64,000 bases of DNA, taken from the NCBI GenBank assembly GCA_051294905.1, contig CM119371.1, positions 14,944,001 through 15,008,000 of the forward strand. The letters run 5' to 3'. This document shows positions 1 through 64,000 of the stretch, piece by piece. The DNA is from Botryllus schlosseri (lineage: Eukaryota). A program made the position numbers and the translations under genes. Each line of letters opens with the position of its first letter. The first letter of the stretch is position 1. The notes below the pieces were generated by a model. That model searched no databases and was not told where the DNA came from. It was given only the letters and a program-made list of their open reading frames with translations.

Positions 1-226
1 TCTTGCAAAGGCTTTTGCTTTCATTCAATTTTCCATCAAACTTCTTTAAATCCTCCTTTGTGGTGAGTTGCTTTGGAATTCTTCTAGGATCAATTCCGAT
101 ATTGTTTTATCATATACAATCTATGGCGGAATAAAAGTTTCGGATAAGTTCTAAAACGAACACAATTTTCCACACAAAAGTCAATTGCCACACGAAATGC
201 CAAATGCTACGGTCTCATTTTACAAG

Positions 227-1335
227 GTATGGCGAGGAAACGTAGTGGTACGTCCCATTATAGCTAAACACCAATGAATTGCGGGTTCGAGCGTGACACG
301 TCGACTCCATAATTCCTACCGAAGTGTTGACCGTTTATCTAGGCTCCTCCTCGCCATCTGATTCGCATAGCCATGTCTTAAAAAGCCTAGGAGTGGGCCG
401 TGCTGTAAGTGGGCAGATGGTTGCCGATGCACCCGGCACTTGGTGAATTCGGCCGCACAAACTCGGCACTTGGTGAATTCGGCCCTCGGGAAATTTTGAA
501 ATGAAGTGTATTTACAGCTATTAATATGAATTATCAAACTAATAATAGTATTATCAAGTGATTCGTCAATCTTGTAAGGAGGTCAGGGCATCCGTAGATC
601 GCGCAGTCACGGCGTGATTAGATCACGGATTGCGTAGCCACGGGAAATAACACAGCGCTCATATACCGACCACGCGCGGTCTGCTTGGAATCGATGGCGT
701 GAGTCACGGGCCTGTGTCGTGTAAGTTTTGAGAAGATGGATCTTGGCGTTGTATGTGAGATCAAAACTGTGGAACATCAAGCGGCGCTTCTTCGTTTATC
801 GATCACGACAAGCCAGTGTTCCTCATCAACAAATGTTTCGCATGATCACGTCAAAATAAATTATTTTTTGCCTTTGGAGAGACGATCCCACTCTGGGATT
901 AGGGTGTCTCGATAACACGGTTGAAGGATCCCAAGATTACGAGATCTACCACGAGCCACGACACGTTTAAATTTCCTTTTTGATACTGTTCATTCATACT
1001 AAATGCATTTCTAATGCGAAGGTCTTCTAGTGCCAATTCCTCCAAGGGCCGAGTTCACCAAGTGAAGAGCGTCGCGTTATTTCCCGCAATTACGCAATCT
1101 GTGATCTAATCACGCCGTGACTGTGTGATCTACGTATGCCCTGACCGCCGTACAACATTGACAACCACTCAAAGTGCCAAGTTCACCGGCAAACATTCCA
1201 GTAACCAATCATGGTGACCGGTACCGCTACGAGATCTACCACGGCCGAATTCACCAAGTGCCGAGTTTGTGCGGCCAAATTCACCAAGTGCCGAGTTCAC
1301 TGGTAATCGGGCAGATACGGAATAATAATAATAAG
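227..1335 (+). mobile_element. tRNA-derived SINE-like element, interrupted by the 419-1308 element
   Basis: A-box-like tggcgagg..tagtggt and B-box-like ggttcgagc near 230-292. After removing the insert, the sequence continues into an (AAT)n tail at 1321-1335. Confidence 0.45.
419..1308. mobile_element. Non-autonomous foldback DNA transposon (MITE, possibly MULE-type)
   Basis: Inverted ends built of ctcggcacttggtgaattcggcc repeats; inner inverted pair 566-660/1067-1162; 8-bp TSD gggcagat at 411-418 and 1309-1316. Confidence 0.8.
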
Positions 1336-1475
1336 AACCGGCCTGGTGTAAAATGACCAGTGTAGTCGAACCACCACCATGAACACCACAAACAAACAAA
1401 TAAACATCTAACAAGGAAAAGAAATTACCTTTGCAGCCTTTGACAAACACAGTTACCATTGAAACCAGCAATTAA

Positions 1476-2898
1476 CCCTTTGTGATCGGCCGGCCTACCG
1501 ACCAAAATTTTACTGCATCCATAAAAATACCGATAAAATGTGATCCATAGGGCTTAAATCGACGCCCAATATATTGCCGTAAACCTGAAGTAGCCGCCTA
1601 GCGGACTGAGACACTCGCACGGCTCAGACGCGAGAGGGAATGGCGTTATGCGAGGAAAGGTTGTCAATTTTTTGAAAATGGAAGATAATTTTGTTCTTCA
1701 ATTTATCCTGATGTCATTCATATGGCTTCTATTGGTATATGACCACCTGATTGTTCTCCGCATGAATCTCTACGTTCCAACGAGCCATTACACGCTACTA
1801 TAACGCTTCATAGCCCAGCGCTACGATATTGGAAAGACAGAGAGGATAAGCATGACTCACGCGGCCGCCGCTGATAAGTAATCATTACGTAATCGCGTAT
1901 TCTCGCTGAAGGCAACGCGCGTGTCCAGTTCTACGTAACATAATACATAATAGTACCTAAGTTATATATCTCCCTGCTATTCAAGTGTTATCAGCTTCAG
2001 TTGGTTATTGTGTGTAACTGCGATAAGGCAAAATCCAAGTGAACATATATTGGCTTATCCTTGTTCGACACTGCCCATATGCGCTTGAGAATTCATTTTA
2101 CACGATACCGTATTGCTTCATTTCACATCCCTTTGAACTGTCTTCTATAGCGCGAATGATTTACGTATGATCAACACTATTCATAGAAGTGAACAGTAAC
2201 TTTCTGTGCCATCTAAAACTGACATAGGCTGCCTCTATGTGATGTTGTTATTACAGGCTCGGCTACCGAAATAGCCTAACTCGCACGCTTATTTGTTCAG
2301 TGTTAGGGCTGGTGTCGGTTGTCTTATACAAAACTAGGCTCCACGATAGGGATATTGATGGATTTGCCAGGATAATGGCTAACTATATATATCATTTGCA
2401 ATTGCCTGAAGCAATTATACATCTGTCTGAAACCGCAACCAGCCAGGTGCTCTTACGTAGCCATGATTTTCACGTGGCAAGGTATTGCTTTCTTTCACGT
2501 CAATTTGAAACATCTTCTACGTGCTAATCTTCGATATAAGGGCTTTCATACAATGGTATAATATACAGCAAGTCATTGAAGATAACTGTAACTGGTTGTA
2601 TGACGGCTAGAATGGAAGTTACAATGGTTTACATTTCAGGCGTTCATTCAAGCGAACATCGTTACAAATTCAACTTTGCTGGAAACGTTTTTGCGTGTTC
2701 AATCTTCATTTCAAATAGGATATACATTGATATAATAGATTATACATGGTTCGATGTATGCGAATTCATAAGAGCTATCCTTATAAAACGATTGTAACAG
2801 TTTATGACCAATACAGGTCTAGCTATCTTGGATTAAATAACGACTCCTCTGTGTTAAACAGTGGCGGTCCAGTATACTGGACAGCCGGTCGCAAAGGG
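1476..2898. mobile_element. Non-autonomous piggyBac-like element
   Basis: ttaa|ccctttgtgatcggc ... gccggtcgcaaaggg|ttaa: CCC/GGG termini, ~17-bp imperfect TIR, TTAA TSD at 1472-1475 and 2899-2902. Confidence 0.8.
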
Positions 2899-3913
2899 TT
2901 AAGGTCTTATTCGAAAGCAGAATAACAACTGTTTTAGTGGACATATCAAATCAAATGTTGGAAAGTTCATGTAAAATAGCCCAAAATATTATCTTACTGT
3001 GACCATATTCCATCAATATGGTCTGGCTAGCCAAATTCTCTGGCCAACATAATCAAGCTGCGTTTGGTTTCAACGATTAATAATCTTGTCACTGGATTCG
3101 AGGTATAATTGCACTCAAATATCAAATTTTGCTCCATTAATCAACATCAAGTTGAAAATTTCCATTCTTGCACCAACTTTTATAAAATCATGAATCAGTG
3201 TTCTACAGGAATGTATCTATATGACTTATATACCTAGGAAATTCAAGCATAAATATTATGATATACCGTAGGTATAGGTACCGGTAATTCAGATGTTTGA
3301 AGCGAATTATAGTGGTCTAATTTCACTAAATTAGAGCGAAATGCCAGCAATATAATTGTAATCTAATTCGGAAAAACGGTTTAGCTCTAATTCTAACCTG
3401 GAAAAGCTGAAACTTTTCTATAGTTGTCTACACTTGTTTTGCAGAAAGTCAAACAGCTCTAGGCGTCATATACTACAGGCAATTCGAAATACCCCATAAG
3501 CTATATGCTACTGCATATATACCTTTAACCCGCTACCTCAGTCAGTCACAATTCCTATATATTTACGGCATTTACCATACAGAAAGAGCGAACTATGCCT
3601 GGCTGCGACCTGTTGCGCTTCAAATCTTTGTATGGCGCGATGACGTAAAATTTGAATCGCCGAAATATTCTAGAAGTCACGCATCGATAATCATATTCCT
3701 AAACGTACAACATATCACTTATTTAGTTATTCTCTGAATAAAACTATTAACCATACTCGTTGAACATGCGAGATTACCGAAAGAGCGAATATATATATAA
3801 TGAAGATCATATATATCAGAGGAAAACAAAACTATTCGACTTTAGAGCAACAACACGAATATACAACACCGGTGACATCCTCACGCAATAAAACGAAGGG
3901 AGAACATTGTTTT

Positions 3914-4345
3914 CTAATGGATAGAACGAAGCTACCGCATGAGATCGAACAAAACCGGATAGAATTCATCGTGATTGAATGTACCGACAAAGTCATCCTT
4001 TCTACGTATTTTAGTCGTACCCGCGAGATATAGAAAATTTGCATTATTAGGTTAACTACCGGATATAACGAAGCCTAATGGATAGAACGAAGCTACCGCA
4101 TGAGATCGAACAAAACCGGATAGAATTCATCGTGATTGAATGTACCGACAAAGTCATCCTTTCTACGTATTTTAGTCGTACCCGCGAGAGATAGAAAATT
4201 TGCATTATTAGGTTAACTACCGGATATAACGAAGCCTAATGCATGAGATGGAACAACACCGAGTATGAATTTATTCTGATTGAATATAACCACAAGACCA
4301 TCCTACTACGTATTTTAGACATTCCCTCGACACTTAGAAAATCAG
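3914..4345. repeat. 161-bp tandem repeat (2 near-identical units plus 1 diverged unit)
   Basis: ctaatg.. unit starts at 3914, 4075 and 4236; lies directly 3' of the BTB gene stop codon. Confidence 0.9.
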
Positions 4346-4348
4346 AAC

Positions 4349-5119
4349 CTAATCGAGATGATCCCGGATGATCCTTTTACGGTTTTGTGTTTGCTGGGAC
4401 GAACCTCCAACCAAGCTATCCGTAGCAATTCGCGTTTTAACCAAGTCCTCAGGAATACGACGCAGATCGATCTTCAAAAACAGCTCATGAAAATTAGTTC
4501 CCCTTTCCTCGGGTTTCCCATGTGCCCACGCCTGCAGACCGACCCATTTCAAGAACACGGGCGGGTGAGACTCCTCTTGCATCAAATCGTAACAATAATC
4601 CATCGTTTCGTAATCGAGCAACTTGATGCGGCCAGAATTCATAAGTGAATTAAGATTGGCGTTAAGAAAGATCATTATCTGCTCATCGAAAACACCCGTC
4701 CTATCGAGACGCGACAGGGCTACCACTTCCTCAAAATTCGTCAGCTCCAAGTCTTCGGCCAGAAATTCGACACATAGTTCAGATAGTTCCTGCAACTGCA
4801 GCATTTCCGCAGCATCAAGCAGGTCTCTTGCTATTGGCTTGGAGATCCCCACAGATCCAGAATATATGAAGTCGACGCATCGGGTCATAACTTCGGGAGT
4901 CATTGCAGAAGAGAGGTCTATAATTTCGGTTTTGGCTTCGTTAGTGTCGGCCGACAAAACCCCTCTAAAGTATTCCGTGGATGCGGCTAATACGCATTTA
5001 AGCGCCCTAACGCGGAGGTGTCCGCATCTAATTGTGACGTCGCAAAACTCCTCGTTTGCTTTCAATTTTGACAACAGATTGCCAGAGTGGGTTTTAGATT
5101 TTTTGTAAGTTATCTTCAT
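4349..5119 (-). CDS. BTB/POZ-BACK domain protein (kelch-like N-terminus, no kelch repeats seen), ~256 aa
   Basis: FCDVTIRCG..ALKCVLAASTEYFRGVLS..VDFIYSG..LLDAAEMLQLQELSELCVEFL is a BTB motif, followed by a BACK-like region (LQAWAHGKPEER..LFLKIDL). The ATG at 5119 aligns with the paralog start. Confidence 0.85.
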   Translation of the reverse strand: MKITYKKSKTHSGNLLSKLKANEEFCDVTIRCGHLRVRALKCVLAASTEYFRGVLSADTNEAKTEIIDLSSAMTPEVMTRCVDFIYSGSVGISKPIARDLLDAAEMLQLQELSELCVEFLAEDLELTNFEEVVALSRLDRTGVFDEQIMIFLNANLNSLMNSGRIKLLDYETMDYCYDLMQEESHPPVFLKWVGLQAWAHGKPEERGTNFHELFLKIDLRRIPEDLVKTRIATDSLVGGSSQQTQNRKRIIRDHLD

Positions 5120-6633
5120 CGCAAAGTGGACTGTAAATTCCACTATTATAATGCTGTAAGACTGAAATGGACGATATGGAATAACATATTTTTCAATCGA
5201 TTGTCTATCATATTCAGAAGGTGCCAAACTAGCACGAAATAGGTAACAGCTACATGAACAAGTAGAGAGCTTATGGCGAGTGCATGAGGTTTTTGGTCCA
5301 AGAGATGCAGATATGGTTACAGCCTCATCTCCATTATTTTTCTGCGCCTTTGAAGCTCATCTTGGTTTCTTGCCTTACTGTGAACGGAGTGTAGCGACAT
5401 ATCCAGAATGAAGTTGGCGCAAATCGCATATACTAGCGGATTTTGTGAGGGATTCAAGGATTACAGCAGGGATCGCCAATTCAAAACGGGTCGCGGGTCA
5501 CATCTCCCATTTCGTAGAGGCGGCGGGACGCAATAATTCATTATCGAGACAAAATAGGCGACGCAGTTTATTAACCACATTTTTATAGAGTTAGGTCAGT
5601 AGCCTACAACGCTGTAATCTCTAACGGGCGAGGGGCATATTTACCAATAAATATTTTTGTTATCAAATAAGTAGAGATACATGAGATATGGCATAATGAT
5701 GACTGTCATTTTATTTTGAAGTATGAGCTGCGAACGATACCCGATAGCTCTTTTCAAAGACTAGGGAATCGATTTAACACTCTGATGACAGTAAAAAATC
5801 GAATGAATCTCATCACTATCCGAATGCCCTGGTCACGGCGCAATTACCAGTTGGGTTGCAATCAATCGTCTGTGTAGCTATATCGCGGTATGTAGTGAAC
5901 ACTGGAAATCGGTCGAAATTAGGACGTTATTCAATAATAATGACAGTTCATATAAATAAGTTTTATGGTTGCAATTTCATCATTGGCCTTTCAGCACCCG
6001 TTAAAATTTGTCCGCGGAGCCCCAAGGGTTCCATGAACCTCAGGTTCAAAAACCCAGAGTTAGAATGAGTTACTGGCATAGCGTGTCGTATGTATTAGGA
6101 AAAATCCACAAAACGCGAAAACAAGGCCGGGATAGTTGCTACGACATTTACATTGCCAAAGATAAGTGGTAGTCAAAACGTAAGAAGCGATATCATAATA
6201 TTATACAATGCACTCCTGGAATTGTGAATGGTTCAAATCTCCAGCCGGGAATCAATCGTTTCAACCACGTGATTCAACTATATAGGTCAGGAACATCAAG
6301 GACGGCATTAATGCTATGCAATCCCGTTGCATGAGAACAAGGACAATGTGCGTTCTCTAAATCGGATAAGCAAACCGAAAATGGGAATTAAGGCTGTCGT
6401 TGTCCCGTAATCGGCGTCGCAATTTCCGCTCACTTCAAGCAGTCGACGAGCGGCTTCGACGCACGATTCGGATGGACCATTTATCAAACATCACTTGGCT
6501 CAAACTTATGATTTTCTTTTAAAGGAGCGACCGCGAAAGCTTTTTCAGCACGTTACATTAATCTCCCAAAACTAGTTATAAATTTGCATCGCGGTAAACG
6601 TCCTCCGTCTAAGACTCCAGGGCTATCCTATAT

Positions 6634-8595
6634 TAGGGTTGCCATATTTTTGCGAAGCAAATTCCGGACACTATTTAGCGCCCACTAGCGGATTTTATAA
6701 TGAGGTGTAACACATTGACCGTCAATATGACGTCACACTAGCAAAACATTGCCCATCGACTTTGACAGCTCTGCTATACAGTTAGGTCGGTGCGGCTATC
6801 TGTTTATGTGTTTTAATCAGGCCCGAAACAACATTTTTTTCTCCACCCCCCCCCCCCTTCCGCCCCAAAAGCACGGATCTTGCGCCCACCATATGGTTGT
6901 CGATGTAACTTGTTGGGCACTTACTATATGCATTTAGCTGTTAAATTTTAAGTATGAATTCTGTCAATAATGATTCTTCGATATATTAGGCTACTATAGA
7001 ATGCACCAGCTGGTTGCACATCCGGTGATTCCCTACCTTTTATGCTCGCGACCTCATTTCCCACTTGAAAAAATGTTCCGTGGCAAAGCTCAAAACTTGA
7101 TAAGCTGATTATTAAAAAAAAATCAGCTTGCCCTAACTCACTCACGGCCTAGTAAGCTGATTACGTCCAACATCATCGCGATCTCCAGATCGTGGCGGAC
7201 GACCCCAAGATTGGGAACCACTGTCTGTGATTGAAGCATCCAATCGGCCTTAACCAACTCTAGGAATATACCGTTAGCTTATAATTGCGATTACAATCGG
7301 ACTTATTTGAGTAAATAATGGTTATTTATATTTATTTTGATTGCATTTTTGGCGAGGGTGGTGCCTGGAGCCAATACTAATATCATTCTACGTTGCATTA
7401 ATTGAATTGAAAGCATAAATCGACTTGAAAATAATATTGTTCATGTTGATTTACGAAAAACTTTTTCGCCTGCTTCAAGCCTTCAAAATCCCGGACATTT
7501 AGGCATATTTTAGAAATTCCTCCCGGACGCAGATTTTTCAGTCAAATTCCGGACATGTCCGGGAAATTCCGGACGTATGGCAACTAGGGATGGTGTGAAC
7601 CTCTGAAAGGTTCAGGTTCGTGTGAACGCGAACCTTTTTGAAAGGTTCTGTGTGAACACGAACGTGAACCTCATGACGTCACGTGACGTCATATTGCTAA
7701 TTCCGACCCTATCATTCAATGAAGTGATAGCCTATATTAATGTACGATACCTAGCGACGACTCGGCCCACATAATATCACAATGCTGAAGCACATATTGG
7801 CGTTTTAAACGTCGCTAAATGTATCAACTGAGGCAATCAAACGATATAATACTCCCATAAAATCAAAATCATCCGTCGCTTTGCCAACAATTTCGACGAG
7901 GACTTACCAGGGAATATAAGCTTACGCCTTAATGGTCTTGGCCAGACCGGACCATGTATTCGGCGTCTGAGTATTGCAACATTGATATTGAGGAGAGTGG
8001 AAAACAGGTTTCTATAGTTGCTACCGATATAAGGCTACCCCACACGTTATAAAGCTGTAGCCGACACCTCAATCGCACGGATTTGGTTTTGAAGATACAG
8101 TAAATATATGAAGTCAAGATTGACCCCGTACGCCTGCTAGATATGATACATCAAAACACGATATCAATCTCATTGATTGGTTGAATAAGCATCATTCGCT
8201 GACTACCTGTAGTTTCTTTCGCTCGTGATGCTGTGTGACTGCGGGTCAAGCTCACAGCAGCGAGTCAGTAAATATTCACAAACGGAAAGCAGGATATTTC
8301 GAACAAACTTTTGTAACAAAAAACGAAAATTTTTTGAGATTGTCAAGGTGCATGCTCGTTTAGTGTTGATTTTTCATGCTGTGTCAGCGCCATGCATAAA
8401 ATGGTCCGCAGTTGAGCTGCAATAAATTCGAAACAAAGATGTCATAATGAAGTGAAAATTGTAATATATGAAAAAGGTTCACAGTGCAGAACCTACCAAG
8501 GTTCTGTTGTGAACGCGAACCTCTAAATTTTCGAGGTTCACACACAGAACGCGAACGTGAACCTCACGTTCACACCATCCCTAATGGCAACCCTA
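6634..8595. mobile_element. hAT MITE family A, copy 1 (tagggttgccat..atggcaacccta)
   Basis: 8-bp TSD tcctatat at 6626-6633 and 8596-8603; ccggac subterminal motifs; homologous to 32222-33582. Confidence 0.9.
7585..8583. mobile_element. hAT MITE family B, copy 1 (tagggatggtgtgaac..gttcacaccatcccta)
   Basis: 8-bp TSD atggcaac at 7577-7584 and 8584-8591; inserted into the right TIR of family A copy 1. Confidence 0.92.
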
Positions 8596-8759
8596 TCCTA
8601 TATAAGCTATAACTATGTAGGTCTATAACGCTTAACAACGGTTGATATCAGCTGTCACCTAATCTAAAATTTGGCATAATAAATACTTCGTAAAAAGAAT
8701 CTCTTATGCTAATATACCGTGATTGTAAGCCACAACTTTCAATCTATGAGTATACTGCC

Positions 8760-10834
8760 CAGGGCTGTGGAGTCGGAGTCGGAGTCGGAGTCGGGGTAAT
8801 TTTCGCTTGATGGAGTCGGAGTCGGAGTCGGAGTCGGTGGGAAAATACTGACTGGAGTCGAAGTCAGAGTTTGTGAGAATGACTATGACTTCGACTCCGA
8901 CTCCGACTCCAACTTCTCTATCATGAAAACATTTGCTTTCAAAGAATTTTCAATAGAATTTTTATGTACCACCAATCACTGTTATTATTTAACATACATA
9001 TCAGGTGCGGCCAGCCCGTGGCACGCAGGCCAAATTTGGCACACGAGAAGGTTAGGTGTGGCCTGCGAGGTAATTCTCGAAATTATTTATGACATCAGGT
9101 ACAATTGCAAGGCCAACCAAAATTTGATTAGCATGACCGCGAATTTTGATGATGACTAAAACAACAGTTCTGACGCATTGACCATAGCCTTTATAAGACT
9201 ATGGCTTTATAAAGGCTATGCATTGACGTATCCAGGGGTAAGCCACATTTATCCCAGATCTTCGTATATGACCATGAAGTAGAATATTTCATAGCAGATT
9301 TATTTGACTTGAAATTTTTCTCGGTACTTCGCATGATTCGTTGTCACTAGATTTCTTGCATTGAGTATTTGAGTCCCCTTCTGAAAATTATAAATACATA
9401 TTATTCACAGAATTGAGTCTAACTATATTCGCAATTAAGAGATGCGGCTTCGCTTGTGCACTCGCAGCGAGAGGGTCGACAAAACATTTGCACAAAATGA
9501 TAGAGGCATGTTCACTGATACCGTCGATTTTGCTATGTCTAAACGTTAATAATCCTGTCCTTGCCAAATGAGCCCAGTGGTATACAGATGCGACCCCCAA
9601 TGTATGTCAGCGACATATTTATTGATATAGCTATAGCCTAATTCAGTCGTTATCTTGCAAAAAAATTCGCGCTTCGCGCGACCAGGGCATGATTGCGCAC
9701 TGCACAGTTGCATGACATATTGTTATCAATTTTAAAGCGTATTAATATAAGTCTTGTTTGCAATGTTACCTAATTCGGTTCGCTCCTATCGACGACTAAA
9801 AAAAGGTTATCAACATTCCAGTTGCCCGCGCCATGGTTCGTAAATCTCAGGTGTCCCTTTCGCCGAAAAAGTTGCCCACCCCTGATATAGATAAAATTAG
9901 ACATTACTTGCGAATTACAACTCAGTTGCAGAGGGGAAGAAAATCACAAGATGCGTTTTCGAGATGCAGTCAAAATTATTGCAATTTTTGGAATTATACC
10001 ATGATACTGTGACAGAGAAAATGCATGGGCTGGTTTTGTAAAATTGTAAAAATGATGTAAATATGACCAAACGATGCTTCCCACTTAAAAAAATTAAAAA
10101 TATTTGTAGTTTAGCTTAGTTGTTTGGGTCGAACAAATGATTAAGAAAGACTGCAAGTCCCAATCCTTGAATACTTGATTAAGTACATGTAGACTAGACA
10201 TAGGCTATGGTCTTTGACTACTTAACTAAATTCCATTTATGACCAATGTCAATTATTGGTGGTAAGAGCGTTTGTGCTTGTAATCAGGATAGTGTGCAAT
10301 GACAAAATTAGTAAGTTCTTTATTAGTTGCTGAGTCATAAACAAGAGCTACACTTGGATTTTTTATCTACATTTTTATTATACAGGATTGGATATCTGCC
10401 ATATTTGAATGATTCATACATTTCAGGATATTAGAGAGTCCATGTTATAAAAACTTGAATAAGGGAGGATATTAAGCAACTCTTCATTTCATGTTAATTG
10501 CATAGTGGATAATTCGAGCTGTGCCACAATGAAACAATTTAGCATACCACAGTTTATAATATGTTCGCATATGTTAAATGGTTGTATGATAGTCATTCAA
10601 CCGACAATGTCGCATATAATTTTCGAAGTAAATTGGTAATAATGCTGGAGTCGGAGTCGGGAGTCGGAGTCGGAGTCGGTACGTTTAAAGACCCAGGAGT
10701 CGGAGTCGGAGTCGGAGTCGGTACATTTAAAGACTCAGGAGTCGGAGTCGGAGTCGGAGTCGGTATATTGAAAATGTGTGGAGTCGGAGTCGGAGCCGGA
10801 GTCGGTGGTAAAATTTACCGACTCCACAGCCCTG
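8760..10834. mobile_element. hAT MITE with (GGAGTC)n subterminal arrays
   Basis: TIR cagggctgtggagtcgg/ccgactccacagccctg; TSD atactgcc at 8752-8759 and 10835-10842. Confidence 0.9.
9002..9884. mobile_element. Degenerate hAT (Charlie-like) MITE nested in 8760-10834
   Basis: caggtg..cacccctg ends; flanks atacatat/atatagat (6/8 match); reverse homology to 15135-15832 and 16200-16789. Confidence 0.55.
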
Positions 10835-11290
10835 ATACTGCCAGCAACTAATTAAACGCATTTCCTGTCACACAGACAACAGATTACACAGTTTTCCTAT
10901 CTCTTCTCGCGGGAAAGTAGATACCGCCCCACATATTTGTGTTCAGGTATGGTTTAGGAATTCATGAACTACAAATTACATAGGAAACTGTTTCCTGCTG
11001 CGATCATACTACCCACTGACGCTACAGAGTAGGACACCTATCTATGCATTTCCTCCGCCATTTCTACGTAAGGGCAAGAGATGAATAGCAAATGAACATA
11101 AAAAATTTCTCCTCTCAGGAATAAAAACAGTCATGCATCGGTGCATCTCTCATTTCATCACAGCCTTCGTAGTTACTGAATCCATTACCTTACAGCCCGC
11201 TGCACACTGACCTCGCGACGCAACATCGCGAGTTGCCCCTTGCCCGTTGCGAGTCGTAACTCGTAAGCCGCGACGCAATGCACAGTTGCA

Positions 11291-11882
11291 CTATAGAAAT
11301 TAAACATGGAACGGCAACGACCGATTTTGCAGCTTCGTTCCGCTTCGCAGAGGCTGGAGAGAAGAATTGTTTTGCGTAAGCGACTGTAGGATTTCTGGCA
11401 ATCCAAAAGCTATCTTCCCGAGCGCAGAAATTATTGAATCTGGTCTTGATCGAAAGCTACTGTCGCACTGATTCCGAAAATATAAATTTAAATAATGATC
11501 AGGCACTGATCCACCTAGAATCTGTCCTCCAAGTCTGAAATATCGGCATTGTTCAGAACGATCGGGTAACCGCAACACAATGACCATAACAATGACCCGT
11601 TGCGACTCTCCGATTGTTCGAACAATGCCGATATTTCGACTTAGAGGACGGATTCTAGGTGGATCAGTGACTGATCATTATTTTACTTTATATTTTCGGA
11701 ATCAGTGCGACAGTAGCTTTCGATCAAGACCAGATTCAATAATTTATGTGCTCGGGAAGATAGGTTTTGGATTGCCAGAAATCCTACAGTCGCTTACGCA
11801 AAACCACTCTCCACTCCAGCCTCGGCGAAGCGGAACGAAGCTGCAAAATCGGTCGTTGCCGTTCCATGTTTAATTTCTATAG
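11291..11882. mobile_element. ~590-bp hairpin MITE
   Basis: Arms ctatagaaattaaacatgg../..ccatgtttaatttctatag are inverted over ~270 bp (mirrored ORFs in the track); 5-bp direct flank ttgca at 11286-11290 and 11883-11887. Confidence 0.85.
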
Positions 11883-12088
11883 TTGCATACTGATCCCGGA
11901 AGCGCCCACAAGCGGCGACTACAGCTCTTGCGCGTTCTATCCGAAGGCTCGAAATGGATACACCAGGGGTGGGCAAACTTTTGAGCTCGCGGGCCGCACT
12001 ATATATAAAATTGGGATTATAAACCAAAACCCAATATTAGTTTTTGATTATATAGTGACGACATGGAGATAACATATATGCTTATTTA

Positions 12089-12457
12089 TAGGCTTACCAT
12101 ATTTTGGAAATCAAAAAAGAGGACACTTTTTCAGAAATTTGGAACTTGTAAAACCGGAGTGAAATTCTCAAAAATCGGTTAATTTTACCCACTTTGTGAT
12201 CGGTTGACTAAAAAAAAAAAAAAAAGGTCATCATTTCCGCTCAGATCTCAAAATAACGTTATTTACTCCACATCGCTAGGTGGTTGACTAAAAAAAAAAG
12301 GTCATCTTTTCGCTCAGAGCTAAAATCACCGTTTTTCACCCGTCGGAGCTTCATTTCTGTGCATATCACTCGCAATTTGCTCTAAATCTGCTCTAAATCC
12401 TAAAAAAGAGGACAAAAGAGGACAAATCCTCTTAAAAGAGGACGTATGGTAAGCCTA
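12089..12457. mobile_element. hAT MITE (taggcttaccata..tatggtaagccta)
   Basis: TSD cttattta at 12081-12088 and 12458-12465; gaggac motifs. Confidence 0.9.
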
Positions 12458-13380
12458 CTTATTTAGAGCAATCCAAACATTGCTATGATGATATCGTACA
12501 CGCGTCAGAAACAGTGGCGAAATTTCATAGGCTGGTCGACCTCAATAACCAATTCGTCATAATATAGAGATGAGAGTCGGTAGTCCCGATTCTTAAAACA
12601 GGATTGAAATTTAAATCTATGAGCAGCGATCTGTCCATAGATATATAAACTCAACTTTTGGTTCAATTCCAGGACACACAATGCTGACAGCATCATAACC
12701 ATGTTAGCTACAAACACGCTTCTACTATGTGTAGCTTAAATATAAATGCCCTAATTCTACGCATAATTAAAACTGGAGTTGCCAATCTGAAATCACACTT
12801 GTGATCCGAATTATGTCAATATCCTTTAGGATTTCTGTCAGGGTTGTAACGACTCGAGTCATGGCGCGACTCGAGTCCGACTCGAGTCACGATTTTCATA
12901 TGAATCGACTTGACTCGAGTCATTTTCTCAAAATACGGAAATGACTCGACTCGACTAGTGTCAATCAGTGTTTTGACTCGACTTTGACTCGAGTCATTGC
13001 GCATGACTCGAACCAAGTCATATGACTCGAAATTCAGACGGCCAAGACCGACATTTCACTGTAATTTCGAAGAATAGTGCAGTAACCATACTTTTGGGTT
13101 TTGTCTATTGGTTCTGATCATGAGAATGAGATCGGAAACTGGTAAAAGTGAGTGGAAACTACCCAGCAAACACTCGATGTCCAGTTGACTTCCGGTGGAA
13201 TAGTTGGCAGGACATCCGGTTACTTCCGGCCGTTACCTCCCTGGAGTGGGTTTGTCGACAACTAGAGACGTCCTGTCCACTCGCTGAGTACGTCCGCAAT
13301 GACATGCTGTGGACATGGAGAGTCTCGTCATGGACGCGTCTGCCTAGCCTGGACGTCACGTGGTTCCCTATGGATGCGCC

Positions 13381-13500
13381 TGACGTACTGTGGACATGAC
13401 GCCACTTCCTATGGACACGCTTGACGTACTGTGGACATGACGTCACTCCCTATGGACACGCCTGACGTACTGTGGACATGACGCCACTCCCTGTGGAAGT
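13381..13500. repeat. 41-bp subterminal tandem repeat x3
   Basis: tgacgtactgtggacatgac at 13381, 13422 and 13463. Confidence 0.85.
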
Positions 13501-15134
13501 GTCATTCGCCCCCTTTATCATCTCCACTCCATACCTGGTTCAACGCCTCACGACTAACAACATGGGATACAACATCATATCAGCTCACACACAGAGTATA
13601 TTGGGTGAGTGGGGAATGAAACTGGCAAAATACAAATACGATATTGGTTATTATCAACGAAACTACATCTAATTTACGAAACACAAAATGTGAAATAAGG
13701 CGAGAACTACTACCACTCAACACAGTCAAGGCTGAAGTAAAAAATCATATTGCGACAAGCAATCACAGAAAATGTGTCACAGGAGTTTAGCAAACAGCAA
13801 CTGCTAATACCACTCAAACTACTGACAAATAGTCAAAGTAAAAAAGCATTAATTACATAAAAAAAGGTGTCACAGGAATATAAGACACTGCAACTGTTGG
13901 GACAACTCAAAGCTAATGGAACAGTCCATGTGCAAAAGATTGATGAAATGAAAGAATGGTATCGCAGGAATAAAGTAACCGCAACAATTTAATACGAGCA
14001 TTACAAAAAGCGTTCAGTAAAAATTCACTCTGCAAGAATTAAATCAATGCACCGTTTGCAGATGTCGAGTGCCTATTCTTTTTCTTCGTCAATCACAAGT
14101 GGCTGCACCAAAACGTTTTTTCTCGGCGCTTGTGGCTGAAATATATATACAGCAATGTCAGTGAATTCCGTATGTTGCCTATTTCTGCTCGAAGCAGTTA
14201 TACACCTTGGAAAGTGCTACCTATGCTTCACTACAGATTTACGTTACTTACCGGTATATGTCTGCTTGAGAACCAACTCCTGTTCGACGAAGACCACTTC
14301 TCAAGTACTTGTCAACTTATATTTCTACTTCCACTTGAAATAATCTTGACATGCCTTGAAAATTGCTACTTCTACTTCAGTCGAAATTTATGATATTACT
14401 TCTACTTCAGCTTAAGTACCAAAAACGACTACTTATACTTCGGCTACCCATGTTCGGACCATTACATGGTAAAAGAATGAAACATTACAACCAAATCTAC
14501 CATTTTCAAACAACTCGAGTACCTTTCAACTTCAATTTCAACTTGGAGTAGCTTTAACATACTTCGTAAATCATTACATACTCCAGTATAAATTCCTGTT
14601 ACTTCTACTTCCACCAGAGTCCCAACGTTGAATAGTTTAATTTGTTAAATGCCACTTACGGTTATATGCAAAAATCAAGCGACACCTCGACCAAATTTGC
14701 GACATCACACTAACGGCTTCCTTGAGGTAGGTTTAACATGTCTTGTAAACCACTACATATACTTCACTAGAAATTATGTATTACTTGAGCAGTACTGACT
14801 ACTTTTACTTCGACTACCCATGTTGGCAAGAAGCCAAATTTCATTACATCAGGGCTGTCAAACATACAGACCGCCCAGCAATTCTGCATAGATTGAACAA
14901 TGCTTGTTTGATGCAATGCAACGTTTGAAATTTCCGTAAGAAATACTTCCATTAAATAATCCCTCAACACTGCAAATATCGAGTGCGGAAAAAATGCATA
15001 TTGCGTTCCCAGTTCTATGAAAAAATTACCAAAAACAGAAGCACAAACGCCAAAACGGAACTGATACATGCAAGTTACATGGTGAAGACATATTTCACAA
15101 AAATATAATTACAATATCTGTGGTCGCACTAGTG

Positions 15135-15832
15135 CAGGGCTGGCCAACCTTTTCAGCCAAAGGGCCACATTCGAACGCCGAAATATTGCGCGGGCCACTA
15201 GCCGCGCGAAAAGTTTTTGAAGTTCATAGCTCAATAATATTGTCACTTGACTATATTGCGGGCCTGCAGTATATCGCTGGGCTCAGTTTGCCAGGACTGG
15301 ACTATTCAGCGCCTGGACATATCAATTTTGAAAGCTTCGACCAACATGCATCAATCATTTTGTGCCTAGGTTTCATAGTCGACGGTCTTTCAGCGAGCGC
15401 AAACGCTAGGTCGCATATGTTGAACGACACTTTGTCTCGTAATCGAGAATATAGTTAGATTCAATCTGATACATTAGGCGTTCATTCATTTTCAAAAAGG
15501 GGTAACAATATTAAAAGCAAGAAATCGAATGACTACATGTTGCGCGAAGCGTGTAGAAAATATTTACTTTTCATAAATTTATCGCAAATTATTCTGCTTT
15601 GTAGTGTACGAAGATCTACCAAAGTGTGACTGGCTCATGGAAATGCCAATGCGTCGTAACTGATATTTTAGTCATCACATCTCAAGTGTTGCGGCGAGAC
15701 TAATCAAATATTTGGTTGGCCTTGCAAGTTCACAATCTGTGCAATTCATTTTTTTTATAACATTACCAAGTTCGGAAATTACCTCGCGGGCCACTCAAAA
15801 CCTTCTCGCGGGCCACGGGTTGGCCGGCCCTG
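15135..15832. mobile_element. hAT (Charlie-like) MITE
   Basis: cagggctggccaacc/ggttggccggccctg; TSD cactagtg at 15127-15134 and 15833-15840. Confidence 0.9.
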
Positions 15833-16995
15833 CACTAGTGCATCACAAAAGACTCAAATGATCCCTGGCCTTGAGGGAAACCTGAATCACTATTTAAGAC
15901 GATGAAGAAAATTTCAACGTCCGCGTTTACAGTAACATACTTTGTCTACCTCAACGCATACCCAGGTTTGCCGCAGTGTTCGAGCAAATTATAGGTAGCA
16001 TAGAAAAATACCGACTTACATCATTATTAGAAGAGCTACTGTTTTATTGATTTTAACTGTATTTTGCCGCCAAATCACCATATTATTGACAATTCCATTG
16101 TTTGCGAATATAGGTGCAGCTAGAATATAACCTATATGATCCGAAATCGCGAAATTTTTTCAAAGTTAATGAATGAATTCTGGCAATAATAATGTTGCAT
16201 ATATTGTGGGTCACCTCTGTATACCGCTGGGCTCAATTGACCAGATCTGTGTACCGCAGGGCTTAATTGACCAAGACACGAATAATCGAAGATTTCAGTG
16301 AACATGTGTCTATCATTTTGCGCAAAGGTTTCATCAACGACTATTTTTCAGCGAGTGCAGGCGCGAAGTCGCATGTGGGACAACAAGTTCTCACATAATT
16401 GTGAATATAGTTGAGCTCAATTCCGTAGATTGGGCGCATATTTAATTTTCATGAGAGGGAAACAATACTATAAAAGCTAGAAATCGAGTGACAATAAATC
16501 GCGCGAAGAGCTAAGAAAAATATCAAGTCAAATAAATCTGCGACAAAATATTCTACTTTATGTTCATATACGAAATTGTGGATGGCCCCTGGCTACGCCA
16601 ACGCATCGCAACTGATATTTTCGTCATCAACATCTCAAAGTTTGCGGTCAGGACAATCAAATTTTCGTTGGTCTTGCAAGCTCACAATAAATTACCTGCC
16701 TAATTTATTTTTTGATATTACAATTTATTCGATAATTAACTCGCGGGCCACTGAAAACCTTCTGGCGAGCCACGGGTTGGCTACTCCTGACCGAGATCAA
16801 ATCTACTCTATGAAACAAATTACAAGATTTCTTTCTAACTCAATTTTCTGCTTGTACTGGAAGCAGCTTTTACATGCCTTATAGATCTCTACATACACTC
16901 GATTAGAAATTTGATGCTTTGCTTGGGTTCCAATGCTGATCATCTTCAACATAAAGATACGCGCTAGTCAACATGGATATACGTTGACTGCCTAT

Positions 16996-19883
16996 TAGGG
17001 TTGTTCAGATTTGGGCAATTTTTTGGAAACTTGTTTTGCGTAATTCCAAATGATAGTTTAGTGCATAAAAACACCTCTAAAAGCGATTTTGGTCATTTTC
17101 ATCGCGGTCTTCCCTGCGCGCAAAGCCCCCAAAGACCCACAGGTCAATTCTCCTTACTAGCGACGATTCACCATTGCTGGTTTGTAGCTTTTGTGAAGTT
17201 TGCGGTAGAAAACGGCCGAGTAGAGCTGGGAAATATCAGGTTGAATTATCTTTTTGACAATTGAACATACCTACATTCCTATACATGCCAAATGTGTTTC
17301 CCCTTCCCGTATTTGGTATAGGTAGCTGGGTGGTAGGCCTATGTATGAAATGAACGAATACAGGCATTTCCAGCCGGTTTCAACTCTGTAAATGTTAATC
17401 AAAGACATATTGTATATGAATGTAATTTCACCTTTATAGTAGCTTCAATTCACCTAATCCGCATCAGGTTTGCAGTATCTAATACGTCTGAAAGAAAGTT
17501 GACACCCCCCCTCCCCCACCACCTCCGAACACAAAAACTCAGACCTGTCCTGTCCTAAGACGTTGTCACAGTAGCGAATACGGCCAGAATGCAAATGTCA
17601 AAAGCTCACGACACTAGGCTTCTTCTCAAATGATCATGACAGGTAAGTCTAAATGGGGTTCCTGATACTCAACTACCAATGCATTCTGTCTGAAAACGTC
17701 CCCGGTGTTCTTACGGAAACAGAAACAATCTCAATACATATTAGTCATTGTCGTCACCCACTATGGTATGTGCTTACAACTGAGTTAACATAAGAAATCT
17801 GGCACAGACTATGTTTCTGAAACTTGATGAATTTATTGTAAGGAAATTTGCATTATCAAACTTGAAAAGCAGAATAAGGCAAAACACAAATCCGGACATA
17901 GTAGGCTGACCATTTACGTGACTTGAGACAATTGTGAAAGATGAAAAGACAGGTATTATCATTGAAGAACATGTTGAGAATTAGGTAAGCATAAAAACAA
18001 AAAGTGGATAACAACAGGCTCTAGTCTCAGGCAGGCTCATAGGATTTCAGTGTGGATTTATTGAAGTTGTGATACTTCTGACGGTGTAGCTCAACAACTT
18101 GCAGCATACTTTTCTTTTGGCGCTCATCATCTGTGATGATCGAAGCAAAGTCGGTATTGAGTTTTAACTCCTCGTTCAGCAGCGTCATTAACGACTTTGA
18201 CATTACTTACAAAATGGCTCATTTCATTGTATGTTTCATACTTATGCCATTGTTCCACAGGCTGATTCAACCATTCTCCAGAACACTCAAATTCGTTGAA
18301 CAAATGCCATGACTGAGGGCCCACTAAATCAGCCAAAGTGGTGTTATCCTCTATAGTCCCTTCTGATGAGAGAATGCGTGGCCCGCGTCGATAAGATTGC
18401 GGTTTTTCAACTTTCAGTAGGCGGCTTGCAATGCTTTATTCTGGTATCGCAACTTTCTTTTTCTGAGAACAAGGCATAAACCAAGGTTTCTTTCACAATG
18501 TACCATGGATGCTTCTTCAACTTATTGAGAGCAGATTCAGCAACATCTTTATCGGTAGTTGTTTTTTTGAAATTGTTGAATAATGTATTTTTAGGACCTG
18601 TGGTTTCAGGTCCAAAAATGATTGTCCAGACACTCTTTACCACCAACTCCAAGACATGATAGCATACAAGCATGATTCAACATTTATTTACCTAGGCGGT
18701 CTTCCAGTAACTTTGCAGCTCCTTTTTTCCATCCACTATTCCTTTATGTCGTGTCAAATACCAACGTGGCAATGGAATTCTGCAAAGTCCAAGTCGTTAT
18801 CAAATCAAATGCAATTTTAGCTTGGACCTCTCCTGTGGCATTTTCAATCTTTTGAATTCCAAGTAATTTTCCATTGGTATGCAAAGAATGAGAAGACAAA
18901 ATAACAGCAATGCTTCATACTTTGTTCCATACCTGTCTTCTGTCAACTTTCCATCCCAGTGTATAGCAGCATGATTCGGTAGGTCTTGTTGAAATGACTC
19001 GTATTTCATGCGAAATCTCAAGACGATTAGCTTCTCTACGTCTCTTTATAGTTGACCTGGATAGCACAAAGTCATTTAAGTCCCCACCGCATGCCTGTAT
19101 GAAGGCACTAATCAACATAGTTGCTTCATTATCGGTCAATCCTGAGTTTTGGTCGTTTTAGGGCATTCCTCTTTCAGATACAGCAAATACTGTAGAACTT
19201 GGCGTAGAGTGGGTAACTTGGAGTGAATAATACACTCAGATGAATATCCAATCAAATAATGACCAGACTTCGATCTTGTTCTTGGTGGGTCCGACACCTT
19301 TCTCCGCTTTGTTTCAGACATTCTTCTTCAACCAAATTCTAGCCTACCAGCAAATTGGATAACTCAGTATTTTACAGTAACACTAAAATCGAGGCAAAGA
19401 TTACTGACATAACATATTACATGCCTTCCAGTAACATTTACTAGCTTAACACCAGCTGGAAATGTCTGTGCATCTGTTCTCGAGCTCGACTCACAATCAC
19501 AACACGATGGTGCTTCTTCGGTGTACGATTCATAACAAACGTGCTACCAATACATGTTTCCCATGAACACGATATACCGGTTCTGCATGGTATAACGAAG
19601 ATTCATCTTGTATTTATAGGACTGCATTTCAGTACAGTTATGAATACAGATATATTTCCCATCCTTACATAGCCGTCTTGAACTGATAACTTCACAAAAG
19701 CTTGACGTAAACACGTCAGAAGTAAGGAGAATTGATCCGTGGGTCTTTGGGGGCTTTGCGCGCAGGGAAGACCGCGATGAAAATGACCAAAATCGGTTTC
19801 AGAGATGTTTTTATGCACTACACTATCATTTGGAATTACGCAAAACAAGTTTCCAAAAAATTGCCCAAATCTGAACAACCCTA
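16996..19883 (-). mobile_element. hATm-like transposon with ~250-bp TIRs
   Basis: tagggttgttcagatttgggc.. is inverted at both ends; TSD ctgcctat at 16988-16995 and 19884-19891. Confidence 0.88.
18027..19321 (-). pseudogene. Frameshifted, internally deleted hATm-type transposase
   Basis: Fragments KLPTLRQVLQY, IHWDGKL, LVFDTT, CYHVLELVV, HPWY and VVNDAAERGVK occur in order across several frames. Confidence 0.8.
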
Positions 19884-22382
19884 CTGCCTATATTCAGAAA
19901 TAGTCACGATTTCGTGGCAAGATGATGGTAAAACCTTGACCAAATTTACTTCTTAAAATTTCTTGAAGACTTATTAACGCAATTTTTCATTTCCGCTTGT
20001 AGTTTCAACAGAAATTTAGGATATTACTTTCACCTTGACTATACCTCTATTCGGAAATGGCCAGTTACGATGACACTCTAAAGAATTCCACAATTCAGGC
20101 TAATCCACTTCTTGATGCTCGTGCAATTTTCCTAATTTTCTATTTCCACTTGAGCAATCGCTCACTACTGCTACTTGAACTTGAGCAGAAATGTATGATA
20201 TGATGCTACGACTGATTGAGTACCAACACTAAATTCTTCAACCACCTTCGGTTTTTGCAAATTGTATCGAAGCTATTCATTTTACCATCGTTTGCTCTCC
20301 AACTTTTACGCCTGGGCCTGGCGCCACACTTCGCATTGTTGATGAATGGATTTCGCATCCGGTGCCTGAAAATAGATTGATTTTGAACATTGATTTTCGC
20401 ATATGATAGGTAGGCCTACCATTCAACTTACAGAAAATGATATTATACAGGCACCACTTGTTCCGTGCTCTTTTTTGTCAAGTTGAAGCCCATGATGTAT
20501 TTAACTCTTAAGTACTTCATTATGTGGAGGGTACACTACCCACTTTATAATGCATTCTTCGTGCAGTCTGCTTGACGTGGTCATCACCAACGGCGGACAT
20601 TGCTGATATCTAGGTAAAAAATCAGAATGGTTGTATTCAAGTCATCTGACAGTACGAAAAACAAAACTATGCGGGTGCAAGCATGCTGCCTATAGTACAT
20701 TTACACACTAATCAGTTATCAGGTTACTGTTGGCGAGAAATTCTCGCCGAGAATATTGGCTACACTGTGAATCACCCAGAATATGATTACGTCATCAATG
20801 GTAATTCAATAATTCATTTTGATAGCCGAGATTCGCTGGGCGATACGATAAAGGCCAAACCGCGGCTCTGAGTTGAGGGTTTGATTGCGGCACATGCATT
20901 TCCTCAACTTGAAGAGGGAGTCAACATAATCTTAAATAATGTCTTCTATCACGTTTAGACAATATGCTTGTATATTAACATCAGTTGTCACGCGAGCATT
21001 TATATCTGATCACGCCGATTAATGAATTATGCTGACGTCACAAAGCGATATCATAGTCCAGATGCAGAATAAGGCGCTTGCGCTTTACAATGAACACAAG
21101 CAACCTTGGCATTTGCGCAACAGCGAATATACGGTGTAACTTTAGTCCGGCGTATACCAGGTCTATTTCAGCACATATTGTCGTTCAAAAGTAATTCAGT
21201 ATCGAATCAGAGTGAAAAATATTTCTGCCACGCGAATGAAATTTTTCAATCACGCGAGAAATGTGTCTGTCACGCACAACATGTTGTCGAAAACAACCAC
21301 CGATTCCAGTCTGGGGTGCGGCTATATATACAGGGTGAATTTGGACACGGCAAGAGCGTATCATGTACTACAAAGGGGCATAGTCATTAATAATGAACTA
21401 AACAATAATCAATCATGGTATCCTATCAAAGTATAACTTGCACTTGTTAATAATCAATTCCTACTCATATAGGTTGTATATGGGACATACTTTTCAGCAA
21501 ATGTACTCATTTTATCAGGTTTTTGAAGGAAAAGTCAGCAGTATACTTTCAGCAAGAGTTGTTAATTGGGAATAATTCACAATGGCGGCAATCAGTCTCA
21601 GGCGCAACCAAACTAGTACCACTGTGATTCTGGCAGAAAATGCTAACGTCATGTTTCCGAAATTGTAGATTCATTGTTGTCACAATGATTCACTTGTGCT
21701 AAAATCAAATATTATAACCGGAAAAACAATTTCGCGACAGATTTGGAGCGCAAACGAACTGAAACACGCGAGTTTTATCAATAAATGGCGCAAAAGGTAT
21801 GATCAATACAATATGTTATCGAAACTTGAAGGATTGCTTCATTTTACAACCGCCAAGTAGTAGTTATGGCATCTAAATTTTCGACCATTACGTAATCTAC
21901 GCAGGCGAACCTATTTCGATTCTCGCCCGTTGCCGAAGCACCGGAGGCTTATCTGTGCTACTGCCCCCATGTTTGACTATTTCTTACGGCGTCAAGACGC
22001 CCGAAGAAAGACTCCACAAAAGATATCGAGCAGAAAAAACAAACAAATAATAACGTTTAACGCAGACAGCCTATCCCACACTGTCACATCGGCCAATCGG
22101 CTTTGGTCGTTGTTTGATTAAAATACCATAATAGGTAAATGCAACATCTTCTTGCCTGTTAACTACATCGCATTGGACACTATGTGTCTTGAGCACATCA
22201 GAATATAAATGATTACGATTATTGCGATCAACGTCATGTTCATGTTTGGTATAGGTCGGCTGTAATGCAGCAATTTATAAGTTATTCAATAAACAATAAA
22301 AACAAAAAAAATGCAATAGCGTTGCTTCTGCTTCGGACATTTTATATATTCGCAAAACTATTTCATCGTATGGTTTTACGTA

Positions 22383-24058
22383 GCCTACTTTTTGAAGACC
22401 AAAACGCACGATTTTGCGTCAAATACGACTTTTCGTCGAATTCGATTTTCGGTCAATTCCATTTTTGGTAAGTTTCAATCGACAACTAGGACACCCGAAT
22501 TGTAACGGCGTGCCCTCTGCTTCGGATATGTTATATATTTCGATAAGTATTACATCATGATTATAATGATAATAGCAAAAAGTCGGGAAATCGCGTACTT
22601 TTTTAAGATAAAAATGCATGATTTTTCGTCAAATACGACTTTTCGTCCAATTCGATTTTCGGTCAGTTTCAATCGACAATTAGGACACCCAAAATGTAAC
22701 GGCGTGCCCTCTGCTTCGGATATGTTATATATCTGGATAGGTATTACATCATGATATTAACGATAATGTCAAAAAGTTGAGAAATTGCGTACTTTTTGAC
22801 GATCAAAATGTACAATTTTGCGTCAAATACGACTTTTCGTCCAATTCGATTTTCGGTCAGTTTCAATCGACAATTCGGACATCTAAAATGTAACGGCGTG
22901 CCCTCTGTTTTGGATATGTTATATATCTGGATAGGTATTGCATCATGATATTAACGATAATATCAAAAAGTTGAGAAATTGTGTACTTTTTTAAGATCAA
23001 AATGCATGATTTTGCGTCAAATACGAATTTTCGTCCAATTCGATTTTCGGTCAGTTTCAATCGACAATTAGAACACCCAAAATGTAACGGCGTGCCCTCT
23101 GCTTCGGATATGTTATATATCCGGATAATTAGTACATCATGATATTAACGATAATATCAAAAAGTTGAGAAATTGTGTACTTTTTCAAGATCAAAATGTA
23201 TGATTTTGCGTCAAATACGAATTTTCGTCCAATTCGATTTTCGGTCAGTTTCAATCGACAATTCGGACATCTAAAATGTAACGGCGTGCCCTCTGTTTTG
23301 GATATGTTATATATTTCGAAAAGTATTACATCATGATATTAACGATAATATCAAAAAGTTGAGAAATTGTGTACTTTTTTAAGATCAAAATGCATATTTT
23401 GCGTCAAATACGAATTTTCGTCCAATTCGATTTTCGGTCAGTTTCAATCGAAAATTAGAACACCCAAAATGTAACGGCGTGCCCTCTGCTTCGGATATGT
23501 TATATATTTCGATAAGTATTACATCATGATGTTAACGATAATATCAAAAAATTGAGAAATTGTGTACTTTTCTATGATCAAAATGCATGATTTTGCGTCA
23601 AATACGAATTTTTGTCCAATTCGATTTTCGGTCAGTTTCAATCAACAATTAGAACACCCAAAATGTAACGGCGTGCCCTCTGCTTCGGATATGTTATATA
23701 TCTGGATAAGTATCACATCATGATATTAACGATAATATCAAAAAGTTGAGAAATTGCGTACTTTTTGAGGATCAAAATGTACATTTTTGCGTCAAATACG
23801 ACTTTTCGTCCAATTCGATTTTCGGTCAGTTTCAATCGACAATTAGAACACCCAAAATGTAACGGCGTGCCTTCTGTTTTGGATATGTTATATATCTGGA
23901 TAGGTATTGCATCATGGTGTTAACGATAATATTAAAAAGTTGAGAAATTGCGTACTTTTTGAGTATCAAAATGTACGATTTTGCGTCAAAGACGACTTTT
24001 CGTCCAATTCGATTTTCGGTCAGTTTCAATCGACAATTAGGACACTCAAAATGAAACG
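22383..24058 (+). repeat. 194-bp tandem array, left arm (~8.5 units)
   Basis: ggtcagtttcaatc at 22661, 22855, 23049, 23243, 23436, 23630, 23824 and 24018. Confidence 0.95.
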
Positions 24059-24481
24059 CAAAGCTTTGAGATATTAGACATTTTTGGCGTTGGTAATTGG
24101 TTGATCTTCAATATGGTTAGTCTTTGTTTGCTTGAGGTGTTCATGGTGTTTGTCAGCCACTATGGTCATTTACACAAGGCCATTTTTTTCATATTTATTT
24201 CATATATATTAACTGCCGACTTGTAGCACGGCTAGAATAGGATTTTTATAGAGCACCGCTTACACTGATGAGATGGCGAGGAGGGGCCTTGATAAACCTT
24301 CAACACTAAGGTAGGAATTCTTGAGTCAACCTCGGTAGCTAGCGACTATGTTGGCTGTCACTTGAATTCACGATCAATAATTGGTATTTTGCGGCATAGA
24401 CACGAATATTATTTGGGGCCTTCGCGCCACAATTACGTTAGTTGATGAACCAGCTCGTGATGTCATTTGAACTTGTGAACT

Positions 24482-25107
24482 ATGAAGAAGAAGTGTTGTC
24501 ACACAGGAGAATGCGTACGATCACGTCCAGTTCGCGGAAGCGAGCGGAAAATGATCAGAAGTAAACTGGAGCACCGAAAGCCGGCATCGCTCCCCAACGA
24601 GTTGTACGATACTTTGACCGCTGAGCAGAGGATCCTCGGCTCCCACACAGACGTGCCAAGTTCCAACGTACTTAGAAAACTCAAGTGCAAACAGACTTTA
24701 ATTGATGTCAAACGCGAATGGTACGTCAACTTGGAGAAAATGAAGGATGAAGAGGCGGATTCCACAAGATTTATTAGATCCATTCAAACATCTCCCCGCA
24801 AATCATTATATTTACAATTTTCGGGATCAAAGCGTTTAATACCTTATGTAAGATAGACATGATTTATTGCGACGCCAGTGAGAGCCTGAAAAGAGGTGAA
24901 GACTTCCAAATTTATACGTTGTTGGTGCGGAATCCTATCAAAGGAGAAGTTTATCTTCCTATCGCTTCCTGCATTACAAAAAGTCACGACTCTATATCTA
25001 TCTCACAGTTCCTGAATTTTTTCTGTCTGAACGATTTCGCCTTACCGGAGCTCAATCATCTCCGCCAAGGATTGTTATCGATGGATCGCCTGCAATGTGG
25101 AATCGAA
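24482..25107 (+). pseudogene. Truncated MULE/NOF-like transposase fragment
   Basis: RPVRGSER..VPSSNVLRKLK..FIRSIQTSP, then IYCDASES..IYTLLVRNP..LPIASCITKSHDSISISQFL, resembling the first catalytic-D region of MULE-NOF transposases. Confidence 0.6.
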
Positions 25108-26220
25108 ATATAGAACATATCCAAAGCAGAGGCCACGCCGTTACATTTTAGATGTCCGAATTGTCGATTGAAACTGATTGAAAATCGAATTGGACGAAAA
25201 GTCGTAATCGTACATTTTGATCCTCAAAAAGTACGCGATTTCCCACATTTTTGCTACTATCATTATAATCATGATGTAATACCTATCCAGATATATAACA
25301 TATCCGAAGCAGAAGGCACGCCGTTACATTTTGGGTGTCCTAATTGTCGATTGAAACTGACCGAAAATCGAATTGGACGAAAAGTCGTATTTGACGCAAA
25401 ATTGTGCATTTTGATCTTAAAAAAAGTACACAATTTCTCAACTTTTTGATATTATCGTTAATATCATGATGTAATACTTATCGAAATATATAACATATCC
25501 GAAGCAGAGGGCACGCCGTTACATTTTGGATGTTCTAATTGTCGATTGAAACTGACCGAAAATCGAATTGGACAAAAATTCGTATTTGACGCAAAATCAT
25601 GCATTTTGATCTTAAAAAGTACACAATTTCTCAACTTTTTGATATTATCGTTAATATCATGATGTAAAACTTATCCAAATGTATAACATATCCGAAGCAG
25701 AGGGCACGCCGTTACATTTAGCGTGTCCTAATCATTGATTGAAATAGCCCGAAAATCAAATTGGACGAAAAGTCGTATTTGACGCAAAATCGCGAATTTT
25801 GATCTTGAAAAAGTACGCAATTTCTCAACTTTTTGATATCATCGTTAATATCATGATGTAATACTTATCGAAATATATAACATATCCGAAGCAGAGGGCA
25901 CGCTGTTACATTTTGGGTGTTTTAATTGTCGATTGAAACTGCCCAAAAATCGAATAGGACGAAAAGTCGCATTTAACGCAAAATCATGCATTTTGATCTT
26001 AAAAAAGTACACAATTTCTCAACTTTTTGATATTGTCATTAACATCATGATTTAATACTTATCCCAATATGTAACATATCCGAAGCAGAGGGCACGCCGT
26101 TACAATTCGGGTGTCCTAATTGTCGATTGAAACTTACCAAAAATGGAATTGACCGAAAATCGAATTTGACGAAAAGTCGTATTTGACGCGAAATCGTGCG
26201 TTTTGATCTTCAAAAAGTAG
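25108..26220 (-). repeat. 194-bp tandem array, right arm (~5.5 units, inverted)
   Basis: Reverse complement of the left array unit. Confidence 0.95.
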
Positions 26221-28812
26221 GCTACGTAAAACCATACGATGAAATAGTTTTGTGAATATATAAAATGTCCGAAGCAGAAGCAACGCTATTGCATTTTTTT
26301 GTTTTTATTGTTTATTGAATAACTTATAAATTGCGGCATTACAGTCGACCTATACCAAACACGAACATGACGTTGATCGCAATAATCGTAATCATTTATA
26401 TTCTGATGTGCTCAAGACACATAGTGTGCAATGCGATGTAGTTAACCGGCAAGAAGATGTTGCATTTACCTATTATGGTATTTTAATCAAACAACGACTA
26501 AAGCCAATTGGCCGATGTAACAGTGTGGGATAGGCTGTCTTCGTTAAACGTTATTATTTGTTGTTGTTTTTCTGCTCGATATCACATATAATCTTTTGTG
26601 GAGTCTTTCTTCGGGCGTCTTGACGCCGTAAGAAACAGTCAAACATGGGGGAAGGAACACAAATTAACCTCTGATGCTTCGGCTACAGGCGAGAATCGAA
26701 ATAGGTCCGCCTGCGTAGATTACGTAACGGCTGAAAATTTAGATGCCATAAGTACTACCTGGCGGTTGTAAAATGAAGCACTCCTCCAAGTTTCGATGAC
26801 ATATTGTATTGATTATACCGTTTGCGCCATTTATTGGTAAAACTCGTGTGTTTCAGTTCGTTTGCGCTCCAAATCTGTCGCGAAATTGTTTTTCCGGTTA
26901 TAATATTTGATTTTAGCACAAGTGAATCATTGTGACAACAATGACTCGACAATTTCGGAAATATGACGTAAGCATTTTCTGGCAGAATCACAGTGGTAAA
27001 CTAGTACAATCCATATAAAGTTAGCCAGTGATCAAGCAATAAATAAATGCCTCATTACATAAATTACTATGGTATGACCGCGCAAATACAGGAGATATTT
27101 TTATCACTATCTTGAGGAACATTCAGTCTACCGACCAGCAAAACATGCTATTGGAATGAATCAGCAAATAAGTGTTTATGGCGTTTCAATCATACTGCAG
27201 CGTGTTCACACTTCACAGTATGGCGTATCTGCATTCCAAGAAATAACGAGGCGTAACAAACAATGAGTGTTCTACCATATATCGATATTGAACACAAACT
27301 ATCAACGAAAAAGGAGAAGCTAAATTACGCTCACAAGAAGTGTATACGGTGGTTAAGTCTATTTACGCATCATTCTATATCATTATTAATTAGAACTCTT
27401 ACTATTTCAAACTGTTTCACTGATGGAGCGGTTCGGGTACAGTTTCTGAATCAACAACACTAACAACAGACAGCAAGTCTTCAGCTTTCGCTTCGTACAG
27501 CTTCTCAATCTAATCAATGACTAATGACTGTTTTGTCTGCGTCCATTATCTCTAAGAAAGTCGTCGCATCAGTCACACAGACATCAACTCAGATTCAAAT
27601 GCCAGAAGCATGCGCCGTCGCGCTGCACTGAGCAGGTATCACGTGACGGAGAAGGAAGAAGGCTGTCTGGGCCGCGATTGTTGAGATACCAGACTTGACG
27701 TGTTGTGTGCTACGAATGGTCAATTGGTCATGGCGTATCATGCTTACTGAATCACGTTGTGATGCCGCCACATGCATCACAATTTCACCTTGATGCTCAC
27801 ATTTGTTCTTGTATTTCACCATATTGGGATAGTATACATATTCAGAACACGTATTTCGCCATGATGTGCACTGTGCAGTTGTGCAGGTGCAGGTGCACGC
27901 CTGGGTCCTGCTATATGCCTCTTAGGCCTATAGTTCAGCTTATTAACAATTTCATTAAATCAATACAAAGCAGGATTGCGATATATTTAAGAAAACAGTA
28001 CACCAATAAATGGCTATATAGCCTATATGTCTTACGATTTCGTGCGCGAGATGTGCATGTGCATCCCACGTGGGGATGAATAATGATAATATGCCATTTT
28101 GAACAGAGAGAGAGAGAGAGAGTCATTATTTTGAACAAGCCAGCTGGACTCCATGAAAACGATATCCAAGTAGGGGCATCCTGATGAACTCCCATGTACG
28201 TGGCATCCAGGTGACTGACTACCATGACATCCTCTGGAATATTCATTGGTGACGGGAATAGGAAGATTCTAAAAATTTCTTCCACTGGAAGTCACCTGGA
28301 GTTACATAACTGGACATCCAATTTGTGACAAACTGAGCAAGTCCTCAGTAACTAACCTTGGGAGGTGGGACGAGTTGGAACAATTGTGGACATACCAGTA
28401 AATCCATGGGATATCGGGTGTTTGCTGGGTAGTATATTATGAATACAAAACATTCGATATCACCGAGCAGAGTCATAAAATGTGGGTTTAACGAGATTTT
28501 AACTGGAAACTGAGCAGTCAACACCATAATGACTTGGACTCGGACTCGAGTCACTATATGACTCGGACTCGATACTCTTCTCGCTGACTTGGACTCGGAC
28601 TTGACTCGGTAGTGAATTGAAAATGACTCGACTTGACTCGAGTCAAAACTATAAGAGTGAGGTTGACTTGTGACCCGGAGCCGTGTGTCTTGGTTACAAC
28701 CCTGATTTCTGTGATGTTTAGCAGTTGAAACCTTTCAAACTGCGTGGGCCTTGAGATCGGGCTGTCGCGCCTGAAATTACACAGAAAAAAAAAGGAGGTA
28801 TTTACCTTAGAA

Positions 28813-29132
28813 CAGTGGTTCGCAAACTTTTTAAGATACGCCCCCCCACCTTATGATAGTAAAAGATTTCGCGCCCCTCTTATTGTCATATCACAAAACG
28901 CAACCATGATGCTATAGCAAACCTAACGGATAGTTTGGTGGCATGGAAGGTTACGACTATGGATGAGAGATTTTTTAATATGAAATTCAGACTAAATACA
29001 GAGCAAAAACTTTGAATGCGGTGTAAATCGCGCCGAGCGCGATGAATTTTCCAGTTGAGCTCAGCTTCTCTCCCCCCTTCAGATGCTTTCACGCCCCAAA
29101 GGTTGGTGTGCCCCCCTGTTCGAGATCCACTG
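28813..29132. mobile_element. hAT MITE (cagtgg..ccactg)
   Basis: Flanks ccttagaa/cctttgaa (7/8 match). Confidence 0.7.
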
Positions 29133-31840
29133 CCTTTGAATTATCTTCGTGAAATATACTAAGAAAAAGTTTAATCACGCCCCTGCAATGATTCGGTTTT
29201 TAGTACGCATTTTATCAATATTTTAAATAAGTTTCTTTAGACTCTCGCGGGCCGCACATAACGGTGTGGAGGGCCGCATGCGGCCCGCGGGCCGTAGTTT
29301 GCCCACCCCTGGGATACACACTATATAGCTCCTGATAGATCGCAAAATGAATATTTCGATGGGTACATGGTTTTGTCAATGAATAAGGTGATGTCTTATA
29401 TGCACACACTTTTCCATTAACGAACCAATATCATATTTCAATGTTGAAAACGCAGAATCTGCGTGACCCAATTATAGGCGCTATTTCCGGATGCTGATCC
29501 CAATTTTTGGAGTTCTAGCTGTAGCCTACTATGCTACACACCAAGCGTTTCTGTATTCTATCGCCTCAGTGACTGCATCAACTGTCAATAGCACTCATAC
29601 ACCAATTTCTCCATATGATAGAGAACAAACATTCAAATGCATTATAATTTTATTGTAAATGAATTGTATAATGTCTTAACAATATTCCAATATAATTCTG
29701 GGATTCTTTCCTTTTCAATCTTCGATTCGCCCTCAGGTATCAAGCATTGAAATTGATCTGTGGGTCTGGTTGATTTTCTAGTTTTAGATCTCGGCAAATT
29801 CATTCTCGATAATGATGCATTGTCCATTTCTGACTTTTATGAATCGCCACTACATCTCGTATCGAAATCTGATAACGAAGAGAGTAGACGAAATTTAGCA
29901 GCAAGAATTAAACTGCTGCTACCTAACCTAGTCAACAATAAGATTTTCAGACGTCGTGCACCGAGATGTACCGGTATCTGAAATATACATCAGTGAACCC
30001 ATGACATACCTCGATTAAAAGTATCTGCTTAACCCAGTTTTCAACCAATGAACACTGTACAGCAGGGGTGTCAAACATACGGCCCGCGGGCCGCATCCGG
30101 CCGCCAGACGATTTCATCCGGCCCGTGGAGCAATTCTGAGTAGATTGAAAAATTCTTTTATTATCCAGCACATTTGTAACAAATGATGAGTATTTTTGCA
30201 GCAAATAGTTTCATCAAATACTCCCTCAAGACAGCAAATGTCGTAGGCTACATTGCTACATTATATTCACCGACTACGGCATTGTGGTTACTCTCTCTCT
30301 CTCTCTATTCGAGAAGGCGAAAAAAGTACATACTGAGTTCGAAGTTTTTCGAAAAAAGTGACCAAAAAAGTAGCTATTCACCAAAGCAATCGCGTTTACA
30401 GTTGAATATCTTGTATTTCTCACAACGCATACGCTGGGCTTGTTTTTCTCACAACGCATACGCTGGACTAACGACAGATTACGGCTACATCAAAAGGGGC
30501 ATAAAATATGTCAACATCAACAGTCAACACATATCGTCATTAGCACCAGTTTTATCGGTTCTTAAAGGTCAACTGCATCTTCAAAATGACTTCACCTTAT
30601 TTCGTACATTATGTGGTTAGGAATATGAATAAAATAATGAAAATTGAAATTACCTGATAGTGTTCAAGTAATTTGAATTACAAATCGAAATTCCGGAAAA
30701 CGGAAACGAAATCACCCAGCCGTGAAACGACGTCAAGTAGTTGACACAACAAAAGTCCTTGTTATTTCTGTTGGCTGTTAGGTGGGATTATTGCTTAGAT
30801 TTGCTGTGGATTTGGGTCTTTGAGTGGGATCATGAAAGCTGTGAAGGAGATAATTCATAGTGCAGGGTTGTAACCAAGTCACAGGATTCCGAGTCACGAG
30901 TCAATCTTACTTTTGTGGTTTTGACTCGAGTCAAGTCGAGTCATTTTCAATTCATCACCGACTCGAGTCCGAGTCCAAGTCACCGTTTAAAGGGTCAAGT
31001 CCGAGTCATGGTGTTATGACTCGAGTCGAGTCCAAGTCACAGTATTGAAGTCATGTTCAGCGTATGTTTTCAATCCTGCTTGGGTGATATCGAATTCCTA
31101 GCTTGCCAAGCATGCTCATTTTGTCCCTATCAGAGTTTTGGCACGTGTTTATTTATGCAGTTAACTTACAGGTCCTGGCCTCAATTACCGATGCTACAGA
31201 TAACTTCACTAAGTTAGAACGTAAAATCAAATATCTGTCTTGTCAGTCTGATACATCACCAATTCAAGCATTCAGTTTTTATGATAAGCACATATCGACG
31301 ATAGCTCATAAATTGCTGATAGAGAACCAACGAGTTCACGTCAAGATACCAGCTGATAGAGAATCAACAGATGCATGTTTAATTGTTTATGTAGAGGTAT
31401 TTACACCAAGCCAGCATGCTGTAAAAGCGTGCATGCAGCTATGTGCATTGTGCAGTGACAAAAAACAGATACCTTTTGATATTACTTAAGGCTTTCCCAA
31501 TTGCATTACAGACTACATCGCAGTTACAGCATTGGAGAAATAATTGTACAATTGGGCTGTTCAAAAACCTTTTTTCAAGTTTTCCGGCTACTTCTTAAAA
31601 TTGTTAGATTGCCTAAAAAAATCAAATTTGGCTCAATTCCAACCAGTAGAAAGCAATGCTATGAAATAAAATTTTAGATTAATTACTAATAGAGATTTCC
31701 GAATTTTACCGGCTATCTCATGATATTGTTACCAAACATCATGCAGCATTAGCCATTCATTATTACTCACGTGCACAATGCACATACCTAACAAAACCTC
31801 AAATAGACAGAGGGTATTGTGTATTTTCACAGACAGCAGA

Positions 31841-34449
31841 TCACATCAATGATGAGTTACTTTTTAAAAATACCAAAGTGGAAAGGAGATCCTCAGATAC
31901 ATTAGAGCGGCATGGTCTTAGAATAAATCCACCTCTACTGAATACTAAATACACCTCTACTGAATACACGCTCCACTCGTGCACTAGATGCAGGAATTGA
32001 TAAGCATTTTTGAACCACACTGAAGAGCATAGGATACTCATTCTTTCGAGTCGCCCAAAAATGCTAAGAATCATCGCTTTCAAATCTACACATGAGCTTA
32101 TCAGTCTCTTCCAAGTACTTGACTATCTGAGTGATTGCGTTGGCTCTAATTGAACTTTGCTTCGATTGTTTGCTTGTATAATTGAAAAGTCTTAAATACT
32201 TTGATTGCGGAGGATCTAGTATAGGGTTACCATATTTTTGCGAAGTTAATTCCGGACACTCGTTAGCGCCAACTAGCGGATTTGAAAATGAGGTGACACA
32301 TTGTCTGTCAAAATGACGTCACACTAGCAAAGCATTGCCCATCGACTGTAAACAGCAGTGGTAATGGTGCGCGAAGGTCTTCCAGGTGGTACGCGAGAAG
32401 ATTCTGTTTTTTTCGACTGAAGGGAGTTATTAGTTCAAGGGTTGATTCTGAGTTTTTGAAGCTGCCGTCGTCGTGGTAAGGTCGTCGTTGTTGGTAGTGG
32501 TTATCCCACCAGTGACGGCCTACTGGTAAGAGATCTAGTCGTAAAGCATTGGGATTCGTACCTAACCAAATTCTGTTTTAATATATTTGACCACAAGAAT
32601 TTCAAATGGATCCACTATAGAAATCATATACTGCGCCCTAACATGCACCTCAACACGGTGGAAACATTTTGACCGCCTTCGGCGCGCTTATCTTATGTAG
32701 GCGGTACGCGAGCACTGCATAAAACTTCGAAATGGTACTTGGGAGAAAAAAGGTTGAGAACCACGAACCACTGGTATACGGGAATGCAGTGGAACATATA
32801 GGTCTTGGATTGGGTCATCTGTAATGTGGGCTCTGATGATTTCTATACTTGCTAGGGTCTGCAATAGATTTCTCCATGGTCCGGATGAAATCGTCTGACG
32901 AGCCGTGTCATGGCCTGTCGGGATTGTGTTGGACAGCCCTGCTATACCGTTGGGTCGGTGCGGCTGTCTGGTTATGTGTTTTAATCAGGTCCGAAACAAT
33001 ATTTTTCTGCCCCCTTCCGCCGAATAAAAAAGCACTGATCTTGGGCCCATCATAGGGTAGTCGATGTAACTTTTTGGGCGCTTACAATATGCATCTGGCT
33101 GTCAAATTTTTTGAATGACTTCTGTCAATATTATTGATTCTTCCATATATTAGGCTACTATAAAATGCACCAGCAGGTATAGCACACAGCTGGTGATTTC
33201 CAACTTTTTATGGTCGCGACCGCATTTCTAACTTCAAAATGTTCCGTGGACTAGCTCCAAACTTGATAAGCTGATTACTAAAAAATCAGCTTGCCCAAAC
33301 TATTTATTTTGATTGCAAATTTGGTGAGGGTGGTGCCTGGTGCCCATACTGATATCAATATACGTTGCATTAATTCGCGAGCGGTGCGAAGAAACAATTT
33401 TTAGTAGCATAAATCTGCTTGAAAATAATATTGTTTATGTTGATATACGAAAAAATTTGAAGCCTACTTCAAACCGTCAAAATTCCGGACATTTAGGCAT
33501 ATTTTAGGAATTCCTCCCGGACGCAGATTTTTCAGTGAAATTCCGGACATGTCCGGGAAATTCCGGACGTATGGCAACCCTAATCTAGTACCTCTTCGTC
33601 AGATGATTTTGTACCTTGGCTGGTGATCCTGTATGAATGAGTGTCAGGCTCAGTCATCATCAACTCGATTATTTCAGCCGCAGTGCAATTCCGGATTGTT
33701 CTGAGCAATTTAGATCCATAAGCTAATGGAAAGCAAATTTCGGATCGAACACGCATGATGTGAAGAAGATGGTTTCACCAAACGGTTTGGGATTACCGAT
33801 AGGCCAATCCAAAGACTCATCAGTTGTGATCATGTTCACATTTACAAACACTCCTGCAAAACGCTTTAAAATAGAATTTTTCAATGCTTCCACTGATGCG
33901 CGCAAGTAATTGACAATGATAGTGTGCCTAATTGCATGGTTGTAGAGTGAGAGGGAGAGCAGGGTTGGTAGTTGGTACTACCCTGGTTGGCATTGGGACG
34001 CGACAATGCTGTCTGGCGAAACGAAAGAGTAGCTCAAGAGCAAAAGAGCCAGACAGCATTATTGCGTCCCAATGCCGATCTCCATAACAATGAAAAATTC
34101 GAGGCTGATTGTGGGGGTTCCAGGACCACGAGCGGAATATCATTTAAATTTTCGTAATAAGTGCAGAGTCAGCTTTCGATTGATACCCGTTTTACCAAAT
34201 TTAATGCTCGCCAAGCCGGTCAAAAATTACCTTCAAATTGCCTGTAGCCAAATCGAAATTGTGACGTGAATCAATTTCTGAGGCGTGAGATTTGGTTGTG
34301 TCGACACCATATAGGACACTATGGTACCATTGTCTGTTTTTTTGCGGCGGCATATCTGATATCAGACGAGTGCAACGAAAGCAGTGGTGACAAATAGCGA
34401 TGTCGGCAGAATTCGTCAGATGTGTTGAACTAGCGATTACGATTCGCAA
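31841..34449 (-). pseudogene. Ac-like hAT transposase remnant (C-terminal dimerization domain), split by a family A insertion
   Basis: SILKRFAGVF..SCVFDPKF at 33723-33905 and VFSRGGFILRPCRSNVSEDLLSTLVFLKSN at 31841-32083. Confidence 0.75.
32222..33582. mobile_element. hAT MITE family A, copy 2
   Basis: TSD atctagta at 32214-32221 and 33583-33590; carries an extra cagtgg..ccactg insert at 32356-32773. Confidence 0.9.
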
Positions 34450-34685
34450 ATTTATTCATCTTCAAGTCATATAAAATAAGCCGAGTCATTGACTTGGGTC
34501 GAGTCATGCGTAATGACTCGAGTACAAGTCGAGTCAATCCAAATATTGACTCGAGTCGAGTCGAGTCATTTTCCCATTTCAAGAAAATGACTCGAGTCAA
34601 GTCGAGTCACAAAAAAAAACGTGACTCGAGTCTGACTCGAGTCGAGTCATGACTCGAGTCATTACAACCCTGTCATAGAGTCAGA

Positions 34686-34971
34686 TGTTATGTTGCGTAT
34701 GGTTGGTCCAATACGCAATATGCCGTACCTACAATGCATTGACATCGCTGCCAAAACCCATCCATATACCGACAGGCGACCGGACGCCATTAAGACCAAA
34801 AGTGCGGACTTATAGACAACCAAAGGCAGAGTCATTTTCAAATGCGAATCACTAACAAGTATCTTGCTTCAATGAAGTATCCGAGATACGCAACACGCAA
34901 GAAAACTGACTACTGAACACGGGCAACTCCTGCCAACGTACTGCAGTAGTGCCGTTCATACTTTATTTCCA
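34686..34971 (+). pseudogene. Degenerate THAP domain of the Kolobok transposase ORF
   Basis: CYVAYGWSNT at the start and SAVHTLFP (AVPT-like box) at the end, with stops and frameshifts between. Confidence 0.55.
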
Positions 34972-36188
34972 CGCACCAGTGAAATTGTGGTAATGTCAGA
35001 GGAACGCACTTCTAAAGCTATACAAAGTGTCCGAAATCGGTAAGTGGAAATGTAATGTGTCAGCTATAGTTTTGTAAGAGTGTTACTAACCGCTTATAGT
35101 AGTATTGACTGTGGTATGGTAGTCATCGAAGTATTATTATTGTTTACACTCACGTGCATGTGCAAATAACTGAAATATGTATGCCTTGAAAAACTTGTAA
35201 GTTGAAGTGTACGTAGTCTGAAATAAAAACAATTGAAAATCAATTAAGAAAAAAAGATCTATAAATGCATTAGTTACTATAAAGGGAGTTCATAACCTGC
35301 TGACTTCATGACGTATAATGGTTATATATCGCTGACCTCCTAGTAATGGAAGAGTTGCTATTACTTTTGAAAATACACTTCTTTTTGTGTACGGTACATG
35401 TGCGGTCATGGAATCATATTAGTTACTTTAGTTATTGAATGAGGAGTGTCAGATATCTGTGACTGAACCTATCAATATTGACCGCTCAGTAAAAGATGAA
35501 AACTTATCACTATCATCATAATAGTCGTAAAGTTAGGTAGGATGCAGTAGGATGGCAATCCTTCATTTTTATGATACTTCCGAACAGCATTTGGTATAGG
35601 CCTACTGCCTTCGATTCGACTTTGTTATAAAACTCAGTGATATTTTTACTCCTGCTCTAGATTCCTGCAATGATGAAGTTGACGCATTCATTAAAGCAAG
35701 ACCAGAAACGGCCGTGTCGACCAAGTCTATTGTGATGATTCATCCTCATTCGACTAACGGCATCGTCAAACTTAGTTGAAAGAAGCTATTGCTGGACACA
35801 AAACTCTATATTTCTCTCCCTGACACAGTAGTACTGTTGATGGATTGGTTATGTATGTTGCATTTATTATTTTCAATACAACTATTCCTTCACGAAGCAT
35901 TGTAAAATTGAAATCCTTTGAAAGTACTGGATTTGATCGGATGCGCAGACAGGATTTTTCGTTGGCTTTTGTTGCAGAATCCCAGTGGCCAGCAAACAAA
36001 ATTTCCGTGTACAGTTTTTCTCAGCTTCCTGAAAAGCGTAATTGTTGTGTTACTGACGGGTAATTATTTGGCACCCGACTCAACATTTCATGTGAATGAG
36101 ACTCATTCGCTCATGCATCAAACTGGATGTTATAATTATATGACAATATTCCTGTTGATATCTATAGCGAGACAATCTCCAATACATA

Positions 36189-38314
36189 GGGGAGATGTGG
36201 TACCGATGGATCAAAAATTGGAAAATGATCGCTGGCTCCGAAATGTTCAGCCGAAAACAGCAGATCTTTTGCTGGCTCAACACTTTGATACAAGCTCTAC
36301 CTATCTCGCACATATACATGAATATCCGTCTTTTCAAAAAATATTTATGGACGTTCAAAATTTGTTGCTCGAACGTGTCATCGGTCCCCACCCGGTGGGT
36401 CCAATGGCACACGACCCTGGGACCTATGACACATATACCCTAAAAAACTCAGATGTGACTACTTTTCTTGCTCAGTATTATAATCTAAGCTACAGCAAGC
36501 CAAAGAACAATGTTTGGTCGCAACTGTCAAAAAATAGAATAAATAATAACTCAAATGTTGTCATAAAATCACGTTTCGATTTAGGCTCGGACTTATAAAT
36601 TTGAGGGTACATACATATTGCCCGAAAATCGACAGCGTGACTTCCAAATACCTCGTTATAGCGATAAAACATCATATGCAATTATTACATAAAGATTTTC
36701 TGTGCGTAGGCATGTTTCATTTGTTTCATGATTAGTATGCTTGATTATTTTGCTTGATTTGGCTATTGTATCATCGGTCCCCACCCTACGAATTTTATAC
36801 ATGAATCGGAAAAAGTCCACTTAAGGAAAGTACTGAACAAAATAATAGGTGCTAATATATAGCCTGATACAAGCCCTACACTTCCCAATAAAAATGATTG
36901 CTGGTTTGTTCGTGTTGAAGGTTACAAAGAAAAATGTATATGTCGATCTAAATCAGGGGTCGCCAACTCAAAATAGGTCGCGGGCCACTTTTCCAAATTC
37001 CTGGAGGCCGCGGGCCGCATGACATCAATATCGATATAAAAGTAGGCAACGCAGTTCAACAACCACGTCTGATAACTCTACGTTATTACAACGCTGTGCT
37101 TTCTAACATAGGCGACGGTTATAGTCACCACAAAAGAACTAATATTTTATTGAACAAACACAAATACAACAAAAAGTATCATGATCATCAATGTCATTAT
37201 ATTTTGGACTATGAGCTGTACACGATACCTGACAATGACAACACTCTTTAGCCGCTAAAACAGGGGTGGCCAACATTTTTGTAATTCACGGCCGCATTTC
37301 GCGTACTCATGTAGCCTGCGGCCGCATACCGGTGGTTAGTCGTGATAAACTAGCTGGGGCCAAATACCCACGTTATCATGTCCATGTCCATTGCCGGTAC
37401 ACTCCGAACTAATCTATATGCACATATCGGCTTACTATGCGCACCAAATCGTTAGTAGTTATGTTGTAAAGAGCCACAGAGAACCAATCTGTAGTCGCGC
37501 CAAGCGCGAAAAATTTTTCATGTTCATGAGTGAATTTCGTCAATAAATATTAGTATAGTTTCACATATTACTATAAAATATTTATCCTTTCTCGGCCAAT
37601 GTGATCAGATTCCCAGATACAGCTGATGCAGGGGGTATCTGTGAAAACTTAGGGTTGTTATTACAAGTGTCGACAGCCGCATAATTTTCCTTCTACTGCT
37701 GCAGATTGGCCACCCATGGATTGAAGAATCAATATTGGGGTTAGCTATACACGGTAGGCCTACTTGCTAGACAACTATCTCCTCGTAAAGCATGGTCTTC
37801 TGGAGCGCCCGAAGTCGTTTTGCAGGCGTCTCGGTCTTAGCAGTAGTGGGCCATTGCACGTCAAGGCAATATGCCCATTCATACCAGCAAATTCTTCATC
37901 CATGGAATGATATTACCATGCCGAAGCCGTATCAACTAGTGAGTAATAGTGATAGTGGGCACATAGAATGGCTCACTTTGAAAAACAACAACATTATGTT
38001 TCAACTGAAATCAATTTTAGCGTTTCAACATGATTAACTAAGCGTTTTTCTGAATTTTTTTCAAATCAGGTCGCGGGCCGCAAAATAGGACCGCGTGTTG
38101 GAGACCCCTGATCTAAATTTAGTTTACACCCCCCAAAACAAAAAACATCTGTGAGAGACCCCATAGCTCGTGCATGTCGATTTTTTTTGTATGCGAGGAA
38201 AGCTTTTGCCAGCATGCAATTGTAGACAAGTTCACGGAGTGTAATAATGGAATTATCATAGAGAATTTTCAAAGTATTTTCGGTCCCGGTGATCCATCGG
38301 TACCACATCTCCCC
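36189..38314. mobile_element. TA-targeting (Tc1/pogo-like) non-autonomous element
   Basis: ta|ggggagatgtggtaccgatgga ... tccatcggtaccacatctcccc|ta; internal catcggtccccaccc repeats. Confidence 0.8.
36954..38110. mobile_element. hAT MITE family G, copy 1
   Basis: caggggtcgccaac/gttggagacccctg; TSD atctaaat at 36946-36953 and 38111-38118. Confidence 0.9.
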
Positions 38315-40059
38315 TACTACTGATTGAAATCCTGATAATGCTGTGATGCACTAATAATTCATTCGTTGCTCGAGGGACCTGTTTGCAGCACTTCAACTCT
38401 CCCCTGATAGTTTGCATAAGTTGGCAACCTCCATCCTCACAACTGTAATTGATAATACCGAGATTAATAACTGGAAGGAGGTTCTCCACCAAATTACACG
38501 TACCGGTGTATCTCATTTGGTCTAGACAAGCGGCTTAAGCTGAACAAGCTAGGCTGATCATACTATATATCACTAACATCCTTAGGTTAGTCATCAATAA
38601 TCATACTCAAACGACCCCTCGTTTTCGGAGCAGCAAGAAGTTCCACTGATATGGGATCAAGCACATCAACACTTGAAACGTGTCCTCGTTTCAACATTAC
38701 TTTCGTAAGTGAGAGGACAAAGCATACTTACATTCGACATCTGAGTACTCGGACTCGCCTGGTGAATCCATTACAAGCGAAACCTCCGCCATAACTAACT
38801 AAAATAAGCGCCCTGCTACTGCAAGACCGCCAACCCTATAACATACATCTGCAGCGGCCAGAAGAGATGTCAACTACATGACGTCACAATGAACATTCCC
38901 CTTTTTCTGTAAACATACCAATATTGGGACTTTCGGTCAAAATTACGGCAATTTCCGATTAGTTTGAAATACGGAAAGTCGGCAATTTCGGTATGAAAAA
39001 AATTCTGAACATGATTCCGCAAAGTTGTCTATGAAGATGCAGTTGACCTTTAACTGTATTCAACCGGATAATCTCGCATTTTTGCCAATTCCATTGTTCG
39101 CGAATAAAGGTGTTGCGACTTGCTATAGAGCTAGAATAAAACTCCTATGATCCGTGTATTATCTATATATGCTTGATAATAAAGTATTAAAGTGAAAAGC
39201 GAGGGCACAAGGTAACATTTTGGGACCAGCTGACGGTCCGGCCCGCGGGCGATTTGAAGGCTTGAATCCGGCGACGCAATTTGAGTTTGACACCCCTGCT
39301 GTACACTACAGGTTAAAATGAATCAGACAAGGCATAATAATTCCACCTGTAGAGTGAGACTCTCGCGGTATCGGTAATGCCGGTACTGGTTTGTCTATGT
39401 TAATTACCAAGTACCCGTACTGCTAACTACAGTAGAATGCGTTCTTGCAGTTAAGCTTCAAGTTTTGAAATGGCCTCAAATCGGTCTAAATTCAATGAGG
39501 AAAGAAATAAAGATACCAAAACCCGCAATACCCGGACGAACTATTGCGGTGACATAGAGCTAACGATCAGCAACTGCTGACAAGTCGCTCGCAACCCTTT
39601 CGCAGACGGCATGTTGCGAATGCGAGTTGCGGATTTGCCGGCACTCCGGTCTGCATGGCCCCGTCGTAGACAGGCGCGATTCTCTCGTTTTATCGGGTCG
39701 CGTCGCGAGCTCAGTGTGCAACGGGGTTAAAGGATCTCGATATTGAAGTGTATACTGTATATACAGATGCCTATGATCGTGCCGTGGTGACTTATTTAAT
39801 GTAGGCACAGTGACTCTGGACAGTGGTGTCCGTTAACATATGATCATGCCGAAAAATAACCAGATGTCGGCAGTAACGACGTATTTCAACTTACTCGGAG
39901 TACGAGAGTACATTTTGCCCACTTACTGAAGTGACGCTGTTTTTGTGTGCTTCCGCTTCTACTTGAGCTTCTATTTCTACTTTTTTCTCACTTTGAAGGT
40001 AGAAAGTAGTTTTAGGTTGATTTAGCATCAGCGTAGGTACATCTTTTTTTAGGGGTCTG

Positions 40060-40405
40060 GAGGAACCGCAGTAAACCTCCCCACGTGACGCTTGTGATGA
40101 ACCCTGTGGCATTACACCATAGCACTATGTGCCACAAGCGCCCGTAATAGAGCCCTTTGTGTCATTGGACACAAAGCACCCATAAGGTTGCTTCAAACGT
40201 TTCTCCTTTTACAAACGATCGGCACAAGCATACTTGTGCCCCGGGATGCTGGCCCGTCGATGCGGCTTCATATCCCGGCCGGACTATGAAGGCCTGGCGG
40301 CCATACTCGTCCTGGGTAGTAAGAGTGATTGGACAGTAATGGTTGTACCGCTAGGGATTCGAATTGCCCAGTGTCCAACAAAACGATGCTTGCCGTAATA
40401 CACCC
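40060..40405 (-). mobile_element. SINE-like remnant
   Basis: GC-richer block with a B-box-like ttcgaatccc near its minus-strand 5' end. Confidence 0.3.
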
Positions 40406-40414
40406 AAATACTTG

Positions 40415-41152
40415 TTATCAAAGTTTTCTCGAAATATCCAGCTTTCCGCTTTGTGAATATCTAGTGACTCTCTGCTGAGAGCTTAACTTGCAATCCCACA
40501 ACATCAAGAGCAAAATACCCTACATGTAGGTAACCAGCGAGTGATGCTTCTGCAACCAATCAATGAAACTTATATAAAGAATACATTGCTGTAAAAAACT
40601 AGCAGGTGTACGGGATCCATCTTGATTTGGTAGGTTTAGTGTATCGTAAAAACCGAATCCGTGAGTTTGGGGTATTGGCTACTGTATAGCTCCCTAATGG
40701 GGTAATTTCGGAAGCAATTATAGAAACCCGTTTTGCGCTCTACTCAATATCAATATAGAAATAGTCATGCGCCGAACGACCGAATACATTTTTCGGTTTG
40801 GTCTATACACCACTAAGGCGTAAGCTTACAGTCCCTTGCAAGTCTTCGTCGAAATTGTTGGCAAATCGACGTAAGATATTGATTTTATGGGATCGTCATA
40901 TATCCTTTGATTGACCCAGTTGATAGATTTGGAGCCGTGTAGAAAGTCACTATGTAGATGTACTTCAGCAGTGTGGGATAAAGTGGCCCTAATCGTCGCT
41001 AGGTATCGTGGACCGTACATTATTATTAGGGTTGGAACTAGCAATATGACGTCACGTGAAGTCATAGGTTCGCGGCCGCGTTCACACAGAACCTTTCAAA
41101 AAGGTTCGCGTTCACACGAACCTGAACCTTTCAAAGGCTCACACCATCCCTA
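40415..41152 (-). mobile_element. hAT MITE family B, truncated diverged copy
   Basis: Reverse homology to 7585-8320; ends in cacaccatcccta. Confidence 0.8.
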
Positions 41153-42263
41153 GTAAAGACCAGAACGGGGACGGAAGTCTGGTCACCAGTGGTGTTATGG
41201 AATCATTAAACCGAATGCACCACCTAGACTGTAGAGCAGGGGTCGCCAACTCAAAATGGGTCGCGGGCCACTTTTCAAAATTCTTAGAGGCCGCGGGCCG
41301 CATGACTTCAATATCGAAATTAACATAGCCAACGCAGCGTATGATAACTCTACGTAAGTACAATGCTGTGCTCTCTTACATGGGCGATGGTCATATAATA
41401 ACCACAAAATGAATAATATTTTATTCAACAAACACAAATACAACAAAATATATCATGCTCATCAATTTCATTATATTTTGAACTATGAGCTGCGCACGAT
41501 ACCTGACAACACTCTGTAGCAACTAAAACAAGGTGGCCAACTTTTTTGCTATTCGCGGCCGCATTCCGGTGCATAGTGGTCATAAACAAACTGGTGCCAA
41601 ATGTCCACGTTCAAATCACCATGTCCATTGCTGGTACACTCCGTACAAATCTATTTACTCATATCGGCTTACTATGGGCACCGAGATCGTAAATATAGTA
41701 ATGTTGTGAAGAGCGACAGGGACTCGTACTGCAGTCTCTCGAAGCGCAAAATTTTTTTCATGTTCATGAGTGAATTTCGTCATTTAATATTAGTATAGTT
41801 TCACATAGAACAATCAAATATTCATCCTTTCTCGGCCCATGTGACCAGATTCACCGGTAGAGTTTATGCAGGGGGTATCTTCAAAAACATGGAGAAGCTA
41901 TTAATGCTGTGGTGCATCTTTGGGTGGGCCAATCCTCATTAGTCCCTTATGTTGCATGAAGGTATTTCTTGACCTCCCATTACAATTGTCGTTATAGTGG
42001 AAATATAATGGATTCGTCCAAACGCAGGCCTACCAGAAAAAAAATTAATTCGGGATGAAGAGAACACGATTAAGAATTGGTATTTCTTTATGGGACGTAT
42101 AATTTTGCTCTGCTGTTCGCATCTGTATTGTGGAACTCAGATTACAAAGGACACTGCTGTATTAAAATCCAAAGTCAGCTCGTATTGAAGCGCGCGTAGC
42201 ACGAAAAAAAATTCAAGACTACTTCAAAATTTACAATTAAATAGTATATTCATATTGAAATGA

Positions 42264-42296
42264 ACCCGAATATTTTCGGCTGACACTCGTCAGGGG
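42264..42296 (-). ncRNA. Minimal type I hammerhead ribozyme
   Basis: Minus strand accc-CTGACGA-gtgtcagcc-GAAA-ataTTC-gggt: intact core, stem I accc/gggt and palindromic stem III aatatt. Confidence 0.7.
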
Positions 42297-42398
42297 TAAT
42301 CGCCAGCAACTAGTAGAGAATTGGAAAGAACATTGTATATCAACAATCGTATCACAAAATATGACGTCACCAGCATGAAATTTCGAATGAGAGAGCGT

Positions 42399-42940
42399 TC
42401 AATGTACTATTTTTAGGTGATACACGAACTCCTTTTGTTGACAGAGTTTTGGTTGGTGTATTTTGATAAAAGTTGATTCCAAGGCACACAAATGGAATTG
42501 TGAACGGCCTCGACCTACGATTCGAAATCGGTCGTCTCGATAATTATTCGCACAAATCGGATTATCCAACAGATGTTTGCCGATGGCAGAATTAATTGCC
42601 TTTGATCGATCAGCATCAATCTTAAGTGGATGAGTTAAGGGTGAGCTTTTCACATCGCGTGACGCACGTGTTCTGATAAATCTGGGGACATGTTGGTTTA
42701 TGCGGTCCTGCAGACGTCTTGACGTTCTTCCCACGTAACCACAATCACAGTGGCACCTATATTCGTACACTACATTACTTTGTTGAAGTGCAGGAAGCAC
42801 GTCTTTGCGTGTTGAAGGGAGCAGTTGTGTTGTTGTAAAAATCACATTGGTTTTGACTGTATCGTAACATTTACCGACAGCAGAAATCAATTGTTTTTCA
42901 AAGCGGGTGGAAATGGGGCCAATCCAAGGTAGATGGATAT
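42399..42940 (-). pseudogene. Penelope-type GIY-YIG endonuclease (ORF C-terminus, RT missing)
   Basis: YIHLPWIG..KDVLP..SNVVYEYRCHCDCGYVGRTSRRLQDRINQH..SAIGKHL..LESTFIKIHQPKLCQQKEF. Confidence 0.88.
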
Positions 42941-43335
42941 AAATATTCGGGTTCATTTCAATATGAATATACTATTTAATTGTTTATTGAAGTTCTGTAC
43001 CTCCAAGAAGCACTTCAAAATTTGTAAATTCAATTTGCATAATATTGACAGCCGTCAACACATCCTAATTGAATTGAGTGTCGACGGCCGCAAAATTTTT
43101 ATTCCTCCATAGAATGATATTACCACGCCGAACCGAAGGAAAAACGATATTGGGGCTAGTAGAATGGCTTAATTTGAACAACAACAACAATATGTTTAAA
43201 CTGAAATCAATTTCGGCATTTCGAAATGCTTTACTGAGCGTTCTTCAAAAACTTCTCCAAATCAGGCTGCGGGCCGCAAAATATGACCTCGCGGGCCGCA
43301 TGCGGCCCGCGGGCCGCGTGTTGGTGACCCCTGCA

Positions 43336-45875
43336 CAGGGGTCGCCAACTCAAAATGGGTCGCGGGCCACTTTTCAAAATTCCTTGAGGACGCGGGCCGC
43401 ATGACATCAATATCGAGATTAAAGTAGGCTACGGAGTTTAATAAGCACGTCTGATAACTCTACGTTATTACAATGCTGTGCTCTCTAACATGGGCGACGG
43501 ACATAGTCAGAAATAACATTTTATTGAACAAACACAAATACAACAAAAAATATCAAGATCATCTATTTCATTATATTTTGAACTATGAGCAGTGCACGAT
43601 ACCTGACAACACTCTGTAGCAGCTAAAACCGGGGTGACCAGCTATTTGCTATTCACGGCCGCATTAAAATTACTCATATAGCCTGCGGCCGCATTCCGGC
43701 GCATAGTCGTAATGAACTAACTGGGGCCAAATGGCAAATAGCCACGTTAAACTGTCCAGTGTCCGTGTCCATTTTCCATTGCCGGTACACTTCGGACTAA
43801 TATATTTACGCATATCGGCTTACTGTGCGCACCGAGACCGTTACTAGTCATATTATAAAGCAGGGGTTCTCAACTTCCCTCGTATAACGGGCCGCATTTT
43901 CACACTAAAAGACGCTGCGGGCCGCAGAACATTATCACCATGTATTTGTGGGCTACTATTAAATTTATGCCTGTTTATCAGTCTTATTCGGCATTTAGTA
44001 CATTTCTATGTATACTAAAGCTTTAATGGAGAGCGTTCGTAAGTTTGCAGTTGCTGTTTTTGTGAGAATATTGATCATCAAGTGGCGCAAGTAAATCCCT
44101 TCATGGAGCGTACATTCCATCCGTTGCCATGTCGGTATAGTATATGCACCCTTCAAACCCTTCCACCACCAGAGAACCGAACTCTCTGTGTCAATGCGTG
44201 AGCAAGCAAGTATAAAATTACGGTGACTTTTTCGTTACTGAGGTCATTATCACTTTGAGCTCTCAGTGATATGAGAAGAATTGAGACGTTAGGGGTCATT
44301 TCTGAGCAAATCAATCAACTCTTCCCCTTTCCTTCCATGGCAGGAGCCCTACACCAATAGTTACAGAAGTCAGCATTGTCAAATTGATGTCCTGGTCCCC
44401 TTCCCACGTTTGCCCCGTCAGCATTTCCTCTGGAAATAAGCCCATGCCCACTCTGATAAAAAGCACCTGGATAATTAGCTATGCAATGTGTGTGCAGACT
44501 GTGCACTGTGTGCATCGATGGATAGGTCCAATGCTAGGCTAAAGTAGTCTACGCGGCAACGTGTTACAGAACATGCGATTAAAGATTGACTGAGATCGCT
44601 GTTACTCTTCTGGTGAGTGTCGAATCAGACAACTGTAGCTTCGAAATTTGTCAGGTGATGTAGCACTTGCTGCTATGTTCCGGAAACAGCGAATATTCGC
44701 ACAGTGCGTGAAAGTTTTATTGAAGTCATACCTTCTCTAGCAGATTCTTGGGTTTAGCGATATTCCAAGCAATTTTGAACAATGCGTCTGTCACGTCGTC
44801 GGCAATTTTAAAAATGATTCGAAATATGGATTGCTGGGCTTGAAACCAAGCTAGCAACGTTTGATATGTATAACTCCAGATGAAACTATCGTGCTATCAT
44901 TTCAGGCTTCTAGGCTTTGTTACAACAACCGTTCTTCGACAAATGTGACACATCGGTCTTCCATAACAATACAGGGCCAGTAGTGATTATATTGAATGAT
45001 GTCGCGGGCCGCAAAAGACTCGTCTGCGGGCCGCATGCGGCCCGCGGGCCGCGGGTTGAGAACCCCTGTTATAAAGAGTCACATGGACGCTACCTGTAAT
45101 CGCGCGAAGCGCGAAAAACATTTTCTGGCTAATTAGTGAATTTCGTCATCAAATATTAGTATAGTTTCATATATAACTATAAAATATTTATCCTTTTTCG
45201 GCCAATGTGATCAGATTCACCGATAGAGCTGATGCAGCGGTTGTCTTCGAAAACTCAGGGAAGTTATTAATGCTGTGCTGCATCGTTGGTTGGGCCAATT
45301 CTTATTAGTCCCCTTTGTTGCATGCAGTTATTTCTTGACCTCCCATCAGATTTGTCGACAGTAGATTCGTAAATTAAATTTGCATATTGACCGCCGCGAA
45401 AACATCCTATTTGAATTAAGTGTCGACGGCCGCATAATTTTCCTTCTACTGCCGCAGATCGGCCACCCCTGCATTGAAGAATCGATATTGGGGTTAGCTA
45501 AACACGGTAGTCTACTTGCTGGAAAACTATCTCCTCGTAAAGCATGGTCTTTTGGAGAGCCCGAAGTAGTTTTTCAGGCGGCTCGGTCTTGGCAGTGGTG
45601 AACCATTGCACGTCAAGGCAATATGCCCATTCATATCAGCAAAATCTTCCTCGGTGGAATGATATTACCACGCCGAAGCCGTATCAGCTAGTGAGGAATA
45701 GTGATATTGGGCACACTAGAATGGCTTACTTTGAACAACAACAATATTATCAATTTCAGCATTTCAAAATGCTTTACTAAGCGTTTTCCGAAATATTTCC
45801 AGATCAGGCCGCGGGCCGCAAAATATGACCTCGCGGGCCGCATGCGGCCCGCGGGCCGCGTGTTGGTGACCCCGA
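43336..45875. mobile_element. hAT MITE family G, copy 3 (head-to-tail with copy 2)
   Basis: Starts caggggtcgccaac 2 bp after the end of copy 2; ends gttggtgaccccga. Confidence 0.8.
43861..45068 (-). mobile_element. Charlie/Buster-type hAT deletion derivative
   Basis: caggggttctcaac/gttgagaacccctg; TSD ttataaag; minus-strand remnant FKIAWNIAK..LQLSDSTLTRRV..YFSLALDLSID at ~44515-44830. Confidence 0.88.
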
Positions 45876-46190
45876 GTCTAGAAACTGAATAGCGAGTAGG
45901 TAACCACTTGAGCAATTGGTGCAATTAGGCAAAACCTACTGTAATACTCGAAAAAGCAGAAATACTTAGTTACTAACTCCCTCTGATTATAATGTGGCCT
46001 TGCTAGTATTTTTACATCCAATCGTAGCAGAAATAGAATGGATGCAACACTGTTCATATATATGCTATGAAGTTTCGGAAACGCGAGATGGCATATTTTG
46101 TAACATCGATTGAATATCTCGAGGTTATCGGTTTTATCGGTGTAGCATCGAAATTCCGATATCGGTTGACCTCTAGTCATGTGTTTATAG

Positions 46191-46582
46191 TAGGGCTGGG
46201 CACAATGATTCGAGTACTCGAATCTGAATCGAGTATTATTTCTAATGATTCGAGTCGAGTAGTAAAAGACTAATTTTTCGAGTAGTGAAAATATACGCTC
46301 CTCGCAACTGAAAGGTAATTTACTAACGAGAATTAAAGTGTTGATACTATTTTCCACTGAGGAAGCCTTGAAACCTTGATTGGCCGTGTCGCACCATGCC
46401 AGACATAGTATAAAGCTACGACATAAAAGCGGCCACGGCATAAAAGGTATATATTTGAAATTCGACATAGTATATTCTGTTGTGACGTCATAATGAGTAA
46501 TACTCGATTACTCGACTCGACTCGAAGCATATTACGTGATTCAGAATCGAATCACTCAGGTACTCGATTTTGCCCAGCCCTA
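46191..46582. mobile_element. hAT MITE (tagggctgggca..tgcccagcccta)
   Basis: TSD gtttatag at 46183-46190 and 46583-46590. Confidence 0.9.
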
Positions 46583-47916
46583 GTTTATAGTCAGGAATAT
46601 GGCGTCACCAACTGCGATCTGAAGCTGTAGTCAAATTAATTTCTTGAGCTAGTTGGTGATCAAACCAATTACGTGCCCCATTGAGCACCAGCCGCGCTTT
46701 CATATCGTTCGCATTTTGTCTTTGACGAGCGCGAGAGAATCGGATCTGTCACACAGCATCGATGCCGATCCTGTTCTAAATCGATATGTTATTGGGACAG
46801 AGCAGGCAGGCAGTTCGTGAGAACATGGCTCCGATTTGATAATACCACGCTTTCTTCGTGCCTGGTCATGTAGCCTATAATCTTTACAAATTAGGTGTCA
46901 GGCATTCGGAGATTATCAGCTTATATGAACTACTATACGGTACTAATTGATCGTGGAGCTGTGCAGTTCAAACGTGTGTCTGATTTCACCAGCCGTATGA
47001 TTCTGATACAATTGACTTCCAAATCTGATAGAAATACCACATTTTGTTGGCTCCGCGATGTAACTTAAAGGTAGAGCTCTGATATGCTTCGTAAGACGAC
47101 AGGTAGGTATCAGTATACTTATACATGAGACATACAAGCGGTCGGTCGTTGAACTGATAGTATGGATTTTTTTCCACTGCCGTACTCGTATATTGGTAAT
47201 TGTGTACATATTGCTATAATTTATTCACCCTCTCACAGCCCACGTAACCAGAGTTACCGGTAAAGCGGGGTCAGGTGCTGTGTAGAAAAGTTTAGGGCAC
47301 TTAATGAATAATTAAACATATTCGGGCGGGTCGGTTGCCAAAATCTACATCTAGCTCCATTAAATCGCCCGAAGCGCGAAAACAAGATGAATCATGTTGC
47401 AATAATTTAAAAAAATACTATATAGGCTACTTATGTTCACTCACTAAATAATTTCTGGCCCCCTTCGTGCTCGGAATCCCAATCGGGAGGTTCGTGGGGC
47501 GGCGGTTTCGATCTCCTTTACGTATATGTCACTCTTTCGAATAATATTTTCGGTAATTTCATACTTTCACACATCCAACAGGGGTACGTACTATCTTTTT
47601 CGTACGTGCGCCACGATACTGGATGTAAGGTGTGTTCTGCGTCCGTTCACATTGCATACTCCTTTGCTCGATGTCCTCTCTCACAAATCTGGAGAATGGT
47701 GAAACTATGTCCATTGTCCGTGCGTCTGTTGAATTTCAAAACCAACCATAACGTTGGCTTATGCTTGTTACTTGTACCTGAGGTTGCTACTCACTTCATG
47801 CTAGTTTGGGTCCTTCTGAATTTGGGGTGCGACAGATTGAAAACTATCATTGGAAAATATAACGTTAATTTCAGTCTTAGAGTATTTTCATAGCGGAATA
47901 AATTGTAGGCTCTGTG

Positions 47917-48704
47917 ATGAATATCGTTTACAAAAAATCTAAAACGCACCCTGGCAATCTCTTCTCACAACTGAAAGCGAACGGGGAGTTTTGCGACATC
48001 ACAATAAAATGCGGAGACATTCAAGTTACGGCCCATAAATGCGTTTTAGCCGAGTCCACGGAGTATTTCAGAGTGATGTTCTCGAACGACGCGTACGAAG
48101 CCAATACCGGAATCATAGACTTCTCTACGTCAATGACTCCAGAGGTTATGAACCAATGTGTCGACTTCATTTATTTGGGATCTGTAGCGATATCCACGCC
48201 AATCGCAAAAGGCCTGCTTGAGGCGGCGGAAATGCTGCAGCTGCTGGACCTATCTGAACTCTGTTACGAATTTTTGACCGAAAACATGGAGCTGGAAACT
48301 TTTGAAGAAGTTGTCTCGTGGTATCGTCTCTACAAGAAGCATCCTTGGAATGGCCCGATAAGGATGTTTGTTCATGCTAATGTAAAACCACTTCTAACGT
48401 CTGGTCGTATCAAGCTGCTGGATTACGAAACGATGGGATATTTTTTCGATTTGATGCGAGGGGCCTTTGCACCGTCCGAGTAGCCTACTTTAAATGGTCG
48501 GCACTGCAGGCTTGGACACACGAGAATGTCAAAGAAAGAGAGACCCAGTTTCACGACCTGTTTTCAAAGATCGATCTGCAAGGCATTCCGAGGGACATAG
48601 TCGAAACGATAATTTGTGCGGAGAGCTTACTTGATGGCTCGCTGAAATGCCTGCGACATATTTGCAAATACTTCGCAAGCCAGCTACCTTGCTTGGAGCT
48701 ATAA
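47917..48704 (+). pseudogene. BTB-BACK paralog disrupted by a 5-bp insertion
   Basis: Collinear with 4349-5119; stop at 48481-48483; homology resumes at 48486 (YFKWSALQAWTHEN..FHDLFSKIDL) to TAA at 48702-48704. Confidence 0.85.
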
Positions 48705-49633
48705 CCTATCAAACGCAGATCTGGCGACATGGAGCCATGCTGACCGTCGAAGCAGATTTCAAAGTATCGCATATCGAAATCCAATGCTGATACAATCACT
48801 ACCCAAGGTGAGGAATAATGCGGTTAAGTTGTAATTGCTACATTTCTCTGGCCTGGACATAATTTCGAACTTTTTCAGCGCGCGTGAGCACTGAGCAGTG
48901 AGCAGGTTAATTACCGATAGAGGCCGAAGCGAAAACGAATCATGCACAAAACAAAATTACAATGAGAAATAACTTGAAGTTTCACAAGAACCCAATGGTA
49001 TACGCACTAACAGTGTACCAGTCATAATATTACCTCAAATTGCACCACAGTACCTGAATTATAAAATAATATGCGAACTAGCGAAGGAAACGAAGCAAGC
49101 AATAGAGCAAAAAATCACGCTGAAAATAGAAAATACAGCTTCGTTTGCGTATGTTGTCTTCCAAAAGTCGCCAGATGATTGGGGAACATCATGTTGTATA
49201 TTCATTATTTGTATAACCAAATGTCGTGTTTGTATATTGTCAGCTAGCTCCTCATATTGAATGTGCATGTTGGTATACCAATAGAACTGAGCGATGCTGT
49301 ATATATTTGGATAATGCAAATTTATTGTAAAAACAAGTATAGAAGTGGCGCACAAAACCTGTGCCGTGATAAGAGCCACTATCACGATTTTTACTTATAA
49401 TAATAATGATAATAATCAGATTGATCTCTTGTAAAATAAAGAGAGGGCGTGAAATATTGAACTGTTCAATGTACCAGTCGGCAAAAACTACTGGATTGGT
49501 CAGGGGCGAAATACTGTTATGGAGCAGAAAAATAGGTTTATACATACTTGCACACTTGCACAGTGACGTGTGGTCAAGGGTGGCAAGTGAGGCAGTGCCT
49601 CAGCTGTCGCCAGGATGGGTAAAGGGAAATTAT

Positions 49634-50625
49634 TAGGGATGGTGTGAACCTCTGAAAGGTTCGGGTTCGTGTGAACGCGAACCTTTTTGAAAGGTTCTGT
49701 GTGAACACGAACGTGAACCTCGTGACGTCATATTGCTAATTCAAACCCTATCTTTCAATGAAGTGATAGCCTATATTAATGTAAACGATGCCTAGCGAAG
49801 ACTCGGGCCACATAATGTTACATTGCCGAAGTACATATTCGCGTTTTAAACGTCGCTAAATGTATCAACCGCGGCTATCAAACGATATAATAATCTCATA
49901 AAATCAATACATTCCGTCGCTTTGCCAACAATTTCGACTAAAACTTACCAGGGAATATAAGCTTACGCTTTAACGGTCTTAGCCTGACCGGACAATGTGT
50001 TCGGAGTTCGAGTATTGCTACATTGATATTGAGCAGAGTGTGAAACGGGTTTCTACATTCTATACTCGCTACCGATACCATAAACAACAAGCTATATAGC
50101 AGTAGCCAGCACCTTAATCGCACGATTTTGGTTTTAATGATACAGTAAAGATATGAAGTCAAGATTGACCCCGTACGCCCGCTCGATTTTTTACACCAGA
50201 AAACGATATCAATGTCATTGATTGGTTAAATAAGAATCATTCGCTGACTACGTATATCGCTCGTGATGTTGTGTGATTGCGGGTCAAGCTCACAGCAGAG
50301 AGTCGCTAAATATTCACAAACGCAAAGCTGGATATTTCGAGAATTTTTTTGTAACAAAATAAAAAAAGTAAAACTTTTAAGGTTGTCAAGGTGCATGCTC
50401 GTTTAGTGTTTATTTCTTATGCTGCCAGCGCCATGCATAGAGTGACCCGCAGTTGAAATGCACTAAATTTGACCCAAAAGATCTTATAATGAAGTGCAAA
50501 TTACAATTTATCAAAAAGGTTCACAGTGCAGAACCTACCAAGGTTCTGTTGTGAACGCGAACCTCTATATTTCCGAGGTTCACACACAGAACGCGAACGT
50601 GAACCTCACGTTCACACCATCCCTA
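49634..50625. mobile_element. hAT MITE family B, copy 2
   Basis: TSD gaaattat at 49626-49633 and 50626-50633. Confidence 0.92.
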
Positions 50626-51059
50626 GAAATTATGACACCTTCAATGAGACTCGAGTCACGTCAAGCCGCTCGACTTTTTATGGTGACTCGAGTCAAGTCG
50701 AGTCAAGTCAAGTCACGAGTCAGTTCACAATTCAAGTCAAGTTGCCTTTTCGAAGTATGAGGCATGATTACGTCATTGCATTTTGCTAGCTGTCTGATAT
50801 ACTGATTGAGTGGTCATTGATTTCGAACCGATCAACGAATATAGAGTGAAATATACACGCCAAGAAGGCGCTTTATCGCTGTCGTATACGTAGAACTGGT
50901 AAACTACGTAAGTAATTGCATAGCCTCAGTTTATAGTTACCACTTTACCATCCGAAATAGAGAATAGAGAAACGAATTGATGAGATGCGATATAATACCC
51001 ATTTACAAATTGATATGATTCAATTTCAGCTTGCGCCAATGGTTGAGGACTATATAGAC

Positions 51060-51143
51060 CAGGGGCGGGTAACATACGGCCCGCGACGGGATTTTGTGCG
51101 GCCCGCCGACAGTTTTCGGTCTTACGTGATGATGCGGCCCACG
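51060..51143. mobile_element. Left end of a Charlie-like MITE interrupted by the Polinton-like element
   Basis: caggggcgggtaacatacggcccgcg..gcggcccacg breaks abruptly at AGTAGT. Confidence 0.6.
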
Positions 51144-54100
51144 AGTAGTATATACGATCGCTCGCGAACGGCTATGGGGCGCTTATGGCGGGGGTGGCAT
51201 ATCGCCTGGAAACCCGGGGTGGCATATCGCGCTTTTAGACCCCCCTCTCGGTCGCACATCGCCATTGGTTCTTATGGGTGGGGTGGCATGTCGCACTTTT
51301 CGGTATAGGCATCTCTCACACATCGCATGGAAAACTCGTGGTGGCATATCGCACTTTTAGATATAGGCATCTCTCGCACATCGCGCGGAAACTCGTGGCG
51401 GCATGTCGTACTTTCGAGTATAGGCATCTCTCGATCGGTGTTGAATATGTATCAAGTAAATAGTCATGTGAATGAATCTTTGTTAATGTGTATATCGTGA
51501 AAACTCGGGGTCGTGACTCACCTTCTTTGCTATAGGCGGTGGCGGCGATTCGCCATGTATTCTTACGGGAACTGTGATGATTCGCCATGTGTTCTTATGG
51601 GTGCGGTCGTGATTCGTACTTTCAACCATCTCTCGCGTGGTGTTGAATAGTCACCAACAATAACCGCGCAAACGGAAACGTGGCTTGCAAGAGGATTTAC
51701 GCAGTGCATGCGACAGACGGCGATTCGAATATCAACAATAACCGCGTTCGCAAACTAACACTTCCAAAAGATGTGAAATATTTGTAAAATCCTACGATCG
51801 CTCACAAGATACCACTTCCGGCAAATCGATCTATCACTCAATACACAACCGAAGTTGAATTGTAATTGAATGCGTAAATTTATCACCTCGACATCAAAAT
51901 TCGAAAACAACAACTTGACGCTTTATGTTCTCACTCTAATTTCATGATAAGTGTAATAAGTGCCGAATAACAGATACATCACCGGCGAGACTTGAATACC
52001 AACAAATTGTCACTTATTTCTATTCTAGCCGTAATCCTTTGTGAAGTTAACGCTTATTCAAAAAGGTGTGAAATAGTTTGCAAAACCCCGCGATCACTGA
52101 CAAGATAATGTCTCGGACATACCCATCTTTCGCGACTTGGTGTCATAGCCATACCGATCGCTCACGCGGTGAAATTTTAGTAATCAGTTTGTCACAGAAC
52201 TAGATTTCACTGGTAAGATTTAATAAATACCGACTATCAGAACCATCAGTGTGGGTAACTTGAATAGCAACAAATTGTCACTTATTTCCGACGAGAAATT
52301 CACTAAACCGCAGTACATTGTGTGATTTTGAAAAACAGATGTTTGCGCTTGCGTTTTGATATGTGCGACCCACTAACTACATCCGTTTTGCGAACACGGC
52401 TTGTTGTGAGGATTACGCGCGCGCCCTATATTTCGAATGACCTGCGCGCTGAAGTGCGAAATAGTTTGCTAAATCTAGTAATCAGTCGCAAGGTGTTACT
52501 TTAGTAATTAGTTTACCATAGAACCGGCGTAGCCGGTGATTCGAATACCGACAAATTTTCACTTATTTCTGACCCAACCCTAATCCTCTGTGAAGTTGAC
52601 GCTTATTCAAAAAGGTGTGAAATAATTGTAAAATCCTAATCCGAAACCGATTATTTTGACTTTGGCGTAGTGTGCATTGAAATAGGATTGACAAACATGA
52701 CTAGCAACTTCCCCACAGTCCCGTTTCGATATTATACACACATTGATTTGAAACAAGTAATGTAACATTACAACTCTATTCCCGATCCAGCTTTCCGTTT
52801 GTCAAAGAGACATTTTAACATCTTACCATACTCAAAAGAATTATTCACAACATTAACAAGTGTTTAAAATCTAGTTTTCACTTACTTGGCTATATCAGTA
52901 CAACTCGCAAACTTGAATTAATTCATCTGGTTGTATTCATAGGACCGATAATTTTTATCCAACTGTAAAGGTCGTTATACTATTCTGTAAGACAGAGTAT
53001 TTACTAATCGGTGCATATACGATTTGACTTGGTCATATTATATTTTGAGTATACGAGATTTGAGTGTCAGAACAATAACTGAGAATTAAATTATCACAAT
53101 TGAATCCATATACGACAGCGTGAATTAAATTATCACAATTGAATCCATATACGACAGCGTAAAAGATATTGGGATGTCAGCATCTCTTTACGGTTATAGT
53201 TACAACCACATTACCTAATTTACCCGACCAACTCGTCATGATCATTCCCGAAATCAACACAAACATGACTACTGACTTGAGTCAACCACAAAACAGCATC
53301 AAGTTTTAAATCCACTTGTAGCTTACGGCTTATTTGAATGCGGGTTATGTTTTGTTGTAATTGAGTGTACGGAAATAGTATTACGTCTCGACATCTCACC
53401 ATCTTACCATACTCAAAGAGTCAACCACGAAAACATTGTCAAGTAAATCCGTTTGTAACTTACCCAACCAACTCAAACGGTATCAGTATGAAAAACAGCC
53501 AAACATACACGAATCCATACAATCACTAAAACCTAAAATCCATAACAAGCTTGGTTGTATTCATATCCCTACACATCTTTTTTTATTCAGCTTGAAAAGT
53601 CGTTACTATTCTGTAAGATAGAGGAATTACTACGCGGTATATTCTGCAAGACAAACTAATTACTACTCGGTATATTTTGTAAGACAAAAGTAATTACTTC
53701 TCAGTGTCGGCGACTTGAGATTAACATAATATGTTTGAGTATACGAGATTTGAAAGTCCGACCAACGTGGTTGAGAATTCATTTCTTACAATCGAACAAT
53801 GGTGTTATATTCAAAGTTATCATGCTGTGAACATAAGATTGACACATTGATTTGACATATGAGATTTGTAATAGTTGATCATTACTTTATTATTAAATTA
53901 TTTGCGTTAATTAGACCCGGCGTTATGGTAAATGTTATGACAGCAACAAACTTTTCAGTACCAATGTTATTAACACATTAAGCTGTAAAACTATGTATGT
54001 CTGAAATGTTCTTGATAGGAAAATTACTCCACCTTGGTAAAAATCACTCTGCGTATTGCGGATATCAGAAAATATTTCCAGTACCCAAGACTAAAGATGA

Positions 54101-56169
54101 AACGACAATTTCGTTTGCTGATTAACAACCGGTACAATACTTTATCATCATAATCCGCGGTGAGAATTGAAACACTTTCGCGCATTACCCGGAGTCAAGA
54201 TATCACACTAGGTGAATTGACATACCGCCGCTTGAATAATACCTAATCCGTTCGCACCATTTCACATACTTTGATCATTACAAAAGTAAATTGTGATATG
54301 TTTGTTAGATGCATTCAATTCAACTAGAAGTGTCTGGTACACAACAATCGTAATATCGAAAAAGTACTTGCCACACTGTTATTTGCTAAACGTGTTTTGC
54401 ATTGTTGTTCATTTGTAGTATTGATTGTTTTTGAACCCCCAAATCATAATTCCCGACATGAAACCAAGCCGCTGAAAGTCGTTACCATCACGAAGATACA
54501 ATGTGCACGATGATTGTCAAATGTGTCCTACCTGGCCAACAGAAAACAATTTTCACTCACTCGAAATGAAACCAATGTGATGGTCTCCATTCGATATTTT
54601 GTTTGTGTCAAATATACTTTGCAATGAACACATTTGCGTGGTTGAGCTTTGCCATCATCAAGCTGTCATTTGTATCGTTTAATTAACCGACATTTAGCGA
54701 TTGGTGAACATACCGAACGATACACAGTCACTTCGAAATACTCCGTTGATCGTAATTTCCATCATCATAATAATCGAAGTACAATTGCTTCGAATCGCTA
54801 GAGTGGTTGAGCTTTACATCATCAGACTGCCATCTGTACATCAAGAATACATCCACCTTGTAACTGGGTCGTTTACCTAACCGAGTTGTATGCACAGTTT
54901 GATATTTAGCGATTGCAGAACATACCATTTCGAAATACTGCGTTGATCTCAATTCCTTTGTCGTGATAATCGAAGTATATTTGTTTCGATTTCATAAAAA
55001 CCAACTTTTCTATGACATGATAAATTTTTGAAAAGTTATACTTAGAAGGTTGGTGCATATCGCGAAAAATAATATACCGCCCATATTGATATTGCTACTC
55101 CATTGATCGGTATTTTCACGCGAGTCGATTTTCAAATGAGTAAAATTTATTACATGAGTTTCTGCGCTTAATGTAAATGAAAACTCAGTCGTCTTTTAAC
55201 ATCACAAAGACATTGATAAAAAGTAAGCAATCAAACACAACACTTTGTACGACACTAGTTATTGTTCCACACATCTCATTTCATACTAAGTGTATACGAA
55301 AGATATTCATGATGCACGAAAATATTCGCTCATGCTACAAACCTGTAGAATGATTGGTGGTGCAAGGCCAGCACAATTGTGGTATCCATCCGAGTTTAGT
55401 TAACACAAATTTATTACAACAGAGCCACGTAAACTTTCGTGAAAGAAAAGCATACTCACTTTCAGAGGGTTATGTCAATGCCATAGCAGTAAATCAAAAA
55501 TATTCCTAACCCATTGCACACCGGTGACAAATCATACAACAAACATTTTTTGTGAGTCGAATTGTTGTTCAGTGTCAAGTCTACCTGTTGAAAAGTGCAT
55601 CAAAACAACACAGTCACAATTCAATTAAAACCACGAATCTATTTTCATTTCGTCACATACAGAAAAATAAATTTTCTTTCCCCAACACATACTTGTAACC
55701 AATCGCTTTCATTAAACACACAACTCCATAAAAGTATTTACTTTCTACAACATAGACATTCCGATGTAGTCAAGAAATATTAAAACGGACACGACACGAC
55801 TGAATGTAAGGGGATAGAAGTCTATCGCATCGATTTACATGTGGTCTTCGCTACGGTTTCAAAAAAACGAATCATCTATTTTGCATTGGTCGAGACCGAG
55901 CGAGCCAGTTACATGTATTTGCGGTAATGATTTTTCTTGTCATATGCGAATGATAGGTTTACTACTCCGACAAATCAAATCAACAAACAACAACAATCTT
56001 CTGACGATCATAATAGCAATTTCATTTGCCACCCCTTCGTAATTGTACACGCACGAAAAGTATATTGTACAACTCGGCAACTACGTTTAACAAGACCAAT
56101 CACACTACCAGCGTTGAACGCAAGATACCTACCCAAGTCAAAAATATCATACGGGTTTGGACAACTGAC

Positions 56170-56720
56170 GTTTACCTGTGTAAAATTATCATTTTCACTT
56201 GGCGATCTATCCTTTCCTAGAGTAACAAACCCTTGTCGTTTACAAATCTATTTTTTTTTCCTACAACAAAAAACTATTTTCACTTGGAAAAATACTTTTA
56301 CCTAGAGTAACTAATCATTTTCTTTTAAAAATATATTTTCTCCCTGGGTAACAAACCCTTTTCGTTTGGAAAACTATCATTTACCTGAGTACCAATACCG
56401 TTTTCACTTGGCAGTCCGTCGTTTACCTGGCTAAACATATCATTTTCACTTGGAAATCTATTTTTTCCCAGAGTAAGAAACCTTTTTCACTTTGAAATCT
56501 ATTTTTTCCCTGGGTAACAAACCTTTTTCACTTGGAAATATATTTTTCCCCAGGTAACAAACCTTTTTCGCTTGGAAATATATTTTTCCCTGGGTTACAA
56601 ACCTTTTTCACTTGGTGGTCCGTCATTTACCTGGATAAAAATATCATTTTCCTTTGGGGGATCTGGCGTTTACCCAGTGTAACAATACATTTTCTCTTGG
56701 TCATCTAGCTTTTCCTAGAG
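56170..56720. repeat. ~38-39-bp minisatellite (mirrored at ~59170-59720)
   Basis: Units like tttttccctgggtaacaaacctttttcacttggaaatcta. Confidence 0.9.
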
Positions 56721-56849
56721 TAACAAAACCATTTTCATTTTGAAATCTGACAAACACACCTGACAATTTGATATTTTTGTATATTGTTACAACGGATAGC
56801 GACAAAATATACACCAACAACAACTCCAATACATTTGTGTAATCGCATA

Positions 56850-58030
56850 TTCACTTGTGCTGATGCAGCCCATCAATATCATCGGTTACCCGCATGCAAT
56901 ATCCTCTTGTACACCGAAATGCATGTTTTGGAAAATTGGACAATAGGCTTCGATAGTTCTGTGATGTCCGGGTTCGTGCTTTGGATTTTCCAGAGTCAAA
57001 ATGTCTGAATAAAACACTTCCTCGACGATGGTTGGTATGTGGATAACGGGGTTCGGAAGACGGTTGGATTTATGTCACCCATCGCGATAACAATTCCAGG
57101 TCGAGTTTTCCCCCCGCATGTTTACTATATTGTGTCTTTATTGGTCAATGTATGTCTCAACATTCAGATTGAAATCGGAAACCCTGATAAAGTATGTAAC
57201 CGGATCCGGATATCAACTCTGAATCGATAAACCAATGAACAATATTCAAAGTAAACATGTTACATTCCACGAAAAAATACCATCCAGACATACGTCGCGC
57301 TTGTTTGCCCACAACAGTATACGCGTAAATGGAGGTGTGTGACATTGCATGCAATGTGTTGGTATACAAACATCGGGGAGTAAGCCTTCGATCCACAGAC
57401 ATTATCATAGCCGGTAATTTTGATGCAGATCGAATGTCACCCGATAACAATACCAATAAGCCACATTGCAATGACTCTGAGTCCGCGCTATTACATCGAT
57501 ATTTCGACACCGTTCACTGATTTATTCGATGGTGTTATCGTGTTGTAACATTACAAGATAGTCATGATCCTATCTGTAGACGGACCACCCAGATCAATTG
57601 GATACATCGGTCAATATCCATCGTGTTGTCGACACCGAAGTTTTCTGCTGAGACTACAGCGTTTGATCTAGGTGAACTATGGAAGTACGGTGCTCGAAAT
57701 GATTGCAATCAGTCTTTCAGTCACGATCAATGGATGTCGCTACTCCCACATAACGACTCCGGATAAATATCGTGCAAATGTCGGACTGATATTGTGATCC
57801 AATAAGGTATGTTTCTGTGGAATGAAGACTGCAATCGTACACCACAATAGAACACTACCTCGTGATTTCACACGCAATCATAAAACACACTTTCGTAAGG
57901 GTCTAGCTCGTCCGGTGACATTTCGAAACGGTCGTCACCACAAGAGATCGGGGTTGGTCTCGTCATATCGGAGCATTTTGAAACGACATCGTCACAAGTC
58001 TATTGACGTCGATTCAGTTGGTCATGTCAA
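56850..58030 (+). pseudogene. Possible Polinton major capsid protein C-terminal remnant
   Basis: Ordered fragments QYPL, TLPRRWLV/VDNG, VSLLVN, TAFDL, FRKGLARPVT and SIDVDSVGHV resemble MCP motifs; many frameshifts. Confidence 0.45.
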
Positions 58031-58099
58031 TCCGTTTCACAATCCACCGTTTTTCCACTCCCCGCACCATAGTGTTACGACACAGACAAGAAGCGTCGG

Positions 58100-58360
58100 T
58101 GGAAATAATAAAACACGGAAAGCACACTTTGGTGTTATTTGACATGGATTTTACACCCGACGAACCTCACATTCGAGCGATGCATTGGAATGACGCTTGT
58201 ATTATTGATGTAGAAGGAACAGAAATGTATCGATTTATTGGTTTCGTACGTATCCAACAAAAATCTGGGTATATGATTGTGCATGGTTCGCATATTTGAC
58301 TGTGAACGCTCTATTGGTATATGCTGTATAGTTCACTTTCACCGTCGTGCGAATAACCCA
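58100..58360 (+). pseudogene. Possible adenain-like cysteine protease remnant
   Basis: DFTPDEPHIRAMHWNDACIID..(Y-F-D-x-x-G-like after a frameshift)..SIGICCIVHF, immediately after the capsid-like remnant. Confidence 0.4.
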
Positions 58361-61300
58361 TGTTACGGTTCGGTGTTTGTGTGTCTGTATGTCCTGCTTC
58401 AGATTGACTCAGAGTCATTGCAATGTGGCTTATTGGTATTGTTATCGGGTGACATTCGATCTGCATCAAAATTACCGGCTATGATAATGTCTGTGGATCG
58501 AAGGCTTACTCCCCGATGTTTGTATACCAACACATTGCATGCAATGTCACACACCTCCATTTACGCGTATACTGTTGTGGGCAAACAAGCGCGACGTATG
58601 TCTGGATGGTATTTTTTCGTGGAATGTAACATGTTTACTTTGAATATTGTTCATTGGTTTATCGATTCAGAGTTGATATCCGGATCCGGTTACATACTTT
58701 ATCAGGGTTTCCGATTTCAATCTGAATGTTGAGACATACATTGACCAATAAAGACACAATATAGTAAACATGCGGGGGGAAAACTCGACCTGGAATTGTT
58801 ATCGCGATGGGTGACATAAATCCAACCGTCTTCCGAACCCCGTTATCCACATACCAACCATCGTCGAGGAAGTGTTTTATTCAGACATTTTGACTCTGGA
58901 AAATCCAAAGCACGAACCCGGACATCACAGAACTATCGAAGCCTATTGTCCAATTTTCCAAAACATGCATTTCGGTGTACAAGAGGATATTGCATGCGGG
59001 TAACCGATGATATTGATGGGCTGCATCAGCACAAGTGAATATGCGATTACACAAATGTATTGGAGTTGTTGTTGGTGTATATTTTGTCGCTATCCGTTGT
59101 AACAATATACAAAAATATCAAATTGTCAGGTGTGTTTGTCAGATTTCAAAATGAAAATGGTTTTGTTACTCTAGGAAAAGCTAGATGACCAAGAGAAAAT
59201 GTATTGTTACACTGGGTAAACGCCAGATCCCCCAAAGGAAAATGATATTTTTATCCAGGTAAATGACGGACCACCAAGTGAAAAAGGTTTGTAACCCAGG
59301 GAAAAATATATTTCCAAGCGAAAAAGGTTTGTTACCTGGGGAAAAATATATTTCCAAGTGAAAAAGGTTTGTTACCCAGGGAAAAAATAGATTTCAAAGT
59401 GAAAAAGGTTTCTTACTCTGGGAAAAAATAGATTTCCAAGTGAAAATGATATGTTTAGCCAGGTAAACGACGGACTGCCAAGTGAAAACGGTATTGGTAC
59501 TCAGGTAAATGATAGTTTTCCAAACGAAAAGGGTTTGTTACCCAGGGAGAAAATATATTTTTAAAAGAAAATGATTAGTTACTCTAGGTAAAAGTATTTT
59601 TCCAAGTGAAAATAGTTTTTTGTTGTAGGAAAAAAAAATAGATTTGTAAACGACAAGGGTTTGTTACTCTAGGAAAGGATAGATCGCCAAGTGAAAATGA
59701 TAATTTTACACAGGTAAACGTCAGTTGTCCAAACCCGTATGATATTTTTGACTTGGGTAGGTATCTTGCGTTCAACGCTGGTAGTGTGATTGGTCTTGTT
59801 AAACGTAGTTGCCGAGTTGTACAATATACTTTTCGTGCGTGTACAATTACGAAGGGGTGGCAAATGAAATTGCTATTATGATCGTCAGAAGATTGTTGTT
59901 GTTTGTTGATTTGATTTGTCGGAGTAGTAAACCTATCATTCGCATATGACAAGAAAAATCATTACCGCAAATACATGTAACTGGCTCGCTCGGTCTCGAC
60001 CAATGCAAAATAGATGATTCGTTTTTTTGAAACCGTAGCGAAGACCACATGTAAATCGATGCGATAGACTTCTATCCCCTTACATTCAGTCGTGTCGTGT
60101 CCGTTTTAATATTTCTTGACTACATCGGAATGTCTATGTTGTAGAAAGTAAATACTTTTATGGAGTTGTGTGTTTAATGAAAGCGATTGGTTACAAGTAT
60201 GTGTTGGGGAAAGAAAATTTATTTTTCTGTATGTGACGAAATGAAAATAGATTCGTGGTTTTAATTGAATTGTGACTGTGTTGTTTTGATGCACTTTTCA
60301 ACAGGTAGACTTGACACTGAACAACAATTCGACTCACAAAAAATGTTTGTTGTATGATTTGTCACCGGTGTGCAATGGGTTAGGAATATTTTTGATTTAC
60401 TGCTATGGCATTGACATAACCCTCTGAAAGTGAGTATGCTTTTCTTTCACGAAAGTTTACGTGGCTCTGTTGTAATAAATTTGTGTTAACTAAACTCGGA
60501 TGGATACCACAATTGTGCTGGCCTTGCACCACCAATCATTCTACAGGTTTGTAGCATGAGCGAATATTTTCGTGCATCATGAATATCTTTCGTATACACT
60601 TAGTATGAAATGAGATGTGTGGAACAATAACTAGTGTCGTACAAAGTGTTGTGTTTGATTGCTTACTTTTTATCAATGTCTTTGTGATGTTAAAAGACGA
60701 CTGAGTTTTCATTTACATTAAGCGCAGAAACTCATGTAATAAATTTTACTCATTTGAAAATCGACTCGCGTGAAAATACCGATCAATGGAGTAGCAATAT
60801 CAATATGGGCGGTATATTATTTTTCGCGATATGCACCAACCTTCTAAGTATAACTTTTCAAAAATTTATCATGTCATAGAAAAGTTGGTTTTTATGAAAT
60901 CGAAACAAATATACTTCGATTATCACGACAAAGGAATTGAGATCAACGCAGTATTTCGAAATGGTATGTTCTGCAATCGCTAAATATCAAACTGTGCATA
61001 CAACTCGGTTAGGTAAACGACCCAGTTACAAGGTGGATGTATTCTTGATGTACAGATGGCAGTCTGATGATGTAAAGCTCAACCACTCTAGCGATTCGAA
61101 GCAATTGTACTTCGATTATTATGATGATGGAAATTACGATCAACGGAGTATTTCGAAGTGACTGTGTATCGTTCGGTATGTTCACCAATCGCTAAATGTC
61201 GGTTAATTAAACGATACAAATGACAGCTTGATGATGGCAAAGCTCAACCACGCAAATGTGTTCATTGCAAAGTATATTTGACACAAACAAAATATCGAAT

Positions 61301-64000
61301 GGAGACCATCACATTGGTTTCATTTCGAGTGAGTGAAAATTGTTTTCTGTTGGCCAGGTAGGACACATTTGACAATCATCGTGCACATTGTATCTTCGTG
61401 ATGGTAACGACTTTCAGCGGCTTGGTTTCATGTCGGGAATTATGATTTGGGGGTTCAAAAACAATCAATACTACAAATGAACAACAATGCAAAACACGTT
61501 TAGCAAATAACAGTGTGGCAAGTACTTTTTCGATATTACGATTGTTGTGTACCAGACACTTCTAGTTGAATTGAATGCATCTAACAAACATATCACAATT
61601 TACTTTTGTAATGATCAAAGTATGTGAAATGGTGCGAACGGATTAGGTATTATTCAAGCGGCGGTATGTCAATTCACCTAGTGTGATATCTTGACTCCGG
61701 GTAATGCGCGAAAGTGTTTCAATTCTCACCGCGGATTATGATGATAAAGTATTGTACCGGTTGTTAATCAGCAAACGAAATTGTCGTTTCATCTTTAGTC
61801 TTGGGTACTGGAAATATTTTCTGATATCCGCAATACGCAGAGTGATTTTTACCAAGGTGGAGTAATTTTCCTATCAAGAACATTTCAGACATACATAGTT
61901 TTACAGCTTAATGTGTTAATAACATTGGTACTGAAAAGTTTGTTGCTGTCATAACATTTACCATAACGCCGGGTCTAATTAACGCAAATAATTTAATAAT
62001 AAAGTAATGATCAACTATTACAAATCTCATATGTCAAATCAATGTGTCAATCTTATGTTCACAGCATGATAACTTTGAATATAACACCATTGTTCGATTG
62101 TAAGAAATGAATTCTCAACCACGTTGGTCGGACTTTCAAATCTCGTATACTCAAACATATTATGTTAATCTCAAGTCGCCGACACTGAGAAGTAATTACT
62201 TTTGTCTTACAAAATATACCGAGTAGTAATTAGTTTGTCTTGCAGAATATACCGCGTAGTAATTCCTCTATCTTACAGAATAGTAACGACTTTTCAAGCT
62301 GAATAAAAAAAGATGTGTAGGGATATGAATACAACCAAGCTTGTTATGGATTTTAGGTTTTAGTGATTGTATGGATTCGTGTATGTTTGGCTGTTTTTCA
62401 TACTGATACCGTTTGAGTTGGTTGGGTAAGTTACAAACGGATTTACTTGACAATGTTTTCGTGGTTGACTCTTTGAGTATGGTAAGATGGTGAGATGTCG
62501 AGACGTAATACTATTTCCGTACACTCAATTACAACAAAACATAACCCGCATTCAAATAAGCCGTAAGCTACAAGTGGATTTAAAACTTGATGCTGTTTTG
62601 TGGTTGACTCAAGTCAGTAGTCATGTTTGTGTTGATTTCGGGAATGATCATGACGAGTTGGTCGGGTAAATTAGGTAATGTGGTTGTAACTATAACCGTA
62701 AAGAGATGCTGACATCCCAATATCTTTTACGCTGTCGTATATGGATTCAATTGTGATAATTTAATTCACGCTGTCGTATATGGATTCAATTGTGATAATT
62801 TAATTCTCAGTTATTGTTCTGACACTCAAATCTCGTATACTCAAAATATAATATGACCAAGTCAAATCGTATATGCACCGATTAGTAAATACTCTGTCTT
62901 ACAGAATAGTATAACGACCTTTACAGTTGGATAAAAATTATCGGTCCTATGAATACAACCAGATGAATTAATTCAAGTTTGCGAGTTGTACTGATATAGC
63001 CAAGTAAGTGAAAACTAGATTTTAAACACTTGTTAATGTTGTGAATAATTCTTTTGAGTATGGTAAGATGTTAAAATGTCTCTTTGACAAACGGAAAGCT
63101 GGATCGGGAATAGAGTTGTAATGTTACATTACTTGTTTCAAATCAATGTGTGTATAATATCGAAACGGGACTGTGGGGAAGTTGCTAGTCATGTTTGTCA
63201 ATCCTATTTCAATGCACACTACGCCAAAGTCAAAATAATCGGTTTCGGATTAGGATTTTACAATTATTTCACACCTTTTTGAATAAGCGTCAACTTCACA
63301 GAGGATTAGGGTTGGGTCAGAAATAAGTGAAAATTTGTCGGTATTCGAATCACCGGCTACGCCGGTTCTATGGTAAACTAATTACTAAAGTAACACCTTG
63401 CGACTGATTACTAGATTTAGCAAACTATTTCGCACTTCAGCGCGCAGGTCATTCGAAATATAGGGCGCGCGCGTAATCCTCACAACAAGCCGTGTTCGCA
63501 AAACGGATGTAGTTAGTGGGTCGCACATATCAAAACGCAAGCGCAAACATCTGTTTTTCAAAATCACACAATGTACTGCGGTTTAGTGAATTTCTCGTCG
63601 GAAATAAGTGACAATTTGTTGCTATTCAAGTTACCCACACTGATGGTTCTGATAGTCGGTATTTATTAAATCTTACCAGTGAAATCTAGTTCTGTGACAA
63701 ACTGATTACTAAAATTTCACCGCGTGAGCGATCGGTATGGCTATGACACCAAGTCGCGAAAGATGGGTATGTCCGAGACATTATCTTGTCAGTGATCGCG
63801 GGGTTTTGCAAACTATTTCACACCTTTTTGAATAAGCGTTAACTTCACAAAGGATTACGGCTAGAATAGAAATAAGTGACAATTTGTTGGTATTCAAGTC
63901 TCGCCGGTGATGTATCTGTTATTCGGCACTTATTACACTTATCATGAAATTAGAGTGAGAACATAAAGCGTCAAGTTGTTGTTTTCGAATTTTGATGTCG

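Follow-up and report, generated by a model that had tools for sequence, protein, structure and literature searches.

Non-autonomous Polintons are said to have been named by Kapitonov and Jurka in 2006. In the accessible text of two published surveys, one of vertebrates and one of nematodes, the TIRs of Polintons (Mavericks) measure 46 to 1,447 bp (mean, 402 bp) and 100 to 1,500 bp (PMC8097293; bioRxiv 10.1101/2023.08.22.554363). According to the accessible part of the first of these, the end motif in the vertebrate set of Barreat and Katzourakis (2021) is (AG)3 or (AGT)2, and 96% of the vertebrate Polinton loci are degraded (PMC8097293). Related derivatives are described elsewhere, as far as the accessible portions of the sources go: phi29 yields subgenomic DNAs by template switch (PMC4974454), the title of Vierula and Bertrand (1992; via PMC11161782) names a hairpin deletion derivative of kalilo, and AAV forms snapback genomes (PMC8235507). 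For helper-dependent adenovirus vectors, genomes shorter than ~75% of the wild-type length are reported to rearrange to grow (PMC12111873).

The window analyzed here (64,000 nucleotides of Botryllus schlosseri DNA; contig CM119371.1, positions 14,944,001 to 15,008,000) contains a mirror-image element of 13.6 kb (51144-64745). This is a real DNA structure, with arms of 6,340 bp that differ at a single site (51161), surround a loop of 922 bp, and account for 93% of the element (Table 1). Within the window, positions 51889-57483 and 58406-64000 are 100% complementary at a spacing of 922 nt. The original prediction, made from the window, had claimed inverted arms around such a loop and an ACTACT end at ~64745; the mirror does reach 64745, past the window, and ends in ACTACT. 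Beyond this terminus, the symmetry stops and does not continue into the flank. Instead, the predicted TSD cccacg and the rest of the MITE follow, so that the MITE cut by the AGTAGT start at 51144 resumes past the right TSD. This MITE, which we take to be of the hAT type from its CAG end and 8-bp TSD, is flanked by atatagac (left copy, 51052-51059); its right end reads ...cccgcccctg, is followed by atatagac at ~65551-65559, and mirrors atatagac-caggggcggg at 51060. The claimed subterminal repeats were found at 51182-51650, with longer dispersed repeats reaching 52640, and the terminal region as a whole (51144-51700) varies among copies while matching between both ends of a single copy. The folding of the loop as ssDNA was not unusual (z, 0.43).

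TABLE 1 Features of the mirror element and its insertion site (window coordinates)
Feature	Position	Strand	Remarks
MITE left piece (84 bp of a ~884-bp MITE, presumably hAT type)	51060..51143	+	Remainder 64752-65551, beyond window
TSD cccacg (6 bp)	51138..51143		Second copy 64746-64751, beyond window
Left arm	51144..57483	+	6,340 bp; starts AGTAGT; without coding signal
Terminal and subterminal repeat region	51144..51700	+	Short interchangeable modules, common to full Polintons
Non-coding homology stretch	52295..52453	+	74-76%, E 4e-29, to full Polintons
Possible pPolB N-terminal remnant (faint, with stops)	54982..55144	+	Weak; colinear with helper layout
41-bp tandem array	56277..56615	+	8.3 copies; mirror 59274-59612
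Near-palindrome GACTC(T/A)GAGTC (11 bp)	57473..57483	+	Stem/loop boundary; mirror 58406-58416
Unique loop	57484..58405		922 bp
91-aa ORF, intact	58024..58299	+	Apparent purifying selection; AATAAA downstream at 58747-58752
Right arm	58406..64000	-	Mirror of left arm; extends past window to 64745

The ends (AGTAGT...ACTACT) and the 6-bp TSD are of the Polinton type, as had been claimed, and the element shares with Polintons the (AGT)2 motif, the presence of TIRs, and a size within 12.7 to 24.6 kb, the range given in the accessible text. Polintons as described there, however, have TIRs of at most ~1,500 bp around a multigene interior, whereas the arms described here enclose a 922-bp interior with no core genes and one unrelated 91-aa gene. 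One terminus is inverted and duplicated around a unique loop. As in the phi29, kalilo, and AAV derivatives, the result is self-complementary and would need the replication proteins of a parent; those derivatives arise during replication according to the text available, whereas the mirror element is integrated and heritable and has subfamilies and its own gene. Helper-dependent adenovirus vectors are likewise gene-less with cis ends (the satellites here are ~75 to 90% of the helper length), but the mirror element is natural and integrating, and its size distribution may reflect packaging.

Elements with the same ends number ~670 (end motifs: 673 forward, 676 reverse, and none in reversed controls). 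We retrieved 22 of them, picked by size and not at random, including 15 multi-kb palindromes and 3 full Polintons. The 6-bp TSD was perfect in 14 of 15 copies and, in a further set, in 20 of 21 (1 mismatch in the remaining one). Unnested end pairs on C1 mostly spanned 13 to 15 kb (25/44) and never <3 kb (0/44), and full Polinton copies measured 15.4 to 17.3 kb. Short forms of 3.3, 3.6, 8.5, 9.0, and 10.3 kb are also present, plus one outer element of ~1.1 kb; the junction of one 9-kb short form occurred once among 40 scored places. The stem/loop boundary recurs at GACTC(T/A)GAGTC in 15 of 20 mapped loops. One structure has been inserted many times independently, as in a non-autonomous Polinton derivative, and the palindromes (several hundred copies of 13 to 15 kb) likely make up >1% of the genome.

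Regarding the ends, the terminal 100 bp consist of shuffled modules that are common to full copies and palindromes. Most termini (35/36) were distinct, with a median identity between elements of 75%, whereas the two ends of the same element matched at 94 to 100%. A double end with mirroring on either side agrees with long-tract copying but was discarded as proof, because the splitting of a 300-bp palindrome at its self-complementary center would give the same arrangement.

Nine close copies were compared for the similarity of their arms. Arm divergence was 0.062% within a copy versus 0.54% between copies, and 59 private variants were present in both arms versus 30 in one, across all six 1-kb bins, indicating that the arms have been repeatedly recopied. 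None of the arm asymmetries was common to different copies among the nine, two asymmetric sites hold alleles present in other copies, and indel blocks were symmetric in 10 of 16 cases (among them a 40-bp deletion). Homogenization thus acts along the full length of the arms, and copy-back, mismatch or loop repair, and chromosomal conversion are each compatible with the present data. Long inverted repeats can pair within one chromatid, and the arms of sex-chromosome palindromes are kept alike by gene conversion. We nevertheless regard as unlikely a reading with the same helper dependence in which the arms are kept alike by chromosomal gene conversion after insertion. The two sites with alleles seen in other copies agree with it, but single-arm insertions persist in at least 6 copies, some copies have arms only 97 to 99% alike, and, wherever the ends of copies were read, the mirror halts at the terminus rather than entering the unique flank. 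Moreover, termini differ among near-identical copies, which conversion within a copy is unable to create.

The arms show no codon periodicity. The element contained no long ORF, the Pfam six-frame scan of the arm and loop and of a sister arm yielded 0 families, and no integrase profile matched the arm, in line with the claimed absence of pPolB and integrase. For capsid, ATPase, and protease, tblastn and profiles from the genome's own Polintons gave nothing above reversed controls. Decayed genes had also been claimed in the arms; what we found is one weak pPolB trace, and the MCP or protease remnant sought by tblastn and profiles at 56850-58400 was neither there nor elsewhere in the arm. A look-alike of an APE endonuclease, noted by eye near 57330-57480, had no Pfam support and was dropped. 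The pPolB trace had E values of 0.019 (tblastn), 0.0033 (profile, 12 frames), and 0.036 (132 frames; best reversed control lower). The counterpart of 52295-52453 in full Polintons lies between the OB-fold gene and a 300-aa ORF, which anchors the arm to the replication-module end of the helper. Beyond the weak trace, no gene matched the arm interior and loop in nine other Polinton loci, and neither arm nor loop was matched by the six loci examined from more distant Polinton families of this genome. As to derivation of the interior from a parent, the non-coding anchor is strong and the pPolB trace weak; Polinton descent of the whole arm thus appears only partly shown.

Full Polintons with the same end modules encode pPolB homologs, an integrase (Pfam rve, E 2.9e-16), and an ATPase, the sole helper protein named by PHROGs; further ORFs are presumably capsid-like and adenain-like, judging from their motifs. 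Pfam PF03175 indicated no pPolB in the genome, with its control matching nowhere; this was a false negative, as a protein query gave 150 matches. All four conserved sites checked were kept in 7 of the 23 polymerase frames examined, and in many full-length copies the frame is open yet catalytically substituted. Each arm of a sister subfamily retains the helper's OB-fold gene, placed as it is in the helper, and a single element has a satellite-type arm fused to the capsid half of the helper, indicating that satellites and helpers recombine. These observations bear on an independent, non-Polinton foldback-type element that captured Polinton ends around a host-derived or foreign interior, which we consider improbable: the Polinton proteins and DNA tested had no match in the loop or in most of the arm, and the loop protein has only 5 homologs (63 to 95% identity) on short contigs, but both the non-coding anchor and the weak pPolB trace lie in the same order as at the left end of the helper, the sister subfamily retains the OB-fold gene in place, and no transposase is encoded. 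Such an origin would leave the mode of mobilization unchanged.

The loop ORF had a dN/dS of 0.43, was open in 20 of 21 alleles, and had amino acid identities down to 60%; the reverse frame over it was likewise low (0.49; one frame). Codon periodicity was seen in 2 of 49 windows (p, 0.018 and 0.008, uncorrected). Among the best-scoring 150 matches, 5 contained a stop, although ranking by score favors open frames. The protein had no Pfam match and no PDB sequence match, and a profile search did not detect the gene in the Polinton loci searched. Its AlphaFold model (pLDDT, 40; best VIA Z, 4.1) may be all-beta, with low confidence. A jelly-roll or penton origin was considered, and the penton-family profiles matched nothing. 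No record containing the stretch was annotated as RNA. Two single-cell RNA runs (3 to 4% of each sampled) gave 398 and 357 reads. Most of these stem from diverged copies, and the reads pile up with a strand bias over the inner arm. The pile hints that the loop gene is transcribed outward; it also fits host read-through or internal priming. Judging from its sequence evolution, the loop carries an intact gene that appears to be under purifying selection and is not common to the helper.

A junction probe of 1,101 bp, covering both stem/loop junctions, was matched against the assembly for occurrences at other loci and aligned over its full length at 39 of the 40 places scored, the window locus among them (2 of the 39 being one gap-duplicated locus). 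Independent support was sought in contigs of other public runs, with a bar of at least 31 letters on each side of a junction. The 58405/58406 junction was bridged in 2 of 4 runs, from two studies, and a third run fell one letter short; for the left junction, no piece among those listed reached the bar. An assembly or chimeric-read artifact mirroring one element end is thus hardly credible: the assembler does have trouble with such elements, as two four-armed forms elsewhere coincide with scaffold gaps of 100 N, and polishing could inflate arm identity, but the flanks are distinct (with TSD and two MITE halves), the junctions are identical at nearly all scored places, mismatches are specific to copies, insertions occur in single arms, and the right junction is present in contigs from two other studies.

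We consider it probable that the element is a mirror derivative of a Polinton end from this same genome, with one conserved gene, and that full Polintons likely copy and insert it in trans, making it a helper-dependent satellite. The original prediction of a copy-back defective Polinton stands insofar as one Polinton end was duplicated into a giant TIR, given the shared helper end modules and the coexisting full Polintons with the same ends. It overlooked the family and the intact loop gene: hundreds of members, a fixed junction, and apparent selection on the gene favor a stable satellite lineage over a one-off defective copy. Defective Polinton copies likewise have lost their coding capacity and kept their ends; unlike such fossils, the copies here are young and numerous, with a fixed architecture, a length near that of the helper, arms that have been reset repeatedly, and a gene seemingly under selection.

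Shared ends, TSD length, nesting, and recombinants suggest mobilization in trans by full Polintons, and size clustering may reflect packaging in helper capsids. To our knowledge, Polinton replication has been modeled from sequence and not observed. In the proposed mechanism, helper terminal protein and pPolB would start at the AGTAGT end and displace one strand, which, being 93% self-complementary, would snap back to give a stem of 6.3 kb and a loop of 0.9 kb, re-forming a duplex origin. In or before this hairpin, one arm would serve as template for resynthesis of the other, either because the nascent strand folds back past the loop or because the 3′ arm is trimmed and refilled, and the arms would thereby be reset at or near each transposition. 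Co-replicating elements may swap terminal modules between strands, with the modules then copied to the opposite end, and the helper integrase would insert the product with a 6-bp TSD. More speculatively, doubling a ~7-kb half would bring the length back to a packageable value like that of the helper, and transmission may be aided by the loop protein. A broader scheme is tentative and rather doubtful; it would have three tiers, i.e., full viruses, a selected class with dead polymerase, and a capsid-packaged hairpin satellite with the 91-aa protein as an exploit or block factor and an end code reshuffled nearly every cycle.

The open-access main texts searched contained no account of multi-kb palindromic derivatives of Polintons. 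Gene-based Polinton surveys, in their accessible text, demand pPolB plus integrase (PMC8097293; bioRxiv 10.1101/2023.08.22.554363) and would therefore miss such palindromes. If packaged, these elements would represent satellites of a virus-like transposon that are integrated in an animal genome; the same texts gave no description of such satellites. For the genome, multi-kb palindromes are fragile structures. The 6-kb arms make the proposed folded single-strand intermediate measurable, and the hundreds of natural copies allow arm resetting, end swapping, and size limits to be read.

The window (G000:C1:14944001-15008000; genome, 495.5 Mb; 219 contigs) and the neighbouring stretch together contain the whole palindromic element. 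It begins with AGTAGT, ends with ACTACT at 64745, and is flanked on both sides by the target site duplication (TSD) cccacg. The 6,340-bp arms differ by 1 mismatch. The interrupted MITE continues beyond the element and closes with an inverted terminus and an 8-bp duplication, atatagac, at about 65551-65559. The end, the TSD, and the MITE remainder all lie as the original prediction had placed them, and the mirror does not run past 64745 into the flanks, a continuation that had been named as counterevidence. The right loop-arm junction (58405/58406), for which independent data had been sought, is spanned by at least 31 letters per side in contigs of two of four other runs (two studies). One probe covered both junctions, and 39 of the 40 places scored in the genome matched it over its full length, the recurrence at other loci that had been looked for.

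Features of the window and of related stretches (G000, whole assembly; C1, contig carrying the window; L-numbers, stretches fetched from G000; plain coordinates are window positions)
Feature	Location	Strand	Description
Palindromic element	51144-64745		13,602 bp
Fully complementary arm segments	51889-57483; 58406-64000		922-nt loop between
Non-coding match to helper	52295-52453		E 4e-29
pPolB trace	about 54982-55144		weak
Loop ORF	58024-58299	+	91 aa, intact
Substituted pPolB class	34 close pPolB matches in G000; L133-L145, L081, L083/L084, L124/L125		open frames, site check
OB-fold gene	L047:3730-4374; L048:5621-6262; full Polintons		~200 aa, predicted
Hybrid element	L105/L106, G000:C1:38196562-38211497		TSD; palindrome-type left arm, dead-type polymerase end, open ATPase, integrase, capsid module
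Nested family members	G000:C1:16768420-16810257; 40804931-40836115		up to three deep
Doubled termini	L131/L132, G000:C1:33469672-33483361		on each side, a pair of termini spaced 153 bp; both ends identical; outer TSD CCCACC
Foldback-like structure	21617-26998		5.4 kb; outer inverted repeats 408 bp (93%); ~194-bp unit arrays in opposite orientations
Inverted repeat pair	11290-11883		246 bp (95%), spacing 102 nt
Dispersed repeat	4555-5177; 47859-48481		623 bp, inverted orientation, 76%

Two disjoint end patterns gave 524 + 149 forward and 532 + 144 reverse matches, with none in controls; thus, about 670 elements carry these ends. Twenty-two end pairs, picked by size, were fetched (one in part), comprising 15 palindromes with multi-kb arms, 3 ordinary full Polintons with 690- to 790-bp terminal inverted repeats (TIRs), 1 hybrid, 1 element of 3.3 kb, and 2 with 1.6- to 1.9-kb arms that look like one-arm deletions. 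Perfect 6-bp TSDs flanked 20 of 21 size-picked elements and, among the copies in the first set, 14 of 15. The 124 ends on C1 formed 50 pairs, leaving 24 unpaired; several elements sit nested inside one another, and 25 of the 44 unnested pairs measure 13 to 15 kb. Two four-armed duplicates (L041 and L130) lie across 100-N scaffold gaps and are probably assembly artefacts. Other palindrome lineages (L099/L100 and L123 at C1:27.09 Mb and 40.81 Mb; L093/L094) have differing loops, either 332 bp without the 91-aa gene or 982 bp with a version of it that is 60% identical, the junction differing too.

The expectation of decayed genes in the arms, including those for the major capsid protein (MCP) and protease, was not borne out. 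Searches with Pfam, tblastn, and profiles from the genome's own Polinton proteins detected no MCP, penton, protease, ATPase, or integrase remnants in the arm, and its 47 windows showed no codon periodicity and many indels. That integrase would be unrecognisable held; for pPolB, said to be equally so, there is one weak trace (E 0.0033 over 12 frames; 0.036 over 132 frames). This trace and a strong non-coding match are colinear with the replication-module end of the helper, with the OB-fold gene left out. Among the best 150 genomic matches of the loop ORF (88 to 100% identical), 5 contain a stop, and 20 of 21 distinct alleles are open at identities down to 60%. Its dN/dS is 0.43 (other five frames: 0.76, 0.99, 0.70, 0.49, and 1.13), and periodicity is confined to the two windows over it, each with 2 indel columns. 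The protein has five database homologues (63 to 95% identity); Pfam, PDB sequences, and a model-based structure search assigned no family or fold. RNA evidence on the element is a hint only.

The helpers, full Polintons of the same genome, encode an OB-fold ORF, a 300-aa ORF, pPolB, ATPase, and an integrase with a chromodomain (Pfam rve, E 2.9e-16). Further ORFs, to which a Pfam search gave no name, are labelled penton-like, MCP-like, and adenain-like from their motifs and position. Databases contain 165 homologues of the pPolB ORF, many of them carrying PF03175, and a 151-aa piece of it matched 34 genomic copies at 87 to 100% identity, about 58 at 68 to 73%, and more distant families. Four checked sites, near-invariant across 60 homologues, are all kept in 7 of 23 polymerase frames and all lost in 16. 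In the substituted class, the frame is open (1,129 to 1,222 aa), the four active-site positions are replaced, and the C-terminus is shortened. With a dN/dS of 0.17 to 0.28 (intact class, 0.05 to 0.08 over exonuclease and polymerase parts), this class is still under purifying selection. PMC11161782 assigns the terminal protein to the N-terminal end of pPolB, so the dead polymerase may have a priming or structural role. One full copy (second half, L076, C1:19.6 Mb) has a separate 177-aa ORF upstream of pPolB that resembles the pPolB N-terminus. At least four further Polinton families (L111-L122) have short TIRs and pPolB about 29 to 50% identical over the piece searched; satellite sequence did not match them.

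Nine close copies were compared over the core (51700-57483). Copies differed from one another by 0.54% on average and loops by 0.66%, against a mean of 0.062% between the arms of a single copy. Private substitutions were shared by both arms in 59 cases and restricted to one arm in 30, affecting every 1-kb bin; 2 asymmetric sites bear alleles known from other copies, and no asymmetry is common to several copies. Ten of 16 indel blocks are symmetric, among them a 40-bp deletion that a single copy has. At least six copies retain one-arm insertions, and in some the arms are 97 to 99% alike. The pattern fits arms that are reset at or near transposition and then drift independently. In 15 of 20 mapped loops (84 to 100% DNA identity), one and the same 11-bp near-palindrome marks the end of the stem; the other 5 have a different junction or an indel adjoining it.

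The first 100 nt are unique in 35 of 36 elements (median identity, 75%; at least 98% in 1 of 630 pairs), whereas within a single element the ends are 94 to 100% identical. The window copy differs from its closest relative by 7 substitutions in the 5.8-kb core, yet the tips are only 73% alike. Tips are assembled from a small module set common to helpers and palindromes. Exchange with helpers is also seen within elements: in a sister palindrome subfamily, each arm carries the helper OB-fold gene (dN/dS 0.22), placed as in the helper, and in the hybrid a satellite-type arm that stops 39 bp before the stem end is joined to the ATPase-integrase-capsid half of a helper. The OB-fold product is predicted to be a tandem OB-fold, RPA70-like, single-strand-binding protein; RPA70-type tandem OB folds are the best match (E 5.7e-6) of a low-confidence model (pLDDT 52).

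In the proposed replication of Polintons, strand displacement liberates a single strand, the TIRs of which pair. The displaced strand of the window element would form a 6.3-kb stem, and one arm could be re-synthesised from the other, which would account for private variants and large changes being symmetric and for ends that are matched yet shuffled. Adenovirus ends undergo panhandle repair, and a kalilo deletion derivative, in work ascribed to Vierula and Bertrand in 1992, reportedly forms hairpins. The role expected for the end repeats of Polintons is in protein-primed initiation (PMC8097293), and in phi29, template switching by the protein-primed polymerase gives subgenomic molecules (PMC4974454). 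Palindrome lengths cluster at about 75 to 90% of helper size, resembling the genomes of helper-dependent adenoviruses, in which those under ~75% grow by rearranging (PMC12111873). Given this likeness and the size constraint described for Mavericks (PMC8097293), packaging of the palindromes is plausible.

The window element is not an autonomous Polinton, differing from one in TIR length and gene content: Polinton TIRs are given as up to about 1.5 kb in PMC8097293 and bioRxiv 10.1101/2023.08.22.554363, in contrast to its 6,340-bp arms. No description of a multi-kb palindromic Polinton family was found in the papers searched. As the original prediction had proposed, the element works like a copy-back, helper-dependent Polinton derivative. 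We conclude that it is real and young, and that it belongs to a large, putatively helper-dependent Polinton satellite family.
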